Below, one piece after another: positions 1-44,666 of a DNA stretch of 44,666 nt. Made by a program: the position numbers and the translations under genes. The number at the start of each line of letters is the position of its first letter. Within the stretch, counting starts at the first letter, position 1. Source of the DNA: Brevinematia bacterium. GTDB lineage: Bacteria > Spirochaetota > Brevinematia > DTOW01. The notes beneath the pieces were generated by a model. It did not search any database, had not been told where the DNA came from, and was given only the letters and a program-made list of their open reading frames with translations. Location of the stretch: the NCBI GenBank assembly GCA_049968435.1, contig JBMFQU010000002.1, forward strand, positions 1 to 44,666, read 5' to 3'.

Positions 1-145
1 CCCCTAAGTTCTACAATTAGAGATGTTAAAAAGTTTAGGAAAATAATAGAAGGAAGGAATTTTAAGGAATTCCTTTTGCTTTTCCCATGCTCTTAAGCGT
101 CTATAGGAAGCTACGCCCTCCTTTTAATACCTCCTATCATAGAGA
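1..145 (+). repeat. Mosaic intergenic repeat family: tail of one unit plus one degenerate unit
   Basis: The window opens inside a C-box tail (cccctaagttc, compare 4022-4034). Positions 64-143 follow the unit layout: aaggaattccttttgc leader, degenerate C-box, imperfect hairpin aggaag...ccctcct (105-122), and tacctcct box (128-135). Confidence 0.7.
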
Positions 146-158
146 TTATAAAGAAAGA

Positions 159-1562
159 CTAAAAAGTCATATCTTCTAATTTTTTAGCAAGGTTGGAAGG
201 TAAATTTGATTTCATTGCACTTTCTGTTGTATTAGAAAACTTAAAATCTTCAGAATTGATAAGATTCCCATCATCATATATTTCAATAGTACCATTTACT
301 TCTATTCTACTTTGCTTCACATCACCAAATTCTACAACCTTACTTTCGGGTTTATTAATCTTAACAAAAACCAACAAATTACCTTTTGTAAATTTTAAAT
401 ACTTCTCAATATCGTCACCAGCATTACCACCTTCATACCTTGAAACTTTATAACCTTTCTTAATAACTACATTTCCAAGGGAAGAAGAAAGTGAAGGATC
501 ATAAGCAAAATCATTACCTTTATAAGATACAACAACTACCACAGCAGACTTAGACTTTGAAACATTCATATACCAACTCGCTTCAGCATAAACCAACCTA
601 GCCTTACCTATAAGACGAGAAGCATCTCGTTTGGTATCTTTGTTTATATTCATAAGCCCAGAAAAATCAAGATTTAGAAAAGCCCTTACAGTGAGTTTCT
701 TATTATCAAATCTAGAAACTTTACTTACTTCACATACAGCAACACCATCAGTACCAGAAGTGGCACTATTATTGATCTCAGCACCACCAGAGACAACCCT
801 AAAAATCAAGTTAGCATCCTTTACAGGTACTTTATTACCTTCGTAGTTATAATAAACACCAAATTTAATAACCCCATTTTGACCAACAACTACATTTTTA
901 TTATTACCTTCAACCACTTCTATTGAAATTCTTGAAATTAGATCATCCATTTTTTTTATTATTTCAGGATAAAACATCTGTCTTTCTTCAACGCCTATGG
1001 AATTTTTGGCAGCAATAGTATAGGAAGCAATTGCATTAACTAGCTTACCTTCCTTAACATAATTATCTCCTTCTTCAATAAATTTATCAACTGATTTAAC
1101 CATATCCTTATACATCTGCTCTATTCTTGCTCTTTCTTCATCTATTTTTTTCTGAGGATACTTCACAAGTAAATAAACTACATAATTACCATCTTTATCT
1201 TGATAAGAAGCTTCATCTTCAGGAGTTGGTACAAATATTCTTGCTTTACCTTTCACAGAAATCTCCGAAGATAATTTATTGATAACCTCCTCTCCACCAG
1301 CAGAATCTACAATTATACTCATATCTCTTTTAGTTTCAGAAGCAACTTCAACAAGTATACTTTCTATAACTCTACTTTTAATATCCTCTATAGCCAAATT
1401 TCTAGCAACTATTTTATCTTTGTCTTTACCAAACCCAACAAAGTATATATCATTACCTTTCTTAAATACAGGTGTACTAACCCAATCAGGAATTTTGTTT
1501 TGAGGTAAAGCCACACCTGAGCATACTAAAATTACTCCTAATAAAACAATAAATTTCTTCAT
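159..1562 (-). CDS. Secreted protein or lipoprotein, possibly LPP20-like N-terminal domain
   Basis: I place the start at the ATG at 1562 (MKKFIVLLGVILVCSG signal peptide), preceded by GGAGGAG at 1569-1575. The longer track ORF start adds an unlikely extension. The N-terminal PDWV...YFVGFG pattern resembles LPP20-type lipoproteins. The rest is unrecognised. Confidence 0.6.
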   Translation of the reverse strand: MKKFIVLLGVILVCSGVALPQNKIPDWVSTPVFKKGNDIYFVGFGKDKDKIVARNLAIEDIKSRVIESILVEVASETKRDMSIIVDSAGGEEVINKLSSEISVKGKARIFVPTPEDEASYQDKDGNYVVYLLVKYPQKKIDEERARIEQMYKDMVKSVDKFIEEGDNYVKEGKLVNAIASYTIAAKNSIGVEERQMFYPEIIKKMDDLISRISIEVVEGNNKNVVVGQNGVIKFGVYYNYEGNKVPVKDANLIFRVVSGGAEINNSATSGTDGVAVCEVSKVSRFDNKKLTVRAFLNLDFSGLMNINKDTKRDASRLIGKARLVYAEASWYMNVSKSKSAVVVVVSYKGNDFAYDPSLSSSLGNVVIKKGYKVSRYEGGNAGDDIEKYLKFTKGNLLVFVKINKPESKVVEFGDVKQSRIEVNGTIEIYDDGNLINSEDFKFSNTTESAMKSNLPSNLAKKLEDMTF

Positions 1563-1614
1563 ACATACTCCTCCAAAACTAGATATAAATATAATAAACG
1601 AAATTGATAATAAT

Positions 1615-2301
1615 TCAAAAACTCCCAACTATAGCTTTCAATTGACTAAGATCATCTATTAAAAAATCAGGCCCATAAGGCAAAAGTTTATCCTTTGTCA
1701 TCTTACCAGTTAAAACAATTATGCTCTTTATATTATTTTCTTTGGCAGCAATAATGTCTCTATGAGAGTCACCAACGATAAAGTAATCCTCAAAATCAAC
1801 TTTGTAATATTCCTTAGATCTATTTATAGCAATAGGTACTAACTTTCTTCTATCTTTTTTCTCATCTCCAAAAGCACCTACAGGGAAAAATTTATCAAGA
1901 CCAAACAAACCTATCTTCATATAAGCGACATCTTTTATATTACCTGTCAAGAGACAGGTATAAAAATTTTCATAAACCCATTCCGAAACTTCGTAAGCGT
2001 ATGGAAGTAATAAAAGTTTTTGGGGAGTCTTTTCAATAATTTCCCTAAAAAGTAAAGAAATCCTTTCAAAAACTTGAAACATCTTCTTAACAGAATCTTT
2101 ACCATAAAATCCGTTATCCTCTATAACTTTGTGTATTATTTCAATGTCAGTAGTGCCAAGCCAATCAATACCTTCTATAGAAACTTCTTTACCTAAAACT
2201 TCACATAAAGCTCTTTGGTAAACCAACCTACCAGTTTTATCAAGTTTAACAAGTGTACCATCTATGTCAAATAAGAATAGTATTCTTTTTTTAGAGAACA
2301 T
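1615..2301 (-). CDS. HAD-superfamily hydrolase (phosphatase, Gph-like)
   Basis: HAD motif I is LFLFDIDGTLV and motif IV is VGDSHRDIIAAKENN. The track start at 2325 is a TTG. The first ATG is at 2301 and overlaps the hslU stop by 11 nt. Confidence 0.75.
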   Translation of the reverse strand: MFSKKRILFLFDIDGTLVKLDKTGRLVYQRALCEVLGKEVSIEGIDWLGTTDIEIIHKVIEDNGFYGKDSVKKMFQVFERISLLFREIIEKTPQKLLLLPYAYEVSEWVYENFYTCLLTGNIKDVAYMKIGLFGLDKFFPVGAFGDEKKDRRKLVPIAINRSKEYYKVDFEDYFIVGDSHRDIIAAKENNIKSIIVLTGKMTKDKLLPYGPDFLIDDLSQLKAIVGSF

Positions 2302-3622
2302 ACTTAGCAAAATCTTCGTTTTCAATTATTTTACCAAGCTTAGAATCCACATAATCTTTAGTTATTGAAAAAACATTCCCTTGTTGCTCTGGTGCATTAA
2401 AAGATATATCTGAAAGCAATTGTTCCATAACTGTATATAATCTTCTCGCACCGATATTTTCCATTTTCTGATTGGCTTCGTAAGCAATTTCAGCTATCCT
2501 GTCTATCGCCTCTTCTTCAAATTCTAATTTAACATTCTCCGTTTCTAAAAGTAGTTTATACTGCTTAACCAAAGCATTTTTAGGTTCAACAAGTATCCTT
2601 TTTAAATCTTCTTTATTCAAAGACTTTAGTTCAACTCTAACTGGGAATCTACCTTGTAGCTCTGCAATCAAATCTGAAGGTTTAACTTTTGAAAAAGCCC
2701 CAGCCGCAATGAAAAGTATATGATCTGTTTTCACTGAACCATACTTAGTATTTACAGTAGTTCCTTCAACAATAGGTAATAAATCCCTCTGAACACCTTC
2801 TCTAGAAACATTCGGGCCAGATGTTTCACCTTTCGAAATCAGTTTATCTATCTCATCAATAAAAACAATTCCATCTTCCTCAACTCTCCTTCTAGCTTCT
2901 TCCGCAATTTCTTCTGGATTTACTAACTTCTCTGCCTCTATCATAGAAAGAAATCTCTTAGCCTCAGAAACAGTCAATTTTTTTCTCTTTTTCTTTTCCT
3001 TACCTCCGAAAATAAAACTAAAAGGATCTTTAACATCAACAAAACCTCCGATAATACCACTTTCCATCATTTCTTCAAATGTCATCCCGAAATCTTGTTT
3101 TGGTAAATCCTCATACTCTATCTCTATAAGCATATCATCATATAATCCCTTTGAAATTTGTTCAATAACAGTTCCTCTATCTAACTCTGTTAAGTTTGGA
3201 TTTGATTTTACCAGAAACTTATACAAACTCTCTAAAACCTTCCTTGAACTTTTATCAGCGTTTTTATCCAAAAATTCTTTCTTAACCATAGCATAAGCTA
3301 CGTTTACAAGATCTCTTATCATTGACTCAACATTTCTTCCTATATAACCTATCTCTGTAAATTTTGTTGCTTCAACTTTAACAAAAGGGGCTTTTATTAT
3401 ATTAGCAATTCTTCTAGCTATCTCCGTTTTACCTACTCCTGTAGGACCTATCATTAAGATATTTTTTGGTATAATATCCTCTTTAATACCTTCGGGCAAT
3501 AACTTCCTTCTATTTCTATTTCTAAGAGCAATAGCAACAATTCTCTTAGCCTCATCTTGACCTATTATATACTTATTAAGTTCTTCAACAATCTCTCTAG
3601 GAGTAAAACCTAGTTTGTCCAT
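2291..3622 (-). CDS. hslU: ATP-dependent protease ATPase subunit HslU
   Basis: Full-length 443 aa. Walker A is GPTGVGKTEIARR and Walker B is IVFIDEIDK. The I-domain insertion and C-terminal ENEDFAKYVL tail are typical of HslU. GAGGAA lies upstream of the ATG at 3622. Confidence 0.95.
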   Translation of the reverse strand: MDKLGFTPREIVEELNKYIIGQDEAKRIVAIALRNRNRRKLLPEGIKEDIIPKNILMIGPTGVGKTEIARRIANIIKAPFVKVEATKFTEIGYIGRNVESMIRDLVNVAYAMVKKEFLDKNADKSSRKVLESLYKFLVKSNPNLTELDRGTVIEQISKGLYDDMLIEIEYEDLPKQDFGMTFEEMMESGIIGGFVDVKDPFSFIFGGKEKKKRKKLTVSEAKRFLSMIEAEKLVNPEEIAEEARRRVEEDGIVFIDEIDKLISKGETSGPNVSREGVQRDLLPIVEGTTVNTKYGSVKTDHILFIAAGAFSKVKPSDLIAELQGRFPVRVELKSLNKEDLKRILVEPKNALVKQYKLLLETENVKLEFEEEAIDRIAEIAYEANQKMENIGARRLYTVMEQLLSDISFNAPEQQGNVFSITKDYVDSKLGKIIENEDFAKYVL

Positions 3623-3625
3623 AGA

Positions 3626-3913
3626 TTATTCCTCATCAAAATCATCTTGAGAATTAAAAATTTCATTAAAAACAGCTTTATCTTCAGGAAAAGAAAATTT
3701 TAAAGTGTAGTGATATTTAAGATCATCTATCTTTTTAAAAGAAAAGCCGTCAAAAATAACTTCAGGAACAGTGTCCATAATATCCATTAATATATCTTTA
3801 TCATTAGGATAATCTCCCTCAATATACCAATAAGGGTAATCATAAGAAACCATATCAGGAGAGAAAAAAGAAATAAGTAAATCTCGTATAGCAATAATCC
3901 TAGAATTATCCAT
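3626..3913 (-). CDS. Small acidic hypothetical protein (95 aa), not HslV
   Basis: ATG at 3913 with GAGGT upstream. The stop lies 3 nt before the hslU start. No recognisable family, and no Thr-protease N-terminus. Confidence 0.5.
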   Translation of the reverse strand: MDNSRIIAIRDLLISFFSPDMVSYDYPYWYIEGDYPNDKDILMDIMDTVPEVIFDGFSFKKIDDLKYHYTLKFSFPEDKAVFNEIFNSQDDFDEE

Positions 3914-3974
3914 CTATTACCTCTTCGATTAAAGTATAATAAAAAACTAAAAATAAATTCAAATAACAAGAAAA

Positions 3975-4400
3975 GTATTTAAAGAATTTTTTAAGAAACC
4001 TCCTTTTGCTTCCCGCCCACCCTCCCTTAAGTTCAGCAGGAGGACTTCGTCCTCCTATTGGTACCTCCATTTAGAAAGCACATTCATCAAATTATTTTAG
4101 AAATCACTCTTAGTATAATGACTACGCCTTCCCATTAGACACCTACTCTATAAGTAAAAAAGATAAAACCCTTACTTCTAATAGAAGGTAAGAATTTTTT
4201 AAGATACTTCTTTTTGCTCCCCGCCCACCCACCCTATAGTTCTTTATTAAAGTTCTAACTTCTTATTATGTTATTCCTCTTATCAAGATCTCCCTTTACC
4301 TATAAGTTCCTAATTCTTAATAACAAATACCGAATCCTGATAGAGTTAAAATTTATTTTAGATTAACGAAGGATAAGTATTCATTTTTAAGCTTAATTAA
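3975..4400 (+). repeat. Mosaic intergenic repeat family, about 2 full units plus fragments
   Basis: C-boxes cccgcccaccctccc (4012-4026) and ccccgcccacccaccc (4219-4234). Hairpin aggaggacttcgtcctcct (4038-4056). tacctccatttag box (4062-4074). Leader gaattttttaaga(a/t)ac occurs at 3984 and 4192. AT-rich terminal box at 4304-4320. Confidence 0.85.
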
Positions 4401-4439
4401 TACTTTTAATAAGCTTAATAATTGTTTTTTAAGTAATTC

Positions 4440-4464
4440 AAAATTTGTCTTTCAGAAGACAAAT
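4440..4464 (-). terminator. Weak candidate intrinsic terminator after mlaE
   Basis: 9-bp stem atttgtctt/aagacaaat (4443-4451 / 4456-4464) with a 4-nt loop containing the mlaE stop codon. A short T-run follows on the - strand. The stem is AT-rich, so support is weak. Confidence 0.3.
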
Positions 4465-5246
4465 AGATAGAATATCAAACTAATACATAGGCTAGTTATT
4501 ATACCAAAAGAAAGTGAAACCATTATACTCTTAGTCACTGCGACAGGCACCAAATTCCTTGAATATGTTTTAAAACCAAAGTAAGATGCAATACTCGGCA
4601 TAAATAAACCACAAACTATACCTTTAACTAAAACCATTACAATATCTGAAATCTTAACGCTCTTAAATATGTGATTAATTATTTCACCAGCATCAATGTC
4701 ATACAATAAAACAAGAAATAAAGGCGAAAGAACCAAAATAAAAAAAGAAGCAAATATTATCAATATTATGAATGAAGCAACCATACCTAATATTCTAGGG
4801 AGTGTCAGGAAAAAAAGAGGATCAACACCCATTGATACAAGAATATCAAACTCTTTATTAACTGACATATTACCTATTTCAACAGCTATAGCTGAAACAG
4901 ATCTAGCTATAACTATAACTATAACTATAAGTGGCATAACTTCCCTAAATATAACCAGAACAAAAATATCCGAGATAACATTTTTAGGCACTATACCAGG
5001 AAACCTTGCAAAAAGAATAAAAACAGTAGATATGCCAATTAATATTGAGGTAAAAAACAAAGACCTTATCGCCTGATAAGAGGTAAAGTAGACCTGCTTT
5101 ACAACATTTTGGTAAACTAAAAAATTTTGATTGGAAGAATGAGGCCTAAAAAGTTCGCGTAAACTATAAACAGTCAACCCAATAACACCTCCATAGTAAT
5201 CTAACTTATCAATAATCTTCCTTCCGATAATACCAAACAAGTTCAT
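4452..5246 (-). CDS. mlaE: MlaE/YrbE-family ABC transporter permease (phospholipid transport)
   Basis: 264 aa multi-TM protein. The core REVMPLIVIVIVIARSVSAIAVEIGNMSVNKEFDILVSMGVDPLFFLTLPRILG matches the MlaE signature region. The start shares an ATGA overlap with the upstream ORF. Confidence 0.8.
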   Translation of the reverse strand: MNLFGIIGRKIIDKLDYYGGVIGLTVYSLRELFRPHSSNQNFLVYQNVVKQVYFTSYQAIRSLFFTSILIGISTVFILFARFPGIVPKNVISDIFVLVIFREVMPLIVIVIVIARSVSAIAVEIGNMSVNKEFDILVSMGVDPLFFLTLPRILGMVASFIILIIFASFFILVLSPLFLVLLYDIDAGEIINHIFKSVKISDIVMVLVKGIVCGLFMPSIASYFGFKTYSRNLVPVAVTKSIMVSLSFGIITSLCISLIFYLFVF

Positions 5247-5584
5247 AAAACATCCTTAATTAAAACTTTAACAATTGCCTTTATTATATCATTTTCACCT
5301 TGATAGTAATTATCTCTTACTGCTCTTTCAAGTTCCAAAATAAATTTTCTAGTCTTATAAATAACAATATTTATAGCTTTACTTCTATTCGAATGATCAA
5401 GATTTTTAGTAACCTCAATAACCTTTGAAAGCTTATACTTTAAAAGAGGCAACCACAGATCAAAATCTTTAAAATCACTTATAAATCCTTCATCTTTTTT
5501 CAAAACTTCAAGTATTTCATCCAAAATATCATCGTTCACAATGTAAATTATATAGATAGCTAAAAAAACTTTCAGCAAATACAA
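5243..5584 (-). CDS. Hypothetical protein (113 aa)
   Basis: Open frame translationally coupled to mlaE (ATGA overlap). The frame contains no ATG, so the start must be TTG (5584) or GTG (5539). No recognised family. Confidence 0.4.
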   Translation of the reverse strand: MYLLKVFLAIYIIYIVNDDILDEILEVLKKDEGFISDFKDFDLWLPLLKYKLSKVIEVTKNLDHSNRSKAINIVIYKTRKFILELERAVRDNYYQGENDIIKAIVKVLIKDVL

Positions 5585-5592
5585 AAACTTAC

Positions 5593-6948
5593 CTACATAG
5601 AACTCAAGGAAGGAATAACACTAACTTCATCTGAATATTCACTCTTTGTACCATCTTTTCGTACACTTCTAATTGAAAAAAAGTATTTCTTATTAAAAGA
5701 AAGACCTTTTATAGTATAACTAAAAATAGGATAAAATTTTGTTGGTTTCTTAATTTTTAATGGAGATACTCCATTTATAGCATCTTTACCGAAATACCTA
5801 TCTTCAAAACTACCATAGTAAACTTCATAATGGTCAATATCATCATCCAATTCATTTCTCCACTGAAGTACAACTTCCCCATAATCTTTAACTTGTATTC
5901 CAACTATAACGGGTTTAACTGGCTTTATTAATGTAGAAGTAGAAAATTCAAGATAATCAAAATCAATAACAAAATCTTCTGAAACCTTTATAGGTAAAAC
6001 TTTGAATTGAACATATCTTCCTCGTTCATTGAGTTGACTTAAAGGCTTCCAATCTACTTCATTACTAAGGAGTTTAAAAATATCACTACTTACCCTCGCT
6101 AAAACAACAAAACTACCTTTACCGCCAACTAACCTAAAATATTCAATTTTGGAAGAAAAATCTCTTGTATCTATTATCCTAGAAACATATTCATTAGCCA
6201 AGACTTTAGGAAACTTTGTTGTTCTAACAAGAGTAGGTACAATCATAATATCATCAGCATAACCAAAAAAATCTGTAAAAAACTCAACAAAAACATCCTT
6301 AGAAGTTAAAGCAAAAGAGCTATCCACAAAACTTTTCTTATCAGACTCAATACCATCAATATAGAGAACAACTTTTGAGTTAAGAATATCAAAAACCAGT
6401 GATAATTCCACCCATCTACCAAAACTTATCCTATCATCTGAAATTAATTTAAAATCTAAAGCACTACCATCAAAACCGAAAAGTAATTTATTTACATAAA
6501 CCACTATTTTCGAATCTTCAACAGAAATTTCTATCTTTTTCTGAGGATCCTCATAATCAGTAAATCTTGCTAAAACAATACCATCATCTAACCTAAAAGC
6601 ATAAAACGAAAAATGAATAGAAAAAACGCCAGAGGTAATAGGAATACCGAAAATTGAACCAGATGAAACAAAAGATATTCCATGATACTTAGTAAAGAAC
6701 TTACCAAAAAAATTGCCATTAAAACTATTAGTAACTCTATCAAAACTAAATTTTATAATCTGAATTTGATTAGTAATTGAAAAATCCTCAAAGTTAATAT
6801 TAAGACCGTCGAAAAAAGAAAAATCCAATCCTTCTTTTGAAAAACTGAAATCCTTTTCTTTATACAACCTTTCCACACAATAAACGGAAGTAGAAAAAAT
6901 AAATACAATAGAAAATATAACACTAAATCTTTGTAAAAACTTTTTCAT
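5593..6948 (-). CDS. Secreted protein with LamG/concanavalin-like region and C-terminal fibronectin type III domain
   Basis: Signal peptide MKKFLQRFSVIFSIVFIFSTSVYC. The C-terminal segment VVLQWRNELDDDIDHYEVYYGS...YFFSIRSVRKDGTKSEYSDEVSV fits an FN3 fold pattern. The LamG assignment is tentative. Confidence 0.5.
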   Translation of the reverse strand: MKKFLQRFSVIFSIVFIFSTSVYCVERLYKEKDFSFSKEGLDFSFFDGLNINFEDFSITNQIQIIKFSFDRVTNSFNGNFFGKFFTKYHGISFVSSGSIFGIPITSGVFSIHFSFYAFRLDDGIVLARFTDYEDPQKKIEISVEDSKIVVYVNKLLFGFDGSALDFKLISDDRISFGRWVELSLVFDILNSKVVLYIDGIESDKKSFVDSSFALTSKDVFVEFFTDFFGYADDIMIVPTLVRTTKFPKVLANEYVSRIIDTRDFSSKIEYFRLVGGKGSFVVLARVSSDIFKLLSNEVDWKPLSQLNERGRYVQFKVLPIKVSEDFVIDFDYLEFSTSTLIKPVKPVIVGIQVKDYGEVVLQWRNELDDDIDHYEVYYGSFEDRYFGKDAINGVSPLKIKKPTKFYPIFSYTIKGLSFNKKYFFSIRSVRKDGTKSEYSDEVSVIPSLSSM

Positions 6949-7609
6949 AAATCTCTACAACATCCTCGACCAGAACAGGCATTCTATAACCTAAACTAGC
7001 TAAAACCTTATCAACAACCTCAAGATCCTCAAGAGTATCAATAGTAACCCTATAATACTCAAAATTTCCTTTTTCATAAGGTGCCTCAATAACTTTAAAA
7101 ACCTCTCTATTATTATAAAAGAAAGGAGTAACATGTTCTCTATCATAAAGATCAAAAGTCAATTCAGAAACCCTAAGTAGAGATTCAGCATTAACAACCT
7201 CAACACCAGTACCTAAAGGAATACCTAAAAAATGTGTCAAATCAGCGTTTTCACTTAAGTGTATATCAATTGCATAATCAATATATCTAGGACAAGTTAA
7301 AGGATTATCAGCAGTAATTCTCACAATAACCTTAGGATCAAAAATATCTATGCAGCTCACAAATCTAGCTAAAACATCTTCATCAGGACCAGAAATAACA
7401 TCAACATCTTCAAAGTTCTCTTTTACAAAAGAAGATATAGAAGCAAAAGAAATATGGTTGGTAGCAACAACAACCTTATCAATCAAAAAAGAATGTTTAA
7501 CTTGCTTTATTACCCTCTCAAGTAAACAAGTACTATCGGAAAATTTCGCAAAAACCTTCATTGGAAATCTATCAGAATTTATTCTGGCTTGGATAATTCC
7601 TAAAACCAT
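6923..7609 (-). CDS. Cytidylyltransferase-family protein (SpsF / NeuA-like)
   Basis: The N-terminus GIIQARINSDRFPMKV matches the IIQAR-S-RLP-K motif of SpsF-type cytidylyltransferases. ATG at 7609 is preceded by GAGGT inside the flgD 3' end. Confidence 0.65.
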   Translation of the reverse strand: MVLGIIQARINSDRFPMKVFAKFSDSTCLLERVIKQVKHSFLIDKVVVATNHISFASISSFVKENFEDVDVISGPDEDVLARFVSCIDIFDPKVIVRITADNPLTCPRYIDYAIDIHLSENADLTHFLGIPLGTGVEVVNAESLLRVSELTFDLYDREHVTPFFYNNREVFKVIEAPYEKGNFEYYRVTIDTLEDLEVVDKVLASLGYRMPVLVEDVVEIYEKVFTKI

Positions 7610-7610
7610 A

Positions 7611-8081
7611 CTACTTAACCTCTAAAATACTCTTAATTGATACAAGATAGCCTTTCTCAGTCTTTAAGAAAACTTCACCATTTTCATTTAACCTAACTCC
7701 AACAACTTTATCACTAAACGAATTTCCTGTATCACCATCTATCCAATCAATCACCTTTGAGATCATAGATAAAGAACTATTTATAGCATTCTGCGATACT
7801 AAAGAAAGAATATTATTATTTAAACTATTCAATTCTCTAAGAGTTGTTAACTGAGCCATCTGAGAAATAAAAGTTTTATCATCAACAGGATTTGTAGGAT
7901 CTTGGGTTTTAAGTTGCATTGTTAGTATCTTTAAAAAATCTTCCTCACCTAAAACATTTTTACTACCTTGATTATTTAACTTAAGTTCCTCATTAAGTTT
8001 CCTAATCTCCTCTTTGGATGTCTTGTCAATATCAATTTTTTTAGTCAGAAGTTCAACGCTATAGTTGTTATTGACAATCAT
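7611..8081 (-). CDS. flgD: Flagellar hook capping/assembly protein FlgD
   Basis: LGEEDFLKILTMQLKTQDPTNPVDDKTFISQMAQLTTLRELN is the conserved FlgD N-terminal motif. GGAGGA lies upstream of the ATG at 8081. Confidence 0.85.
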   Translation of the reverse strand: MIVNNNYSVELLTKKIDIDKTSKEEIRKLNEELKLNNQGSKNVLGEEDFLKILTMQLKTQDPTNPVDDKTFISQMAQLTTLRELNSLNNNILSLVSQNAINSSLSMISKVIDWIDGDTGNSFSDKVVGVRLNENGEVFLKTEKGYLVSIKSILEVK

Positions 8082-8126
8082 AATCCATCCTCCACATACA
8101 TATTTTCGTTAAACTACAAAACACCT

Positions 8127-9011
8127 TTAGTTTTTAACTAATCTCTTAACAGCATATACCTCAAATGTGTCACCAATACCAGAAATTCTTTGATAGAGAT
8201 GGAAAATGTTTTTTATAAATGGATTTTTTGAAATTCTCTCAGGATGAAAACCTGTATTAACAATTCTTCTTATAACAAAGTTATTTCTCCTAAGTAAATA
8301 AGAAATACCTTTCTGAGAAAATTCATAAAGATGATCTTCTGGGAAAACTGACAAATACCAACTGAGGTTATACCTTGAACTAGCCCCAAAACCATTGGGA
8401 GTTGACAGAGCAAAAACACCTCCATACTTTAGTAAGTTCCAAACCTTTTTAATAACTTCTTCAACATAAGGTATATGCTCCAAAACAAACCACATAGATA
8501 TAACATCAAATTTTTCATCCGTATTAAAATCCATAATATCAACAATTTCAATGTTTTCTCTTATATCAGGATTAACAACATAAATTATATCTTTATTTAT
8601 ATCTATTCCTTTAACATCAAATCCTCTTTCTTTAGCAACTTCAAGGAAAACACCTATTCCACAACCTATATCAAGAAGCTTTTTATTAGTAAAAGAAAAC
8701 TTAGGTCTAATATTACAAGCATTACATCCACCTAAACCACAAGATTTACACTCAAATTCCTTTAGATAAGTATTTTCTATAATATCTAATCTTCTCTCTG
8801 CCAATTTCCTTATGTTAGGAAAATCATCTTTAACATGTTTACCATACCTTGTTAAATATTTTTTATTGTAATACTCTTCATCATAAACAGACTTTATCTT
8901 CTTGTAATATCCCTCTGGATCCTCTCTAAGTAAAGTTTTACAATTACTACATCTAAAAATCCGATTAGATAAAGGATTAATTAATTCTTCACCACAAGCA
9001 ATACATTTCAT
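8127..9011 (-). CDS. Class I SAM-dependent methyltransferase with N-terminal zinc-ribbon
   Basis: CxxC...CxxC at the N-terminus (CIACGEE...CSNCKT). SAM motif I is LLDIGCGIGVFLE. Confidence 0.75.
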   Translation of the reverse strand: MKCIACGEELINPLSNRIFRCSNCKTLLREDPEGYYKKIKSVYDEEYYNKKYLTRYGKHVKDDFPNIRKLAERRLDIIENTYLKEFECKSCGLGGCNACNIRPKFSFTNKKLLDIGCGIGVFLEVAKERGFDVKGIDINKDIIYVVNPDIRENIEIVDIMDFNTDEKFDVISMWFVLEHIPYVEEVIKKVWNLLKYGGVFALSTPNGFGASSRYNLSWYLSVFPEDHLYEFSQKGISYLLRRNNFVIRRIVNTGFHPERISKNPFIKNIFHLYQRISGIGDTFEVYAVKRLVKN

Positions 9012-9017
9012 AAAAAA

Positions 9018-10169
9018 CTAACTTTGCTTTTTGTAAATGGAATTTATTTTTTCAATTCCAACTTCAATTGTTTTGTCAGATGCAGCAAAAGATAATCTAA
9101 AGTTCGTAATTCTTTCAGAGAATACATCACCAGGTATAATCAAAACACCTTCTCTTATACATTCATCTACAAATTTTTTAACATTAATATCAGCATCTTT
9201 CGGGGAAGGAAAAGCATAAAAAGCACCTTCTGGTTTAACAACATTAAAATTATCACTAAGACCTTCATAAACCATATCTCTTTTCTTTTTATACCTTTTT
9301 ATATACTTTGACATATCATAATCAAGAGCTTTAATAGAAGCATACTGAGCAAACGAAGGAGCACAAACAAAAGTATATTGCTGTAATTTTATCATTTCTT
9401 TTATTATAATCTGAGGTCCAAAAGCAAAACCAATTCTCCAACCTGTCATTGCGTAAGTTTTTGAAAAACCACCAAGCAAAACTGTTCCTTCTGGATAAAC
9501 CGAAGCAATTGACCTATATTCACCATCATAAACAAATTCATCATATATTTCATCAGAAATAACCAGAATGTTATTTCTTTTAGCAATATTGTAAATTACA
9601 TCAATATCAGTTTTATCAAGAATCTTACCTGTTGGATTTGTTGGAGAATTTATTATTATCGCCTTAGTTTTTTCTGTAATTTTGCTTTCTATTTCCTTCT
9701 TTTTATTTGATATTTTGAAATCAGGGTATATATCAACGATAATAGGTTTTCCACCAAAAAGTTTAATTAGATGCTTATACATTACAAAATAAGGATCAAA
9801 AAATAAAACTTCATCACCTTCATTGAGGATAGAAAGTAAAACCAAAACCAAACCACCAGAAACACCTGAAGTTATGATACAATCGTCTTTAGTATATTTT
9901 GTACCTCTCTTTCTATTAACAACTTCAGCTAACTTCTCTCTAAGAGGTTCAATGCCTTGAGTTACCGTATATTTATTAAAACCTAATTCAATTGCTTTTA
10001 TTGCCTCTTTCTTTATCTCCTCTGGTATATCAAAATCTGGCTGACCTATACTTAGATTTATGGGATTTTCTATCTTCTGAGCTAAATCAAAAACCTTTCT
10101 TATACCTGAAGAATCAACCATTTTACTTTTTTGAGAAATAAAAGATTCAATATCATCTATCTTTTTCAT
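9018..10169 (-). CDS. PLP-dependent aminotransferase, class I/II (aspartate aminotransferase-like)
   Basis: PLP-lysine motif is SFSKTYAMTGWRIGF. NSPTNPTG motif is present. The track start at 10190 is a TTG, so I use the first ATG at 10169. Confidence 0.85.
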   Translation of the reverse strand: MKKIDDIESFISQKSKMVDSSGIRKVFDLAQKIENPINLSIGQPDFDIPEEIKKEAIKAIELGFNKYTVTQGIEPLREKLAEVVNRKRGTKYTKDDCIITSGVSGGLVLVLLSILNEGDEVLFFDPYFVMYKHLIKLFGGKPIIVDIYPDFKISNKKKEIESKITEKTKAIIINSPTNPTGKILDKTDIDVIYNIAKRNNILVISDEIYDEFVYDGEYRSIASVYPEGTVLLGGFSKTYAMTGWRIGFAFGPQIIIKEMIKLQQYTFVCAPSFAQYASIKALDYDMSKYIKRYKKKRDMVYEGLSDNFNVVKPEGAFYAFPSPKDADINVKKFVDECIREGVLIIPGDVFSERITNFRLSFAASDKTIEVGIEKINSIYKKQS

Positions 10170-10210
10170 AAGTATAATGATAATATCCAAAAGTAACTAA
10201 ATTCAAATAA

Positions 10211-11275
10211 GAATTTTTTGAAATATCCTCTTTAGGAGGGTTTTACCTTCTTTTTTATTACTCTCTAAGGAAGTTATTTTTGCTCCCCACTCGCCCACCC
10301 TTTAGTTCCATGTAAGAGGGTTAACGCCCTCCTACGAATACCTCCCTTTAGTTATTTATGAAAGTTCTAACTTCTTATTAGCCATCTCCTTTAGAAGAAA
10401 GGATAAAATGGTTATTCATAATAAAGTTAGGAATTTTAAGAAACTTCTTTTTGTTCCCCGCCACCCTCCCATAAGTTCAGCAGGAGGACTTCGTCCTCCT
10501 AATAGTACCTCCTATTTAGAAAGATAAGAAAGCAAACTTCTTGATTTTATAAACCATTTTTAGTATTCCCGCCCTTCTAGATTAGCGAAGGCTTCGTCTT
10601 CACTTCTTCCATTAGAAGACAAAATTCTACTCACTCTAATAGAAATTTAGTATTTTTTAGAAACTTCTTTTTGTTTCCCACCCAACCCACCCTTTAGCTT
10701 CAACAGGAGGACTTCGTCCTCCTAGTAGTACCACCTTTAGTTCGTTAGGAAAGTTATACCTTCTTATTATGTTCTTCCTTTAGAAGTAAGAAAGAATAGA
10801 AAATTTTACTCCTGATAGAATTAAGAAAATTCTTTTCGCATCCCGCCCAACCTACCCTTAAACTTCTATAGGAAAGCATCACCTCATTTTGGGATCTATT
10901 TTTATTTATTCAAAGTAGGTTAAATTCTATAAAAAAGTTATTTGCTATTCCTGATAGAAGTTAAGAAATTTTAGAAAGCTCTTTTAGTCCCCCACACGCC
11001 CTTTAGTGCGTTAAGAGGATTTCACCCTCTTATCAATATCTCCCTCTAATTCGTCCAGGAAAATTCTACCTTCATTTAGGTAGCTACTAAAAGTAAGAGA
11101 ATATAGGAAATTCATTTCTAGTAGAATTGAGAGTTTTTAAAATACTTCTTTTAGTAGCACCCCCTTACTTTTGCACGATAAGATAGCTTACACTCTAAAA
11201 TCTCTCTTTACCTATAGGGTATAAGATATTGATGATATTCTCCAATCCCAAATTTCTAATTCCTAATCTGGTAAA
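10211..11275 (+). repeat. 1.1-kb tandem array of the mosaic intergenic repeat family (at least 7 C-box units)
   Basis: C-boxes at 10285-10300, 10456-10470, 10568-10574, 10677-10692, 10842-10857, 10989-11001 and 11158-11165. Hairpins at 10316-10331, 10482-10500, 10587-10601, 10705-10723 and 11012-11032. ACCTCC boxes at 10339-10351, 10506-10519 and 10729-10740. Terminal AT-rich box at 11247-11270. C-box spacing is about 110-170 bp. Confidence 0.9.
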
Positions 11276-11328
11276 GGCCCTATCTTTTATTACTCATTCA
11301 CTAATTACTAATTGTGGCAATTAAATTT

Positions 11329-12936
11329 TTACCTATCCTTATTTATGAAAATTAAATTGGTATAACCTCTAAAAGAAAAATTAAGTTCTCCATTCGTTAT
11401 AGTAATAACATTACCAGTAAACAAATCAACGATCTTTTTATTTGATATAATACTTAAAATATCATCATTCAAAAATAACTTAAAATCAATTTCCGAAGGA
11501 TAGGAATAAACTATAACCAAAGCGAAATTACTAGTACTACTATCGTATCTAGCATAAGATACAACCTTATCCATAAAATCGTTTGATAAAATTGAGAAAT
11601 TCCCATTCACAAAAACCTTATTCTCATTTCTTATCTTTGATATTTTTCTTACATGGTTTAAAATAGAGTCTTTATCCTTTTCTTGGTCTTTAACATTGAT
11701 TATAGGATCAGGATTAACATATGTCCAAGGAGAACCTGTTGTAAAACCTACCTTTTCGCTATTTTCCCATACCATAGGATCCCTAAATGCCATATCACCT
11801 CTTAGATATGGTGAATTTATCATACCTATTTCATCACCATAGTAAATGAAAGGATTACCTGGAAGAGTAAAAAGAACAGTATAAAATAGTTTTAACCTTT
11901 CAAAATTGTCAGGTCTTTTAAAAATGAGATTATGAACTCTTGTAACATCATGATTTGAGCTAAACGGATACAAAAACTTCCAACTCTGTAAACTACCAGT
12001 TAGAGCCAACATTTCCTCAAGGTATTTATAAAATCTACCAATTCTTGGATTAAAACCTACTGTAGATGAAACAACTTCTCTAGTTTCAAAATCAAAACAA
12101 CCATCAAGAGCATCCTTATACTTTAAAACTGTTTTATTATCAGTCCAAACCTCTCCAACTAGAAAAGATTGAGGATTAACTTTTTTACAGAAGCTATTGA
12201 AGCTTTTAAGAAACATTATAGTATCTTCCGTATCAGCCTGACCTTCACCAGGTCCTATCTCTATAAGATATCTAACTGCATCTAACCTAAAACCACCTAT
12301 CCCCATTTCAAGCCAATATTTAGCAATCTTATATATTTCATTGACAACATCAGGATTTTTTAAATTAAGGTCTGGCATACCTGGAGAAAAAGCACTATAG
12401 TAATATTCTCTCCTTATCCCAGAATAACTCCATACTTCCCAAGGAGAATTGCCCTTAGTCCAAGGTTTAGACCATCCTATTTTACCCTCAACATTTGGTA
12501 TTTTAGGTACCCATATATACCAACTATCAAAAAATGGATCTCTTAACTGAGATTTTTTAAACCATTCTATTTGGGAAGAGGTATGGTTAATAACAAGATC
12601 AAGTAGAATCTTTATATTCCTTTTTTCAGCTTCCTTTACTAGTAATTTAAGATCATCAAGAGTACCAAACTGTGGATTAACATTATAATAATCGGTTATA
12701 TCGTACCCATGATAAGATGGGCTAGGAAAAGCTGGGTTAAGCCATATTCCACCAACACCAAGAGACTTTACATAATCTAATTTGCTAATTATACCTTTAA
12801 TATCACCTATTCCATCACCATCACTATCATAAAAACTTCTTGGAAAAATTTGATAAAAAGAAACCTCTCTATACCACTGCCCATAAGAAGGAAACACGAA
12901 AATACATGATACAAAAATTAACAAAAATTTTTTCAT
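11329..12936 (-). CDS. Secreted GH13 alpha-amylase-family glycoside hydrolase
   Basis: Signal peptide present. All four GH13 regions are seen: DLVINHTS, GGFRLDAVRY, VGEVW and SNHD. The N-terminal FYQIFPRSFYDSDGDGIGD calcium-site motif is also present. Confidence 0.9.
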   Translation of the reverse strand: MKKFLLIFVSCIFVFPSYGQWYREVSFYQIFPRSFYDSDGDGIGDIKGIISKLDYVKSLGVGGIWLNPAFPSPSYHGYDITDYYNVNPQFGTLDDLKLLVKEAEKRNIKILLDLVINHTSSQIEWFKKSQLRDPFFDSWYIWVPKIPNVEGKIGWSKPWTKGNSPWEVWSYSGIRREYYYSAFSPGMPDLNLKNPDVVNEIYKIAKYWLEMGIGGFRLDAVRYLIEIGPGEGQADTEDTIMFLKSFNSFCKKVNPQSFLVGEVWTDNKTVLKYKDALDGCFDFETREVVSSTVGFNPRIGRFYKYLEEMLALTGSLQSWKFLYPFSSNHDVTRVHNLIFKRPDNFERLKLFYTVLFTLPGNPFIYYGDEIGMINSPYLRGDMAFRDPMVWENSEKVGFTTGSPWTYVNPDPIINVKDQEKDKDSILNHVRKISKIRNENKVFVNGNFSILSNDFMDKVVSYARYDSSTSNFALVIVYSYPSEIDFKLFLNDDILSIISNKKIVDLFTGNVITITNGELNFSFRGYTNLIFINKDR

Positions 12937-12989
12937 GGGCTTATTATTTATACAAAACTACATAAACTACAAATTCAATAAAAATATTC

Positions 12990-13475
12990 TTTTTCTACTA
13001 TCAGTACCTTATAATCTTCTTAACAAGAAAGAGTTATTTTCTAAATAAGAATTTTAGAAACCTCTTTTTGTTCCCCACCCAACCCTCACTTAAGTTCTAC
13101 ACAGGAGGACTTCGTCCTCCTATAGCATCTCCTTTAGCCGTCCAAAGTAGGCTTCACCTTCACTGCTTTCAACTAATAAGCAAATTAACATTCATCCTAC
13201 TTTAGAAGTAAAAAGATAAAGGATTCACCCTAATAGAATGTTAGAAATTTTTTAAGAAACTTATTTTCGTTCCTCACCCAACCCCCCTATTAGATTGGCG
13301 AAGGATAAACCTACTTTGATACCTACCTTTAGCCATATAAAGTAGGCTGCATCCCTTTCTATAAGAAAATTATTTACTGTTTCCGTAGAGTTAAAAGCCT
13401 CTTACAAGAGGTTTAAGAAAATTATTTTCAATATCTCAAATTCTATTCTTAATTCTCAAATGCCATCTAAATGGT
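12990..13475 (+). repeat. Mosaic intergenic repeat family, about 2-3 units
   Basis: C-boxes at 13073-13087 and 13272-13287. Hairpin aggaggacttcgtcctcct at 13103-13121. catctcctttag box at 13126-13137. tagattggcgaagg module at 13290-13304 (compare 10578-10592 and 4358-4372). Hairpin cctctt-aca-aagagg at 13398-13412. AT-rich terminal box at 13435-13462. Confidence 0.85.
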
Positions 13476-13532
13476 AAAACTTTATAATTTACAATTTGAA
13501 ATCAGAAACAAATCAGTAGTATATTAATCTTC

Positions 13533-14006
13533 ATGAGTAAAAAAATTATCAAATTTACATTGACAATCCTACTACCTTTAAGTATCTCAAGTTGCATAAT
13601 AGGAGAAATACAAAGTGGCTTCCCATTAGATCCACCATTAGGATTAGAGCTTACCCAAGTTAGTAACAATTCTATACTAAGTGAGTGGTGGGGCTACAAT
13701 ACTGAAAGTTATTTCTCTGGATATGTAATTTTCATAACTACAAACTCAAATGATCTTTACCAAGATAGAAACTCAACGAACCACTTCAATAAACCTTATC
13801 TTACAAATTCCTTGGGCAACCTACCAACAATCTTTGCACCTATTCCCTCAACTACAACAAAATACTCATTTACGATAACTCAATTACCAAACGGAAATCC
13901 AATAACTACAAACATAACATACTATGTAGCTGTAGCAGCATATTCAGCATCAAAAAGTGCATTCAGTCCATTAAGCAACATAACCAACATTACACTAACA
14001 AATTAA
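13533..14006 (+). CDS. Small lipoprotein with FN3-like domain
   Basis: Lipobox is LSISSC. The pattern SILSEWWGY...GYVIF...YYVAVAAYS resembles a fibronectin type III fold. Confidence 0.5.
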   Translation: MSKKIIKFTLTILLPLSISSCIIGEIQSGFPLDPPLGLELTQVSNNSILSEWWGYNTESYFSGYVIFITTNSNDLYQDRNSTNHFNKPYLTNSLGNLPTIFAPIPSTTTKYSFTITQLPNGNPITTNITYYVAVAAYSASKSAFSPLSNITNITLTN

Positions 14007-14464
14007 ATTTTTACAATAACTAAACTACTTAAATCTCTATCTTTACATCTCTAAAAATTAGCAATATTTTCAAGTATTATCAAGGTAATCAACAAATTTA
14101 TCAACGCTACTCTTAAACATAATATCGAAATCAACGAACCCATCAGACATACTTTCTCTTTCCTTAATCTTAACTCTAGGAATACTATTTATGGCCTGTT
14201 GAAGCATAAAGCACCGATTGAAAATCTAAAATACCCTCGTTTTAAATTAAATGAATTAGAATTAGAATAAACATCTCTAACCTAGCAAATTATAATTCAT
14301 AAAATATCAACAGAAAGAGCAAAAAAGCAAACAACTTTCAACTAATATTTAAAAAAGAATAACTTCAAGTACTATAAATTATAAAAATTAAAATTTCTAA
14401 ATATCTTAAGTATGTTGAAAAGATATTGAACTTTTATATAGAATTACATTTGGCTGAGGGGTTA

Positions 14465-15883
14465 ATGATGGCACCACAAAAAGAATTCAATTGGAAAAGG
14501 TTCTGGTCTTCTGTCGTAATAATACTCATAGCACTTGTATTTACTATTTCTATATTTATATCCTACGGAGGTAGAGGTAGATTTGGTAAATTAGAAGAAC
14601 TAGAAGTAATAGCAGAAGTGAATGGTAAACCAATAGAGTTTTACGCAAACTCACCTGTAATAAGAGAATACGAAAGGCTAAGAAACACCTATAAAACACG
14701 TACAAAGGAAGAACTTCTAACAAGAGCTGTACAAAATGTTGTTGCTGGAATGTTGATTGAAGATTTTGCAAAAAAACATTCACTTGACATAAATGAAGAA
14801 TTCGTAAATAAAATACTCGAAGACAATATAATCAATTTAACAAGAAAAAAACCTGAAGATATAACATCAGCAGATGTAAAAATGGCGAAACAAAATATTG
14901 AATCTTATTTAATATCAAGCTATCTACCAACCAAAATAGATACATTTATAACAAGAATACCTAAGAAATCTACACTTAACTTCCAACTATTTAAATCTAT
15001 TGATGATGTTAAAGTTAAACTTAATATAGTAGAATTTGATGAATTAGAGTTTATAAGGATAAACGAATTAAAAAACAATCTATCAAAGATAGAAGAATTT
15101 TACAAAGAAAATTACAAAGAATTTGCCTTCGATAAAATAAATGTAGAAAAATTAGTATTTGAGAATAGGAAAGATGCTTACTCTTACCTATCAAATCAAA
15201 CCATTCAGCCTATAGAAGTTCTTTCACTACAAATAGATCCCGAAAAAAGCAAAAACATAATCTCGGGACTTCCAGACAACATAAACAATCTATCAAAACC
15301 ATTCTACGAAAACAAAAAGTATGTAATTTATAAAGTAAAACAAATAACACCACTAGGGAAATTACCTCAAAGTAAGATAAATTATATATCACTAAAATAT
15401 GTCATTCTAAATTACAAAGAACTTGAGGGTAAATATCTTGAAAATATAAAATCAGCAATAGAAACCATAAAAATACTTCTTTCACAAAATAAAGAAAATC
15501 AAATTGCGCAAATACCAAGTGCAAAATTACACAAAAGTGATTACTTTAGTGCTATATTTGCTCTAACAGAATACATACCAAACGAAAAAGGTGAAGCAAT
15601 TGATCTACCAAGAGGATTATATAAAGTAGATACAATAACATCATTCTTCAAAAAGAATGTAAATGATGTTGAATTAGTAGATGTTGGTCAGCAAACTAAA
15701 GTTATATACAAAGTAGTATCGAAAAACATCATACCTTCAAAAGTTTCAGAGGTTGCTGACAAAATAAGTTCAGCCTACCTACTACTTTATCAAGAAGCGA
15801 TATTTTCGGATTGGAATAAAATGCTAGAAAAATCAGGAAATGTAAAAATAAAGGATATATCAAAGTTCGCAAAAGAGTTATAG
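14465..15883 (+). CDS. Membrane-anchored PpiD/SurA-N-like periplasmic chaperone
   Basis: I place the start at the ATG at 14465, preceded by GAGGGG. The track start is a TTG 39 nt upstream. One N-terminal TM helix is followed by IAEVNGKPIEF..., typical of the SurA N-terminal domain. No clear parvulin domain was seen. Confidence 0.45.
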   Translation: MMAPQKEFNWKRFWSSVVIILIALVFTISIFISYGGRGRFGKLEELEVIAEVNGKPIEFYANSPVIREYERLRNTYKTRTKEELLTRAVQNVVAGMLIEDFAKKHSLDINEEFVNKILEDNIINLTRKKPEDITSADVKMAKQNIESYLISSYLPTKIDTFITRIPKKSTLNFQLFKSIDDVKVKLNIVEFDELEFIRINELKNNLSKIEEFYKENYKEFAFDKINVEKLVFENRKDAYSYLSNQTIQPIEVLSLQIDPEKSKNIISGLPDNINNLSKPFYENKKYVIYKVKQITPLGKLPQSKINYISLKYVILNYKELEGKYLENIKSAIETIKILLSQNKENQIAQIPSAKLHKSDYFSAIFALTEYIPNEKGEAIDLPRGLYKVDTITSFFKKNVNDVELVDVGQQTKVIYKVVSKNIIPSKVSEVADKISSAYLLLYQEAIFSDWNKMLEKSGNVKIKDISKFAKEL

Positions 15884-16567
15884 CTCACTATTAGCAATAG
15901 ATAACCATCTTACCCTTATTCTTATTTGGTTAAAAGAGAATTTTGTTATACCTCTTTTCTTTGGATAGTCAGATAAATGTATATCTATATAGTTATTGTC
16001 TTTCATTCCTGAAGGTATATCTACTTGAATTTCTTCTAAAACATTTACATAACCAATACCATCACAAAGATAACAATTCCTATTTCCTCCATAACAAACA
16101 GGACAAACAGACCTAGCAGGTATTTTTATTTTTAAAATCGCACCCTCTCTAACTTCTTCATCCGTAAGATAAACTACAATATCCTCGCCTAGTTCCTCTA
16201 AAAAATCTTCTCTACTAAACTTTTTCCTCAAATCAAAACCAGCTTTCGTTAAGTTTAAAAAAGACATTTTATATTCAACTCTACTTTGATCTACAAATCT
16301 TCCCTTTCTTACCTTTTTCTCTTTTTTACTATGAACTTTCTCTTTACTACTCCTATATTTTAAGTAATCCTCATCGTATTTTTTTCTTAACTCAGGGTCA
16401 GAAAGCACCTTATAAGCCTCAATTATTATTTTAAAATCTTTATCATTTTTCTTACTTACATCAGGATGGTAAGTTTTTGCTAATTTCCTAAAACTACTCT
16501 TTATCTCATCAATTGTTGCTCCAAAATCTAATTGTAATATTTGGTAATAATCAATAAAATTACTCAT
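15878..16567 (-). CDS. J-domain (DnaJ-like) protein with Cys-rich zinc-finger segment
   Basis: J-domain DYYQILQLDFGATIDEIKSSFRKLAKTYHPDV carries the HPD tripeptide. The Cys-rich segment is CPVCYGGNRNCYLCDGIGY. Confidence 0.85.
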   Translation of the reverse strand: MSNFIDYYQILQLDFGATIDEIKSSFRKLAKTYHPDVSKKNDKDFKIIIEAYKVLSDPELRKKYDEDYLKYRSSKEKVHSKKEKKVRKGRFVDQSRVEYKMSFLNLTKAGFDLRKKFSREDFLEELGEDIVVYLTDEEVREGAILKIKIPARSVCPVCYGGNRNCYLCDGIGYVNVLEEIQVDIPSGMKDNNYIDIHLSDYPKKRGITKFSFNQIRIRVRWLSIANSEL

Positions 16568-16621
16568 AATAAAATTTTAGTAAAATAGATACAGATAAAG
16601 CAATTAGATTAGAAAACTAAA

Positions 16622-17560
16622 TTAACCAACAATTTTTTTGAATATTGTAGCATACCTATCCAAAGTATTTCTAACCACCCAATCTGGTAAATCAGGTCCA
16701 GGGTATGTTTTATTCCAATTTAAAGTTTTTAAATAATCTCTAACAAACTGTTTATCATAACTTTCTTGAGGTTTACCTTCTTGGTAGAGTTCCTTAAACC
16801 AAAATCTAGAAGAATCTGGAGTTAAAACTTCATCCACCAGCACCACATCTTCACTTTGACTATAACCAAATTCAAATTTAGTATCGCAGAGTATTATTCC
16901 CCTTTCCTCAAGATACTTTGATGCACTATTAAAAATTCCTATACTAAAGTCCCTTATTTTATATATAACATCTCCTACTACATTTTTAGCTTCATCAAAT
17001 GTTATATTTTCATCATGCCCTATATCTTGCTTAGTAGAAGGAGTGAAAATAGGTTGAGGTAACTTAGAAGACATAACGAGTCCCTCAGGCAGAGTAATAC
17101 CGCAAATGCTTTTACTTTTCTTATATTCCTCATATCCTGATCCAGCCAAATACCCCCTCACTATACATTCAATTCCATAAATATTTAACTTCCTAACTAA
17201 CATACTCCTAAACCTTAGCTCTTCCTTATACCTTCCACATTCAGAAGGAAATTCATCAACATTAGCAGTTATAAGATGATTTGGTAAGAGTTTTTTAAAG
17301 TAATCAAACCAAAAATAAGAAATCATGTTAAGTATCATACCTTTAAATGGTATAGGCGTAGGTAATATAACATCAAACGCTGAAATTCTATCCGTAGATA
17401 CCAATAAAAGAGCATCACCCAAATCATAAATGTCTCTAACCTTACCCCTTTTTAGCAACTTTAAATTTTCAAAATTTGAGAAATATAAAGGTTTAAAAGA
17501 ATTCAATCTTTTTATAGAAATCTCTAAGAAATCTAAAAACTCTTTGATAAGTTTATTCAT
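16622..17560 (-). CDS. purC: Phosphoribosylaminoimidazole-succinocarboxamide (SAICAR) synthase
   Basis: GKVRDIYD...LLLVSTDRISAFDV and the later LCDTKFEFG motif are typical of long-form PurC. A G-rich RBS precedes the ATG at 17560. Confidence 0.9.
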   Translation of the reverse strand: MNKLIKEFLDFLEISIKRLNSFKPLYFSNFENLKLLKRGKVRDIYDLGDALLLVSTDRISAFDVILPTPIPFKGMILNMISYFWFDYFKKLLPNHLITANVDEFPSECGRYKEELRFRSMLVRKLNIYGIECIVRGYLAGSGYEEYKKSKSICGITLPEGLVMSSKLPQPIFTPSTKQDIGHDENITFDEAKNVVGDVIYKIRDFSIGIFNSASKYLEERGIILCDTKFEFGYSQSEDVVLVDEVLTPDSSRFWFKELYQEGKPQESYDKQFVRDYLKTLNWNKTYPGPDLPDWVVRNTLDRYATIFKKIVG

Positions 17561-17568
17561 ATTACCCC

Positions 17569-18648
17569 CTACTCTATAACTATACCCTTAGGATATGAAC
17601 CAAGTAATTTGACTGAAGAAGCATTATTTTCAACTTCCTTCATAAGTTTTTTTATTTTATCATCCATAATATGGCCTTCAAAATCTATGAAGAATAGATA
17701 ATCCCACAGCTTTATCCTTGAAGGACGAGATTCAATCTTGGTCATATTCACATTCATATCTTTAAAAGGTTTTATGAGATCAAATAAAGCGCCAGGTTTG
17801 TCCTTTATATAACACAATATAGTTGTTTTATCATTACCTGTGGGTTTAAGATCTCCCTCTCCTATAATCCAGAACCTTGTAGTGTTTGTAGGATCATCTT
17901 CTATATTGCTTGAAAGAATATTTAAACCATATTTCTTAGAGAGAATTTCATTACCTATAGAAGCTGAACCCTCCTCAGAGGAAGCAATTTTAGAAGCTTC
18001 AGAAGTACTCGAAGTTTCAATTATTTCAACGTCAGGCAAATTATTTTCAATCCACTCTTTACATTGACCTAAAGCTTGAGGATGAGAATATAGTTTTCTT
18101 ATTTTATCAATACTAGTTTCCTTAGATAACAAAGAAAGATGAATACGCAAATAAATTTCTCCTATTATCTTTAGATGAGAATCAACAAATTCATCAAGAG
18201 TTTGTACAACAACACCATTGTAGGAGTTTTCAATAGGAATTACCCCAACATCTGCTTTACCTTTAGAAACTTCCTTAAAAATCTCAGATATACTTCTTGT
18301 AGGGGCCTTTTCCACATCATACCCAAATCTCTTTACCACAGCTATATCTGAGAAAGTTCCTTCGGGCCCCAAAAAGGCAACTTTAATCCTACCTTGAACA
18401 TTCCTAGTCATTGAAACAATAAGTAAAAATATATCCTCAATGTACTCATACTTAAGCCCTTTTTCAATAGCAAGAGATCTAACCCTATCAATTACTTTAT
18501 TTTCTCTATCAGGGTAATATATCGAAAATCCTTTACCTTTTTTAACATTGCCAATCTCAATGGCAATATCTAACCTTCTCTTTATCAAATTAAGAATCTC
18601 TTCATCAATTTTCTCTATCTCCTCCCTCAACTTCTCAAGTTTTTCCAT
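17569..18648 (-). CDS. pheA: Bifunctional chorismate mutase / prephenate dehydratase (P-protein)
   Basis: N-terminal CM_2 helix region (LREEIEKIDEEILNLIKRR). PDT domain (VAFLGPEGTFS). TRF motif and ACT domain with ESRPS (TKIESRPSR). Confidence 0.9.
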   Translation of the reverse strand: MEKLEKLREEIEKIDEEILNLIKRRLDIAIEIGNVKKGKGFSIYYPDRENKVIDRVRSLAIEKGLKYEYIEDIFLLIVSMTRNVQGRIKVAFLGPEGTFSDIAVVKRFGYDVEKAPTRSISEIFKEVSKGKADVGVIPIENSYNGVVVQTLDEFVDSHLKIIGEIYLRIHLSLLSKETSIDKIRKLYSHPQALGQCKEWIENNLPDVEIIETSSTSEASKIASSEEGSASIGNEILSKKYGLNILSSNIEDDPTNTTRFWIIGEGDLKPTGNDKTTILCYIKDKPGALFDLIKPFKDMNVNMTKIESRPSRIKLWDYLFFIDFEGHIMDDKIKKLMKEVENNASSVKLLGSYPKGIVIE

Positions 18649-18649
18649 C

Positions 18650-19507
18650 TCAAACCTCCAGATCCATATCTAAAACTTTTTTCATACTCTCAAGAATATA
18701 ATTTTTCTCTTTTGATAAACCAAGAATTCTAAGGTATTCATTAGCTTTATTATCTCTTTTACTACTCAGGCCAACTTGTTTTAAATCATCAGAAATAAAG
18801 TTATATGAAAGCTCATTTGCAGCAGAGACAGCTAAAACATCATTTTTTATATCTGTAGGACTTTCTAAGGGATTATCATGATAAAGTATAACATCAGAAA
18901 TAAATTGAGGTAAATTCCAATAGTTAGCTAGCATATATCCTACACTATTGTGAGATATACCTATTAAATCTTCTTCACTCTGAGATATAGTTTTATCACT
19001 AAAAATAAAGTTTTTTAAGATTTGTACCTTATACTCTTTAATAACACTGCTTAAGACAACTTTTCCTATATCATGTAAGAGACCAGCAACAAAAAATCTT
19101 TCAGGATCGTGGTATTTTAACTTTTTAGCTATTACCCTAGCACCACTACCGACTAATATAGAATGTTCCCATAACCCCCTAAAATTACCAAACCAATATC
19201 CCGAAACATCTACATCCATAACAGACTTTATAGAAACAGCAAGACAAATACTTCTAACTGTATTGATTCCAAGCACTATAACAGCTTCTCTAACAGTAGC
19301 AATAGTTCTAGGGAAACCATAGTAAGCAGAATTCGCCATCTTTAAAACTTTAGCAACAAGGAGAGGATCTCTACTTAGTATGCTCTCTATATCTTGAATA
19401 CTAACTTCTGGATCTTCTAATTTCTCTAAAAGAATACTAACTACAAAAGGCAAAGGCGCTGTATTCTCTATTATTCTACTCCATCTAGAAACAACTTCTT
19501 TGTCCAT
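18650..19507 (-). CDS. HDOD domain signalling protein
   Basis: DPLLVAKVLKMANSAYYGFPRTIATVREAVIVLGINTVRSI is the HDOD signature. LLHDIGK follows it. Confidence 0.85.
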   Translation of the reverse strand: MDKEVVSRWSRIIENTAPLPFVVSILLEKLEDPEVSIQDIESILSRDPLLVAKVLKMANSAYYGFPRTIATVREAVIVLGINTVRSICLAVSIKSVMDVDVSGYWFGNFRGLWEHSILVGSGARVIAKKLKYHDPERFFVAGLLHDIGKVVLSSVIKEYKVQILKNFIFSDKTISQSEEDLIGISHNSVGYMLANYWNLPQFISDVILYHDNPLESPTDIKNDVLAVSAANELSYNFISDDLKQVGLSSKRDNKANEYLRILGLSKEKNYILESMKKVLDMDLEV

Positions 19508-19515
19508 AATAAATA

Positions 19516-19980
19516 TTATAAATAAACTGACTCAAAGACAACACTAAGAATTATATCCCCATAAGCACCCGAAAAAGAAACTTCTACACAAGGAGATGAA
19601 TAAGATATAACTCTACCCTTAGATCTACTAAAAATTGGATGAGAAATGGAATAATTTAATCCTTTTCTAAAAGTAGCTTCAATAAGTTTTGCATTAACAA
19701 TATTGCCAAATTCACCGATACCTGAAAGCAACATTTCTTCATCATCAGGCAACGCATCAACATTGTATATTTTCTTTATTATCTGGGTAGACAAATTTTC
19801 ATCAATTTCGTATATAACAATACCCTTAAAATCACCTTTTATTTTAAAATAAAAAGAGATTTTTTTCTCAATCTTCTTACCTGTTTTTAGATTAACTTTA
19901 TTCTTAACAATATCTATACCTATTTTTTGGCAAACATCAATGAGAGAATCTATAAAAGGATTAACTATTTCAAATCTCAT
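19516..19980 (-). CDS. CheX/CheC-like chemotaxis phosphatase-family protein
   Basis: I place the start at the ATG at 19980 with GGAGG 5 nt upstream. The track start is a TTG. The N-terminus NPFIDSLIDVCQKIGI and the size resemble CheX-like proteins. This is a tentative call. Confidence 0.45.
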   Translation of the reverse strand: MRFEIVNPFIDSLIDVCQKIGIDIVKNKVNLKTGKKIEKKISFYFKIKGDFKGIVIYEIDENLSTQIIKKIYNVDALPDDEEMLLSGIGEFGNIVNAKLIEATFRKGLNYSISHPIFSRSKGRVISYSSPCVEVSFSGAYGDIILSVVFESVYL

Positions 19981-20506
19981 ACATGCCTCCAAACTTATCA
20001 ATTAGAAGAAAAGAAATTATAGTTTTCGCATCTTTTATCTTATTTCCCTTTATCATATCTATAATCCTATTGTAATCAATAATCTCAACATCAGTAAACT
20101 CATCTTCATCAAGTTCTTTAGCTGTTTCCTCCAAATCTTTAGCAAAAACAATATGTATAACTTCTGAACTATAACCTACTGCAGGGTAATACTCAAAGAT
20201 CTTTTTAGCATACCTAGCATTATATCCTGTTTCTTCTCTCAGTTCTCTAATAGCTCCTTCTAATATGTCTTCACCTCTTTCCAATTTACCTGCTGGAACC
20301 TCATATATATAATCCCTTACTGGATATCTAAATTGTTTTATTAATACAAACTTATCCTGACCAAAGTAAGGTAATATAGCAACAGCATGAGGATAATCTA
20401 CATAATCTTTTACCATCTCCTTGCCATTATACTCAATCTTATCAGAACAAAACGAAAATGATCTACCTTTATACAATGTCTTCTGGCTAATAATTCTATA
20501 ATCCAT
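19970..20506 (-). CDS. NUDIX hydrolase (ADP-ribose pyrophosphatase-like)
   Basis: The Nudix box GKLERGEDILEGAIRELREETGY is intact. Size and N-terminal beta domain resemble NudF/ADPRase. Confidence 0.85.
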   Translation of the reverse strand: MDYRIISQKTLYKGRSFSFCSDKIEYNGKEMVKDYVDYPHAVAILPYFGQDKFVLIKQFRYPVRDYIYEVPAGKLERGEDILEGAIRELREETGYNARYAKKIFEYYPAVGYSSEVIHIVFAKDLEETAKELDEDEFTDVEIIDYNRIIDMIKGNKIKDAKTIISFLLIDKFGGMYEI

Positions 20507-20583
20507 ATAACTATATTATTTAGGAACATTGATCATTTTTAAAGTTTTTAAAGAAAATAATTAAAAAAGTAATTTTAAAAATA

Positions 20584-20613
20584 TTGAATAATAACCTCAA
20601 GGTAGTTTAATAT
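20584..20613 (+). promoter_or_regulatory. Candidate sigma70-type promoter for the macro-domain gene, implying a near-leaderless mRNA
   Basis: TTGAAT (20584-20589), 18-nt spacer, TAATAT (20608-20613). The ATG at 20625 lies only 11 nt after the -10 box, and no SD sequence is present. Confidence 0.3.
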
Positions 20614-20624
20614 AAACCCTTGAT

Positions 20625-21170
20625 ATGACTAGAGAATTTCTTAATGGTCTTGTAGTTGTCAAAGTAGGAGACATTACAGAAGAAGATGTATGTGCTATTG
20701 TAAATGCTGCAAATTCTTCTTTGATGGGTGGTGGTGGAGTAGATGGTGCTATCCACAGAAAAGGTGGACCAGAAATCCTTGAAGAGTGTAAGAAAATAAG
20801 GCAAACACAGTACCCTAACGGATTACCAGTAGGCGAAGCTGTAGCAACAACAGCAGGTAACCTTAAAGCAAAATATGTAATACATACAGTAGGTCCTATA
20901 TGGTATGGAGGAAATCAAGATGAAGAAAAATTACTAGCAAACGCTTACAGAAATAGCCTAAAGTTAGCAGAAGAATTAGGTTGCAAAACAATTTCATTCC
21001 CAGCAATATCAACAGGCGCGTATGGATATCCAAAAGAGAAAGCAGCAGAAGTTGTATGTAAAGTTCTAAAAGAATATTCAAGTTCTCCAAAACTAAAAAA
21101 AATTAATCTAGTATTCTTCTCCCAGCAAGACTTTGATATATTCGTTAGAGTAGCAGAGAGTTTTATATAA
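20625..21170 (+). CDS. Macro domain protein (O-acetyl-ADP-ribose deacetylase, YmdB-like)
   Basis: [34 protein letters not shown] and the later [12 protein letters not shown] are canonical macro-domain motifs. Confidence 0.9.
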
Positions 21171-22346
21171 ATGGAACAAGAAAAGATACTTTTTTACCTA
21201 TACTTCTCAATATTATTTGGTACAATCCTTTACATGGTAAGCATAATATCATTTGCCTACTTTTCCAAAACAAAAAGATTAAAAATTATTTCAATAAATG
21301 CAGTTATGGCATCAATAGGTTACATAATAGGATCAACAGGTATATTTTTATTAAAGGACAGCAACTTTGTATTCTTTTTTGGTAGCTTAGTTTATTTCAC
21401 TAAATTTTTCTTTGAAACAAAAATGTCAAATTCATTAAACTACTCCTCAAAAAACTACCTTATATTCCATATAGTAAATGGAATTCTAGTTATAATTTTA
21501 ATACTATTACCTTTCTTAAAAGTTAATAACAATTTAATCTACATATTCATTGTAATACTGAATAACATTTCTATAAGCACAGGATGGTTTTTAACTAAAA
21601 ATCTAAGAATATTAAGTATAAATAATATTATTTCTATACTTTTTATACTCGTACTCTACCAGTTACCTTACCTTGGAATACTTTTTTCGTTCATACCCTA
21701 TGCAATAAATTCAATATACATAACTTCAAAGGAATATCTAAATACTGTAAAATCCCTAGAAGTGCTAAGCGAGCACAAAGATATCATAATAGAATCAAAA
21801 TTATCACAATTTAAAGATTTCATATACAATCTAATAAATAGGGTTGAAGCAAGATATCCTCAAAGGAAAATGCACTCAATAAATGTAACAAACATCGCGG
21901 TAGGAATAAGTCTAGAACTAAACCTTGAGGATAAAATAATACAAACAATAAAAGAAGGAAGTATGATACATGATATAGGATTCATTGGAATAGATCATCG
22001 CAAATTAGGAAAAGGTGAAGAAGATCCAGAAATAATAAAACATATTTGGATAGGAAGATACATTTTAGAAAACAGTAATATATTTATAAAATACATACCA
22101 ATGGTACTTTACCACCACGAAAGAAACGATGGCAGTGGCCCTGAAAGATTAACTGAAAATATAATACCTCTACATGTTAAGATTTTAATAGTTGCAGATA
22201 AATTTGAAAGGTTAATAAACGGAAGAGATGGAGAGAAGCTTTCAATAAGTGAAAGCATTAAATTCTTAAAAAAGAACACTGACAAATATGACATAAACAT
22301 TGTAAATGCACTGGAAAGATTCGTAATGAAGAAGTATTATTACTGA
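21171..22346 (+). CDS. Membrane sensor with C-terminal HD-GYP-type phosphohydrolase domain (divergent GYP)
   Basis: About 200 aa of multi-TM N-terminus. It is followed by HSINVTNIAV...MIHDIGF...LYHHERNDGSGPERL...ADKFERL. The canonical HHExxDGxGYP reads GSGPE here. Confidence 0.7.
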   Translation: MEQEKILFYLYFSILFGTILYMVSIISFAYFSKTKRLKIISINAVMASIGYIIGSTGIFLLKDSNFVFFFGSLVYFTKFFFETKMSNSLNYSSKNYLIFHIVNGILVIILILLPFLKVNNNLIYIFIVILNNISISTGWFLTKNLRILSINNIISILFILVLYQLPYLGILFSFIPYAINSIYITSKEYLNTVKSLEVLSEHKDIIIESKLSQFKDFIYNLINRVEARYPQRKMHSINVTNIAVGISLELNLEDKIIQTIKEGSMIHDIGFIGIDHRKLGKGEEDPEIIKHIWIGRYILENSNIFIKYIPMVLYHHERNDGSGPERLTENIIPLHVKILIVADKFERLINGRDGEKLSISESIKFLKKNTDKYDINIVNALERFVMKKYYY

Positions 22347-24142
22347 TTTATTTTCATAACTTCCAAAAATGCTTCCTGAGGAATACTTACATTACCAATC
22401 ATCTTAAGTTTCTTTTTACCTTCTTTTTGCTTCTCAAGTAATTTCCTTTTTCTAGTAACATCGCCACCATAACATTTTGCTGTTACATCTTTTCTAAGGG
22501 GAGAAATATCTTCTCTTGCTATTATCTTACTACCAATAGCAGCCTGAATAGCAATAGGGAAAAGATGCTTAGGTATAAGTTTTTGAAGTTTTTTAACAAG
22601 TTCTCTCCCTTTGTAATGTGCTGAATCTCTGTGTACCAAAAACGATAAAGCATCAACGGGTTTACCATTAACTAATATATCAAGTTTTACAATGTCAGAT
22701 TCTCTATAACCTATAAGCTCATAGTCCATTGAAGCATAACCAGAGCTAACACTCTTTAAAGTATCAAAAAAACCATATATTACCTCAGCAAGGGGCATTT
22801 CATACTTAAGCTCAACTCTTTTACTATCGATGTAAGAGATAGTTTTTTGTTCTCCTCTTTTACTTCTAACTAATTCTATAATGTTACCTAAATAAGTTTC
22901 AAGAGTAATTATTGAAACTAATACATAAGGTTCTTCTATACTATCAATCTTTGTAGGATCTGGCATTTCCATAGGGTTTTCAATAAATATAGATGTTCCA
23001 TCTTTGAGATTAACCTTATACTTTACAGTAGGCATAGTACTTACAACAGATACGCCAAATTCTGTATCAAGTCTCTCCATAACTATTTGCATATGTAATA
23101 AACCTAAAAACCCACATTTAAAACCCATCCCCATACTAATAGAATTAATAGGTTCAAATGTTATCGAAGCATCAGTAAGTTTTAACTTATACATAACTTC
23201 TTTGAGATCATTGAAGTCTTCATTTTCAGTAGGGAATATACAAGCAAATACCATAGGCTTAGGTTCTCTATAACCAGGTAGAGGAGCATCTGTAGGATTA
23301 CTAAATAGAGTTATAGTATCACCAACAGAAAAATCCGAAATTGATCTTATATTACCTATAAGATAACCAACTTCACCCGCTGCAAGGTTATCCTTCTTTA
23401 TAAACTTTAAAGCAATATATCCAACTTCCTCAACCTTATACTTTTTTTGTCCTCCCATAAATAGTATTTCATCTCCAGGATGGACAACTCCATCAAAAAC
23501 TCTTATTTTAGCAACAACACCTTTGTAGTTATCGTAAAATGAATCGAAAACTAATGCCTTCAAAGGTTTATCAATTCTTCCTTTAGGATGAGGGATTCTT
23601 CTTACAATCGCTTCCATTACATCTTGAATTCCTATTCCTTCTTTAGCGCTTATCAAAATAGCATCATCAGCAGGTATACCTAACTCATTCTCTATTTCTC
23701 TTTTAGTAGATTCAATATCAGCGCTAGGTAGATCAATTTTATTTATGACTGGAACTATCTCCAATCCTTCTTCAAAAGCAAGTAGAAAATTAGTAAGAGT
23801 TTGAGCTTGAACTCCTTGAGTAGCATCAACTAACAATAAAGCACCTTCGCAAGCTTTTAGTGCTCTTTTAACTTCAAAGTTAAAATCAACATGCCCTGGA
23901 GTATCTATAAGATTAAAAAGATAGGTATTTCCATCCTTAGATCTATATTCAAATGTTGCTGATTGAGCTTTCACAGTAATTCCATGTTCTCTCTCAACTG
24001 GCATAAAATCTAAAGCAGGTGCATCATCATTTGTCTTTTCTTTAACCCCCCCAAGTTCCAAAAGTCTATCAGCAAGAGTAGATTTACCGTGATCTATATG
24101 CGCAATTATTGAAAAATTTCTTATTCTTGTAATATCAAACAT
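22340..24142 (-). CDS. lepA: Elongation factor 4 (LepA)
   Basis: 600 aa. N-terminus is IRNFSIIAHIDHGKSTLADRLL, with DTPGHVDF and NKID GTPase motifs and the LepA-specific C-terminal domain. Confidence 0.95.
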   Translation of the reverse strand: MFDITRIRNFSIIAHIDHGKSTLADRLLELGGVKEKTNDDAPALDFMPVEREHGITVKAQSATFEYRSKDGNTYLFNLIDTPGHVDFNFEVKRALKACEGALLLVDATQGVQAQTLTNFLLAFEEGLEIVPVINKIDLPSADIESTKREIENELGIPADDAILISAKEGIGIQDVMEAIVRRIPHPKGRIDKPLKALVFDSFYDNYKGVVAKIRVFDGVVHPGDEILFMGGQKKYKVEEVGYIALKFIKKDNLAAGEVGYLIGNIRSISDFSVGDTITLFSNPTDAPLPGYREPKPMVFACIFPTENEDFNDLKEVMYKLKLTDASITFEPINSISMGMGFKCGFLGLLHMQIVMERLDTEFGVSVVSTMPTVKYKVNLKDGTSIFIENPMEMPDPTKIDSIEEPYVLVSIITLETYLGNIIELVRSKRGEQKTISYIDSKRVELKYEMPLAEVIYGFFDTLKSVSSGYASMDYELIGYRESDIVKLDILVNGKPVDALSFLVHRDSAHYKGRELVKKLQKLIPKHLFPIAIQAAIGSKIIAREDISPLRKDVTAKCYGGDVTRKRKLLEKQKEGKKKLKMIGNVSIPQEAFLEVMKINQ

Positions 24143-24187
24143 AATTCCATTAATTCTATAAGTTTATTTTATTTCTTATCAATCAAA

Positions 24188-24300
24188 GCTTAGAAATTAA
24201 ATTTTTGCTTCTCGTCCACATACTCTATTAGTGAGGGCTTTGACTTTATTTAGTGATAAATCTCATTTTTAAATTACAAATTCCTAATCCTAAATTCACA
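24188..24300 (+). repeat. Degenerate single unit of the mosaic repeat plus AT-rich terminal box
   Basis: ttagaaattaaatttttgcttctcgtccacatactctattagtgagggctttgac keeps the leader and a decayed C-box. The terminal box acaaattcctaatcctaaattcaca is at 24276-24300. Confidence 0.5.
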
Positions 24301-24306
24301 AGTTAG

Positions 24307-25458
24307 TTAAGTAGATTTTATTATATCAATCTTATTTTTCGCTACTTCCTTTACAGAAAAATTCTTAGCCCTATCAATTAAGTAATTTCTAAGCCTTTCT
24401 TTAGAAAAAACACCACTATAGAAACCTTCTAGAATTCTAGCAAGATCCTCAGGATCATCTTCTTTGAATATAAATCTACTATCTCCTATAACTGCTGGTA
24501 TCTCCCCCGAAGATGATCCAACACAAGGCGTACCACAAGCCATAGATTCAACAAGAACTCTCCCAAATTGCTCTTTCCACCAAGATTTAGTCCTTGAAGG
24601 CAAAACTAAAACATCTATTGCTTTATAAAATTCAAATATTTTATCTAGATTCAAAGAACCTAAGAAAAAAACTTTAACCTCTAACCTTTCAGAAATATCC
24701 ATAAGTTCCTTGTAGTAATTCGAACTTGTATCAATGCCACCAACTATATACAAAGCAATGTCCTCTTTACCTTTCTCTTTCATTATACGCATAGCAAAAA
24801 GTATTATGTCTATTCCTTTCTCTTCAGCTATCCTACCTACATAACCTATCTTTAATTTAAAATCCTGAGCCTCTGGCAAAAAAATACTTTTTGACTCTTG
24901 AGAATTAATTGAAAAAATATAATCATCAACAAAATAAGAAGTGGTAAAGATGTTTTTATTATACCCTTTCTTTCTATAAACTTCTTTACCATCAACTGAA
25001 GGTACAACAACTAGAGAATCAGAATTTTTCAAAGAAAACCATTCAAACAATCCAAAAGGGAATGGATGCTTTTTAAAGATATTTTCATCACTTTCGATAA
25101 CAATTTTTGATTTTGGAGATAAGAGTTTCGCAAGAAGCACAACAGAGAAACAGGCAGTAGAATAAGGCTCTTCCTTTATATAAATAACATCAAATTTTTC
25201 TTTAAATATAATAGCCCCAATCTTGAGAAGATTTAAATAAAAAAACGCCCTTACGTGATTAGTAAAAATAGTTTTGAGAGGATAGACCTTATAAAGACTA
25301 TCAAAATCGATGTATTCAAAACTTTGATATTTTGCAGCCTCATACCAAGACGAAGAAGTTATTATAGTGAGTTCAATATTACCATCTTGAACCATCTCTT
25401 TAAAAAGTTTCCTATAGTTTTTTTCAACGGCACCATGCCAAATAAACAAAACTCTCAT
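24307..25458 (-). CDS. Glycosyltransferase family 4 (GT-B)
   Basis: The C-terminal EQFGRVLVESMACGTPCVGSSSGEIPAVIGD matches the GT4 E-x7-E region. Confidence 0.85.
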   Translation of the reverse strand: MRVLFIWHGAVEKNYRKLFKEMVQDGNIELTIITSSSWYEAAKYQSFEYIDFDSLYKVYPLKTIFTNHVRAFFYLNLLKIGAIIFKEKFDVIYIKEEPYSTACFSVVLLAKLLSPKSKIVIESDENIFKKHPFPFGLFEWFSLKNSDSLVVVPSVDGKEVYRKKGYNKNIFTTSYFVDDYIFSINSQESKSIFLPEAQDFKLKIGYVGRIAEEKGIDIILFAMRIMKEKGKEDIALYIVGGIDTSSNYYKELMDISERLEVKVFFLGSLNLDKIFEFYKAIDVLVLPSRTKSWWKEQFGRVLVESMACGTPCVGSSSGEIPAVIGDSRFIFKEDDPEDLARILEGFYSGVFSKERLRNYLIDRAKNFSVKEVAKNKIDIIKST

Positions 25459-25511
25459 AACTCCAGCATTTTATAAAATGGGAAAATATAATCTCAAATA
25501 AAAGGAATAAT

Positions 25512-25612
25512 CCTTAGAAAACTCTTCTTGCTTCTCACCTACCTTGTAAAGCGTAATAGGACTATTCAACTCTTACAAATTCAAAATCATAAATCACAAA
25601 TTCTAATAAAAT
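25512..25612 (+). repeat. Degenerate single unit of the mosaic repeat plus AT-rich terminal box
   Basis: ccttagaaaactcttcttgcttctcacctaccttgtaaagcg keeps the leader and a decayed C-box. The terminal box is at 25575-25610 (acaaattcaaaatcataaatcacaaattctaataaa). Confidence 0.45.
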
Positions 25613-25746
25613 TTTAGAAAGTATATTCAGTATTCTTTCATCCTAAAGAAAAAAATAAAATCTTAAAGTCATAAAAGATAATAATTAGCAAATCTCTAAG
25701 AAATATATTTAAAATTCGATAAAGTAAATAAAAGGAGAACTAAAAC

Positions 25747-27138
25747 ATGGGTGAAGGTAGATTTGAAAAAACTATTGCTTGTATAGGAGCAGGTTACGTA
25801 GGCGGACCAACGATGGCTGTTATTGCTTATAAATGCCCTAAATACAAAGTAATTGTAGTTGATATTAGCGAAGAAAGGATAAGGAGATGGAATTCAGATT
25901 TACTACCTGTTTATGAACCTGGATTAGATGAAATAGTGAAAGAAGTAAGAGGTAAAAACTTATTCTTCTCAACTGATATAGAAAACGCAATAAAAGAAGC
26001 TAGCATAATATTCGTTAGTGTAAACACACCTACTAAAGAATATGGCGAAGGCAAAGGAATGGCAGCAGATCTTTCATACTTAGAAAATTCAGCAAGGCAA
26101 ATATTAAAATACGCAAATTCAGACAAGATAATCGTAGAAAAAAGTACAGTACCGGTAAGAGCAGCAGAAGCAATTGAGAGAGTTTTATCAACTTCAGAAA
26201 AATATAAGTTTGAAGTAATTTCAAATCCAGAATTCCTAGCAGAAGGTAGCGCTATAAAGGATCTATTAAACCCAGATAGAGTACTAATAGGATCAAAAGA
26301 AACACCTTCTGGTATAAAAGCTAGAGAAGAAATAGTCAAGATATATGAAAATTGGGTACCTAGAGAAAAAATAATAACTTCAAACATATGGAGTAGTGAA
26401 TTATCAAAACTAGCAGCAAACGCATTTTTGGCTCAGAGAATATCTTCAATAAACGCAATTTCAGCATTATGCGAAAAGGTAGGTGCAGATATTGATGAAG
26501 TAGCAAAAAATATTGGAATGGACAATAGAATAGGTCCTAAATTCTTAAAGGCTAGCGTAGGATTTGGGGGATCTTGTTTCAAAAAGGATATTCTAAATCT
26601 CGTTTACATCTGTAAAACATACGGACTTAATGAAGTTGCAGACTATTGGCTAAGAGTAGTTGAAATAAACGAATACCAGAAATCAAGATTTGTAATAAAT
26701 ATGATAAGAGAAATGTCAAACACTCTAGCGAATAAGAAAATAGCAGTTTTCGGATTTGCATTTAAGGCAAACACGAATGACACAAGAGAAAGTGCCGCAA
26801 TCACTATAGTTAGAAAACTATTAGAAGAAAGGGCAATCGTTAATATAACAGATCCAAAAGCTTTAGAAAATGCTAGAAAAGACCTTGAAGGGGTAAAAGG
26901 AATAGTAAATTACATAGAAGATCCATATGAAGCAGTCAAAGATGCTGATGCCATTGCAGTATTAACTGAATGGGAAATCTTTAAAAAACTAGATTATGAA
27001 AAAATATATACTATGATGAGGAAACCTGCTTTTATATTTGATGGAAGAAATATACTTGATCATAATTTACTTTACAAAATGGGTTTTAATGTCTACCCTA
27101 TAGGTAAACCACCTTTAACACATTTTGAGAGGTTCTAA
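25747..27138 (+). CDS. ugd: UDP-glucose 6-dehydrogenase
   Basis: NAD motif [13 protein letters not shown]. Catalytic-Cys motif [10 protein letters not shown]. Long (463 aa) form. AAGGAG RBS upstream. Confidence 0.95.
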
Positions 27139-27139
27139 A

Positions 27140-28102
27140 ATGGGGAAGAGAATTCTAGTAACAGGTGGAGCTGGTTTTTTAGGTAGTCACTTATGTGAAA
27201 GATTACTTGAAGAAGGTAACGAAGTAATATGTATTGATAATTTCTTCACAGGTAGAAAAGAAAACATATTACACCTGTTCAGAAATCCAAAATTTGAACT
27301 TATAACACACGACATAATAAATCCAATAAGCTTAAGAGTAGATGAAATATATAACTTCGCTTGTCCTGCTTCTCCACCTCACTACCAATATGACCCTATT
27401 TTCACAATGAAAACAAGTGTAATAGGTATGTTAAACATGCTAGAATTAGCAAGGTTCAACAAAGCAAAAATTATGCAAGCATCCACTTCAGAAATATACG
27501 GAGATCCTTTAGAGCATCCTCAAAAAGAAAGCTATAGAGGTAATGTAAATCCAATTGGACCCAGAGCTTGTTATGATGAAGGTAAAAGAGCAGCCGAGAC
27601 ACTGTGCTTTGACTATTGGAGGAAGTACGAAACCAAAATAAAAGTAATAAGGATCTTTAACACTTACGGACCAAGAATGAGAGAAGATGATGGAAGAGTT
27701 GTAAGCAACTTTATAGTACAAGCTATAAAAGGAGAAGACATAACTGTTTATGGGGATGGAAACCAAACAAGAAGCTTTTGCTATGTAAGCGACCTAATAG
27801 ATGGAATAGTAGCTATGATGAACTCTGAAGATGAGCTGAGAGGTCCTATAAATTTAGGAAATCCTAGTGAATTCAAAGTGATAGAACTCGCTGAAATGGT
27901 CATCAAATTAACTAACTCAAAATCAAAAATAGTTTTTAAACCATTACCTGAAGACGATCCAAAGATAAGAAAACCTGATATAACAGTTGCTAAAGAAAAA
28001 CTTAATTGGGAACCTAAAGTACCCCTAGAAGAAGGACTAAAGGAAACTATAAAATACTTTAGAGAATACCTAGGCATAAACAAAAAATTAGGTTTTTTCT
28101 AA
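27140..28102 (+). CDS. uxs: UDP-glucuronate decarboxylase (UDP-xylose synthase)
   Basis: [39 protein letters not shown] and YDEGKRAAE (YxxxK) are characteristic of UXS-type SDRs. I place the start at the ATG at 27140 with GAGAGG upstream. Confidence 0.9.
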
Positions 28103-28111
28103 TTACTCCAG

Positions 28112-29599
28112 ATGAGCAATATAAAGAAAAATTATGTATTAAGTACCATAGTTCCAATCCTTAATTCCATATTTCCACTGATAGTTCTCCCCTATGTCTC
28201 AAGAATACTTGGTCCTGAGAACTTAGGTAAAGTTAATTTTGCACTTTCGTGGGTAAGTCTATTTATAACATTTGCAAGCTTTGGGATAAGCTTTCACGGA
28301 ACAAGAGAAATTGCAAAAAACAGAGAAAATGAACATAAACTAAAAGAAGTATTCTCTGAAATTCTACTACTTCAAATCTTAACAAACATCATAGTATCTA
28401 TAGTTTATATTCTAAGTGTATTTACAATAACCGATTTAAAGCAAGACATACCTCTATTCTTAATAGTAGGCTTACAACTTTTCCTAAACTTCGCTTCATT
28501 GGGATGGTTCTTTGTAGGAATGGAAAAATTTGGTTACATCTCACTTAGAAATTTTATATTTAAAATAATATCACTAATTTTCCTATTTCTCATGGTCAAA
28601 AATCAAACAAACTACAGAGAATTCGCATTTGTAATGGTCTTTTCAATAGTAGGATCAAATTTATTAGATTTAATTTTTTCGCTTAAGTATTTCAACTTAA
28701 ATCCTATAAAACTAAGCCAAATTTTCAAACACATAAAACCTTCGTTTATATTCTTCTTAGCTTCATCACTAAGCATACTATACAACGGCATTGATATGAT
28801 AATATTACAATTCATTAAACCTGCTGACTATGAAAAGGCATTAGGAATATTTGGTATAAACAAAAGAATAATACTATTTGCTTTGTTCTTAATCAACTCA
28901 CTAATAAATGTAAACCTTTCAAGATCGTCTTATTACATAGGAAACAACAATCAAGAACTTTACCAGAAATTCCTGATAAAATCATCAAAATTCGTCATAT
29001 TTCTGACACTACCAACTGCTGCCATAACTTTTATTCTATCAAAAGAAATACTCAGTATAATTGGTGGGAGTAAGTTCATTGAAGGTTATATCTCACTTTC
29101 AATACTATCTTTAGCTGTACCAGTAATAATAATAAGGAATATAATTGAGGCACAAGTTTTAAACCCTAATGGTAAGGAAAAGTTTATACTTTTAGGAAGC
29201 ATCGGATCATTTATTTCATTTATCCTTCTCTCATATCTAACAATTTATAGTTACTCTTACATAGGTTTATCTTGGATCTTTTTAGTAGCTTATCTAATAG
29301 ATCTATCAATACTTCTTTTATCAACTATAATTAACCTAAAAATACTACCATTTGATAAATCCTTAGCAAATTATTTTATTATTACTATCCTACTATCACC
29401 AATATTCATAATGTTTAAAGGTTTCATTACCTTGTATATACAAAAACTAAACTTTCCTTATTTAATTTCAGATGCAATATTAATTATCTTAATATCAACA
29501 TTGTTTTTATCAATGTATTACCTAATAAACTTTTTAGCGAAAGACGAAATTCCAAAGGAATTTATTGAATTAGTGAAAAAGATAATATCAAGAAAGTAA
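28112..29599 (+). CDS. wzx: Wzx-type polysaccharide/oligosaccharide flippase (MOP superfamily)
   Basis: 495 aa polytopic membrane protein. The N-terminus NSIFPLIVLPYVSRILGPENLGKVNFA is typical of polysaccharide biosynthesis flippases. Confidence 0.75.
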   Translation: MSNIKKNYVLSTIVPILNSIFPLIVLPYVSRILGPENLGKVNFALSWVSLFITFASFGISFHGTREIAKNRENEHKLKEVFSEILLLQILTNIIVSIVYILSVFTITDLKQDIPLFLIVGLQLFLNFASLGWFFVGMEKFGYISLRNFIFKIISLIFLFLMVKNQTNYREFAFVMVFSIVGSNLLDLIFSLKYFNLNPIKLSQIFKHIKPSFIFFLASSLSILYNGIDMIILQFIKPADYEKALGIFGINKRIILFALFLINSLINVNLSRSSYYIGNNNQELYQKFLIKSSKFVIFLTLPTAAITFILSKEILSIIGGSKFIEGYISLSILSLAVPVIIIRNIIEAQVLNPNGKEKFILLGSIGSFISFILLSYLTIYSYSYIGLSWIFLVAYLIDLSILLLSTIINLKILPFDKSLANYFIITILLSPIFIMFKGFITLYIQKLNFPYLISDAILIILISTLFLSMYYLINFLAKDEIPKEFIELVKKIISRK

Positions 29600-29601
29600 A
29601 A

Positions 29602-30861
29602 TTAATACTTCAGATTAGATTTTTTTTCTTCCAATTCACAAATTTTATTGTACAACCTTTCAACTATTTTATCCCATACAAAATTCTGTCTAACATGCTG
29701 TTTCATTTTTTCAGCTTTATCTCTAACATACTCAGGGTGATCAATAGCATACTGTAGTTTTTCGGCAAATTTATCTACATCTCCAATAGGAACAATATCT
29801 CCACATTCTTCGTTATTAGTTAGATCTTTTGCACTAGTAACATCAGTTGTTATTAGATAATTACCAAAGTATCCAGCCTCCGCCATAACAATACCAAAAC
29901 TTTCGAAATTAGATGTCATAACAAATATCTTTGATCTATTATATAAATCATATAACTTATTCCTATCAGAAATGTGCCCCGTAAAAATTATTTTCTCCCT
30001 CAGTTTAGGGTATTTTTCAAAATATTCTTCCAAAAACTTCTCAAATTCTGGGTTTAACATCCTTCCAGCTATAATAACCTTAAAATCTCTAAGATTAACT
30101 TTGCTTAAAGCTTGTAAAAGCATTTCATGATTCTTTTGAGGAATACCTACCTTAGCAGCAGTCATTATTATGTTTTCTTTTTCTTCAAAATTTTTTACTT
30201 TAATTCCAGATTGGTTTATAAAGTATTCATCTATACCATAAGGCTGATAATAGAATTTATGAGCATAATCTTTATATAAGTCTTTTAAAACTTTTTCACC
30301 ATAAATAGTTTCCGTTGAAAGTAAATCAACTTTCTTTAGAAACAAGGGCTCAATAACATTATAAGCAATAATATTTCTAATGGAATTAGTAGGATGTTTA
30401 AGCAAAAGAGATTTAGGAAATTCTTTTAGGCTTCCTAGGTCGTTGTCCAATGTAATATACGCTATTCCATTAGGATTAAGCATCTTGTAAATTATAACAT
30501 ATAACATACTTTGTAGTGAGTAATGAAATAAATGTAATACATCTATCTTTTTTGAATACTTTAGTAAATACTCTATAATAGCTCTATCAAGTCCAAATAA
30601 TATACCTCTCCTCTTCAAAAAGAATAATTTCAATCCTTTAACAACATCTTTGTGATAAGTAAACTTTTCAACTTGTAAAAACCATTTTTTTTGATATTCA
30701 TCTAAATCTTCTTCACTTTCATTCCTGTAAGTAACAAGAGTAGAACTATAACCATAATTCTTGTACATTTTGTAAGGTATCTGTCCTGTCATCTTTACAA
30801 GATCAACATTTACAGCAAATTTTAATATAGTTACGAACCTTTTACGGTTCTTGGTATCCAT
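29602..30861 (-). CDS. Glycosyltransferase family 4 (GT-B)
   Basis: The C-terminal SNFESFGIVMAEAGYFGNYLITTD matches the GT4 E-x7-E region. AGGAG lies upstream of the ATG at 30861. Confidence 0.75.
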   Translation of the reverse strand: MDTKNRKRFVTILKFAVNVDLVKMTGQIPYKMYKNYGYSSTLVTYRNESEEDLDEYQKKWFLQVEKFTYHKDVVKGLKLFFLKRRGILFGLDRAIIEYLLKYSKKIDVLHLFHYSLQSMLYVIIYKMLNPNGIAYITLDNDLGSLKEFPKSLLLKHPTNSIRNIIAYNVIEPLFLKKVDLLSTETIYGEKVLKDLYKDYAHKFYYQPYGIDEYFINQSGIKVKNFEEKENIIMTAAKVGIPQKNHEMLLQALSKVNLRDFKVIIAGRMLNPEFEKFLEEYFEKYPKLREKIIFTGHISDRNKLYDLYNRSKIFVMTSNFESFGIVMAEAGYFGNYLITTDVTSAKDLTNNEECGDIVPIGDVDKFAEKLQYAIDHPEYVRDKAEKMKQHVRQNFVWDKIVERLYNKICELEEKKSNLKY

Positions 30862-30947
30862 ATATAAATACTCCTAATAAAAAATCAAATTAGTATCAAT
30901 TATACAAATATACAATTGATATATTCAAACAAATAATTTACCCCTAG

Positions 30948-31903
30948 CTATAATAAAAACCATCTTAAAAATAGCTTTCCTAAATTTCTAGTAAAGCTTT
31001 TGTGGTACAAAAAACCATGTTTTACTACTTTTAGTAATCTAACAAACCTATTTATATTTTCAACTTCCACAAAAAATTGAACTAACTCTAATATTTCATT
31101 TGGTAGAATATTACCATATCTTTCAACAAAATCTTTTGCTTGTAGTTGAAGAGCTTTAAGATCTTTTTTGAACTTATAAAATTCTTCTTTAAATTTTATA
31201 ATCTTATTTTTGATAGAGGTAAAATCAAAAACTTCAGCACCAGATACATTCTTACCATGTTGTCTGTAAAGTGCTGTTGGAATATCTATGTATTCTATTT
31301 TACCTAAAGCACTAACAACTAACGATAACCAATTATCATGCATTATAGCATTAGGAGGAAAAGGCAATGAGAGATCTTTTGCTTTCTTATTTATCATCAT
31401 CGTAAAACCAGGTCCTACTGGAGTTTGTAAAGCTCAGCAAAGCTCTTAATACTACCATTAACACATATATAGTCCCAAAAATACATTAATTTTTTCATCC
31501 ACCACCTTAGTATTCGTATATACAAGCAGTGGAATATCCTTTCCACATTTTTTTTAAGTTCTAGCATTTTGCTGAGTGTTATCTCTACTTTATTAGGTAA
31601 CCATACATCATCTTGATCTGCAAATATTACGTAATCTTCAGAAGATTTTGCTAAAAGTAATTCAAAATTTCTTAAAGCACTACCTGTAACGATATTATCA
31701 TTTATTAAATTTATAATATCAGGATATTTTTGATTGTATTCCATAAGTATTCCTAATGTTTTATCTTTTGAACCATCGTCATGTATAGTTATCTTTATAT
31801 TTTTATATGTTTGCCAGAGAAGCGATTCTAAAAGCTCTTTTATATATTTTTCTCCATTGAATGTAGCAACTAATATTTCAACTTTTGGTCCCTGATTAGA
31901 CAT
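30948..31903 (-). pseudogene. GT2 glycosyltransferase (rhamnosyltransferase-like) disrupted by three homopolymer frameshifts
   Basis: The N-terminal part (31903 downward) reads ILVATFNGEKYIKELLESLLWQTY...DDGSKD...FADQDDVWLPNK. The C-terminal part (to 30948) reads GFTMMINKKA...AIMHDNWL. The homologous reading changes frame at T8 (31548-31555), A5 (31477-31481) and A3 (31429-31431). The segment KKCGKDIPLLVYTNTKVVDEKINV is readable only in the alternate frame. Confidence 0.85.
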
Positions 31904-32927
31904 AGTTTTTGTATAACCTCTCTAAAGTTTGATCTATCAACCTAGCATGTGCCTCCCAAGTTCTATTCTTAAGTATAAAATCTTTGATTGAATAATCTCT
32001 TGGTCTACTTAAAGAATCCATAATTGCTTTTCTAATACCTACAATATCAAACGGCTTTACATAACTACCATACCCATCGTAATACTCCTTAAATACAGGG
32101 ATATCACTCAAAACAAGGTTATTACCAAAATAACCTCCTTCTAAACCAACTATACCAGCAGTCTCAGCAAGAGATATAAATGCCAAAACCTTAGAGTTCT
32201 TATACGCTGAAATTAAAGTCTCCTTATCAAGAACTGGTAAACAGAGTATATCATTATCCCCATCTACCAACTTATGAAATTCTTCTTTTAACTCAGGCTC
32301 TATATCATTGCACCCCGTTAAAACTAATTTTACGCCACTTCCTTTAAGAGCTTTCACAAGAGATAATTGATTTTTCCTTACTGAAATTCTAGCAGATGGA
32401 TAAAAAACAAAATCTCTAACTTTATACTTACTATAAAACAAATCTTCACTCACCTTATCCTCATTCTCCAAAATATAACTAGGAAGACCTAAATAAGCAA
32501 CTTCTATCTTATCGCGACTAATACCAAAAATATTAGCTATTTCATTTCTCTCAACTTCAGAATTTACAAAAATATAATCACATAACTCTAGAATCCTTTT
32601 TTTAGTATTCAAAAAATTTTGAAAGGGTAATCTAAATAAAATATTACCTAAAACTTTGTAGTAAAGATAGTTTTTTACTCTTACGAATATAGGTTCACAA
32701 ATGATTTTAACTCCCTTACTTTTTAAAAATTCAAGTACCTCTGGATTAAAATGAGTAAAACCAAAAATAAAAAGTATATCAAAGTCAATATTTTCATTAT
32801 ACCAATCAAAAGGTTTTACATCATAACCAAGTTTCTCAAGTGCTTTTAAAGCTTCAAAAGATTGTGTCACTCCACCCCCTTTATCCATGCAAAGGGGATA
32901 AGAAAGCATAAACCTTATTCTCTTCAT
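31896..32927 (-). CDS. Glycosyltransferase family 4 (GT-B)
   Basis: I place the start at the ATG at 32927 (MKRIRFMLSYPL...). The track start is a TTG 42 nt upstream. The C-terminal SLAETAGIVGLEGGYFGNNLVLSDIP matches the GT4 region. It overlaps the GT2 pseudogene start by 8 nt. Confidence 0.8.
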   Translation of the reverse strand: MKRIRFMLSYPLCMDKGGGVTQSFEALKALEKLGYDVKPFDWYNENIDFDILFIFGFTHFNPEVLEFLKSKGVKIICEPIFVRVKNYLYYKVLGNILFRLPFQNFLNTKKRILELCDYIFVNSEVERNEIANIFGISRDKIEVAYLGLPSYILENEDKVSEDLFYSKYKVRDFVFYPSARISVRKNQLSLVKALKGSGVKLVLTGCNDIEPELKEEFHKLVDGDNDILCLPVLDKETLISAYKNSKVLAFISLAETAGIVGLEGGYFGNNLVLSDIPVFKEYYDGYGSYVKPFDIVGIRKAIMDSLSRPRDYSIKDFILKNRTWEAHARLIDQTLERLYKNYV

Positions 32928-33068
32928 ATATTGTTTAAAATTATAAAAAGCTAGAATCATATATAACAAATTACAAACTAAACTTTAATTAAACTTACCA
33001 ATTTATACCTCATACAGCAGAATACTCAATTTAGAAAGAATGTTAAATAAAAATTTATAATTAATAAG

Positions 33069-34022
33069 ATGACATATTGGCAGTTCGTTATAAGAAGGTT
33101 CTTATCAAACAAACTAGGAATTACAGGACTTTATATGGTCTTAGTATTAATATTTATAGCACTTTTTTCACCTTTTCTTGCAAATGATAAACCTATCATT
33201 TGTGTAATTGATGGTAATATTTATTTACCAATAATTTACCCTCCAAGAGAATTGGACTTTTCTAAAGCAAGCTTTAAGATTATGCCACCTATTCAAAAAA
33301 ATCCCTACAAAATAGATCTTAATAAAAAACTACTTCCTCCTTCGCCTGAACATCCTTTTGGAACAGATGATCTAGGCAGAGATGTGCTTGCTAGAATGAT
33401 ACACGGTACGGCAATTTCAATATCAGTTGGTGTTGTAGCAGCAGGAACTGCTTTCTTGATAGGAACAACACTAGGATTAATCGCAGGCTATTTTAGAGGA
33501 ATAGTTGATACAATCATAATGAAAACGATAGAAGTATTTATGACATTCCCAACAATATTTCTAATACTAACAATTCTAGCATTTCTACCACCTAACATAT
33601 ACAACATAATGTTTGTTATAGGGCTAACAGGCTGGACAGGAGTTGCAAGATTAGTAAGAGGTGAAACATTAAAAGTTGTAAATATGGATTATGTTAAAAT
33701 ATCTCTAATAACAGGTGCTAATAACTTCTACATAATTACAAGACATGTACTGCCAAATGCGATAAATACTGCTTTAGTGTCCTTAATATTCGGAATAAGT
33801 GGAGCAATATTAGTAGAATCCTCTCTTAGTTTTCTAGGTCTAGGAGTACAACCACCTACACCAAGTTGGGGTAATATACTTTTGGCAGGAAACCAATACA
33901 TAGACTACGCTTGGTGGTTAGCAGTATTTCCAGGAATAGCTATATTCTTAACTGTAACATCCTTAAACCTTTTAGGAGAAGCACTAAGAGATGCTATGGA
34001 TCCAAGAGTATACATGGAGTAA
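33069..34022 (+). CDS. Oligopeptide/dipeptide ABC transporter permease (OppC/DppC family)
   Basis: N-terminal OppC-type TM1. HPFGTDDLGRDVLARMIHG motif. SFLGLGVQPPTPSWGNIL motif. Confidence 0.9.
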   Translation: MTYWQFVIRRFLSNKLGITGLYMVLVLIFIALFSPFLANDKPIICVIDGNIYLPIIYPPRELDFSKASFKIMPPIQKNPYKIDLNKKLLPPSPEHPFGTDDLGRDVLARMIHGTAISISVGVVAAGTAFLIGTTLGLIAGYFRGIVDTIIMKTIEVFMTFPTIFLILTILAFLPPNIYNIMFVIGLTGWTGVARLVRGETLKVVNMDYVKISLITGANNFYIITRHVLPNAINTALVSLIFGISGAILVESSLSFLGLGVQPPTPSWGNILLAGNQYIDYAWWLAVFPGIAIFLTVTSLNLLGEALRDAMDPRVYME

Positions 34023-34025
34023 TCT

Positions 34026-35378
34026 ATGGTATTAGGTAAAAAAAACTTTTTAATCTTAGGTTTTACAAATAGAACAGGTTTTCATGTAGCAAAGTTTTTA
34101 GTTAAAAAAGAATGCAATGTGTTTATCACAGATAAGGTAAGAGATAATGAAAAAGAAAAACTACTTGAAGAGGTAAAAGAAGTTGGTAAAGGAAATGTAA
34201 TTGATCTATTAGGTACAGAAGATGTTCCTCTAAATGAAATAGATATAATTATATCTAGTCCAGGTGTACCTCTAGAAAATCCTATAATACAGTCTGCACT
34301 AAAAAAGGGCATTGAAGTTATAGGAGACATTGAACTATTTTATAACCTTAACCCCAACATAAGATATTTTGCTATAACAGGTACAGACGGCAAAACAACT
34401 ACTACAAATCTAACTTACCAAATACTAAAATCTCATTTACCAAACACATTTATGGCAGGAAACGTAGGAATACCAATATTCTCACTAGAAGGAGAAATTG
34501 AGAATTTGGTAGTTGAAATAAGCAGTTTCCAAATAGATACAACAAAACTATTTAGACCATTTGTAGGAGCAATAACCAACATCGCGAAAGATCATCTTGA
34601 TAGATACCATTCCTTTGAAGATTATACAAATTCAAAGTTCTCACTATTCAAAAACTCAAAAGAAGAAGACTTCGCAATCTTAAATATATCGCTACTACCT
34701 TACTTAACCAGTAGAAATATAAAACCGCAAAAAATATTTTTTTCAGCGTTCTCAGGTAAGTTAGAAACACAACATAATCAAGTTTATTTAAAAGATAACT
34801 TCATTTTCTTGAATGATGAAAAAATAATTAATACAAAAAAAGTAAAACTTATAGGTAAACACAACATAGAAAACATCATGATAGCAGTAGCAACAGGTAA
34901 AATAATGAATATACCAAACGAAAAAATGGAGGAAGTTGTTTATAACTTTACTCCTCTACCACACAGAATGGAATTTGTAAGAGAGCTTAATGGAATTAAG
35001 TTCATAAATGACTCAAAAGCAACAACGATAAACGCAATGATTAGTGCAATAAAAAGTATAGATAATCCCATAATACTAATCGTTGGTGGGCTTGACAAAG
35101 GAATGGATTTCTCAGAAGCGATACCTATAATAAAAGAAAAAGTAAAATATCTAATAGCAATAGGTAGTACAAAAAATTTAATCATTGAAAAATTAGTTCA
35201 AAGTAGATATAAAAAATGCCAAAAGGTAGAAACACTTGAAGAAGCAGTAAAATCAGCAAAAGAATTAGGTAAAAGTGGAGATATAGTACTTTTTTCACCT
35301 GGGTACGCTAGCTTTGATATGTTCAAAAATTACGAAGATAGAGGAAATAAATTTAAAGAAATAGTAAATAGCCTATGA
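34026..35378 (+). CDS. murD: UDP-N-acetylmuramoylalanine--D-glutamate ligase
   Basis: Mur ligase P-loop AITGTDGKTTTT. DRYHS motif. C-terminal NDSKATT and SPGYASFDMFKNYEDRG. Confidence 0.9.
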   Translation: MVLGKKNFLILGFTNRTGFHVAKFLVKKECNVFITDKVRDNEKEKLLEEVKEVGKGNVIDLLGTEDVPLNEIDIIISSPGVPLENPIIQSALKKGIEVIGDIELFYNLNPNIRYFAITGTDGKTTTTNLTYQILKSHLPNTFMAGNVGIPIFSLEGEIENLVVEISSFQIDTTKLFRPFVGAITNIAKDHLDRYHSFEDYTNSKFSLFKNSKEEDFAILNISLLPYLTSRNIKPQKIFFSAFSGKLETQHNQVYLKDNFIFLNDEKIINTKKVKLIGKHNIENIMIAVATGKIMNIPNEKMEEVVYNFTPLPHRMEFVRELNGIKFINDSKATTINAMISAIKSIDNPIILIVGGLDKGMDFSEAIPIIKEKVKYLIAIGSTKNLIIEKLVQSRYKKCQKVETLEEAVKSAKELGKSGDIVLFSPGYASFDMFKNYEDRGNKFKEIVNSL

Positions 35379-35596
35379 TAATAGAAGTAAAAGTAAAACC
35401 AAAATCATCAAAAGAGGGATTTTTAAAAATAGAAGAAAGGAAATTCGAGGTAAGCGTAATTGAGCCACCCGAAAAAGGTAAGGCAAATAAAAGAGTCATA
35501 GAAATACTATCAGAACACTTCAAAGTACCAAAGAGCAATATAAAACTCATAAAAGGAGAAACATCGAAAATAAAGTTATTTGAAATAACTATTTAA
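35375..35596 (+). CDS. DUF167 (YggU-like, UPF0235) small protein
   Basis: VKVKPKSSKEGF...PPEKGKANKRVIEILSEHFKVPKSNIKLIKGETSKIK matches the DUF167 pattern. It shares an ATGA overlap with the murD stop. Confidence 0.7.
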   Translation: MIIEVKVKPKSSKEGFLKIEERKFEVSVIEPPEKGKANKRVIEILSEHFKVPKSNIKLIKGETSKIKLFEITI

Positions 35597-36281
35597 ACTC
35601 CTTACCTATTTTCAAAAAGCCATAAGGATAAGAAGTAAACAATCTGCTAAAAGATACAAAATATCCACCTTCTAATACCAAATCAAAACCTTCAAAGAAT
35701 AATGAGATCCTAGGAGAAATCATAGTTCCACATAATAAACTTTCATAAATTTCATTATAACCATTTAATAAAAAAGAAATACTCACAGGAATAGATATTG
35801 AAATAGTAGGAGATAATGGTAAGAATAATGAAGGAACTAACTTAAACTCAAAATAAACACCTTTGAAGTCATAATAAGAATTTATACTAGGAGCAATGGA
35901 AATAAATTCAATAGGAGAAAAATAATAAGATAAATTCAAAAAGATCTCTTCTGAAGTAAATATATTTTCTTTTATAACACCACCAAACTCAAAAGAAAGA
36001 TCAGAAATGGAATAAATACCCTTTAAAGTTAAGAAAAATCTATCAGGTATCAAGAATCTTTGAGGAAATCCATTCTTAAGAAAAACATCAGAAGATAAAT
36101 TGAACTCTATGTTTTCAAAACCTTCATAAATGAAAACACTTTGCCTAAGGAAGAGTGAAGAATTATCATTAGTGTATTTTTCAAAATATCTATCCATAAC
36201 TGATAATGAAATGTAAGACGAAAAAGCATGTAACCTAGTAGAAATAAGTAATAAAACTACCAAAAAAATAACTCTTTTCAT
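35589..36281 (-). CDS. Hypothetical exported protein, possibly outer-membrane beta-barrel
   Basis: Signal peptide MKRVIFLVVLLLISTRLHA. The alternating aromatic/hydrophobic pattern is beta-rich. No family recognised. Confidence 0.4.
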   Translation of the reverse strand: MKRVIFLVVLLLISTRLHAFSSYISLSVMDRYFEKYTNDNSSLFLRQSVFIYEGFENIEFNLSSDVFLKNGFPQRFLIPDRFFLTLKGIYSISDLSFEFGGVIKENIFTSEEIFLNLSYYFSPIEFISIAPSINSYYDFKGVYFEFKLVPSLFLPLSPTISISIPVSISFLLNGYNEIYESLLCGTMISPRISLFFEGFDLVLEGGYFVSFSRLFTSYPYGFLKIGKEFK

Positions 36282-36282
36282 A

Positions 36283-36951
36283 CTACCTACTTTTTTTCAT
36301 CTTTTCTTTCATAACATCACTAAACTTTCTATATCCATAAGGAATTTCAAATTCTTTATCAGCAACTCTCTGTTTCGAAACAGAGCTAACCTGAATAGAT
36401 ATAAGCACATTTCCTTTAGAATCGCTAACAATTCCCTTCAATGGGAAAATACCATTCTTGTAAAGATAGTGATTAGCTTTAGCTAAAACTAAACCTTCAC
36501 CTCCTATTCTTTGCATACCAACTAAAAAGTCAATACCAGGTATAATATCTCTAGTTCCCCATATTTCAACTTTATATTCATTATCAGAGTAAGTATATTT
36601 TATAACATTAAAATCTAAATATTTTCCATTACCTTCTTCCCTTAAAGTAATAGGATCTTGTTCAAGATTTTTAATCATAGTATCAAGAGGCAATTCCATA
36701 TAGTATTTATCAGTAAGAGACACAAAAATACCTTTCTTATTAGAAAAATCTATTATTGGATAACCATTATTAGTTTCAGAAATTTGCTTTTGAGGCATCA
36801 TCTTCATTTTCTGCCCCTTAATGAATATCTGAGCAGAATTAGTCATAATTTTTGAATTAAACTCAACACCCAATACTCCCTCAAACTCTTCAGCAAAAAC
36901 AAAAGATTCAAGCACAATCAAACTAAAAATCACAAACAATATCTTCTTCAT
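36283..36951 (-). CDS. Hypothetical secreted protein
   Basis: Signal peptide MKKILFVIFSLIVLESFVFA. AGGAGG lies upstream of the ATG at 36951. The stop is 1 nt before the next gene's ATG. Family uncertain. Confidence 0.45.
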   Translation of the reverse strand: MKKILFVIFSLIVLESFVFAEEFEGVLGVEFNSKIMTNSAQIFIKGQKMKMMPQKQISETNNGYPIIDFSNKKGIFVSLTDKYYMELPLDTMIKNLEQDPITLREEGNGKYLDFNVIKYTYSDNEYKVEIWGTRDIIPGIDFLVGMQRIGGEGLVLAKANHYLYKNGIFPLKGIVSDSKGNVLISIQVSSVSKQRVADKEFEIPYGYRKFSDVMKEKMKKSR

Positions 36952-37048
36952 AAAACCTCCTAAAACCCTATGTATTTCATTTTACTTCTATCAAAAAACT
37001 AATCAACTATGTTTAAACTTTATTATAACTCTTAACTCTATTCTATTT

Positions 37049-38158
37049 TTAGATTTCTTCTCTTTTAATCTTTCTATCAATCAAAAATAGTGTAGCAAAA
37101 ACTAATACAACCATAAATACTGACACAACAAAGATGTCAAAAGTTAAATCACTTAATCCTAATTGTTTTATAACGCTACCTCTATAGATCTTCACAGCAT
37201 AGTAAGGTGGAAATACATAAACAATAGGTCTTAACCAAGAAGGCATTGCCTCCATTGGCAATATAACATTACCAAAAAACAAAGGTAATACAGCAATCAA
37301 AACTCCTATCCTTATGGATTCAAAATTCTTCATAACTATTCCAATCATAATACCAATCGATATAGACAATATGAAAAATATAAAATAACCAAAGGCAGCA
37401 ATCCACATACCTTGATTAAAGTTCATATCAAATAAAGGTATGGAAACTAGATACATCAAAAATGTACTTAATGAAATAACAATCAAAAATACTATCAAAT
37501 ATGAAGTAAAAATTTCAAAGGAAGAGTAATCTTTAAAATTTATTTTAGTTCTATCCTTGAAAACAACAAAAGCAACTAAAATTACAAGTATAAAGAATAC
37601 TAATATAGTTATCAAGCCCGGAAGAAGATAATCACCAAAAACAACATTATCAATACCCATCGCTCCTTCTATTTCAAGAGGTAAGGGATTACTTCCAGTT
37701 GAACTTTTTGCTATATTCATAAATGTATTCATAATAGTTGAAGTTAATACTCCTGCAACAATAAGACTACTTTTATCTATTTTAAGTTTTATCTTTTCAG
37801 ACAACTGATAATTAGGATCTTCCATCTTTATCATCATTTCCTTAGTTAAATTTCTTGGGAATACCATAATTCCATAAGCCTTACCTGATTTGATCATCAA
37901 AAAAGCTTCTTCCTCATTCTTAACTTCAATTGCTTTTATAACTTTTTTGTCAACTTTATCAATGAATTATTTTGAGATGGAAACATCTCCCATAAAAGGC
38001 ATTTGAATTGGCTCATCGTAATTAACAATAGCCAAAGGTACCTCTCTAACACCATCACCAAATATAAGCCCTATTATACCTATTAAAATAAAAGGAACTA
38101 AAATAACTGCTACTAGAATCTTTTTATTATCTTCAACTACCTTTATCATAAATTGCAT
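37049..38158 (-). pseudogene. ABC-2-type transporter permease interrupted by one in-frame TAA
   Basis: A single reading frame runs from the ATG at 38158 (GGGGTG upstream) to the stop at 37049. It contains a TAA at 37967-37969 (...DVSISK*FIDKVDKKVIKAIEVKNEEEAFLMIKSGKAYGIMVFP...). The overall architecture (N-terminal TM, large loop, five C-terminal TMs) is ABC-2-like. Confidence 0.65.
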
Positions 38159-38300
38159 CAAATCACCCCAAGTTAAGATTATAAATATATATATTAGAAC
38201 TTTCAACAGATTAAAAATTAAAGATTCTAGAAAAATTCTTGTTTAAACCTTATTTTGACAAAGTAGAATATGCATATTATATTTGTTTATTATACAAAGC

Positions 38301-40001
38301 ATGACAAAGAAAGTTTTAATTATTATACTATTCTTACTCTCAGTAAGATCTTCATTTGGTTATGAAATCCTTCCATTTGAAAAGTTAGAAAAAGGAATGA
38401 AAGGATATAGTTTAACAAGGTGGAACAATAATGAAGTAAAAAGATTCAATATAGAAGTTATAGGAACACTAAGAAATAATCCAAAATCAGGAGTAGTAAT
38501 AGCAAAAATAAATGATGAAGAAATAAGTAAAACTGGAGTAGTAGCGGGAATGAGTGGCAGTCCAGTATACATTGACGGTAAGTTAGCAGGAGCAATTGCC
38601 TTTACATGGAACTTCTTAAAAGAACCTATAGTAGGGATAACCCCAATTGAAGAAATGATAAAGTTAAGAGATTACGAAGAAAAAACAGTCTCCCTACCAT
38701 CAGATTTTAAATACACAACACCAATACTATTAAGTGGTTTATCTAAGCAAACAAAAGAGTTTTTAGAAGAAAAGTTCAAAGACAAAAATTTAACATTAAT
38801 AGATTCTTTCTCTTTATTTTTAAGTAGGTATAGTCAAAACAAAAGTTTACCAGAAGAAAACAAAATAATAAAAGAAAACCCATTCAAAGAAGGAGATGCA
38901 ATAGGAATAAATTTGGTAAGCGGTGATGTGGAAATAACAGCAATAGGTACAGTTACCCTCGTTGAAAGTAATAAAATATTCGGTTTAGGTCATCCGGCCT
39001 TTCTAGGAGGTAAAGTAGAAATACCAGTATCAGAAGTTGAAATATTAACTATTGTTCCTAGACAAGACATATCTTTTAAAGTAGGAATACCTAAAAATAT
39101 CGTAGGAACAATGAAATTTGATGGCAGCAGTGGGATATTTGCAGAAATTGGTCAAATACCTAAAACTATAGAACTATCTGTAAATGTTGATAACGAATTA
39201 TACTATTATAATATAGCCAATGTAAAAGAACTATTCTCTACTTTACTTCCAGCTGTACTCAGTGAATCAATACTTAGGACGAAAGGAATATTTGGAGAAG
39301 GTAATATAGAAATTAACTGTAATATAGGTTTCAAGTTTGAGGGAGTAGAAAACAAATTCTCAATTGATTTTAAAGACATAATACCAGTATATAGTAAAAA
39401 TATAGGATACTCGCTATCAATATCTGATGTAGCATCAATAATTGATTTTTTAATATACAATCCTGTTTTTAAAGCAAACATTGATAAAATTCATGTAAGT
39501 ATAAATACTAAACCTGTAGATATAGGTTTTATAACATTTATAATACCATCGAAACAAGAGGTATCACCTGGAGAAAAACTGAAAATAACCGTAGGAATTA
39601 AAAAATTTAGAGATGAAATAATAACAAGAGAATTCGAACTAAAAATTCCAAATTGGGTAAAACCAGGTACAAAAATTACAATAGGAGCCATGAATAAAGC
39701 AACACGAGCAATACAAAAACTTACTTCATTCCCTGAATCAATGACTTTTGATACCTATGAAAAACTCTATAAATTCATATACCAAGACCTACGAGTGGAA
39801 AAACTATTAGTTTTTGTTGAGATACCTTCTGTTAACTTTGCAATAGGAGGATACACCTATAATCTATTACCTAATTACCTCTCAACTTCTTTTCTATCAA
39901 ACCCAAAAAACAAAAATACCATTCCATACACAATTGAAGAAGAAAGCTTAGAGGATTCCCCTATAACTGGTTCAGCAAGCACATACATCTTCGTAAAATA
40001 A
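38301..40001 (+). CDS. Secreted peptidase S55 (SpoIVB-like) domain protein
   Basis: I place the start at the ATG at 38301 (signal peptide MTKKVLIIILFLLSVRSSFG). VAGMSGSPVYIDGKLAGAIAF resembles the SpoIVB catalytic-Ser motif GMSGSP...GKL.GA. Confidence 0.55.
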   Translation: MTKKVLIIILFLLSVRSSFGYEILPFEKLEKGMKGYSLTRWNNNEVKRFNIEVIGTLRNNPKSGVVIAKINDEEISKTGVVAGMSGSPVYIDGKLAGAIAFTWNFLKEPIVGITPIEEMIKLRDYEEKTVSLPSDFKYTTPILLSGLSKQTKEFLEEKFKDKNLTLIDSFSLFLSRYSQNKSLPEENKIIKENPFKEGDAIGINLVSGDVEITAIGTVTLVESNKIFGLGHPAFLGGKVEIPVSEVEILTIVPRQDISFKVGIPKNIVGTMKFDGSSGIFAEIGQIPKTIELSVNVDNELYYYNIANVKELFSTLLPAVLSESILRTKGIFGEGNIEINCNIGFKFEGVENKFSIDFKDIIPVYSKNIGYSLSISDVASIIDFLIYNPVFKANIDKIHVSINTKPVDIGFITFIIPSKQEVSPGEKLKITVGIKKFRDEIITREFELKIPNWVKPGTKITIGAMNKATRAIQKLTSFPESMTFDTYEKLYKFIYQDLRVEKLLVFVEIPSVNFAIGGYTYNLLPNYLSTSFLSNPKNKNTIPYTIEEESLEDSPITGSASTYIFVK

Positions 40002-41081
40002 TCATCTATTTTTTAAAGCAAATTCGTAAACCTTAAAAGTATCGTTTATAAATCTATCATAAGAATAAATATCAAGATACTTTTTTAACTTTTCAATCTT
40101 AGTTTTCCTTTTTTCATAATTATAAAACTCTTCTATCTTCCTAACCAAACTTTCAATAGAGTAAGGATCAAAAAACAAATCATTATCTTCAAAGAATAAC
40201 TCTCTAAAAGTCTTAATGTCAGAAACCAAAGGTAAAGTTCCAAAATTTATGCTTTCAAAAGGTACAAGACCAAAACCTTCATATAGAGATGGTACTAAGA
40301 CTATCTCAGCATTTTTGTAGAAAGAAACAAGTTCTTCATAACTTACATTCTCTAAAACTAAAATTTTATCTTTAACACTACTTCTTCTTAATGCAAAATC
40401 AACTTCATCTTCTTCATCAAACCTTTTACCAATGATAACTAAACTTAACTCAGGAAATTGTTTACTAATAAGTTCCATAGAATCGATGAGAAATGATAAA
40501 TTTTTGTGTTTTTTCCTATTACCTACTGAAAGGATATACTTACCTAAATTATATTTTTCTTTAACATTAACTTCTCTAACTTCCTTAGAGAACGGATTAA
40601 GAGCTGGATTATAAACAACAAATACTTTATTCTCATCGACCCCAAAAAGATCAAGAAGATCATTTTTAGTAGAATTTGAAACACAAATTACAGCACTAGA
40701 ATGTTTTAAAGAAGATTTTAAGATAGTTTCACCGATTTTTCTCTTCAAACCGCTAGAATAAGAAAACTTAAACTGTATGAGATCATGAATAGTAATAACA
40801 AATGGCAATACCGAAAGAATAGATTTGTTATAATTTACGTAATGAACTAAATCTACTTCATTTTTTACTCTCAACTCTGCTATAAAAGTATTAATCTGCT
40901 CCTCGATAGAATATATTGAATTAGAAGTATGGATAATATTAACCCCCTCAAAAGGTTTTTCAATAAAACTGCCCATAAGATAAACTTTCTCAAGTTTAGG
41001 TAAAATACCTTTTAAAAGTAATTTAGTATATGTACCAATTCCTGTTCTATCTATACTTCTACCATCAACTAGAACTTTCAT
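40002..41081 (-). CDS. Glycosyltransferase family 4 (GT-B)
   Basis: PSLYEGFGLVPFESINFGTLPLVSDI matches the GT4 E-x7-E region. Its stop codon abuts the stop of the convergent peptidase gene. Confidence 0.85.
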   Translation of the reverse strand: MKVLVDGRSIDRTGIGTYTKLLLKGILPKLEKVYLMGSFIEKPFEGVNIIHTSNSIYSIEEQINTFIAELRVKNEVDLVHYVNYNKSILSVLPFVITIHDLIQFKFSYSSGLKRKIGETILKSSLKHSSAVICVSNSTKNDLLDLFGVDENKVFVVYNPALNPFSKEVREVNVKEKYNLGKYILSVGNRKKHKNLSFLIDSMELISKQFPELSLVIIGKRFDEEDEVDFALRRSSVKDKILVLENVSYEELVSFYKNAEIVLVPSLYEGFGLVPFESINFGTLPLVSDIKTFRELFFEDNDLFFDPYSIESLVRKIEEFYNYEKRKTKIEKLKKYLDIYSYDRFINDTFKVYEFALKNR

Positions 41082-41138
41082 AAAAGTATGAGAATTTTTA
41101 CAATAGTCAAAGCTTCAAATCAAACTTAGATATAGTTT

Positions 41139-42407
41139 TCACAAATTTTTTATAGCATCAATTGGTTTCATTTTAGCAGCATGTCTTGAAGGTATAATAG
41201 ATATTATAGACGAAACTATAACTCCCAAAACTAAAGCTCCAAATAAACTTCCAAAAGTAATTGACCACTTAATTACATTATCCATAGGGAAGTTCATATT
41301 AGAGAGAGAGGAACTAAAATCAATACCCCATATAGATAGTGGAATATTTATAAGAACACCTAACACAATACCCAACACTGTACCTATACTACCTAAAATT
41401 GTACCTTCAAGCGTAAAAAGAACTAAAATTTTTCCATTACTAAGTCCCATAGATTTCAAAATACCTATTTCTCTTCTCCTCTCAAGTATAACCATCATCA
41501 TTATACTCATTATAATAAAAGCACCAAGGAGTACTATTACAAAGTAAATGAAATTATATATCTTAACAGACTGCTCAAGAAGTCCAACAAAACCACCAGA
41601 ATTCCTCCAATCAACCGCTTTAAGATAACTAAACCTTTCATCAGAAGAAAATTCTTTGTTTATCCTATCAGCAATCCAAGTGGCGTCATTGTAGTGCTTA
41701 ACCATCAATATAATTTCTTGAGTAGCATCTCCAGAACTCAATATTTCTTTGGCATCTTTAATAGAGATCATTAAAACATTATCATCAAGAGCATTCAACC
41801 CAGTTGAAAATATACCAACAACCTTAAGTTTAGCTCTACGCACATTCAAATTATTACCACTAACAATAATAGAAAAAGAATCTCCAACCTTAAGCCCAAG
41901 TGCCTCTGCTACTTTCTTACCTACAATAACTTCTCTATACTTATCATTTCCTTCTTTAATAAGATTGTTACTTAGATATTTCCCTTCAACTATACTTCTA
42001 TTAAGCATTATAAGCTCTTTTTCTTTATCTACATCACCAGCAAAACAGAGACCCACCTTATTATTTCTTCCAAATTCAGCTAAAACAGGGAACCTAAACC
42101 TCTCAGTGATCAATGTTATATTATTCCTCACTTCAGTAATACTTTCAATCTTTTTAACTACTTCAGTATAATTAGACACAAGATAATCAACTGGCGTATA
42201 CTCAATATTTTTAAAGTATTCTTTGTTAGCAATCCTTATATGCCCGGTTTCGTTTTTTGTAGAATTCTTAATTATATTATCTACCATGCCATCAACAAGT
42301 CCTTGAAATACAACAACACCTGTCAAAGCAATACAAACAGAAACAATTGCAAGAATTGATCTTCTCTTATTTCTTTTTATATTCCTAAAAGCCATATTAA
42401 ACAACAT
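41139..42407 (-). CDS. FtsX/MacB-type ABC transporter permease (LolE/LolC-like)
   Basis: N-terminus FRNIKRNKRRSILAIVSV, a large periplasmic domain, and a C-terminal FtsX domain ending SRHAAKMKPIDAIKNL. Confidence 0.85.
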   Translation of the reverse strand: MLFNMAFRNIKRNKRRSILAIVSVCIALTGVVVFQGLVDGMVDNIIKNSTKNETGHIRIANKEYFKNIEYTPVDYLVSNYTEVVKKIESITEVRNNITLITERFRFPVLAEFGRNNKVGLCFAGDVDKEKELIMLNRSIVEGKYLSNNLIKEGNDKYREVIVGKKVAEALGLKVGDSFSIIVSGNNLNVRRAKLKVVGIFSTGLNALDDNVLMISIKDAKEILSSGDATQEIILMVKHYNDATWIADRINKEFSSDERFSYLKAVDWRNSGGFVGLLEQSVKIYNFIYFVIVLLGAFIIMSIMMMVILERRREIGILKSMGLSNGKILVLFTLEGTILGSIGTVLGIVLGVLINIPLSIWGIDFSSSLSNMNFPMDNVIKWSITFGSLFGALVLGVIVSSIISIIPSRHAAKMKPIDAIKNL

Positions 42408-42416
42408 AATTTCCTC

Positions 42417-43671
42417 CTAAACAAATTTTAAGCAATCGACTACTTTCAACTTAGAAGCATACCTTGAAGGAAAATAAGAAGAAAAAGCAGAAACAATTAA
42501 AGCGAAAATAAACCCTTCAAAAAAAAGCTCTAGGATTCCATACACCATAAATAACACCCCAAACAGGCATACCTATGTCAGAAGCATTAACACCTTTAAG
42601 TAAACTTGGAATATCATACCCAACATATATCATAAGGAGATCGCCAATAAAACCTAAAATAACACCGAAAAAACCACCTAAAACACCTGTTAGGATACCT
42701 TCTAAGAGGAAAAGCTTTTTAATTTCACCAGGTTTCATACCCATAGCCATAAGGACACCTATCTCTTTAATTCTCTCATAAACCGACATAAGAATATTAT
42801 TAGCAATACCGACACCTGCTATTATAAGTATTAAGAATGAAATGATAAAAGAAGTTGCCCTCTTCTGCTCCATAAGTAAAATAAAATCACCATAAATATC
42901 TTTAATTGTATAAACACTATAACCATCTAACTTTGACCTTATATTATTAGCAACTTCTTCTACTCTTTTAAGGTATGAATCAATACTTTCTCCTTTTCCC
43001 CAGGATACCTTTACATGCACTGAAGTTTTGGTATCATTCAACTTAAGCAACCTATTAGCTCCAGTATATGCCATAAAAACCCCAGATTCGTTAATAGTAG
43101 TGCTTGGGGACTCAATAAGCCCAACGATCTTAAAATCAAGCGAATTATAATCTCCATATAATGTCTTAGCTCTAAGTACTACATTGTCACCTACAGATAC
43201 TCCTAACTTATTAGCAAGTACTTTACCTAAAACAATATCTCTTTCACCTCTAAGATAGTTACCTACCACATACTTCTTAAGTTCAAAAACTTTAGTATCC
43301 ATCTCAGTATCAATTACAGTAACTACAACATATTTGGATCTACCACTTAAAGCAATTTCACCCAAAAATTTAGTTCTATAGGTTAAATCCTCTACTCCAT
43401 CAATACCTTTAATAGTATTTTTAATACCTTCAAAATCCCTTATCCCTTTATCAAGAGGGAAAGCTCTTCTATTTTGATCATAATCTTTGGAGTAAATCAC
43501 AATAGAACTATCAGAAAATTTTACAATACTCTCAACAAGCAAATTATCTATCCCCATAAAAAGAGAATCCATAGCTATGTAAAACATCAAACCTACTCCT
43601 ATAGTCAAAACACTTATAAGTGTTTTTCTTTTGTGTCTAATAATATTCCTTAAAGCCATTTTAAAAAACAT
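42417..43671 (-). pseudogene. FtsX/MacB-type ABC transporter permease with a frameshift at an A8/T8 run near the 3' end
   Basis: The track ORF stops at 42517. The canonical FtsX C-terminus (FFEGFIFALIVSAFSSYFPSRYASKLKVVDCLKFV*) is readable in the adjacent frame down to the stop at 42417-42419. The frames switch inside the A8 run at 42519-42526, and one fewer base would restore the frame. Confidence 0.8.
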
Positions 43672-43674
43672 AAC

Positions 43675-44379
43675 TTACCTCCTTTCATCAGAAAATATCT
43701 GTCCATCTTTCAAAATAATAACTCTTTTAGCATGTTTCTCAACCATAGGATCATGTGTTGAAAATATGAAAGTAGTATTTTCCAACTCATTCATCCTCTT
43801 CATTATTTCAATAACTTCTTCAGCAGTCTCAGAATCAAGGTTAGCAGTAGGCTCGTCAGCAAGAACTAACAGAGGTCTTTTTACCAAAGCTCTAGCAATA
43901 GCAACCCTTTGTTCTTGTCCACCAGATATTTCATTGGGATACTCATTCTCAAGCCCCTTAAGTCCAACTTTATCAATAAGCTCTAAAACTCTACTCTATC
44001 TTTCCTTCTTGCTAATAGAAGGATCTATAGTAAGTGGTAGTTCTATATTCTCCTTCACAGTCAAAACAGGAATTAAGTTATAAGATTGAAATATAAAACC
44101 TATATTTTTCTTTCTGTATTCAGCCAATGTTTTTTCATCTAAACTATTAAGATTAATACCATCATAAATAACCTCTCCACTAGTAGGAACATCAAGACAA
44201 CCAATAATATTAAGCAAAGTTGTTTTACCACTACCTGAAGGCCCCATAATTGATATAAATTCACCTTTATCTACAACTAAATTAATCCCTTTAAGTGCTT
44301 ATACCTTAACTCTCCCTTCTCTCCCATCCTCTCCTTTATAGTAAACCTTCCAAACATTTATTAAAACTAAGATACTCAT
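43675..44379 (-). pseudogene. ABC transporter ATP-binding protein (LolD/MacB-type) with two in-frame stop codons
   Basis: One continuous frame runs from the ATG at 44379. It contains Walker A GPSGSGKTT, signature [15 protein letters not shown] and Walker [10 protein letters not shown]. It is interrupted by TAA at 44299-44301 (GRVKV*ALKGINL) and TAG at 43996-43998 ([17 protein letters not shown]). Confidence 0.85.
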
Positions 44380-44384
44380 AAATA

Positions 44385-44393
44385 CCCCCCCCC
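44385..44393 (-). repeat. G9 (C9 on the + strand) homopolymer at the RBS position of the ABC ATPase gene
   Basis: The - strand reads GGGGGGGGG-TATTT-ATG. This is an exceptional run for such AT-rich DNA. Confidence 0.9.
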
Positions 44394-44451
44394 AAAATTA
44401 ATTATTAGCTAACTATTAAATTTGAAACAACATAATAATGTAAAAAAAATA

Positions 44452-44666
44452 CTTTTAGTATTTCACCAACCCGCCCTATAGTGCGTTAAGAGTGTTTCAC
44501 CCTCTTATCAATATCTCTCTTTATTATCCCACAATCACCTGTTCCAAATTCATATTAGGTACCTACTAGAAGTGAATATAAAGAATTCACTCCTAATATA
44601 AGTAAAAATTTTAGAAACTTCTTTTTGTTTCCCGCCCACCCACCCTTTAGTTCTATACAGGAGGAC
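44452..44666 (+). repeat. Mosaic intergenic repeat family, about 1.5 units running off the window end
   Basis: 44455-44525 is close to 10975-11045 in sequence: C-box at 44464-44476, hairpin taagag...ctctta at 44487-44507, then atatctctc box. A second unit has leader ttttagaaacttctttttg, C-box cccgcccacccaccc (44631-44645), and the start of the aggaggac hairpin at 44659. Confidence 0.85.

Follow-up and report, generated by a model that had tools for sequence, protein, structure and literature searches.

A species-restricted mosaic intergenic repeat with short-loop G-quadruplex motifs in an AT-rich Brevinematia bacterium

In Staphylococcus aureus, the STAR elements consist of a GC-rich box that recurs with spacers of at least 40 bp in an AT-rich genome, and their function is unknown (PMC3532100). 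The BOX elements of Streptococcus pneumoniae (boxA-boxB(n)-boxC) have been judged parasitic and able to affect co-transcribed genes (PMC3049150). The enterobacterial REP/BIME elements, hairpin repeats of intergenic DNA, have a GT(A/G)G head and alternate as inverted copies. They are able to stabilise upstream mRNA. Among G-quadruplexes (G4s), the pilE G4 of Neisseria initiates gene conversion. In the RRS of E. coli, a G4 motif on the lagging-strand template causes post-replication gaps (PMC10592627), and the GGGNATC and GGGGA(C/T)T repeats of Xanthomonas and Nostoc are quadruplex-forming (PMC4692102).

Here we describe a repeat family of an uncultured, AT-rich spirochaete (Brevinematia) that is previously undescribed and species-restricted, as sampled in one 44.7-kb window (the whole stretch of DNA that was analysed) and in contig ends. 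Like STAR, it has a short G+C-rich box, is a direct repeat in intergenic DNA with recurring sequence of at least 40 bp in between, has loci that expand and contract and occupies species-specific positions (PMC3532100). However, there is no sequence similarity between the two: the STAR box reads TNTGTTGNGGCCCN, whereas that of Brevinematia is a motif of four G tracts with hairpins and CTAAAGG sub-modules on its flanks. With BOX, RUP and SPRITE it shares a modular, mosaic build with a variable number of ~45-nt modules, hairpin potential and confinement to one species group (PMC3049150). On the other hand, it has no homology to BOX, which occurs in both orientations and is without a G-tract module, and RUP is a MITE with terminal inverted repeats, of which the Brevinematia units have none. 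As in REP/BIME, intergenic hairpin repeats with a short conserved motif by the stem are clustered and break assemblies, but the Brevinematia units are all direct and carry CTAAAGG, and no RAYT was seen in the window. The Xanthomonas and Nostoc repeats are likewise abundant, mostly intergenic and G4-capable, prefer four tracts, are biased in orientation relative to ORFs and vary in copy number (PMC4692102). They are microsatellites made of a heptamer alone, in genomes of high or moderate GC, whereas the Brevinematia family has a single (GGGN)4 box within a structured unit of 110-220 nt in a 30% GC genome. In RRS and pilE, too, a repeat or defined element carries a G4 motif on one of its strands; RRS exists as two conserved GC-rich 222-bp copies at fixed positions, in contrast to the many decaying Brevinematia copies. 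As a descriptive class, the family belongs to the STAR/BOX-like mosaic interspersed direct repeats, of the kind only, because it has no sequence homology to STAR or BOX.

We searched the whole window by regular expression for four-tract motifs, defined as (G3+N1-7)x4 on one strand. In total, we found exactly four, all on the minus strand (4012-4026, 4219-4234, 10677-10692 and 44631-44645) and all with loops of 1-2 nt, i.e. of the form (G3+N1-2)4; the opposite strand of the window harboured none. An earlier note on this DNA had reported four perfect, canonical short-loop motifs, and the scan returned the same coordinates, sequences and loop lengths. Their density is ~1 per 10 kb in a window of 30% G+C, in which C exceeds G on the plus strand throughout. 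The box consensus, with at most three mismatches, was matched 7 times in the window compared to 0.04 expected matches. G4Hunter at a threshold of at least 1.5, which the earlier note had proposed to run against a shuffled control, yielded 6 regions in the window compared to 0.6 in shuffles, and five of the six are repeat units. The sixth is a G9 run at 44387-44396. Furthermore, 20 of the 21 occurrences of GGGNGGG, all on the minus strand, are located within repeat-bearing intergenic DNA (3.0 kb, 6.7% of the window). The claim that such motifs are not expected by chance is borne out insofar as their number is far above chance (~0.04), but they are copies of one repeat family and not independent events.

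Each four-tract motif is the same module of a mosaic repeat of ~110-220 nt, and all G-boxes fall in the same columns of the unit alignment, in agreement with the single position in the repeat unit noted earlier. According to direct-repeat analysis and a reading of the strand, the minus-strand unit consists of a pyrimidine-rich lead-in, 1-3 sub-modules of 43-46 nt and a terminal core. A sub-module begins with CTAAAGG, continues with a purine-rich stretch that resembles a Shine-Dalgarno sequence (AAAGGAGGT and variants) and then has a hairpin; the terminal core reads GAACTAAAGGG-(GGGN)3-4-AACAAAAAGAAGTTTCTTAAAA, and the 3′ flank of the GGGTGGGTGGGCGGGG box is AACAAAAAGAAGTTTCTT. RNAalifold on a MAFFT alignment gave no consensus structure, and two helices were therefore specified by hand in the covariance model R1 (CM), which was built from 11 aligned cores. 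With this model we found 15 copies in the window, all 15 on the minus strand, among them four decayed copies that the earlier note did not list (43-147, 10528-10622, 11117-11218 and 25494-25598). The copies are distributed over six intergenic loci as single units or tandem arrays of 2-7, and both window ends fall within repeat units. Arrays reach 1.1 kb and end 80-140 nt upstream of minus-strand start codons. The units are 60-87% alike, with recurring 'spacers' and fuzzy boundaries. Their features are as follows:

1-147, minus strand: decayed unit at 43-147 (CM 38.5 bits) and the cut start of another unit at 1-20 (...GAACTTAGGGG)
3970-4081, minus strand: unit core u4031 with perfect G-box GGGAGGGTGGGCGGG at 4012-4026 (CM R1 109 bits, regex)
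4039-4055, minus strand: P1 hairpin of u4031, GGAGGAC-GAA-GTCCTCC
4178-4289, minus strand: unit core u4239 with perfect G-box GGGTGGGTGGGCGGGG at 4219-4234 and an AT-rich hairpin variant (CM 85.8 bits, regex)
10244-10358, minus strand: unit u10305 with G-box GGGTGGGCGAGTGGGG, 3 tracts, at 10285-10300 (CM)
10394-10306, minus strand: two CTAAAGG sub-modules of 43-46 nt ahead of u10305
10417-10525, minus strand: unit u10475 with G-box GGGAGGGTGGCGGGG, 3 tracts, marginal two-tetrad G4; P1 hairpin at 10483-10499 (CM)
10528-10622, minus strand: degenerate unit, box down to GGGCGGG (CM 17.9 bits, E 0.28)
10637-10748, minus strand: unit u10697 with perfect G-box GGGTGGGTTGGGTGGG at 10677-10692; P1 hairpin at 10706-10722; sub-modules to 10783 (regex, CM)
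10802-10912, minus strand: unit u10862 with G-box GGGTAGGTTGGGCGGG, 3 tracts (CM)
10951-11056, minus strand: unit u11006 with G-box GGGCGTGTGGGGG, 2 tracts; hairpin variant AAGAGG-GTGAAAT-CCTCTT (CM)
11117-11218, minus strand: decayed unit (CM 26.4 bits)
13032-13145, minus strand: unit u13094 with G-box GAGGGTTGGGTGGGG, 3 tracts; P1 hairpin at 13104-13120; between divergent genes (CM)
13231-13339, minus strand: unit u13290 with G-box GGGGGGTTGGGTGAGG, 2 runs (CM)
25494-25598, minus strand: solitary decayed unit between divergent genes, box decayed to GGTAGGTGAG (CM 27.2 bits)
44422-44531, minus strand: unit u44481 with box GGGCGGGTTGGTG, 2 tracts; 3′ hairpin replaced by AAATAC/GTATTT, then T8 (CM)
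44594-44666, minus strand: unit u44650, cut by the window end, with perfect G-box GGGTGGGTGGGCGGG at 44631-44645 (regex, CM)

Four-tract boxes are present in 4 of the 15 copies, and the remaining 11 have 0-3 runs. Seven further copies had been described as retaining three tracts; this is correct for the four at 10285, 10456, 10842 and 13073, whereas those at 10989-11001, 13272-13287 and 44464-44476 have only two G3+ runs.

A stable hairpin had been reported beside the G-box, and a perfect 8-bp hairpin is indeed located 10-13 nt away. Five units share an identical P1 hairpin 5′ of the box, the 8-bp palindrome AGGAGGAC-GAA-GTCCTCCT. At 4 of 7 pairs the hairpin shows changes on both sides with pairing kept, and it is 89% paired. 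When folded with ViennaRNA including G4 terms, the four perfect copies have the G4 as predicted minimum free energy (MFE) structure (ddG -20 to -31 kcal/mol), one further copy reaches a marginal two-tetrad G4 and the others have no G4, which leaves 4-5 of the 15 copies G4-competent. Intact copies could, on this model, adopt a three-tetrad parallel G4. A second helix, 3′ of the box, pairs the last G tract and AAC with GUUUCUU; it is 86% paired on minus-strand RNA, where one third of its pairs are G-U, compared to 52% on plus-strand RNA. In a register-slip control, in which the partner was slid by one base, pairing was still 74%. The G4 and this 3′ helix are mutually exclusive, and in the ViennaRNA predictions the G4 displaces the helix in perfect copies. 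The strand asymmetry of the helix hints at an RNA-level role on the minus strand, and the same asymmetry could come from a mutation bias that enriches G and T on this strand. The plus strand carries the corresponding C3-C4 tracts with 1-2 nt loops. I-motifs from C3 tracts with such loops are not expected to be stable at neutral pH and need acidic pH. An i-motif from these tracts is unlikely.

The repeats are flanked by genes for housekeeping proteins, including HslU, LepA, MlaE, a LolC-like protein, an aminotransferase, an alpha-glucosidase, glycosyltransferases and others. The statement that most neighbouring genes are on the minus strand is accurate (30 of 40 ORFs), and the G-rich strand is sense to the flanking minus-strand genes. 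Four loci are located between co-directional minus-strand genes or adjoin a minus-strand gene at a window end, and two lie between divergent genes (13032-13339 and 25494-25598). Two promoter-like sites were found downstream of arrays:

3933-3966, minus strand: TTGAAT-N18-TATACT, promoter-like, with the shared 12-mer TTATTTGAATTT; flanked by the last unit and the start codon (3913)
10177-10210, minus strand: TTGAAT-N18-TATCAT, promoter-like, again with this 12-mer; flanked by the last unit and the start of the aminotransferase gene

The 12-mer TTATTTGARWTT is common to three loci, compared to 0.9 expected. On neither strand did we find promoters or intrinsic terminators per unit: promoter-like and terminator-like sites are no more frequent than background and do not recur at a set place in each unit. 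The promoter-like boxes sit downstream of the arrays, so that the units need not be transcribed. The earlier suggestion that read-through transcripts carry the G-rich box was an assumption; these boxes, the two loci between divergent genes and the lack of promoters and terminators per unit speak against obligatory transcription. Since C exceeds G on the plus strand across the window, the strand of the G-boxes is leading-strand in composition and is the template of the lagging strand; by GC skew this applies to 15 of the 15 copies. Replication and transcription orientation coincide within the window and are inseparable there.

If the G-box were a quadruplex element under selection, its tracts would be conserved above the flanks and the four-tract state would be kept at orthologous sites. 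Identity to the consensus was scored over all 15 copies and over the best 11:

12 G-tract positions: 0.76 in all 15 copies, 0.87 in the best 11 copies
3′ segment AAACAAAAAGAA: 0.79 in all 15 copies, 0.82 in the best 11 copies
3′ segment GTTTCTTAAAA: 0.78 in all 15 copies, 0.83 in the best 11 copies
Hairpin arms: 0.66-0.68 in all 15 copies, 0.71-0.74 in the best 11 copies
Three loop positions: 0.47 in all 15 copies, 0.55 in the best 11 copies

The G tracts are part of the conserved core and are not better conserved than its neighbouring segments: they score slightly above the two 3′ segments in the best 11 copies and slightly below them in all 15, so that the test set by the earlier note, better conservation of the tracts than of their flanks, went against its claim. 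The loop positions are far more variable than the G positions. Variable loops with persistent G runs fit a G4, or any function that depends on G runs.

We also compared the boxes of strains of the same species. Of 61 aligned box positions, 7 differ (11.5%), compared to 18 of 866 (2.1%) in the surrounding intergenic DNA (Fisher p=7e-4), where several comparisons are near contig ends and MAG assembly errors at G-rich tracts could inflate the differences. The box is the most variable segment between strains and changes ~5x faster than the surrounding intergenic DNA. Five of the seven changes are in loops; the other two are G/A changes that hit a tract which was defective already. At the orthologous sites of u10305 and u13290, strains differ in tract number. 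For u10305, the window reads GGGTGGGCGAGTGGGG, contigs L017 and L019 carry the perfect motif GGGCGGGTGGGTGGGG and L018 carries GGACGGGTGGGTGGGC; for u13290, the window reads GGGGGGTTGGGTGAGG, L029 carries GGGTGGGTTAGGTGGGG and L030 the perfect motif GGGAGGGTTGGGTGGGG. In addition, the L016 allele of u13094 is without one loop T. At u13290, the near-identity of the strains (one SNP over ~250 nt) breaks off at the first base of the box, and in L030 a 39-nt stretch comprising the G-box and the 3′ hairpin is 100% identical to the neighbouring window unit u13094. This identical patch indicates short-patch gene conversion or unequal exchange between units. Neither the share of intact boxes (4 of 15), nor the G positions compared to the core, nor the polymorphism between strains gave a sign of selection maintaining four tracts. 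This suggests a G-box that each copy inherits and that changes fast, rather than a quadruplex switch that is conserved.

The nearest database relatives of the flanking proteins are annotated as 'MAG: Brevinematia bacterium' with 99% identity. Contigs from MAGs of the same species (L016-L019, L029-L031) stop inside or beside units, as is expected of a multi-copy repeat. In ~100 kb from relatives that encode homologues at 68-80% amino acid identity (L003, L004, L005, L020, L021-L028), the covariance model found no copy, and there was no multi-tract G-box and no CTAAAGG enrichment. These relatives have a G-depleted intergenic island, whose counterpart is absent from the window. A 23-nt degenerate pattern searched in GTDB genomes and JGI metagenomes gave chance matches only, on GC-rich contigs; these scans are weak negative evidence, because the pattern is strict, especially in its left arm.

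Several other identities for the units were considered and rejected. A MITE of the Correia, ERIC or RUP type does not agree with the fuzzy unit boundaries and with three clusters that have no terminal inverted repeats. A CRISPR array does not agree with units that are only 60-87% alike and 'spacers' that recur, and TRF reported neither such an array nor a simple tandem array. REP/BIME proper was set aside in spite of the hairpins, given the CTAAAGG head, the direct orientation of all copies and no Y1 transposase in the window. Rfam returned 0 matches at the gathering threshold (with one chance snoRNA match, E=1.8) and ARAGORN 0 tRNAs in the window, which leaves neither a known RNA family nor a tRNA-derived element. 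Plasmids and phages (blastn) and viral contigs gave no match to the repeat family, and such an origin was dropped. Mini-ORFs behind the Shine-Dalgarno-like boxes are ridden with stops and not conserved, and the spurious proteins translated from units retrieved nothing at E<=10 from the protein database. The KOPS-like GGGNAGGG had 0 matches. A UUCG-tetraloop reading of the plus-strand hairpin was also discarded, as the palindrome has 8 bp and a 3-nt loop on either strand.

Could the units act as functional RNA elements? As co-transcribed units, the hairpin and a three-tetrad RNA G4 would form a REP-like barrier to 3′-exonucleases or ribosomes, or a switch sensitive to K+ or temperature, in which the G4 competes with the 3′ helix (last G tract-GUUUCUU) and with the CCUCC arm of the hairpin. 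We consider this unlikely. The sense orientation of the G-rich strand to all flanking minus-strand genes would suit it, as would a 3′ helix that is feasible only on minus-strand RNA, an MFE G4 that displaces this helix in perfect copies, G runs kept among variable loops and folding z-scores that are somewhat lower on the minus strand. However, it has to contend with the small number of copies able to form a G4, the hypervariability of the box between strains, two of five evaluable loci that lie between divergent genes, promoter-like boxes downstream of the arrays, the high register-slip control and the failure of RNAalifold to return a consensus. The same box might instead function at the DNA level, as a G4 formed by the lagging-strand template or, just upstream of promoters, by the non-template strand, where it would stall polymerases, leave gaps and start recombination or gene conversion or, in an alternative version, tune promoter output. 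Its constant position on the lagging-strand template, the box as a hot spot of between-strain change that coincides with a conversion patch or breakpoint, and arrays that end beside promoter-like boxes are in line with this, and a bacterial repeat with a G4 motif on this template provides a precedent (PMC10592627). We find it doubtful all the same: most copies are without four tracts, replication and transcription orientation coincide in the window, and the conversion patch also spans the non-G 3′ core, which is the most recombinogenic part because it is the best conserved. A functional G4 is retained among the readings because loops vary while G runs persist and because the orientation is uniform; taken jointly, the RNA and DNA versions are possible but on the unlikely side.

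Three further proposals give the G-box a passenger's part or none. Single-strand mobilisation of the REP/RAYT or IS200/IS605 type would use the hairpins and CTAAAGG as signals for an HUH (Y1) transposase, with the G-box carried along, and would account for the uniform orientation by insertion into the lagging-strand template. Each sub-module indeed combines a conserved heptamer with a hairpin kept by compensatory changes, the single orientation coincides with the replication strand, and terminal inverted repeats are absent as expected for this class. Against it, there is no transposase among the ~36 annotated ORFs of the window, no Y1 enzyme included, no GTAG-type head and no target-site evidence, and the units are direct and tandem rather than the inverted pairs typical of BIMEs; we regard it as improbable. 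As a plausible route for dispersal alone, it can stand alongside the explanation that we favour. Arrays of protein-binding sites on duplex DNA, for a nucleoid-associated protein or regulator that recognises the near-palindrome AAGAAGTTTCTT or 43-nt phased CTAAAGG boxes, would explain why the best-conserved unit segment contains AAGAA-NN-TTCTT, why sub-modules are spaced by 43-46 nt (~four helical turns) and why the arrays adjoin promoters. Such sites are very unlikely, as the palindrome variants are not compensated, there is no candidate protein, and duplex binding leaves the covariation of the hairpin unexplained. Hardly credible is a set of independent genes for C-rich plus-strand small RNAs, whose CCC boxes would pair with Shine-Dalgarno sequences as in RsaE or LhrC: although the anti-SD-like sequences CCCNCCCNCCC and ACCUCCUUUAG are found on the plus strand, the 3′ helix does not hold up there, Rfam gave no match, and the units have neither a sigma-70-like promoter nor an intrinsic terminator of their own on either strand, so that a stand-alone sRNA gene was rejected.

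On balance, we favour the explanation that the G-box is a module within an interspersed intergenic repeat, mosaic in build and restricted to one lineage, of the same kind as STAR, BOX and REP/BIME. The four-tract motif would be a property of the family consensus, which each copy inherits and then loses or regains, and the G-box would behave like a short (GGGN)n microsatellite. Four perfect motifs can be present in an AT-rich genome without four independent selective events, because the module is copied with the unit. The comparisons of copies and strains show or strongly indicate that units drift apart, degenerate and swap short patches through gene conversion or unequal recombination. The family may have been dispersed as DNA, via a trans-acting function or recombination, and its arrays may have grown by unequal exchange; we infer this route, with no target-site duplication, empty site or mobilising enzyme seen in the window or contig ends. 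An effect on neighbouring genes, if any, would most likely come from the bulk structure of hairpins and G-tract rather than from a dedicated quadruplex switch, and would arise when the element is co-transcribed or lies just upstream of promoters. The uniform orientation of all 15 copies is a counterpoint, since a purely neutral element need not show it.

For Brevinematia MAGs, the repeat family breaks short-read assemblies and inflates intergenic length, and arrays that end beside promoter-like boxes may alter how the housekeeping genes next to them are expressed. Stable G4 motifs are generally under-represented in bacterial transcriptomes. A 30% GC genome that tolerates short-loop G4 motifs in large number, on the strand that is both sense and lagging-strand template, is therefore a useful natural test case for the question of whether these motifs are mutagenic, tolerated or under selection. 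That the G-box is an active structural element, whose intact copies fold three-tetrad G4s on the lagging-strand template, in sense transcripts or in both, stall polymerases and seed short-patch gene conversion, is a rather remote prospect. If it were true, hundreds of dispersed units would be genome-wide recombination initiators of the RRS/pilE type or G4/hairpin switches, and G4 stalling and conversion would themselves drive the observed hypervariability and array turnover. As a recombination initiator or RNA switch, the G-box would be a rare multi-copy bacterial example.

The 3′ part of the repeat units offers a trace of exchange between neighbours. In strain GCA_049699335.1, positions 61-99 of contig L030, which belong to unit u13290, are 100% identical over 39 nt to window positions 13049-13087 in the neighbouring unit u13094, and the identical segment spans the G-box and the 3′ hairpin. 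This identity is evidence that adjacent units have recombined, by gene conversion or unequal exchange. The best-conserved stretch of the unit contains a near-palindrome:

e.g. 10441-10452, 10661-10672 and 44615-44626, window repeat units: near-palindrome AAGAAGTTTCTT (AAGAA-NN-TTCTT)

This element could be a protein-binding site on duplex DNA, and it shares bases with the proposed 3′ RNA helix, in which the last G tract and AAC pair with GUUUCUU. Before it lies AACAAAAAGAAG, a run of four A-R-N triplets.

Three different minus-strand genes share a 12-mer, which in each case lies in the interval from the last repeat unit to the start codon:

3955-3966, 10199-10210 and 25490-25501, minus strand: shared 12-mer TTATTTGARWTT

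It includes a −35-like TTGAAT/TTGAGA. Either a common promoter module is carried or abutted by the array, or the array inserts beside such a module. Two of the three genes, encoding an aminotransferase and an alpha-glucosidase, lack a Shine-Dalgarno sequence and have a −10-like box nearly touching the ATG, so their mRNAs may be leaderless.

Beyond the repeats, a single region of the window reached a G4Hunter score of at least 1.5, the G9 tract upstream of an ATPase gene:

44387-44396, minus strand: G9 homopolymer, 7 nt 5′ of the ATPase ATG (TTTTGGGGGGGGGTATTTATG)
43675-44379, minus strand: LolD/MacB-like ABC-transporter ATPase, Walker A GPSGSGKTT
44299-44301 (TAA) and 43996-43998 (TAG), minus strand: in-frame stops of the ATPase

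The G9 could be a slippage-prone tract within the ribosome-binding region of the ATPase. The gene itself forms a single continuous frame but is interrupted by the two stops, which may point to a pseudogene, to recoding or to an error in sequencing. Downstream of it, the gene for a LolC-like permease (42517-43671) is intact. Elsewhere, a hairpin candidate follows MlaE:

4383-4428: AT-rich palindrome of AAGCTT repeats, immediately past the MlaE stop codon

Several positions of this palindrome are not the same in strain L017 as in the window. The palindrome may form a bidirectional terminator-like hairpin.

Three contigs from related Brevinematia have no copy of this repeat family, yet carry strand-skewed islands of 600-900 nt:

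L005:3288-4095, L021:2437-3136 and L003:4100-4811: strand-skewed intergenic islands

Their skew is extreme (G 6-10% against C 21-23%, or reversed). Those of L005 and L021 show homology to each other at both ends and have a TTGACA-type promoter-like start; dnaN lies downstream of the L021 island. Neither an Rfam match nor internal repeats were found in this set. The islands may represent long ncRNAs that are poor in G or in C.

Both window termini (1-20 and 44650-44666) fall within repeat units, as do the contig ends of all retrieved same-species MAG contigs (L016-L019, L029-L031). Short-read assemblies of this Brevinematia organism are fragmented by the repeat family.

Follow-up and report, generated by a model that had tools for sequence, protein, structure and literature searches.

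An uncultured Brevinematia species (Spirochaetota), represented by a metagenome-assembled genome (MAG), carries between its genes a repeat family which looks new and previously undescribed, of the same general kind as the bacterial extragenic repeats REP, BIME, and BOX. In the window, i.e., the complete 44,666-bp contig analyzed here, seven intergenic sites hold approximately 17 copies of a unit that is modular, non-coding, and 165-220 bp long. All copies lie on the + strand, and together they make up 2480 of the 4799 intergenic bases (52%) and 5.6% of the window. We infer, with a probability of roughly 0.45, that the family is lineage-specific and strand-polar, a non-autonomous extragenic element, selfish or duplicative, whose copies spread from locus to locus before being reshuffled locally. 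If the density found in the window held genome-wide, few small bacterial genomes would be known whose intergenic DNA is as laden with repeats, and this in a class, Brevinematia, which has barely been studied.

Searched with nhmmer, a profile of the unit core gave 12 strong matches (E from 6e-22 to 7e-12) and about 5 weaker ones, including 25514-25575 (E=3e-4) and 24191-24248 (E=0.08); all 17 are intergenic and lie on the + strand. The weakness of the matches at 24188-24300 and 25512-25612 marks the copies there as degenerate. A 26-nt leader and C-box pattern, with up to three mismatches allowed, occurred seven times, always on the + strand, and in none of 100 dinucleotide-preserving shuffles. 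The seven homologous intergenic sites proposed by an earlier sequence-only reading are thus all real, with boundaries shifted slightly to 1-160, 3985-4400, 10211-11279, 13046-13440, 24186-24300, 25508-25612, and 44437-44666, and the motifs which it listed are all there (ctNatagaaNttaagaa, the leader, the C-box, tttag followed by a hairpin, tacctcctttag, and cctttagaag). Its statement that the family fills nearly every large gap holds for seven of the ten gaps longer than 150 nt, two of which carry weak copies only, whereas the gaps 14007-14425, 35379-35588, and 37901-38282 carry none. Since the window is a complete contig with a copy of the unit at each end, it starts and stops inside repeat copies, as that reading had observed. 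Its failure to recognize a known RNA family is matched by the absence of any Rfam 15 hit across the whole window at the gathering threshold; a permissive Rfam scan of 10150-13550 gave noise only (E=0.85-9.4; 16-22 bits versus gathering scores of 43-51), and no tRNA was found.

The unit is a string of ~43-nt sub-segments, each closing with a pyrimidine run and TTTAG (CCTTTAG), and units occur singly or head to tail in arrays. Four modules are distinguished:

Module A: leader and C-rich box.
Module B: GC-rich hairpin and ACCTCC.
Module C: AT-rich hairpin, a homolog of module B.
Module D: purine-rich segment with the CTGATAGAA box.

The copies, with nhmmer E values where given, are as follows:

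1..57, + strand: unit tail truncated by the contig start, with the end of a C-box and then downstream modules (read directly).
58..160, + strand: u58, with leader, weak C-box, hairpin AGGAAGC..GCCCTCCT, and ACCTCC (E=6.9e-12).
3985..4192, + strand: u3985, a long type-I unit in the order leader, CCCGCCCACCCTCCC, hairpin AGGAGGAC-TTC-GTCCTCCT, ACCTCC, long spacer, D module (E=6e-22).
4193..4400, + strand: u4193, reduced to modules A and C, without the B hairpin; then a partial unit with the D box cctgatagag followed by attaacgaagg (E=1.5e-13).
10211..10258, + strand: part of a module, at the main array's gene-proximal edge (read from the sequence).
10259..10429, + strand: u10259, with A, B (hairpin GAGGG..CCCTC), C, and D modules, and CCTTTAG at 10299, 10345, and 10388, at spacings of 46 and 43 nt (E=1.1e-17).
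10430..10649, + strand: u10430, a long type-I unit that encloses a half-unit (~10545-10649) with a short C-box cccgccc (~10568) and hairpin GAAGGC-TTC-GTCTTC (E=1.8e-20).
10650..10814, + strand: u10650, the best-preserved unit, which cut at TWWAG gives A 10661-10697 (37 nt), B 10698-10740 (43 nt), C 10741-10783 (43 nt), and D 10784-10825 (42 nt), D overrunning into the start of the next unit (E=2.6e-19; fold z -2.76 on the minus strand, -2.32 on the plus strand).
10815..10962, + strand: u10815, C-box intact, hairpin degenerate (E=1.4e-15).
10963..11129, + strand: u10963, a type-II unit with short C-box CCCCCACACGCCC, hairpin AAGAGG..CCTCTT, and ATCAATATCTC (E=3e-17).
11130..11279, + strand: degenerate distal unit (E=0.29, leader only).
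13046..13245, + strand: u13046, a long type-I unit (E=4e-17).
13246..13440, + strand: u13246, with a degenerate B hairpin (E=5e-13).
24186..24300, + strand: decayed weak single unit, strain-polymorphic at positions 24212, 24228, and 24255 (E=0.08).
25508..25612, + strand: decayed weak single unit (E=2.9e-4).
44437..44602, + strand: u44437, a type-II unit (E=4.9e-16).
44603..44666, + strand: type-I unit truncated by the contig end (E=5e-13).

Array B lies at 3985-4400 and array D at 13046-13440. The main array, credited by the sequence-only reading with at least seven C-box units at about 110-170 bp, proved to consist of six units and one half-unit at spacings of 148-220 nt (171, 220, 165, 148, and 167 nt). 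Module content varies among copies: u4193 has no B, u3985 and u10430 carry extra segments, and type-II units have a short C-box. In the core alignment 14 of ~100 columns are invariant and the mean column identity is 67%, the leader and C-box being the best-conserved part, and four C3 runs are present in 4 of 14 C-boxes, so that the description of the cores as GC-rich and invariant was an overstatement.

Inverted-repeat, reading-frame, and tandem-repeat scans agree with the same reading that the units have no terminal inverted repeats, carry no ORF, and are not CRISPR. An inverted-repeat scan of three arrays found no arms at the unit ends, no direct duplications were seen at the array edges, and Tandem Repeats Finder reported no CRISPR-like array; moreover, whole units are homologous to one another (60-87% identity). 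Coding by the repeats was also considered and rejected: the open frames are unlike between units, no start codon is usably spaced after the Shine-Dalgarno (SD)-like motifs, and the spurious ORFs within the repeats returned nothing at E <= 0.1 as protein-database queries.

CCTTTAG is found 18 times against 9.2 +/- 3.0 expected, and 10 of the 16 + strand sites fall within 2.5 kb of repeats, 43-46 nt apart. Such spacing, together with the conservation of the leader and C-box and the position of the arrays next to promoter-like sites (see below), would suit phased double-stranded sites, with CCTTTAG or the leader/C-box repeated every ~43 bp (four helical turns), to which a nucleoid or regulatory protein would bind cooperatively, upstream of promoters. 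We consider this very unlikely: the spacing is regular in two or three units only, there is no known candidate for the binding protein, units as far as 1 kb from a promoter fit promoter control poorly, and binding to double-stranded DNA does not need a strict single polarity.

The nearest kin of most units sits at a different locus (u3985 with u10430 and u13046, u10963 with u44437, u10815 with u13246), which indicates dispersal and not merely local duplication. The best match of u3985 is u10430, at 72% over ~217 nt; u10963 and the unit at 44437 are also 72% identical over the full unit, and the truncated unit 44603..44666 is 92% identical to u10650 over 60 nt. The close copies reported 33 kb apart were recovered at 10988-11048 and 44463-44523 (87% over 61 nt). 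Identities among copies are only 60-87% and give no sign of recent mobility. We propose that units or blocks of units were copied from locus to locus, possibly by single-stranded, strand-specific spread as used by IS200/IS605-derived elements and REP/RAYT systems, and that unequal recombination among copies, or conversion, afterwards rearranged the arrays. Single-strand spread is a fitting route in that polarity is uniform, terminal inverted repeats are lacking, hairpins are subterminal, and a short, conserved motif punctuates the units.

Unequal crossing-over alone would also give the hierarchical 43-nt periodicity. The copies may be inert, decaying duplications of a founder amplified by slippage or unequal crossing-over with occasional segmental copying, having neither mobility nor function. 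The tandem hierarchy (43 nt to 165 nt to arrays), the level of copy identity, the decayed copies at 24186 and 25508, the non-significant covariation of the leader hairpin, and the absence of the family from relatives are all compatible with that origin, which we nevertheless regard as rather improbable, since seven separate loci within 44.7 kb share sub-families, distant spacers are out of reach of local duplication alone, every copy is intergenic and of one polarity, and contig breaks suggest many further copies genome-wide.

Those breaks were seen among strains. The arrays recur in three MAGs of the same species, from which two contigs break off within array D, L001 at window position 13314 and L095 at 13213; such contig ends, like those of the window contig itself, are a practical side of the repeat density. 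The same population is represented in GCA_049969235.1, GCA_049699335.1, and GCA_049970515.1. The end of L095 is 92% identical to the start of unit 13246, versus 99.6% elsewhere, and represents an apparent hybrid allele of the u13246 A module, partly like the u13046 A module and the D module at 44575. This difference could be a sign of ongoing array reshuffling; its position at a contig end means that an assembly chimera could explain it as well.

Beyond the species, five relatives (82-92% LepA identity, one of them syntenic) showed no trace of the family, and among the genomes sampled the repeat is restricted to its host species. Its absence from the syntenic relative, at 92% LepA identity, points to a lineage-confined burst. 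No empty site or target-site signature was demonstrable, the orthologous spacers of this relative being unalignable; an apparent likeness to type-II units in its LepA-upstream spacer was discarded, with alignment scores inside the shuffled null. In a genome-contig collection, a 26-nt degenerate core pattern had no matches, and the LepA query found distant taxa only, at best <=59% identity among the matches listed, so the host lineage did not turn up there. A metagenome scan with a 22-nt core returned eight loci, which we dismissed as chance matches: they match the chosen 22-nt word only and lie in GC-richer unrelated DNA with no repeat context. Scans of viral contigs gave no matches. Exact look-up of the 489-aa and 535-aa flanking proteins gave no record, and hence no assembly that bridges array A, C, or D came to light. 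There is no transposase, RAYT, or TnpB gene among the ~40 window genes, and a search of the literature on Brevinematales/Brevinematia and repeats found nothing relevant.

All seven sites share one orientation (binomial p 0.016). None of the six plus-strand gene starts has reversed copies upstream, while arrays stand at 6 of ~10 minus-strand transcription-unit starts (Fisher p 0.034, with transcription-unit starts counted by hand); the lack of reversed copies upstream of plus-strand gene starts suggests that the polarity follows the chromosome strand and not the neighboring gene. A+C prevails on the + strand in every sequence class, which makes the minus strand the probable leading strand. In the repeats the minus strand is G-rich and purine-rich, and it is the sense strand for the genes next to them. 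Purines make up 56.5% of the minus strand in repeats, 53.2% of the gene sense strand, and 46.7% of the minus strand in other intergenic DNA, and 13 of the 38 minus-strand GGAGG motifs fall within repeats. Since the window is one 44.7-kb stretch on one replichore with the array-flanking genes all on the same strand, it cannot separate a replication-linked from a transcription-linked bias. The single polarity nevertheless offers a test case for replication-linked spread of single-stranded DNA versus transcription-linked selection of extragenic repeats.

The borders of the arrays are marked by candidate expression signals:

3933..3962, minus strand: promoter-like TTGAAT-18-TATACT, outside the repeat, in the gap separating array B from the start of gene 3626-3913 (consensus match only).
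10177-10206, 24153-24182, and 25468-25497: further promoter-like sites (consensus matches only).
4437..4464, minus strand: terminator-like hairpin UUUGUCUUC-UGAA-AGACAAA, then UUUU (-7.2 kcal/mol, z -1.89).

The promoter-like sites lie 4-25 nt past the gene-proximal end of four arrays, and the terminator-like hairpin stands at the end of an mlaE-like gene, where transcription would meet it before array B. With promoter-like sites flanking four arrays and a terminator-like hairpin preceding array B, the arrays appear to occupy 'safe' spacer DNA. The units fill the spacer between a gene's end and the promoter-like site belonging to the following gene.

The units fold better than shuffled sequences (mean z -1.66 on the minus strand and -0.98 on the plus strand, controls near 0). 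On the minus strand, G-U pairs form the leader hairpin in most units, whereas it scarcely forms on the plus strand (summed energies -55.4 versus -20.2 kcal/mol). Pairing in hairpin B survives the replacement of G-C by A-T that separates type I from type II; u10259 has an intermediate A.C, which would be G.U on the minus strand. As two-sided changes keep the hairpins and the units fold better than shuffles, a structural role of the units is possible. On the other hand, RNAalifold predicted no pairs and no consensus structure for the core alignment, and covariation of the leader hairpin did not exceed that of column shuffles significantly (79.0% versus 77.4% pairing; 98 of 500 shuffles reach the observed value). 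With copies 24186 and 25508 decayed and the family undetectable in five relatives, selection for structure rather than junk, as suggested by the sequence-only reading, is at most a possibility.

The same data bear on the view that the repeat is a cis-acting RNA element under selection, transcribed on the gene-sense (minus) strand with leading-strand operons, whose stem-loops and unpaired SD-like CUAAAGGAGGUA block exonucleases or hold 30S and so stabilize or punctuate mRNA. REP hairpins and SD-like 5' stabilizers are precedents for mRNA stabilization, and the stronger minus-strand folding, the hairpin B pairing that survives the change between unit types, the GGAGG motifs inside repeats, and a purine content like that of the gene sense strand and unlike that of other intergenic DNA would be expected of such an element. 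We find it unlikely all the same, given the non-significant covariation of the leader hairpin, the negative consensus-structure prediction, the decay of some copies, the family's absence from close relatives, and the position of arrays D and F between divergent genes. Promoter-like sites also separate the arrays from the genes downstream, and the terminator-like hairpin precedes array B; with this placement, much of an array may not be transcribed. Under the spreading-repeat interpretation, host effects would be collateral, consisting of stem-loops and SD-like GGAGG motifs added to leading-strand read-through transcripts, as with REP, BIME, and BOX.

A + strand product was considered as well. 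The arrays could be trans-acting sRNA genes with a promoter per unit (cTGaTAGAAT as an extended -10), making C-rich, anti-SD-like RNA whose CCCNCCC boxes and ACCUCCUUU pair with ribosome-binding sites, on the model of the C-rich sRNAs of low-GC Gram-positive bacteria. A conserved CT(G/A)ATAGAA box does lie ~30 nt upstream of every C-box, each unit has three CCUCC-type motifs, and ACCUCCUUU after hairpin B resembles the 16S rRNA 3' end; however, the final T of the box, the critical -10 base, is present in about half of the units and TG in two only, + strand folding is weaker, and consensus pattern scans, which atypical or weak signals could escape, found no + strand site resembling a promoter or terminator that recurs at the same position within the arrays. 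This makes an sRNA role very improbable indeed.

In a broader form, the family might be a functional strand-polar RNA or single-stranded DNA module unique to the lineage, made either of SD-rich stem-loop cassettes or of C-rich 16S 3'-end mimics, which we rate as rather unlikely. In the first version, G-rich cassettes transcribed with leading-strand operons would hold ribosomes or block RNases; in the mirror version, the hairpin followed by ACCUCCUUU would titrate ribosome-binding sites. Were it true, about half of the organism's intergenic DNA would have been made into a regulatory layer.

The window has just four strict G4 motifs (e.g., GGGTGGGTGGGCGGG, minus strand), and all are C-boxes of the repeat, which could suggest control of replication or transcription by a minus-strand G-quadruplex or a + strand i-motif. 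A G-quadruplex was rejected as a conserved feature: four runs of at least 3 bases are kept in only 4 of 14 boxes, the others having 1-3 runs, so that four-run potential is not a conserved trait of C-boxes, and such control is extremely improbable.

Among known systems, MITEs are set apart by terminal inverted repeats and target-site duplications, neither of which was seen here. IS200/IS605 elements move by 'peel and paste' single-strand transposition, and their strand polarity follows the direction of replication. Palindrome-associated elements derived from them resemble the present family in the lack of terminal inverted repeats, the hairpins, the boundary motif, and the uniform strand polarity. 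With respect to the ends of such elements, hairpins and CCTTTAG punctuation are present here, and left and right ends are not definable; the 43-nt internal periodicity, the old copies (60-87% identity), and the lack of a transposase among the window genes are further differences.

NIMEs (neisserial intergenic mosaic elements) are arrays of 50-200 bp units that fill intergenic regions as a mosaic of unit types (PMC3184786). Here, too, unit arrays fill intergenic regions as a mosaic. Each NIME unit is flanked by ~20-bp dRS3 inverted repeats, whereas the inverted-repeat scan found no flanking inverted repeats in the present family. BOX elements of Streptococcus pneumoniae are modular, variable in module content, intergenic, predicted to fold, and non-autonomous (PMC3184786). 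The family described here likewise has distinct module types (A-D) whose content varies per copy, a resemblance of architecture only. BOX elements follow the order boxA-(boxB)n-boxC and occur in both orientations, whereas our units run A-B-C-D head to tail, with one polarity and in a host of another phylum.

REP (repetitive extragenic palindromes) and BIME (bacterial interspersed mosaic elements), found in enterobacteria and pseudomonads, have a documented role in mRNA stability and bind host proteins (PMC3184786). A REP is a palindrome of 20-40 nt, often with a GTAG head, while the units here are modular, 165-220 nt long, and without such a head; hairpin B is one of four modules, and the unit as a whole is not palindromic. 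BIMEs alternate the orientation of their REPs, whereas 17 of 17 profile matches lie on the + strand here, and the CCTTTAG punctuation, the C-rich box, and the absence of a RAYT gene among the window genes are further distinctions. What the two share is a high-copy, non-coding, strictly extragenic, and assembly-breaking nature, clustering between genes, and GC-rich stem-loops set in a mosaic of motifs.

Homologous sequence was found at all seven intergenic sites that a sequence-only reading had assigned to an unrecognised mosaic repeat, as judged by direct reading, by repeat-family grouping (a repeat search of the window, giving overlapping families of 58-79 nt with 60-87% identity) and by a profile made from the cores of eleven units. 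This profile detected 12 copies strongly (E 6e-22 to 7e-12) and about five more weakly in the window, all intergenic and all on the + strand, and a 26-nt pattern of leader plus C-rich box (C-box), with up to three mismatches, matched seven times compared with 0.00 expected from shuffles. Repeats occupy 52% of intergenic bases (2480/4799). The claim that they fill nearly every large gap held in part: of the ten gaps exceeding 150 nt, seven contain copies (those at 24186 and 25508 only weak ones) and three, of 210-419 nt, contain none. In our reading, these are extragenic mosaic repeats that form a new family specific to this lineage. The principal features are given below; units are named by the window position at which they begin.

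3985-4400, + strand: array B
10211-11279, + strand: array C, the 1.1-kb array
13046-13440, + strand: array D
10650-10814, + strand: best-preserved unit (u10650), four modules, the last extending to 10825
Module A of u10650, 37 nt: leader and C-box, aaacttctttttgtttcccacccaacccaccctttag
Module B of u10650, 43 nt: GC hairpin AGGAGGAC-TTC-GTCCTCCT, then gtaccacctttag
Module C of u10650, 43 nt: AT-rich hairpin, then ttcttcctttag
Module D of u10650, 42 nt: purine-rich, 3' end ctcctgatagaattaag

Segmentation of the arrays, by cutting at T[TA][TA]AG, resolved the unit into a chain of short segments. Modules B and C align with one another, which makes the unit a higher-order repeat in its own right, its period being about 43 nt. 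The window contains 18 occurrences of the motif CCTTTAG (9.2 +/- 3.0 expected); 10 of its 16 + strand sites lie inside repeats at a spacing of 43-46 nt, and none of its minus-strand sites does. Such spacing would suit phased DNA-binding sites, an explanation that we regard as improbable; module content varies from unit to unit, u4193 lacking module B, u3985, u10430 and u13046 being long versions, and the "type II" units u10963 and u44437 having a short C-box and another hairpin (AAGAGG..CCTCTT). The absence of terminal inverted repeats and of coding capacity, noted previously, was borne out by an inverted-repeat scan, which found none flanking the units, and by the lack of an open frame common to them; Tandem Repeats Finder likewise detected nothing CRISPR-like. 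A 54-aa ORF (3906-4070, minus strand) starts with an ATG within u3985 (ATGGAGGTACC...), passes through the hairpin and the G-box (the C-box read on the minus strand) and ends a few bases beyond the start of gene 3626-3913; it is absent from other units and probably spurious.

Most units have their nearest relative at another locus (identity about 70% across the whole unit and as high as 87-92% across 60 nt), and arrays C and D have in common the unit order "long type I ... u10815-type"; therefore, transfer between loci, of single units or of blocks, has taken place, and tandem duplication within a locus is, on its own, insufficient for the pattern. Inert duplications, with which the divergence between full units would be compatible, are an unlikely explanation of the family as a whole. 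One same-species contig ends (20804-20928 of L095, corresponding to window 13213-13339) with a different allele of the start of u13246, 92% identical to the window over the first 90 nt of the unit compared with 99.6% elsewhere; it partly resembles module A of u13046 and, upstream of that, module D at 44575, and has arisen either by recombination among copies of the repeat or through chimeric assembly of the contig end.

The C-rich strand is the + strand in every copy, and every sequence class of the window is A+C-rich on that strand. GC skew is -0.30 in minus-strand genes and near 0 in plus-strand genes, where the mirror image would be expected; therefore, the minus strand is probably the leading strand, in agreement with the gene-strand bias. 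Each array adjoins the start of a minus-strand gene: arrays stand at 6 of about 10 minus-strand starts, and reversed copies upstream of none of the six plus-strand starts counted (Fisher p = 0.034, hand count). On the basis of one 44.7-kb stretch, a polarity tied to the chromosome strand (replication) rather than to the neighbouring gene is mildly favoured. The most likely mechanism, to which we assign a tentative probability of roughly 45%, would be that the repeat spread selfishly or by duplication into spacer DNA, along a strand-specific and probably single-stranded route, and that unequal recombination came afterwards; effects on RNA, if any, would be secondary.

Four arrays have a promoter-like site on the minus strand (TTGAAT/TTGATA/TTGAGA, 18 nt, then TATACT/TATCAT/TAGAAT/TAAAAT, as consensus) 4-25 nt past their gene-proximal end, and a terminator-like hairpin closes the mlaE-like gene ahead of array B; these sites are pattern matches in AT-rich DNA, not more numerous than expected from shuffles. 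For one of these sites, in the spacer upstream of lepA, the stretch containing it is common, by eye, to the window and to a relative with 92% LepA identity, and divergence begins exactly at the repeat start. If the signals are real, the arrays sit in untranscribed or weakly transcribed spacer, from terminator to next promoter. Array D has at its distal edge (13398-13459, minus strand) a promoter-like site (TTGAGA, 18 nt, GATATT, TG preceding the second hexamer) and, after it, a small terminator-like hairpin (CCTCTTGTAAGAGG, then CTTTT); the two point into the array.

Structural selection, also proposed from the sequence, may act on the units. Compared with dinucleotide shuffles, units fold more favourably (mean z -1.66 on the minus and -0.98 on the plus strand; -2.76 and -2.32 for u10650), and six repeat-free intergenic controls gave z near 0. 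In most units, the 3' end of the G-box pairs with the leader (GGGAAAC-AAAAAGAA-GUUUCU) on the minus strand via G-U pairs, with a summed local energy of -55.4 kcal/mol compared with -20.2 on the plus strand; small RNA genes on the + strand, where folding is weaker, are hardly probable. The main competing explanation is a cis-acting RNA role, under selection, on the gene-sense strand, which we consider doubtful. On the minus strand, the repeats are 56.5% purine, resembling the sense strand of genes and differing from other intergenic DNA, and hairpin B retains pairing across a G-C to A-T change between types I and II, with an A.C intermediate in u10259, the distinct variants being too few for statistics. 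Leader-helix pairing (79.0%) was no greater than column shuffles give (77.4%; the observed value was reached in 98 of 500), and may therefore be a mere purine run opposite a pyrimidine run; RNAalifold returned no consensus structure. G-quadruplex elements, suggested by C-runs, are very improbable, and such G-quadruplex/i-motif potential was rejected as a conserved trait, four C3 runs being kept in only 4/14 C-boxes.

The window belongs to an AT-rich chromosome (about 30% G+C) and carries ordinary housekeeping genes (lepA, UDP-glucose dehydrogenase, glycosyltransferases, mlaE-like and lolCE-like permeases, murD and a flgD-domain gene). Its LepA is identical (100%) to "Brevinematia bacterium" proteins and reaches about 59% identity at best, among the matches listed, with species representatives of the genome collection. 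As had been stated, the window begins and ends inside copies, because it is a complete 44,666-bp contig. Three same-species NCBI MAGs contain the region at 99.5-99.6% identity, and two of their contigs terminate within array D. Contigs of five relatives (LepA identity 92%, syntenic, 88%, 87%, 86% and 82%; about 90 kb) contained no profile match, C-box or dispersed repeat of any kind; gene DNA of the syntenic relative is 77-85% identical to the window. Matches in 1.5 Mb of retrieved loci were confined to same-species loci, apart from a 22-nt word that selected chance metagenome loci, and pattern scans of genome, metagenome and viral collections gave nothing real. As far as the available data go, the family is restricted to this species.

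Synteny with the 92% relative over 20500-25800 comprises UDP-glucose dehydrogenase, glycosyltransferase, lepA, HD-domain and macro-domain genes and stops after the last of these, where the relative has a type II secretion ATPase-like gene (MshEN and T2SSE domains) in place of the NUDIX-CheX-HDOD block. Among same-species loci, L001 has a 19-nt insertion at 14061, in repeat-free spacer, and L002 differs by 12 nt, in frame, within the HD-domain gene (21653-21664). A family-2 glycosyltransferase (30948-31903, minus strand) is split into ORFs of 162 and 150 aa, coinciding with an 11-nt indel at about 31482, and is a single 322-aa gene in L095 (2226-3194); the split version is either a pseudogene particular to this strain or the product of misassembly. 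A LolD-like ABC ATPase (43675-44380, minus strand), upstream of two FtsX/MacB-type permeases, is fragmented (43675-43887 and 43996-44247), with nine consecutive C residues (G on the coding strand) at 44386-44394 just upstream of its start, pointing to a frameshift in the gene or to sequencing errors in homopolymers. The murD-like gene carries a 22-nt tandem repeat (34396-34444, 2.2 copies, Tandem Repeats Finder score 70).

In line with the earlier failure to match the repeats to a known RNA family, Rfam 15 gave no match across the window at gathering scores; a permissive scan of the two largest arrays produced nothing beyond noise. No tRNA was found in the window, and no transposase, RAYT or TnpB gene among its genes. 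Nearest in kind are REP/BIME, BOX and NIME elements, whose traits are in part general knowledge. The remaining traits used in the comparison were taken from PMC3184786. The present family nevertheless departs from the defining features of each, being non-palindromic, free of inverted pairs and of terminal or unit-flanking inverted repeats, and of a single polarity.

Follow-up and report, generated by a model that had tools for sequence, protein, structure and literature searches.

A stem-loop module in a lineage-restricted, dispersed intergenic repeat of an uncultured Brevinematia species

A 19-nt hairpin, AGGAGGACTTCGTCCTCCT, which joins a perfect Shine-Dalgarno (SD) sequence to a perfect complement of it, recurs without change in the intergenic DNA of an uncultured Brevinematia species. 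A reading made from the sequence alone had proposed that the structure itself is selected, and that RNA from either strand would hold a sequestered ribosome-binding mimic. What sort of element carries the hairpin, is its pairing maintained, and does it have a part in translation? We have analyzed a single stretch of 44,666 nt (44.7 kb) from one genome, hereafter the window, to which all counts refer. The window is about 30% G+C and densely coding, with genes mostly on the minus strand; it has no tRNAs, and GC skew is negative on the plus strand throughout. The hairpin alone opens no long-standing question. The Brevinematia are a poorly known, mostly uncultured class of spirochaetes for which high-density intergenic repeats are now documented.

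The repeat unit, its stem-loops and its distribution

The hairpin is one module of a mosaic intergenic repeat unit of 165-220 nt. At least 14 units are present in five intergenic gaps of the window, and one decayed relic is found elsewhere, all in one orientation and none in a gene; the five gaps are unusually long and are filled by direct repeats (families D1-D6). With about 14 units in its 44.7 kb, the window owes roughly 5% of its sequence to the family. A profile derived from six of the units gave 15 matches, every one of them on the plus strand and in an intergenic gap. A covariance model of the stem-loop with its flanks matched nine training units at E<=2e-6 and three further sites in the arrays at E between 0.002 and 0.19; outside the arrays the same model found nothing credible, the remainder being noise at E>=0.27. 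The orientation is uniform at 6/6 loci (two-sided p about 0.03).

On the plus strand the unit consists, in order, of a 5' module TTTTAGAAACTTCTTTTTGTT with the C-tract CCCRCCCACCCACCC, TTWAG, the stem-loop, TAYCTCC-TTTAG, and a variable tail with further small hairpins. On the minus strand the C-tract is a quadruplex-type motif (G3N1), so that a strong G-quadruplex motif adjoins the stem-loop in a genome of 30% G+C. The coordinates of the units and their modules are collected in Table 1.

Table 1. Repeat units, stem-loops and associated features in the window
Feature	Position	Strand	Remarks
Unusually long intergenic gaps housing all hairpins	1-158; 3914-4451; 10170-11328; 12937-13532; 44380-window end
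Lone diverged unit u57	57..150	+	profile E=2e-6
Degenerate stem-loop of u57, AGGAAG-ctacgc-CCTCCT	105..122		in 3' flank of minus-strand gene 159-1628
Array 1	3985..4380	+	u3988 (A), u4196 (stem-loop deleted)
Canonical C-tract CCCRCCCACCCACCC	4012-4026; 4219-4234; 10677-10692; 44631-44645
Subtype-A stem-loop, AGGAGGAC-TTC-GTCCTCCT (u3988)	4038..4056	+	exact match; in MFE fold of both strands
Array 2	10222..11250	+	u10262 (B), u10433 (A) with u10535 (C), u10653 (A), u10818 (D), u10964 (E), u11132 (decayed)
Subtype-B stem-loop	10312..10335		GAGGG-ttaacg-CCCTC at 10316-10331
C-tract of 5' module	10456..10470	-
Subtype-A stem-loop (u10433)	10482..10500	+	copy singled out by the sequence-only reading; exact match; in MFE fold of both strands
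Subtype-C stem-loop, GCGAAGGC-TTC-GTCTTCAC	10585..10603		GAAGGC-ttc-GTCTTC at 10587-10601
Subtype-A stem-loop (u10653)	10705..10723	+	exact match; in MFE fold of both strands
Subtype-E stem-loop, TAAGAGG-atttcac-CCTCTTA	11012..11032
Array 3	13040..13400	+	u13050 (A), u13249 (C)
Subtype-A stem-loop (u13050)	13103..13121	+	exact match; in MFE fold of both strands
Decayed relic of 5' module	25513..25560	+	oriented as other units; profile E=0.07
Array 4	44440..44666	+	u44440 (E), u44607 (A, cut by window end)
Second subtype-E stem-loop, TAAGAGTGTTTCACCCTCTTA	44487..44507		unit 87% identical; repeat family D2
Fifth subtype-A stem-loop (u44607)	44659..44666		5' arm only, rest cut by window end

The sequence-only reading had described four base-identical hairpins of 19 nt within differing flanks, a fifth cut by the end of the window, and variant stems at the equivalent position of other units. 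This description is accurate. There are four exact plus-strand copies of the 19-mer, for which 100 dinucleotide-preserving shuffles give an expectation of 0.00 matches; the fifth ends after AGGAGGAC; each of the variant stems is found at its coordinates; and in the main stem AGGAGG pairs exactly with CCTCCT, as had been claimed. The variants occupy one shared position of the unit, between ...CCC-TTWAG-(8-13 nt) and TAYCTCC-TTTAG, and are positional homologues rather than unrelated insertions. We distinguish five subtypes (A to E), which are intermixed across the arrays, subtype A being the one with the invariant hairpin. In unit 4196 the stem-loop module is deleted between two CCC-TTTAG repeats.

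Folding the units on both strands, which had been proposed as a check, places the subtype-A hairpins in the minimum free energy (MFE) fold of each strand. As DNA, the hairpin at 10482..10500 has a folding energy of -7.2/-7.3 kcal/mol (z about -5). Subtype C has the same TTC/GAA loop as subtype A, with two pairs changed on both sides. The minus strand of subtype B forms a 9-bp stem with one G.U pair, GUAGGAGGG-cguuaa-CCCUCUUAC, where the plus strand needs two bulges; the subtype-E element at 11012..11032 forms 9 bp with a GAA loop on the minus strand and has an A.C mismatch with a 7-nt loop on the plus strand. Array 2 as a whole is over-structured on either strand, with fold z-scores of -3.5 (minus) and -3.2 (plus).

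The family is restricted to its lineage. The aminotransferase encoded at 9018-10169 has two 99% identical homologues among proteins of Brevinematia (Spirochaetota) metagenome-assembled genomes (MAGs), which place the window in that class, and the next best matches reach at most 79%. Five related lineages (73-79% amino acid identity) lack the family in about 90 kb of sequence, and have a short gap of 50-250 nt upstream of the corresponding aminotransferase gene. Among GTDB representative genomes the exact 19-mer gave only 20 single matches, which we judge to be chance, all in unrelated genomes and none in Brevinematia. A search of JGI metagenome contigs with a 5'-module pattern, GAAACYTCYTTTTGYTYCCCRCC, returned five contigs matching the 23-mer only, the pattern being too narrow; the family was not found in viral contigs, plasmids or phages. 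None of the Rfam 15 covariance models matched the window at gathering score, and at E<=1 the region 10150-13560 gave a single sub-threshold match, to DUF805 RNA at 13490-13547, outside the arrays. The repeat family is previously undescribed.

Within the source species, the contigs of three MAGs and of one JGI sample (99.4-99.7% identical) end inside the repeats, and one MAG (GCA_049969235.1) diverges exactly at the array edge, at 10218. The family accounts for the breakage of short-read MAGs of this species at repeat sites, and it is a species-specific marker.

Constraint on pairing, and the question of strand

Constraint on the stem was assessed with MAFFT alignments of 9-11 paralogous units, built blind to structure, against 500 shuffles and against controls in which the pairing partners were slid by 1-3 columns. 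On the plus strand 81.8% of cells are paired, compared with 73.9±1.9% in the shuffles, and on the minus strand 89.7% compared with 82.6±1.8%; none of the 500 shuffles reaches the observed value on either strand. Changes on both sides of a pair are seen at 5/8 pairs (plus) and 5/9 pairs (minus). The covariation score is 0.409 for the plus strand (shuffled 0.261, spread about 0.04; slid partners 0.11-0.26) and 0.401 for the minus strand (shuffled 0.257; slid partners 0.08-0.19), again with 0/500 shuffles reaching either. RNAalifold finds the stem-loop as the sole consensus helix of the 95-nt module, whichever strand is folded.

A second indication comes from the four full copies of subtype A. 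Their hairpins are identical at 19/19 positions while their flanks are only 35-84% identical (70-84% on the 5' side and 35-60% on the 3' side). Since 44/101 flank columns are invariant, a run of 19 consecutive invariant columns has P about 1e-7, or about 5e-5 using the better-conserved 5' flank alone. Covariation above the shuffled and slid controls, together with this invariance amid diverged flanks, argues that pairing of the stem-loop is constrained and maintained across units. The proposal that the structure is selected therefore holds insofar as pairing is kept through two-sided changes, with scores of about 0.40 against 0.26; the covariation is suggestive and falls short of R-scape-grade proof because the sample is small, 9-11 paralogues of shared ancestry, for which the shuffle control is generous and overstates significance. 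The stem-loop provides a small, clean case of compensatory change that preserves structure inside a selfish-looking repeat.

Which strand folds is less clearly marked. The minus strand is the G-rich strand and the sense strand of the neighbouring genes. Its hairpin is the more stable one in 10/11 units by per-unit MFE, as in the degenerate stem-loop of u57 (minus -7.8, plus -2.8 kcal/mol). In subtypes B and E and in unit u57 an A.C mismatch of the plus strand corresponds to G.U pairing on the minus strand. The minus-strand loop is GAA; subtypes A and C close it with C-G (a cGAAg triloop), subtype E with U-A. Choosing the folded strand by G.U against A.C counts was abandoned as undiscriminating, since wobble counts on the MAFFT alignment are 6 G.U for the plus strand and 9 for the minus. 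Pairing is slightly better on the minus strand, as three wobble events against one, a difference that is not significant, weakly suggest.

Candidate roles of the stem-loop

We consider it probable that the hairpin, found in the commonest subtype (A), serves as the core stem-loop of a lineage-restricted dispersed repeat of the REP/BIME, BOX or SPRITE kind, needed on the G-rich strand for propagation or maintenance of the element, and that it is passive rather than a regulated switch. By analogy with REP and BOX elements, the element would require its G-rich strand, which is also the sense strand of the genes nearby, to form a stable stem-loop as a structure for its propagation or maintenance; under such a requirement compensatory change would keep the pairing, and subtype A would stay invariant. 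If the arrays are co-transcribed with the flanking minus-strand genes, the stem-loop could act as a passive mRNA barrier, an exonuclease block or a processing site, and not as a regulated switch. Between arrays 1 and 2 and the genes downstream of them the minus strand has promoter-like sites (3962-3933 and 10206-10177), and mlaE is followed by a hairpin resembling a terminator (4439-4459), so that these two arrays may lie outside the neighbouring mRNAs. The stem-loop itself was absent from the scan for intrinsic terminators; the plus strand continues after it with AATAGTAC and the minus strand with GCTGAACT, with no direct U-run on either. A promoter in each unit (TGATAGAAT at the unit junctions) was set aside, as it is without a -35 at proper spacing and the scan was at chance level.

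An alternative that we regard as unlikely is that pairing is selected at the level of single-stranded DNA (ssDNA), for mobility. The hairpin, perhaps with the adjacent G-tract, would be recognised on a single-stranded, G-rich lagging-strand template by a trans-acting HUH/Y1 transposase (RAYT or IS200/IS605-like, the repeat being a PATE-like non-autonomous element) or by a priming or other DNA enzyme. Several features are as this would have them: a hairpin is present, terminal inverted repeats and target duplications are absent, as expected for IS200/IS605-type elements, the 6/6 loci are co-oriented, and over-structuring of the arrays is equal on the two strands. The G-rich strand is also the putative lagging-strand template, because skew on the plus strand is negative window-wide. 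Since the window lies within one skew domain, explanations of the orientation by gene direction and by replication direction are inseparable; if orientation proved to track replication rather than transcription, the family would then qualify as a candidate single-strand transposition substrate. The loop gives a further lead. Triloops of GAA or GGA give DNA mini-hairpins of unusual stability, which are known from ssDNA initiation sites and from N4 promoters (PMC13037366), and the C-GAA-G stem tip of the minus strand in subtypes A and C, with its T-A closure in subtype E, resembles the GCGAAGC type. However, the local sequence is ACGAAGT, its second pair being A-T and not G-C, and the likeness is a lead and not a test. 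Against mobility of this kind, the 20 window ORFs scanned include no transposase or other mobilising enzyme, and the units form mosaic arrays rather than discrete insertions. A MITE was rejected separately, as the unit ends have no inverted repeats, only weak internal arms (72-84% complementarity) being present, and no target duplication was seen.

It is also doubtful that the pattern arose with no selection on structure at all. Gene conversion could keep subtype A identical, and the apparent compensation could stem from template-switch correction of a quasi-palindrome or from inverted duplications, arising independently, of the CCTCC sub-repeat beside it. The 3' arm is indeed nearly duplicated by the sub-repeat that follows it (CCTCCTAATAG and CCTCCTATTTAG), and the shuffle control overstates significance for paralogous units. 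Moreover, orthologous units in the 99.4-99.7% identical MAGs differ mostly in the 5' module and the C-tract, with several changes within a few bases, a pattern that resembles conversion, but these differences sit at contig ends and may reflect assembly mixing. Conversion should have homogenised the flanks too, yet these have diverged beside an unchanged stem-loop, and the double changes fall in five different pairs across four subtypes. A triple helix, with the downstream CCUCCU binding the purine arm, is indistinguishable from simple duplication of the sub-repeat and was not retained.

Quite improbable, in our judgement, is a reading of the whole unit as a composite device on the G-rich strand. 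A G-quadruplex with one-nucleotide loops (GGGNGGGNGGGNGGG), the purine/pyrimidine stem-loop with its cGAAg cap and a number of extended SD motifs would act either as lagging-strand ssDNA, forming a new hairpin-plus-G4 HUH substrate or a priming signal, or as RNA, forming a ribosome-titrating SD array in which the CCUCCU arm alternates between the GGAGG arm and the G-tract according to quadruplex formation. In either form this would be a repeat class undescribed so far in bacteria.

Very little probability attaches to a role in translation, in which transcribed arrays would titrate 30S subunits or the SDs of mRNAs through SD-like GGAGG (minus) or anti-SD-like CCUCC (plus) sites, the hairpin being a site that sequesters itself until some condition opens it. 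Such a role would draw on the exact AGGAGG/CCTCCT pairing, on 2-4 more motifs per unit of the ACCTCCTTT type that match the extended anti-SD, with AAAGGAGGT on the minus strand, and on the use of GGAGG-type SDs by some real genes of the window. However, no ATG, GTG or TTG lies 4 to 13 nt downstream of AGGAGG on either strand (plus, ACTTCGTCCTCCTA; minus, ACGAAGTCCTCCTG), no ORF of at least 80 amino acids lies within the arrays, and subtype C (GAAGGC/GTCTTC) keeps its pairing after losing the GGAGG core, from which it follows that the pairing is conserved and not the SD hexamer. The proposed ribosome-binding mimic, sequestered on either strand, is thus not borne out. Promoter-like sites number 15 against 14.2 expected, and neither promoters nor terminators flank the units more than chance would give. 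The stem, with 8 G/C-rich base pairs and about -13 kcal/mol as RNA, is overly stable for a responsive switch, and absence from related species would be unusual for a core translational regulator.

The SD/anti-SD appearance has a simpler source, since CCTCC-TTTAG sub-repeats, of which one is inverted, make up the unit. In the hairpin, one such sub-repeat forms the 3' arm and an inverted copy the 5' arm. The density of CCTCC is 5.8/kb inside the repeats as opposed to 0.59/kb outside; the sub-repeat, defined as a C-rich 8-mer lacking G and then W0-3 TWAG, was counted 22 times within the 2.4 kb of repeats, compared with 29 times in the 42 kb outside them, and not once on the minus strand within the repeats. 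The resemblance is thus a by-product for which translation is unnecessary.

Hairpins that do sequester an SD (ROSE and fourU thermometers, translational riboswitch platforms) likewise pair AGGAGG with CCUCCU locally. In contrast to these, the repeat stem-loop has no downstream start codon or ORF, is multi-copy and dispersed, is tied to no particular gene, and has variants that drop the SD and yet keep the pairing; its perfect 8-bp stem is far more stable than those of RNA thermometers. An SD-sequestering riboregulator or RNA thermometer was rejected for want of a start codon 4-13 nt downstream of the paired SD on either strand, the 50-250 nt gaps of the relatives upstream of the corresponding aminotransferase gene being also without the element. 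Two other RNA candidates fell as well: a CsrA sponge, because the GGA motifs lie in stems and not in loops (in the SD/anti-SD stem and the unit-end stems examined), and a small ORF or leader peptide, because the SD-like motifs of the units read are followed by no conserved start codon.

Comparison with known repeat families

The favoured reading, a dispersed repeat with a passive structural stem-loop, can be set against two groups of known elements. REP/BIME elements of enterobacteria and pseudomonads (with REPINs mobilised by RAYT) are short, stable, imperfect palindromes of high copy number, strictly extragenic, found in mosaic clusters with other motifs; their stems are kept by compensatory changes and they break short-read assemblies. 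All of these traits are shared here, the window having four exact, one cut and about six variant stem-loops, all intergenic, which is what defines REP as a short extragenic palindrome in many copies. Unlike REP/BIME, the stem-loop belongs as a single module to a far longer unit (165-220 nt), and the sequences are dissimilar. All copies are direct and co-oriented, in contrast to REP/REPIN, whose copies are found in either orientation and typically as inverted doublets: an inverted-repeat search for REPIN-type doublets gave self-palindromes only, consistent with the 15/15 plus-strand profile matches. Nor is there a RAYT gene among the 20 window ORFs scanned.

The likeness to pneumococcal BOX and SPRITE elements is one of architecture and distribution only. 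In the account of Croucher et al. (2011; PMC3049150) these have modular units whose modules vary in number and order, some of them terminator-like; they are intergenic, have extensive secondary structure, and are held by one species or its nearest relative. The present family belongs to a different phylum, is unrelated in sequence and has, unlike BOX/SPRITE, a G-quadruplex-type tract with a purine/pyrimidine stem. BOX, moreover, has defined A, B and C modules (boxA-boxB(n)-boxC) and occurs in both orientations, whereas the present units are co-oriented. According to the same source (PMC3049150), BOX, RUP and SPRITE influence co-transcribed genes through their secondary structure, and are judged parasitic because they are confined to S. 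pneumoniae and S. mitis. The distribution of the present family matches the pattern behind that view (PMC3049150), and this dispersed repeat of an uncultured Brevinematia species may be likened to BOX in that respect.

Orthologous units in same-species assemblies

The left edge of array 2 coincides exactly with a break in similarity to another assembly of the same species. The contig of the MAG GCA_049969235.1 (L024 1-92) matches the window at 99.7% identity as far as 10218, which is this edge, and continues beyond it into sequence that is absent from the window and looks like the 3' end of a different gene. The break reflects either a rearrangement, the absence of array 2 from that strain, or an assembly chimera. 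Orthologous units in same-species MAGs were also compared with the window, the ends of L021 and L023 against window positions 10285-10300 and L038 and L039 against 13255-13290. The differences lie mainly within the 5' module and its C-tract, where several changes are packed into a few bases, and the remainder of the units is identical. Such clustering could result from gene conversion among copies or from read mixing at contig ends.

The C-tract and related lineages

In this genome, whose G+C content is 30%, the minus-strand reading of the 5'-module C-tract is GGGNGGGNGGGNGGG, which by sequence belongs to the strongest class of G-quadruplex motifs. Over the whole window and on both strands, no G-quadruplex motif with runs of at least three was found outside the C-tracts of the repeats. 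Intergenic stretches on contigs of related Brevinematia lineages contain CCTCC- and CCCTAC-like motifs, and a profile search of these stretches detected no homology to the repeat family. Coordinates are summarized in the table.

Features of the repeat arrays, their flanks and related contigs
Feature	Position	Strand	Remarks
C-tract G-quadruplex motif	4012-4026, 4219-4234, 10677-10692, 44631-44645	-	motif scan
Imperfect versions of this motif	10456, 10842, 13272	-	
Second small hairpin near unit 3' end	4172-4193, 10385-10401, 10772-10797, 11066-11083, 44564-44598		
Palindrome AAGCTTAAT...ATTAAGCTT	4383-4422		right-hand end of array 1; T-rich sequence next on + strand
Palindrome CCTCTT-aca-AGAGG	13398-13411		right-hand end of array 3; T-rich sequence next on + strand
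Motif AAATAAATTCAAATAA, 0 mismatches	3951-3966		between array 1 and start of downstream minus-strand gene
Motif AAATAAATTCAAATAA, 1 mismatch	10195-10210		between array 2 and start of downstream minus-strand gene
lolD/macB-type ABC ATPase gene	43675-44379	-	full length
Long G-poor, pyrimidine-rich intergenic stretches	L035 14330-15000; L032 2500-2960		related Brevinematia lineages

Sequences flanking the arrays

At both of its sites the motif AAATAAATTCAAATAA overlaps a TTGAAT -35-like hexamer; its count in the window shows no excess over chance expectation. The lolD/macB-type gene retains intact Walker A, signature and Walker B motifs and carries two in-frame stops, a TAA past ...GRVKV and a TAG past ...SKKER; it could be a recent pseudogene, contain a consensus error or be expressed by read-through.

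Further hairpins and palindromes

The palindromes that lie at the right-hand end of array 1 and of array 3 could act as terminators for plus-strand transcripts running through these arrays. Most units also have a second small hairpin close to the 3' end, which differs in sequence between units. On the minus strand a T-rich run comes next after several of these, as in CTTACCTTCT-ATT-AGAAGTAAG and then GGTTTTATCTTTTTT, a terminator-like arrangement that recalls the pneumococcal intergenic repeat SPRITE.
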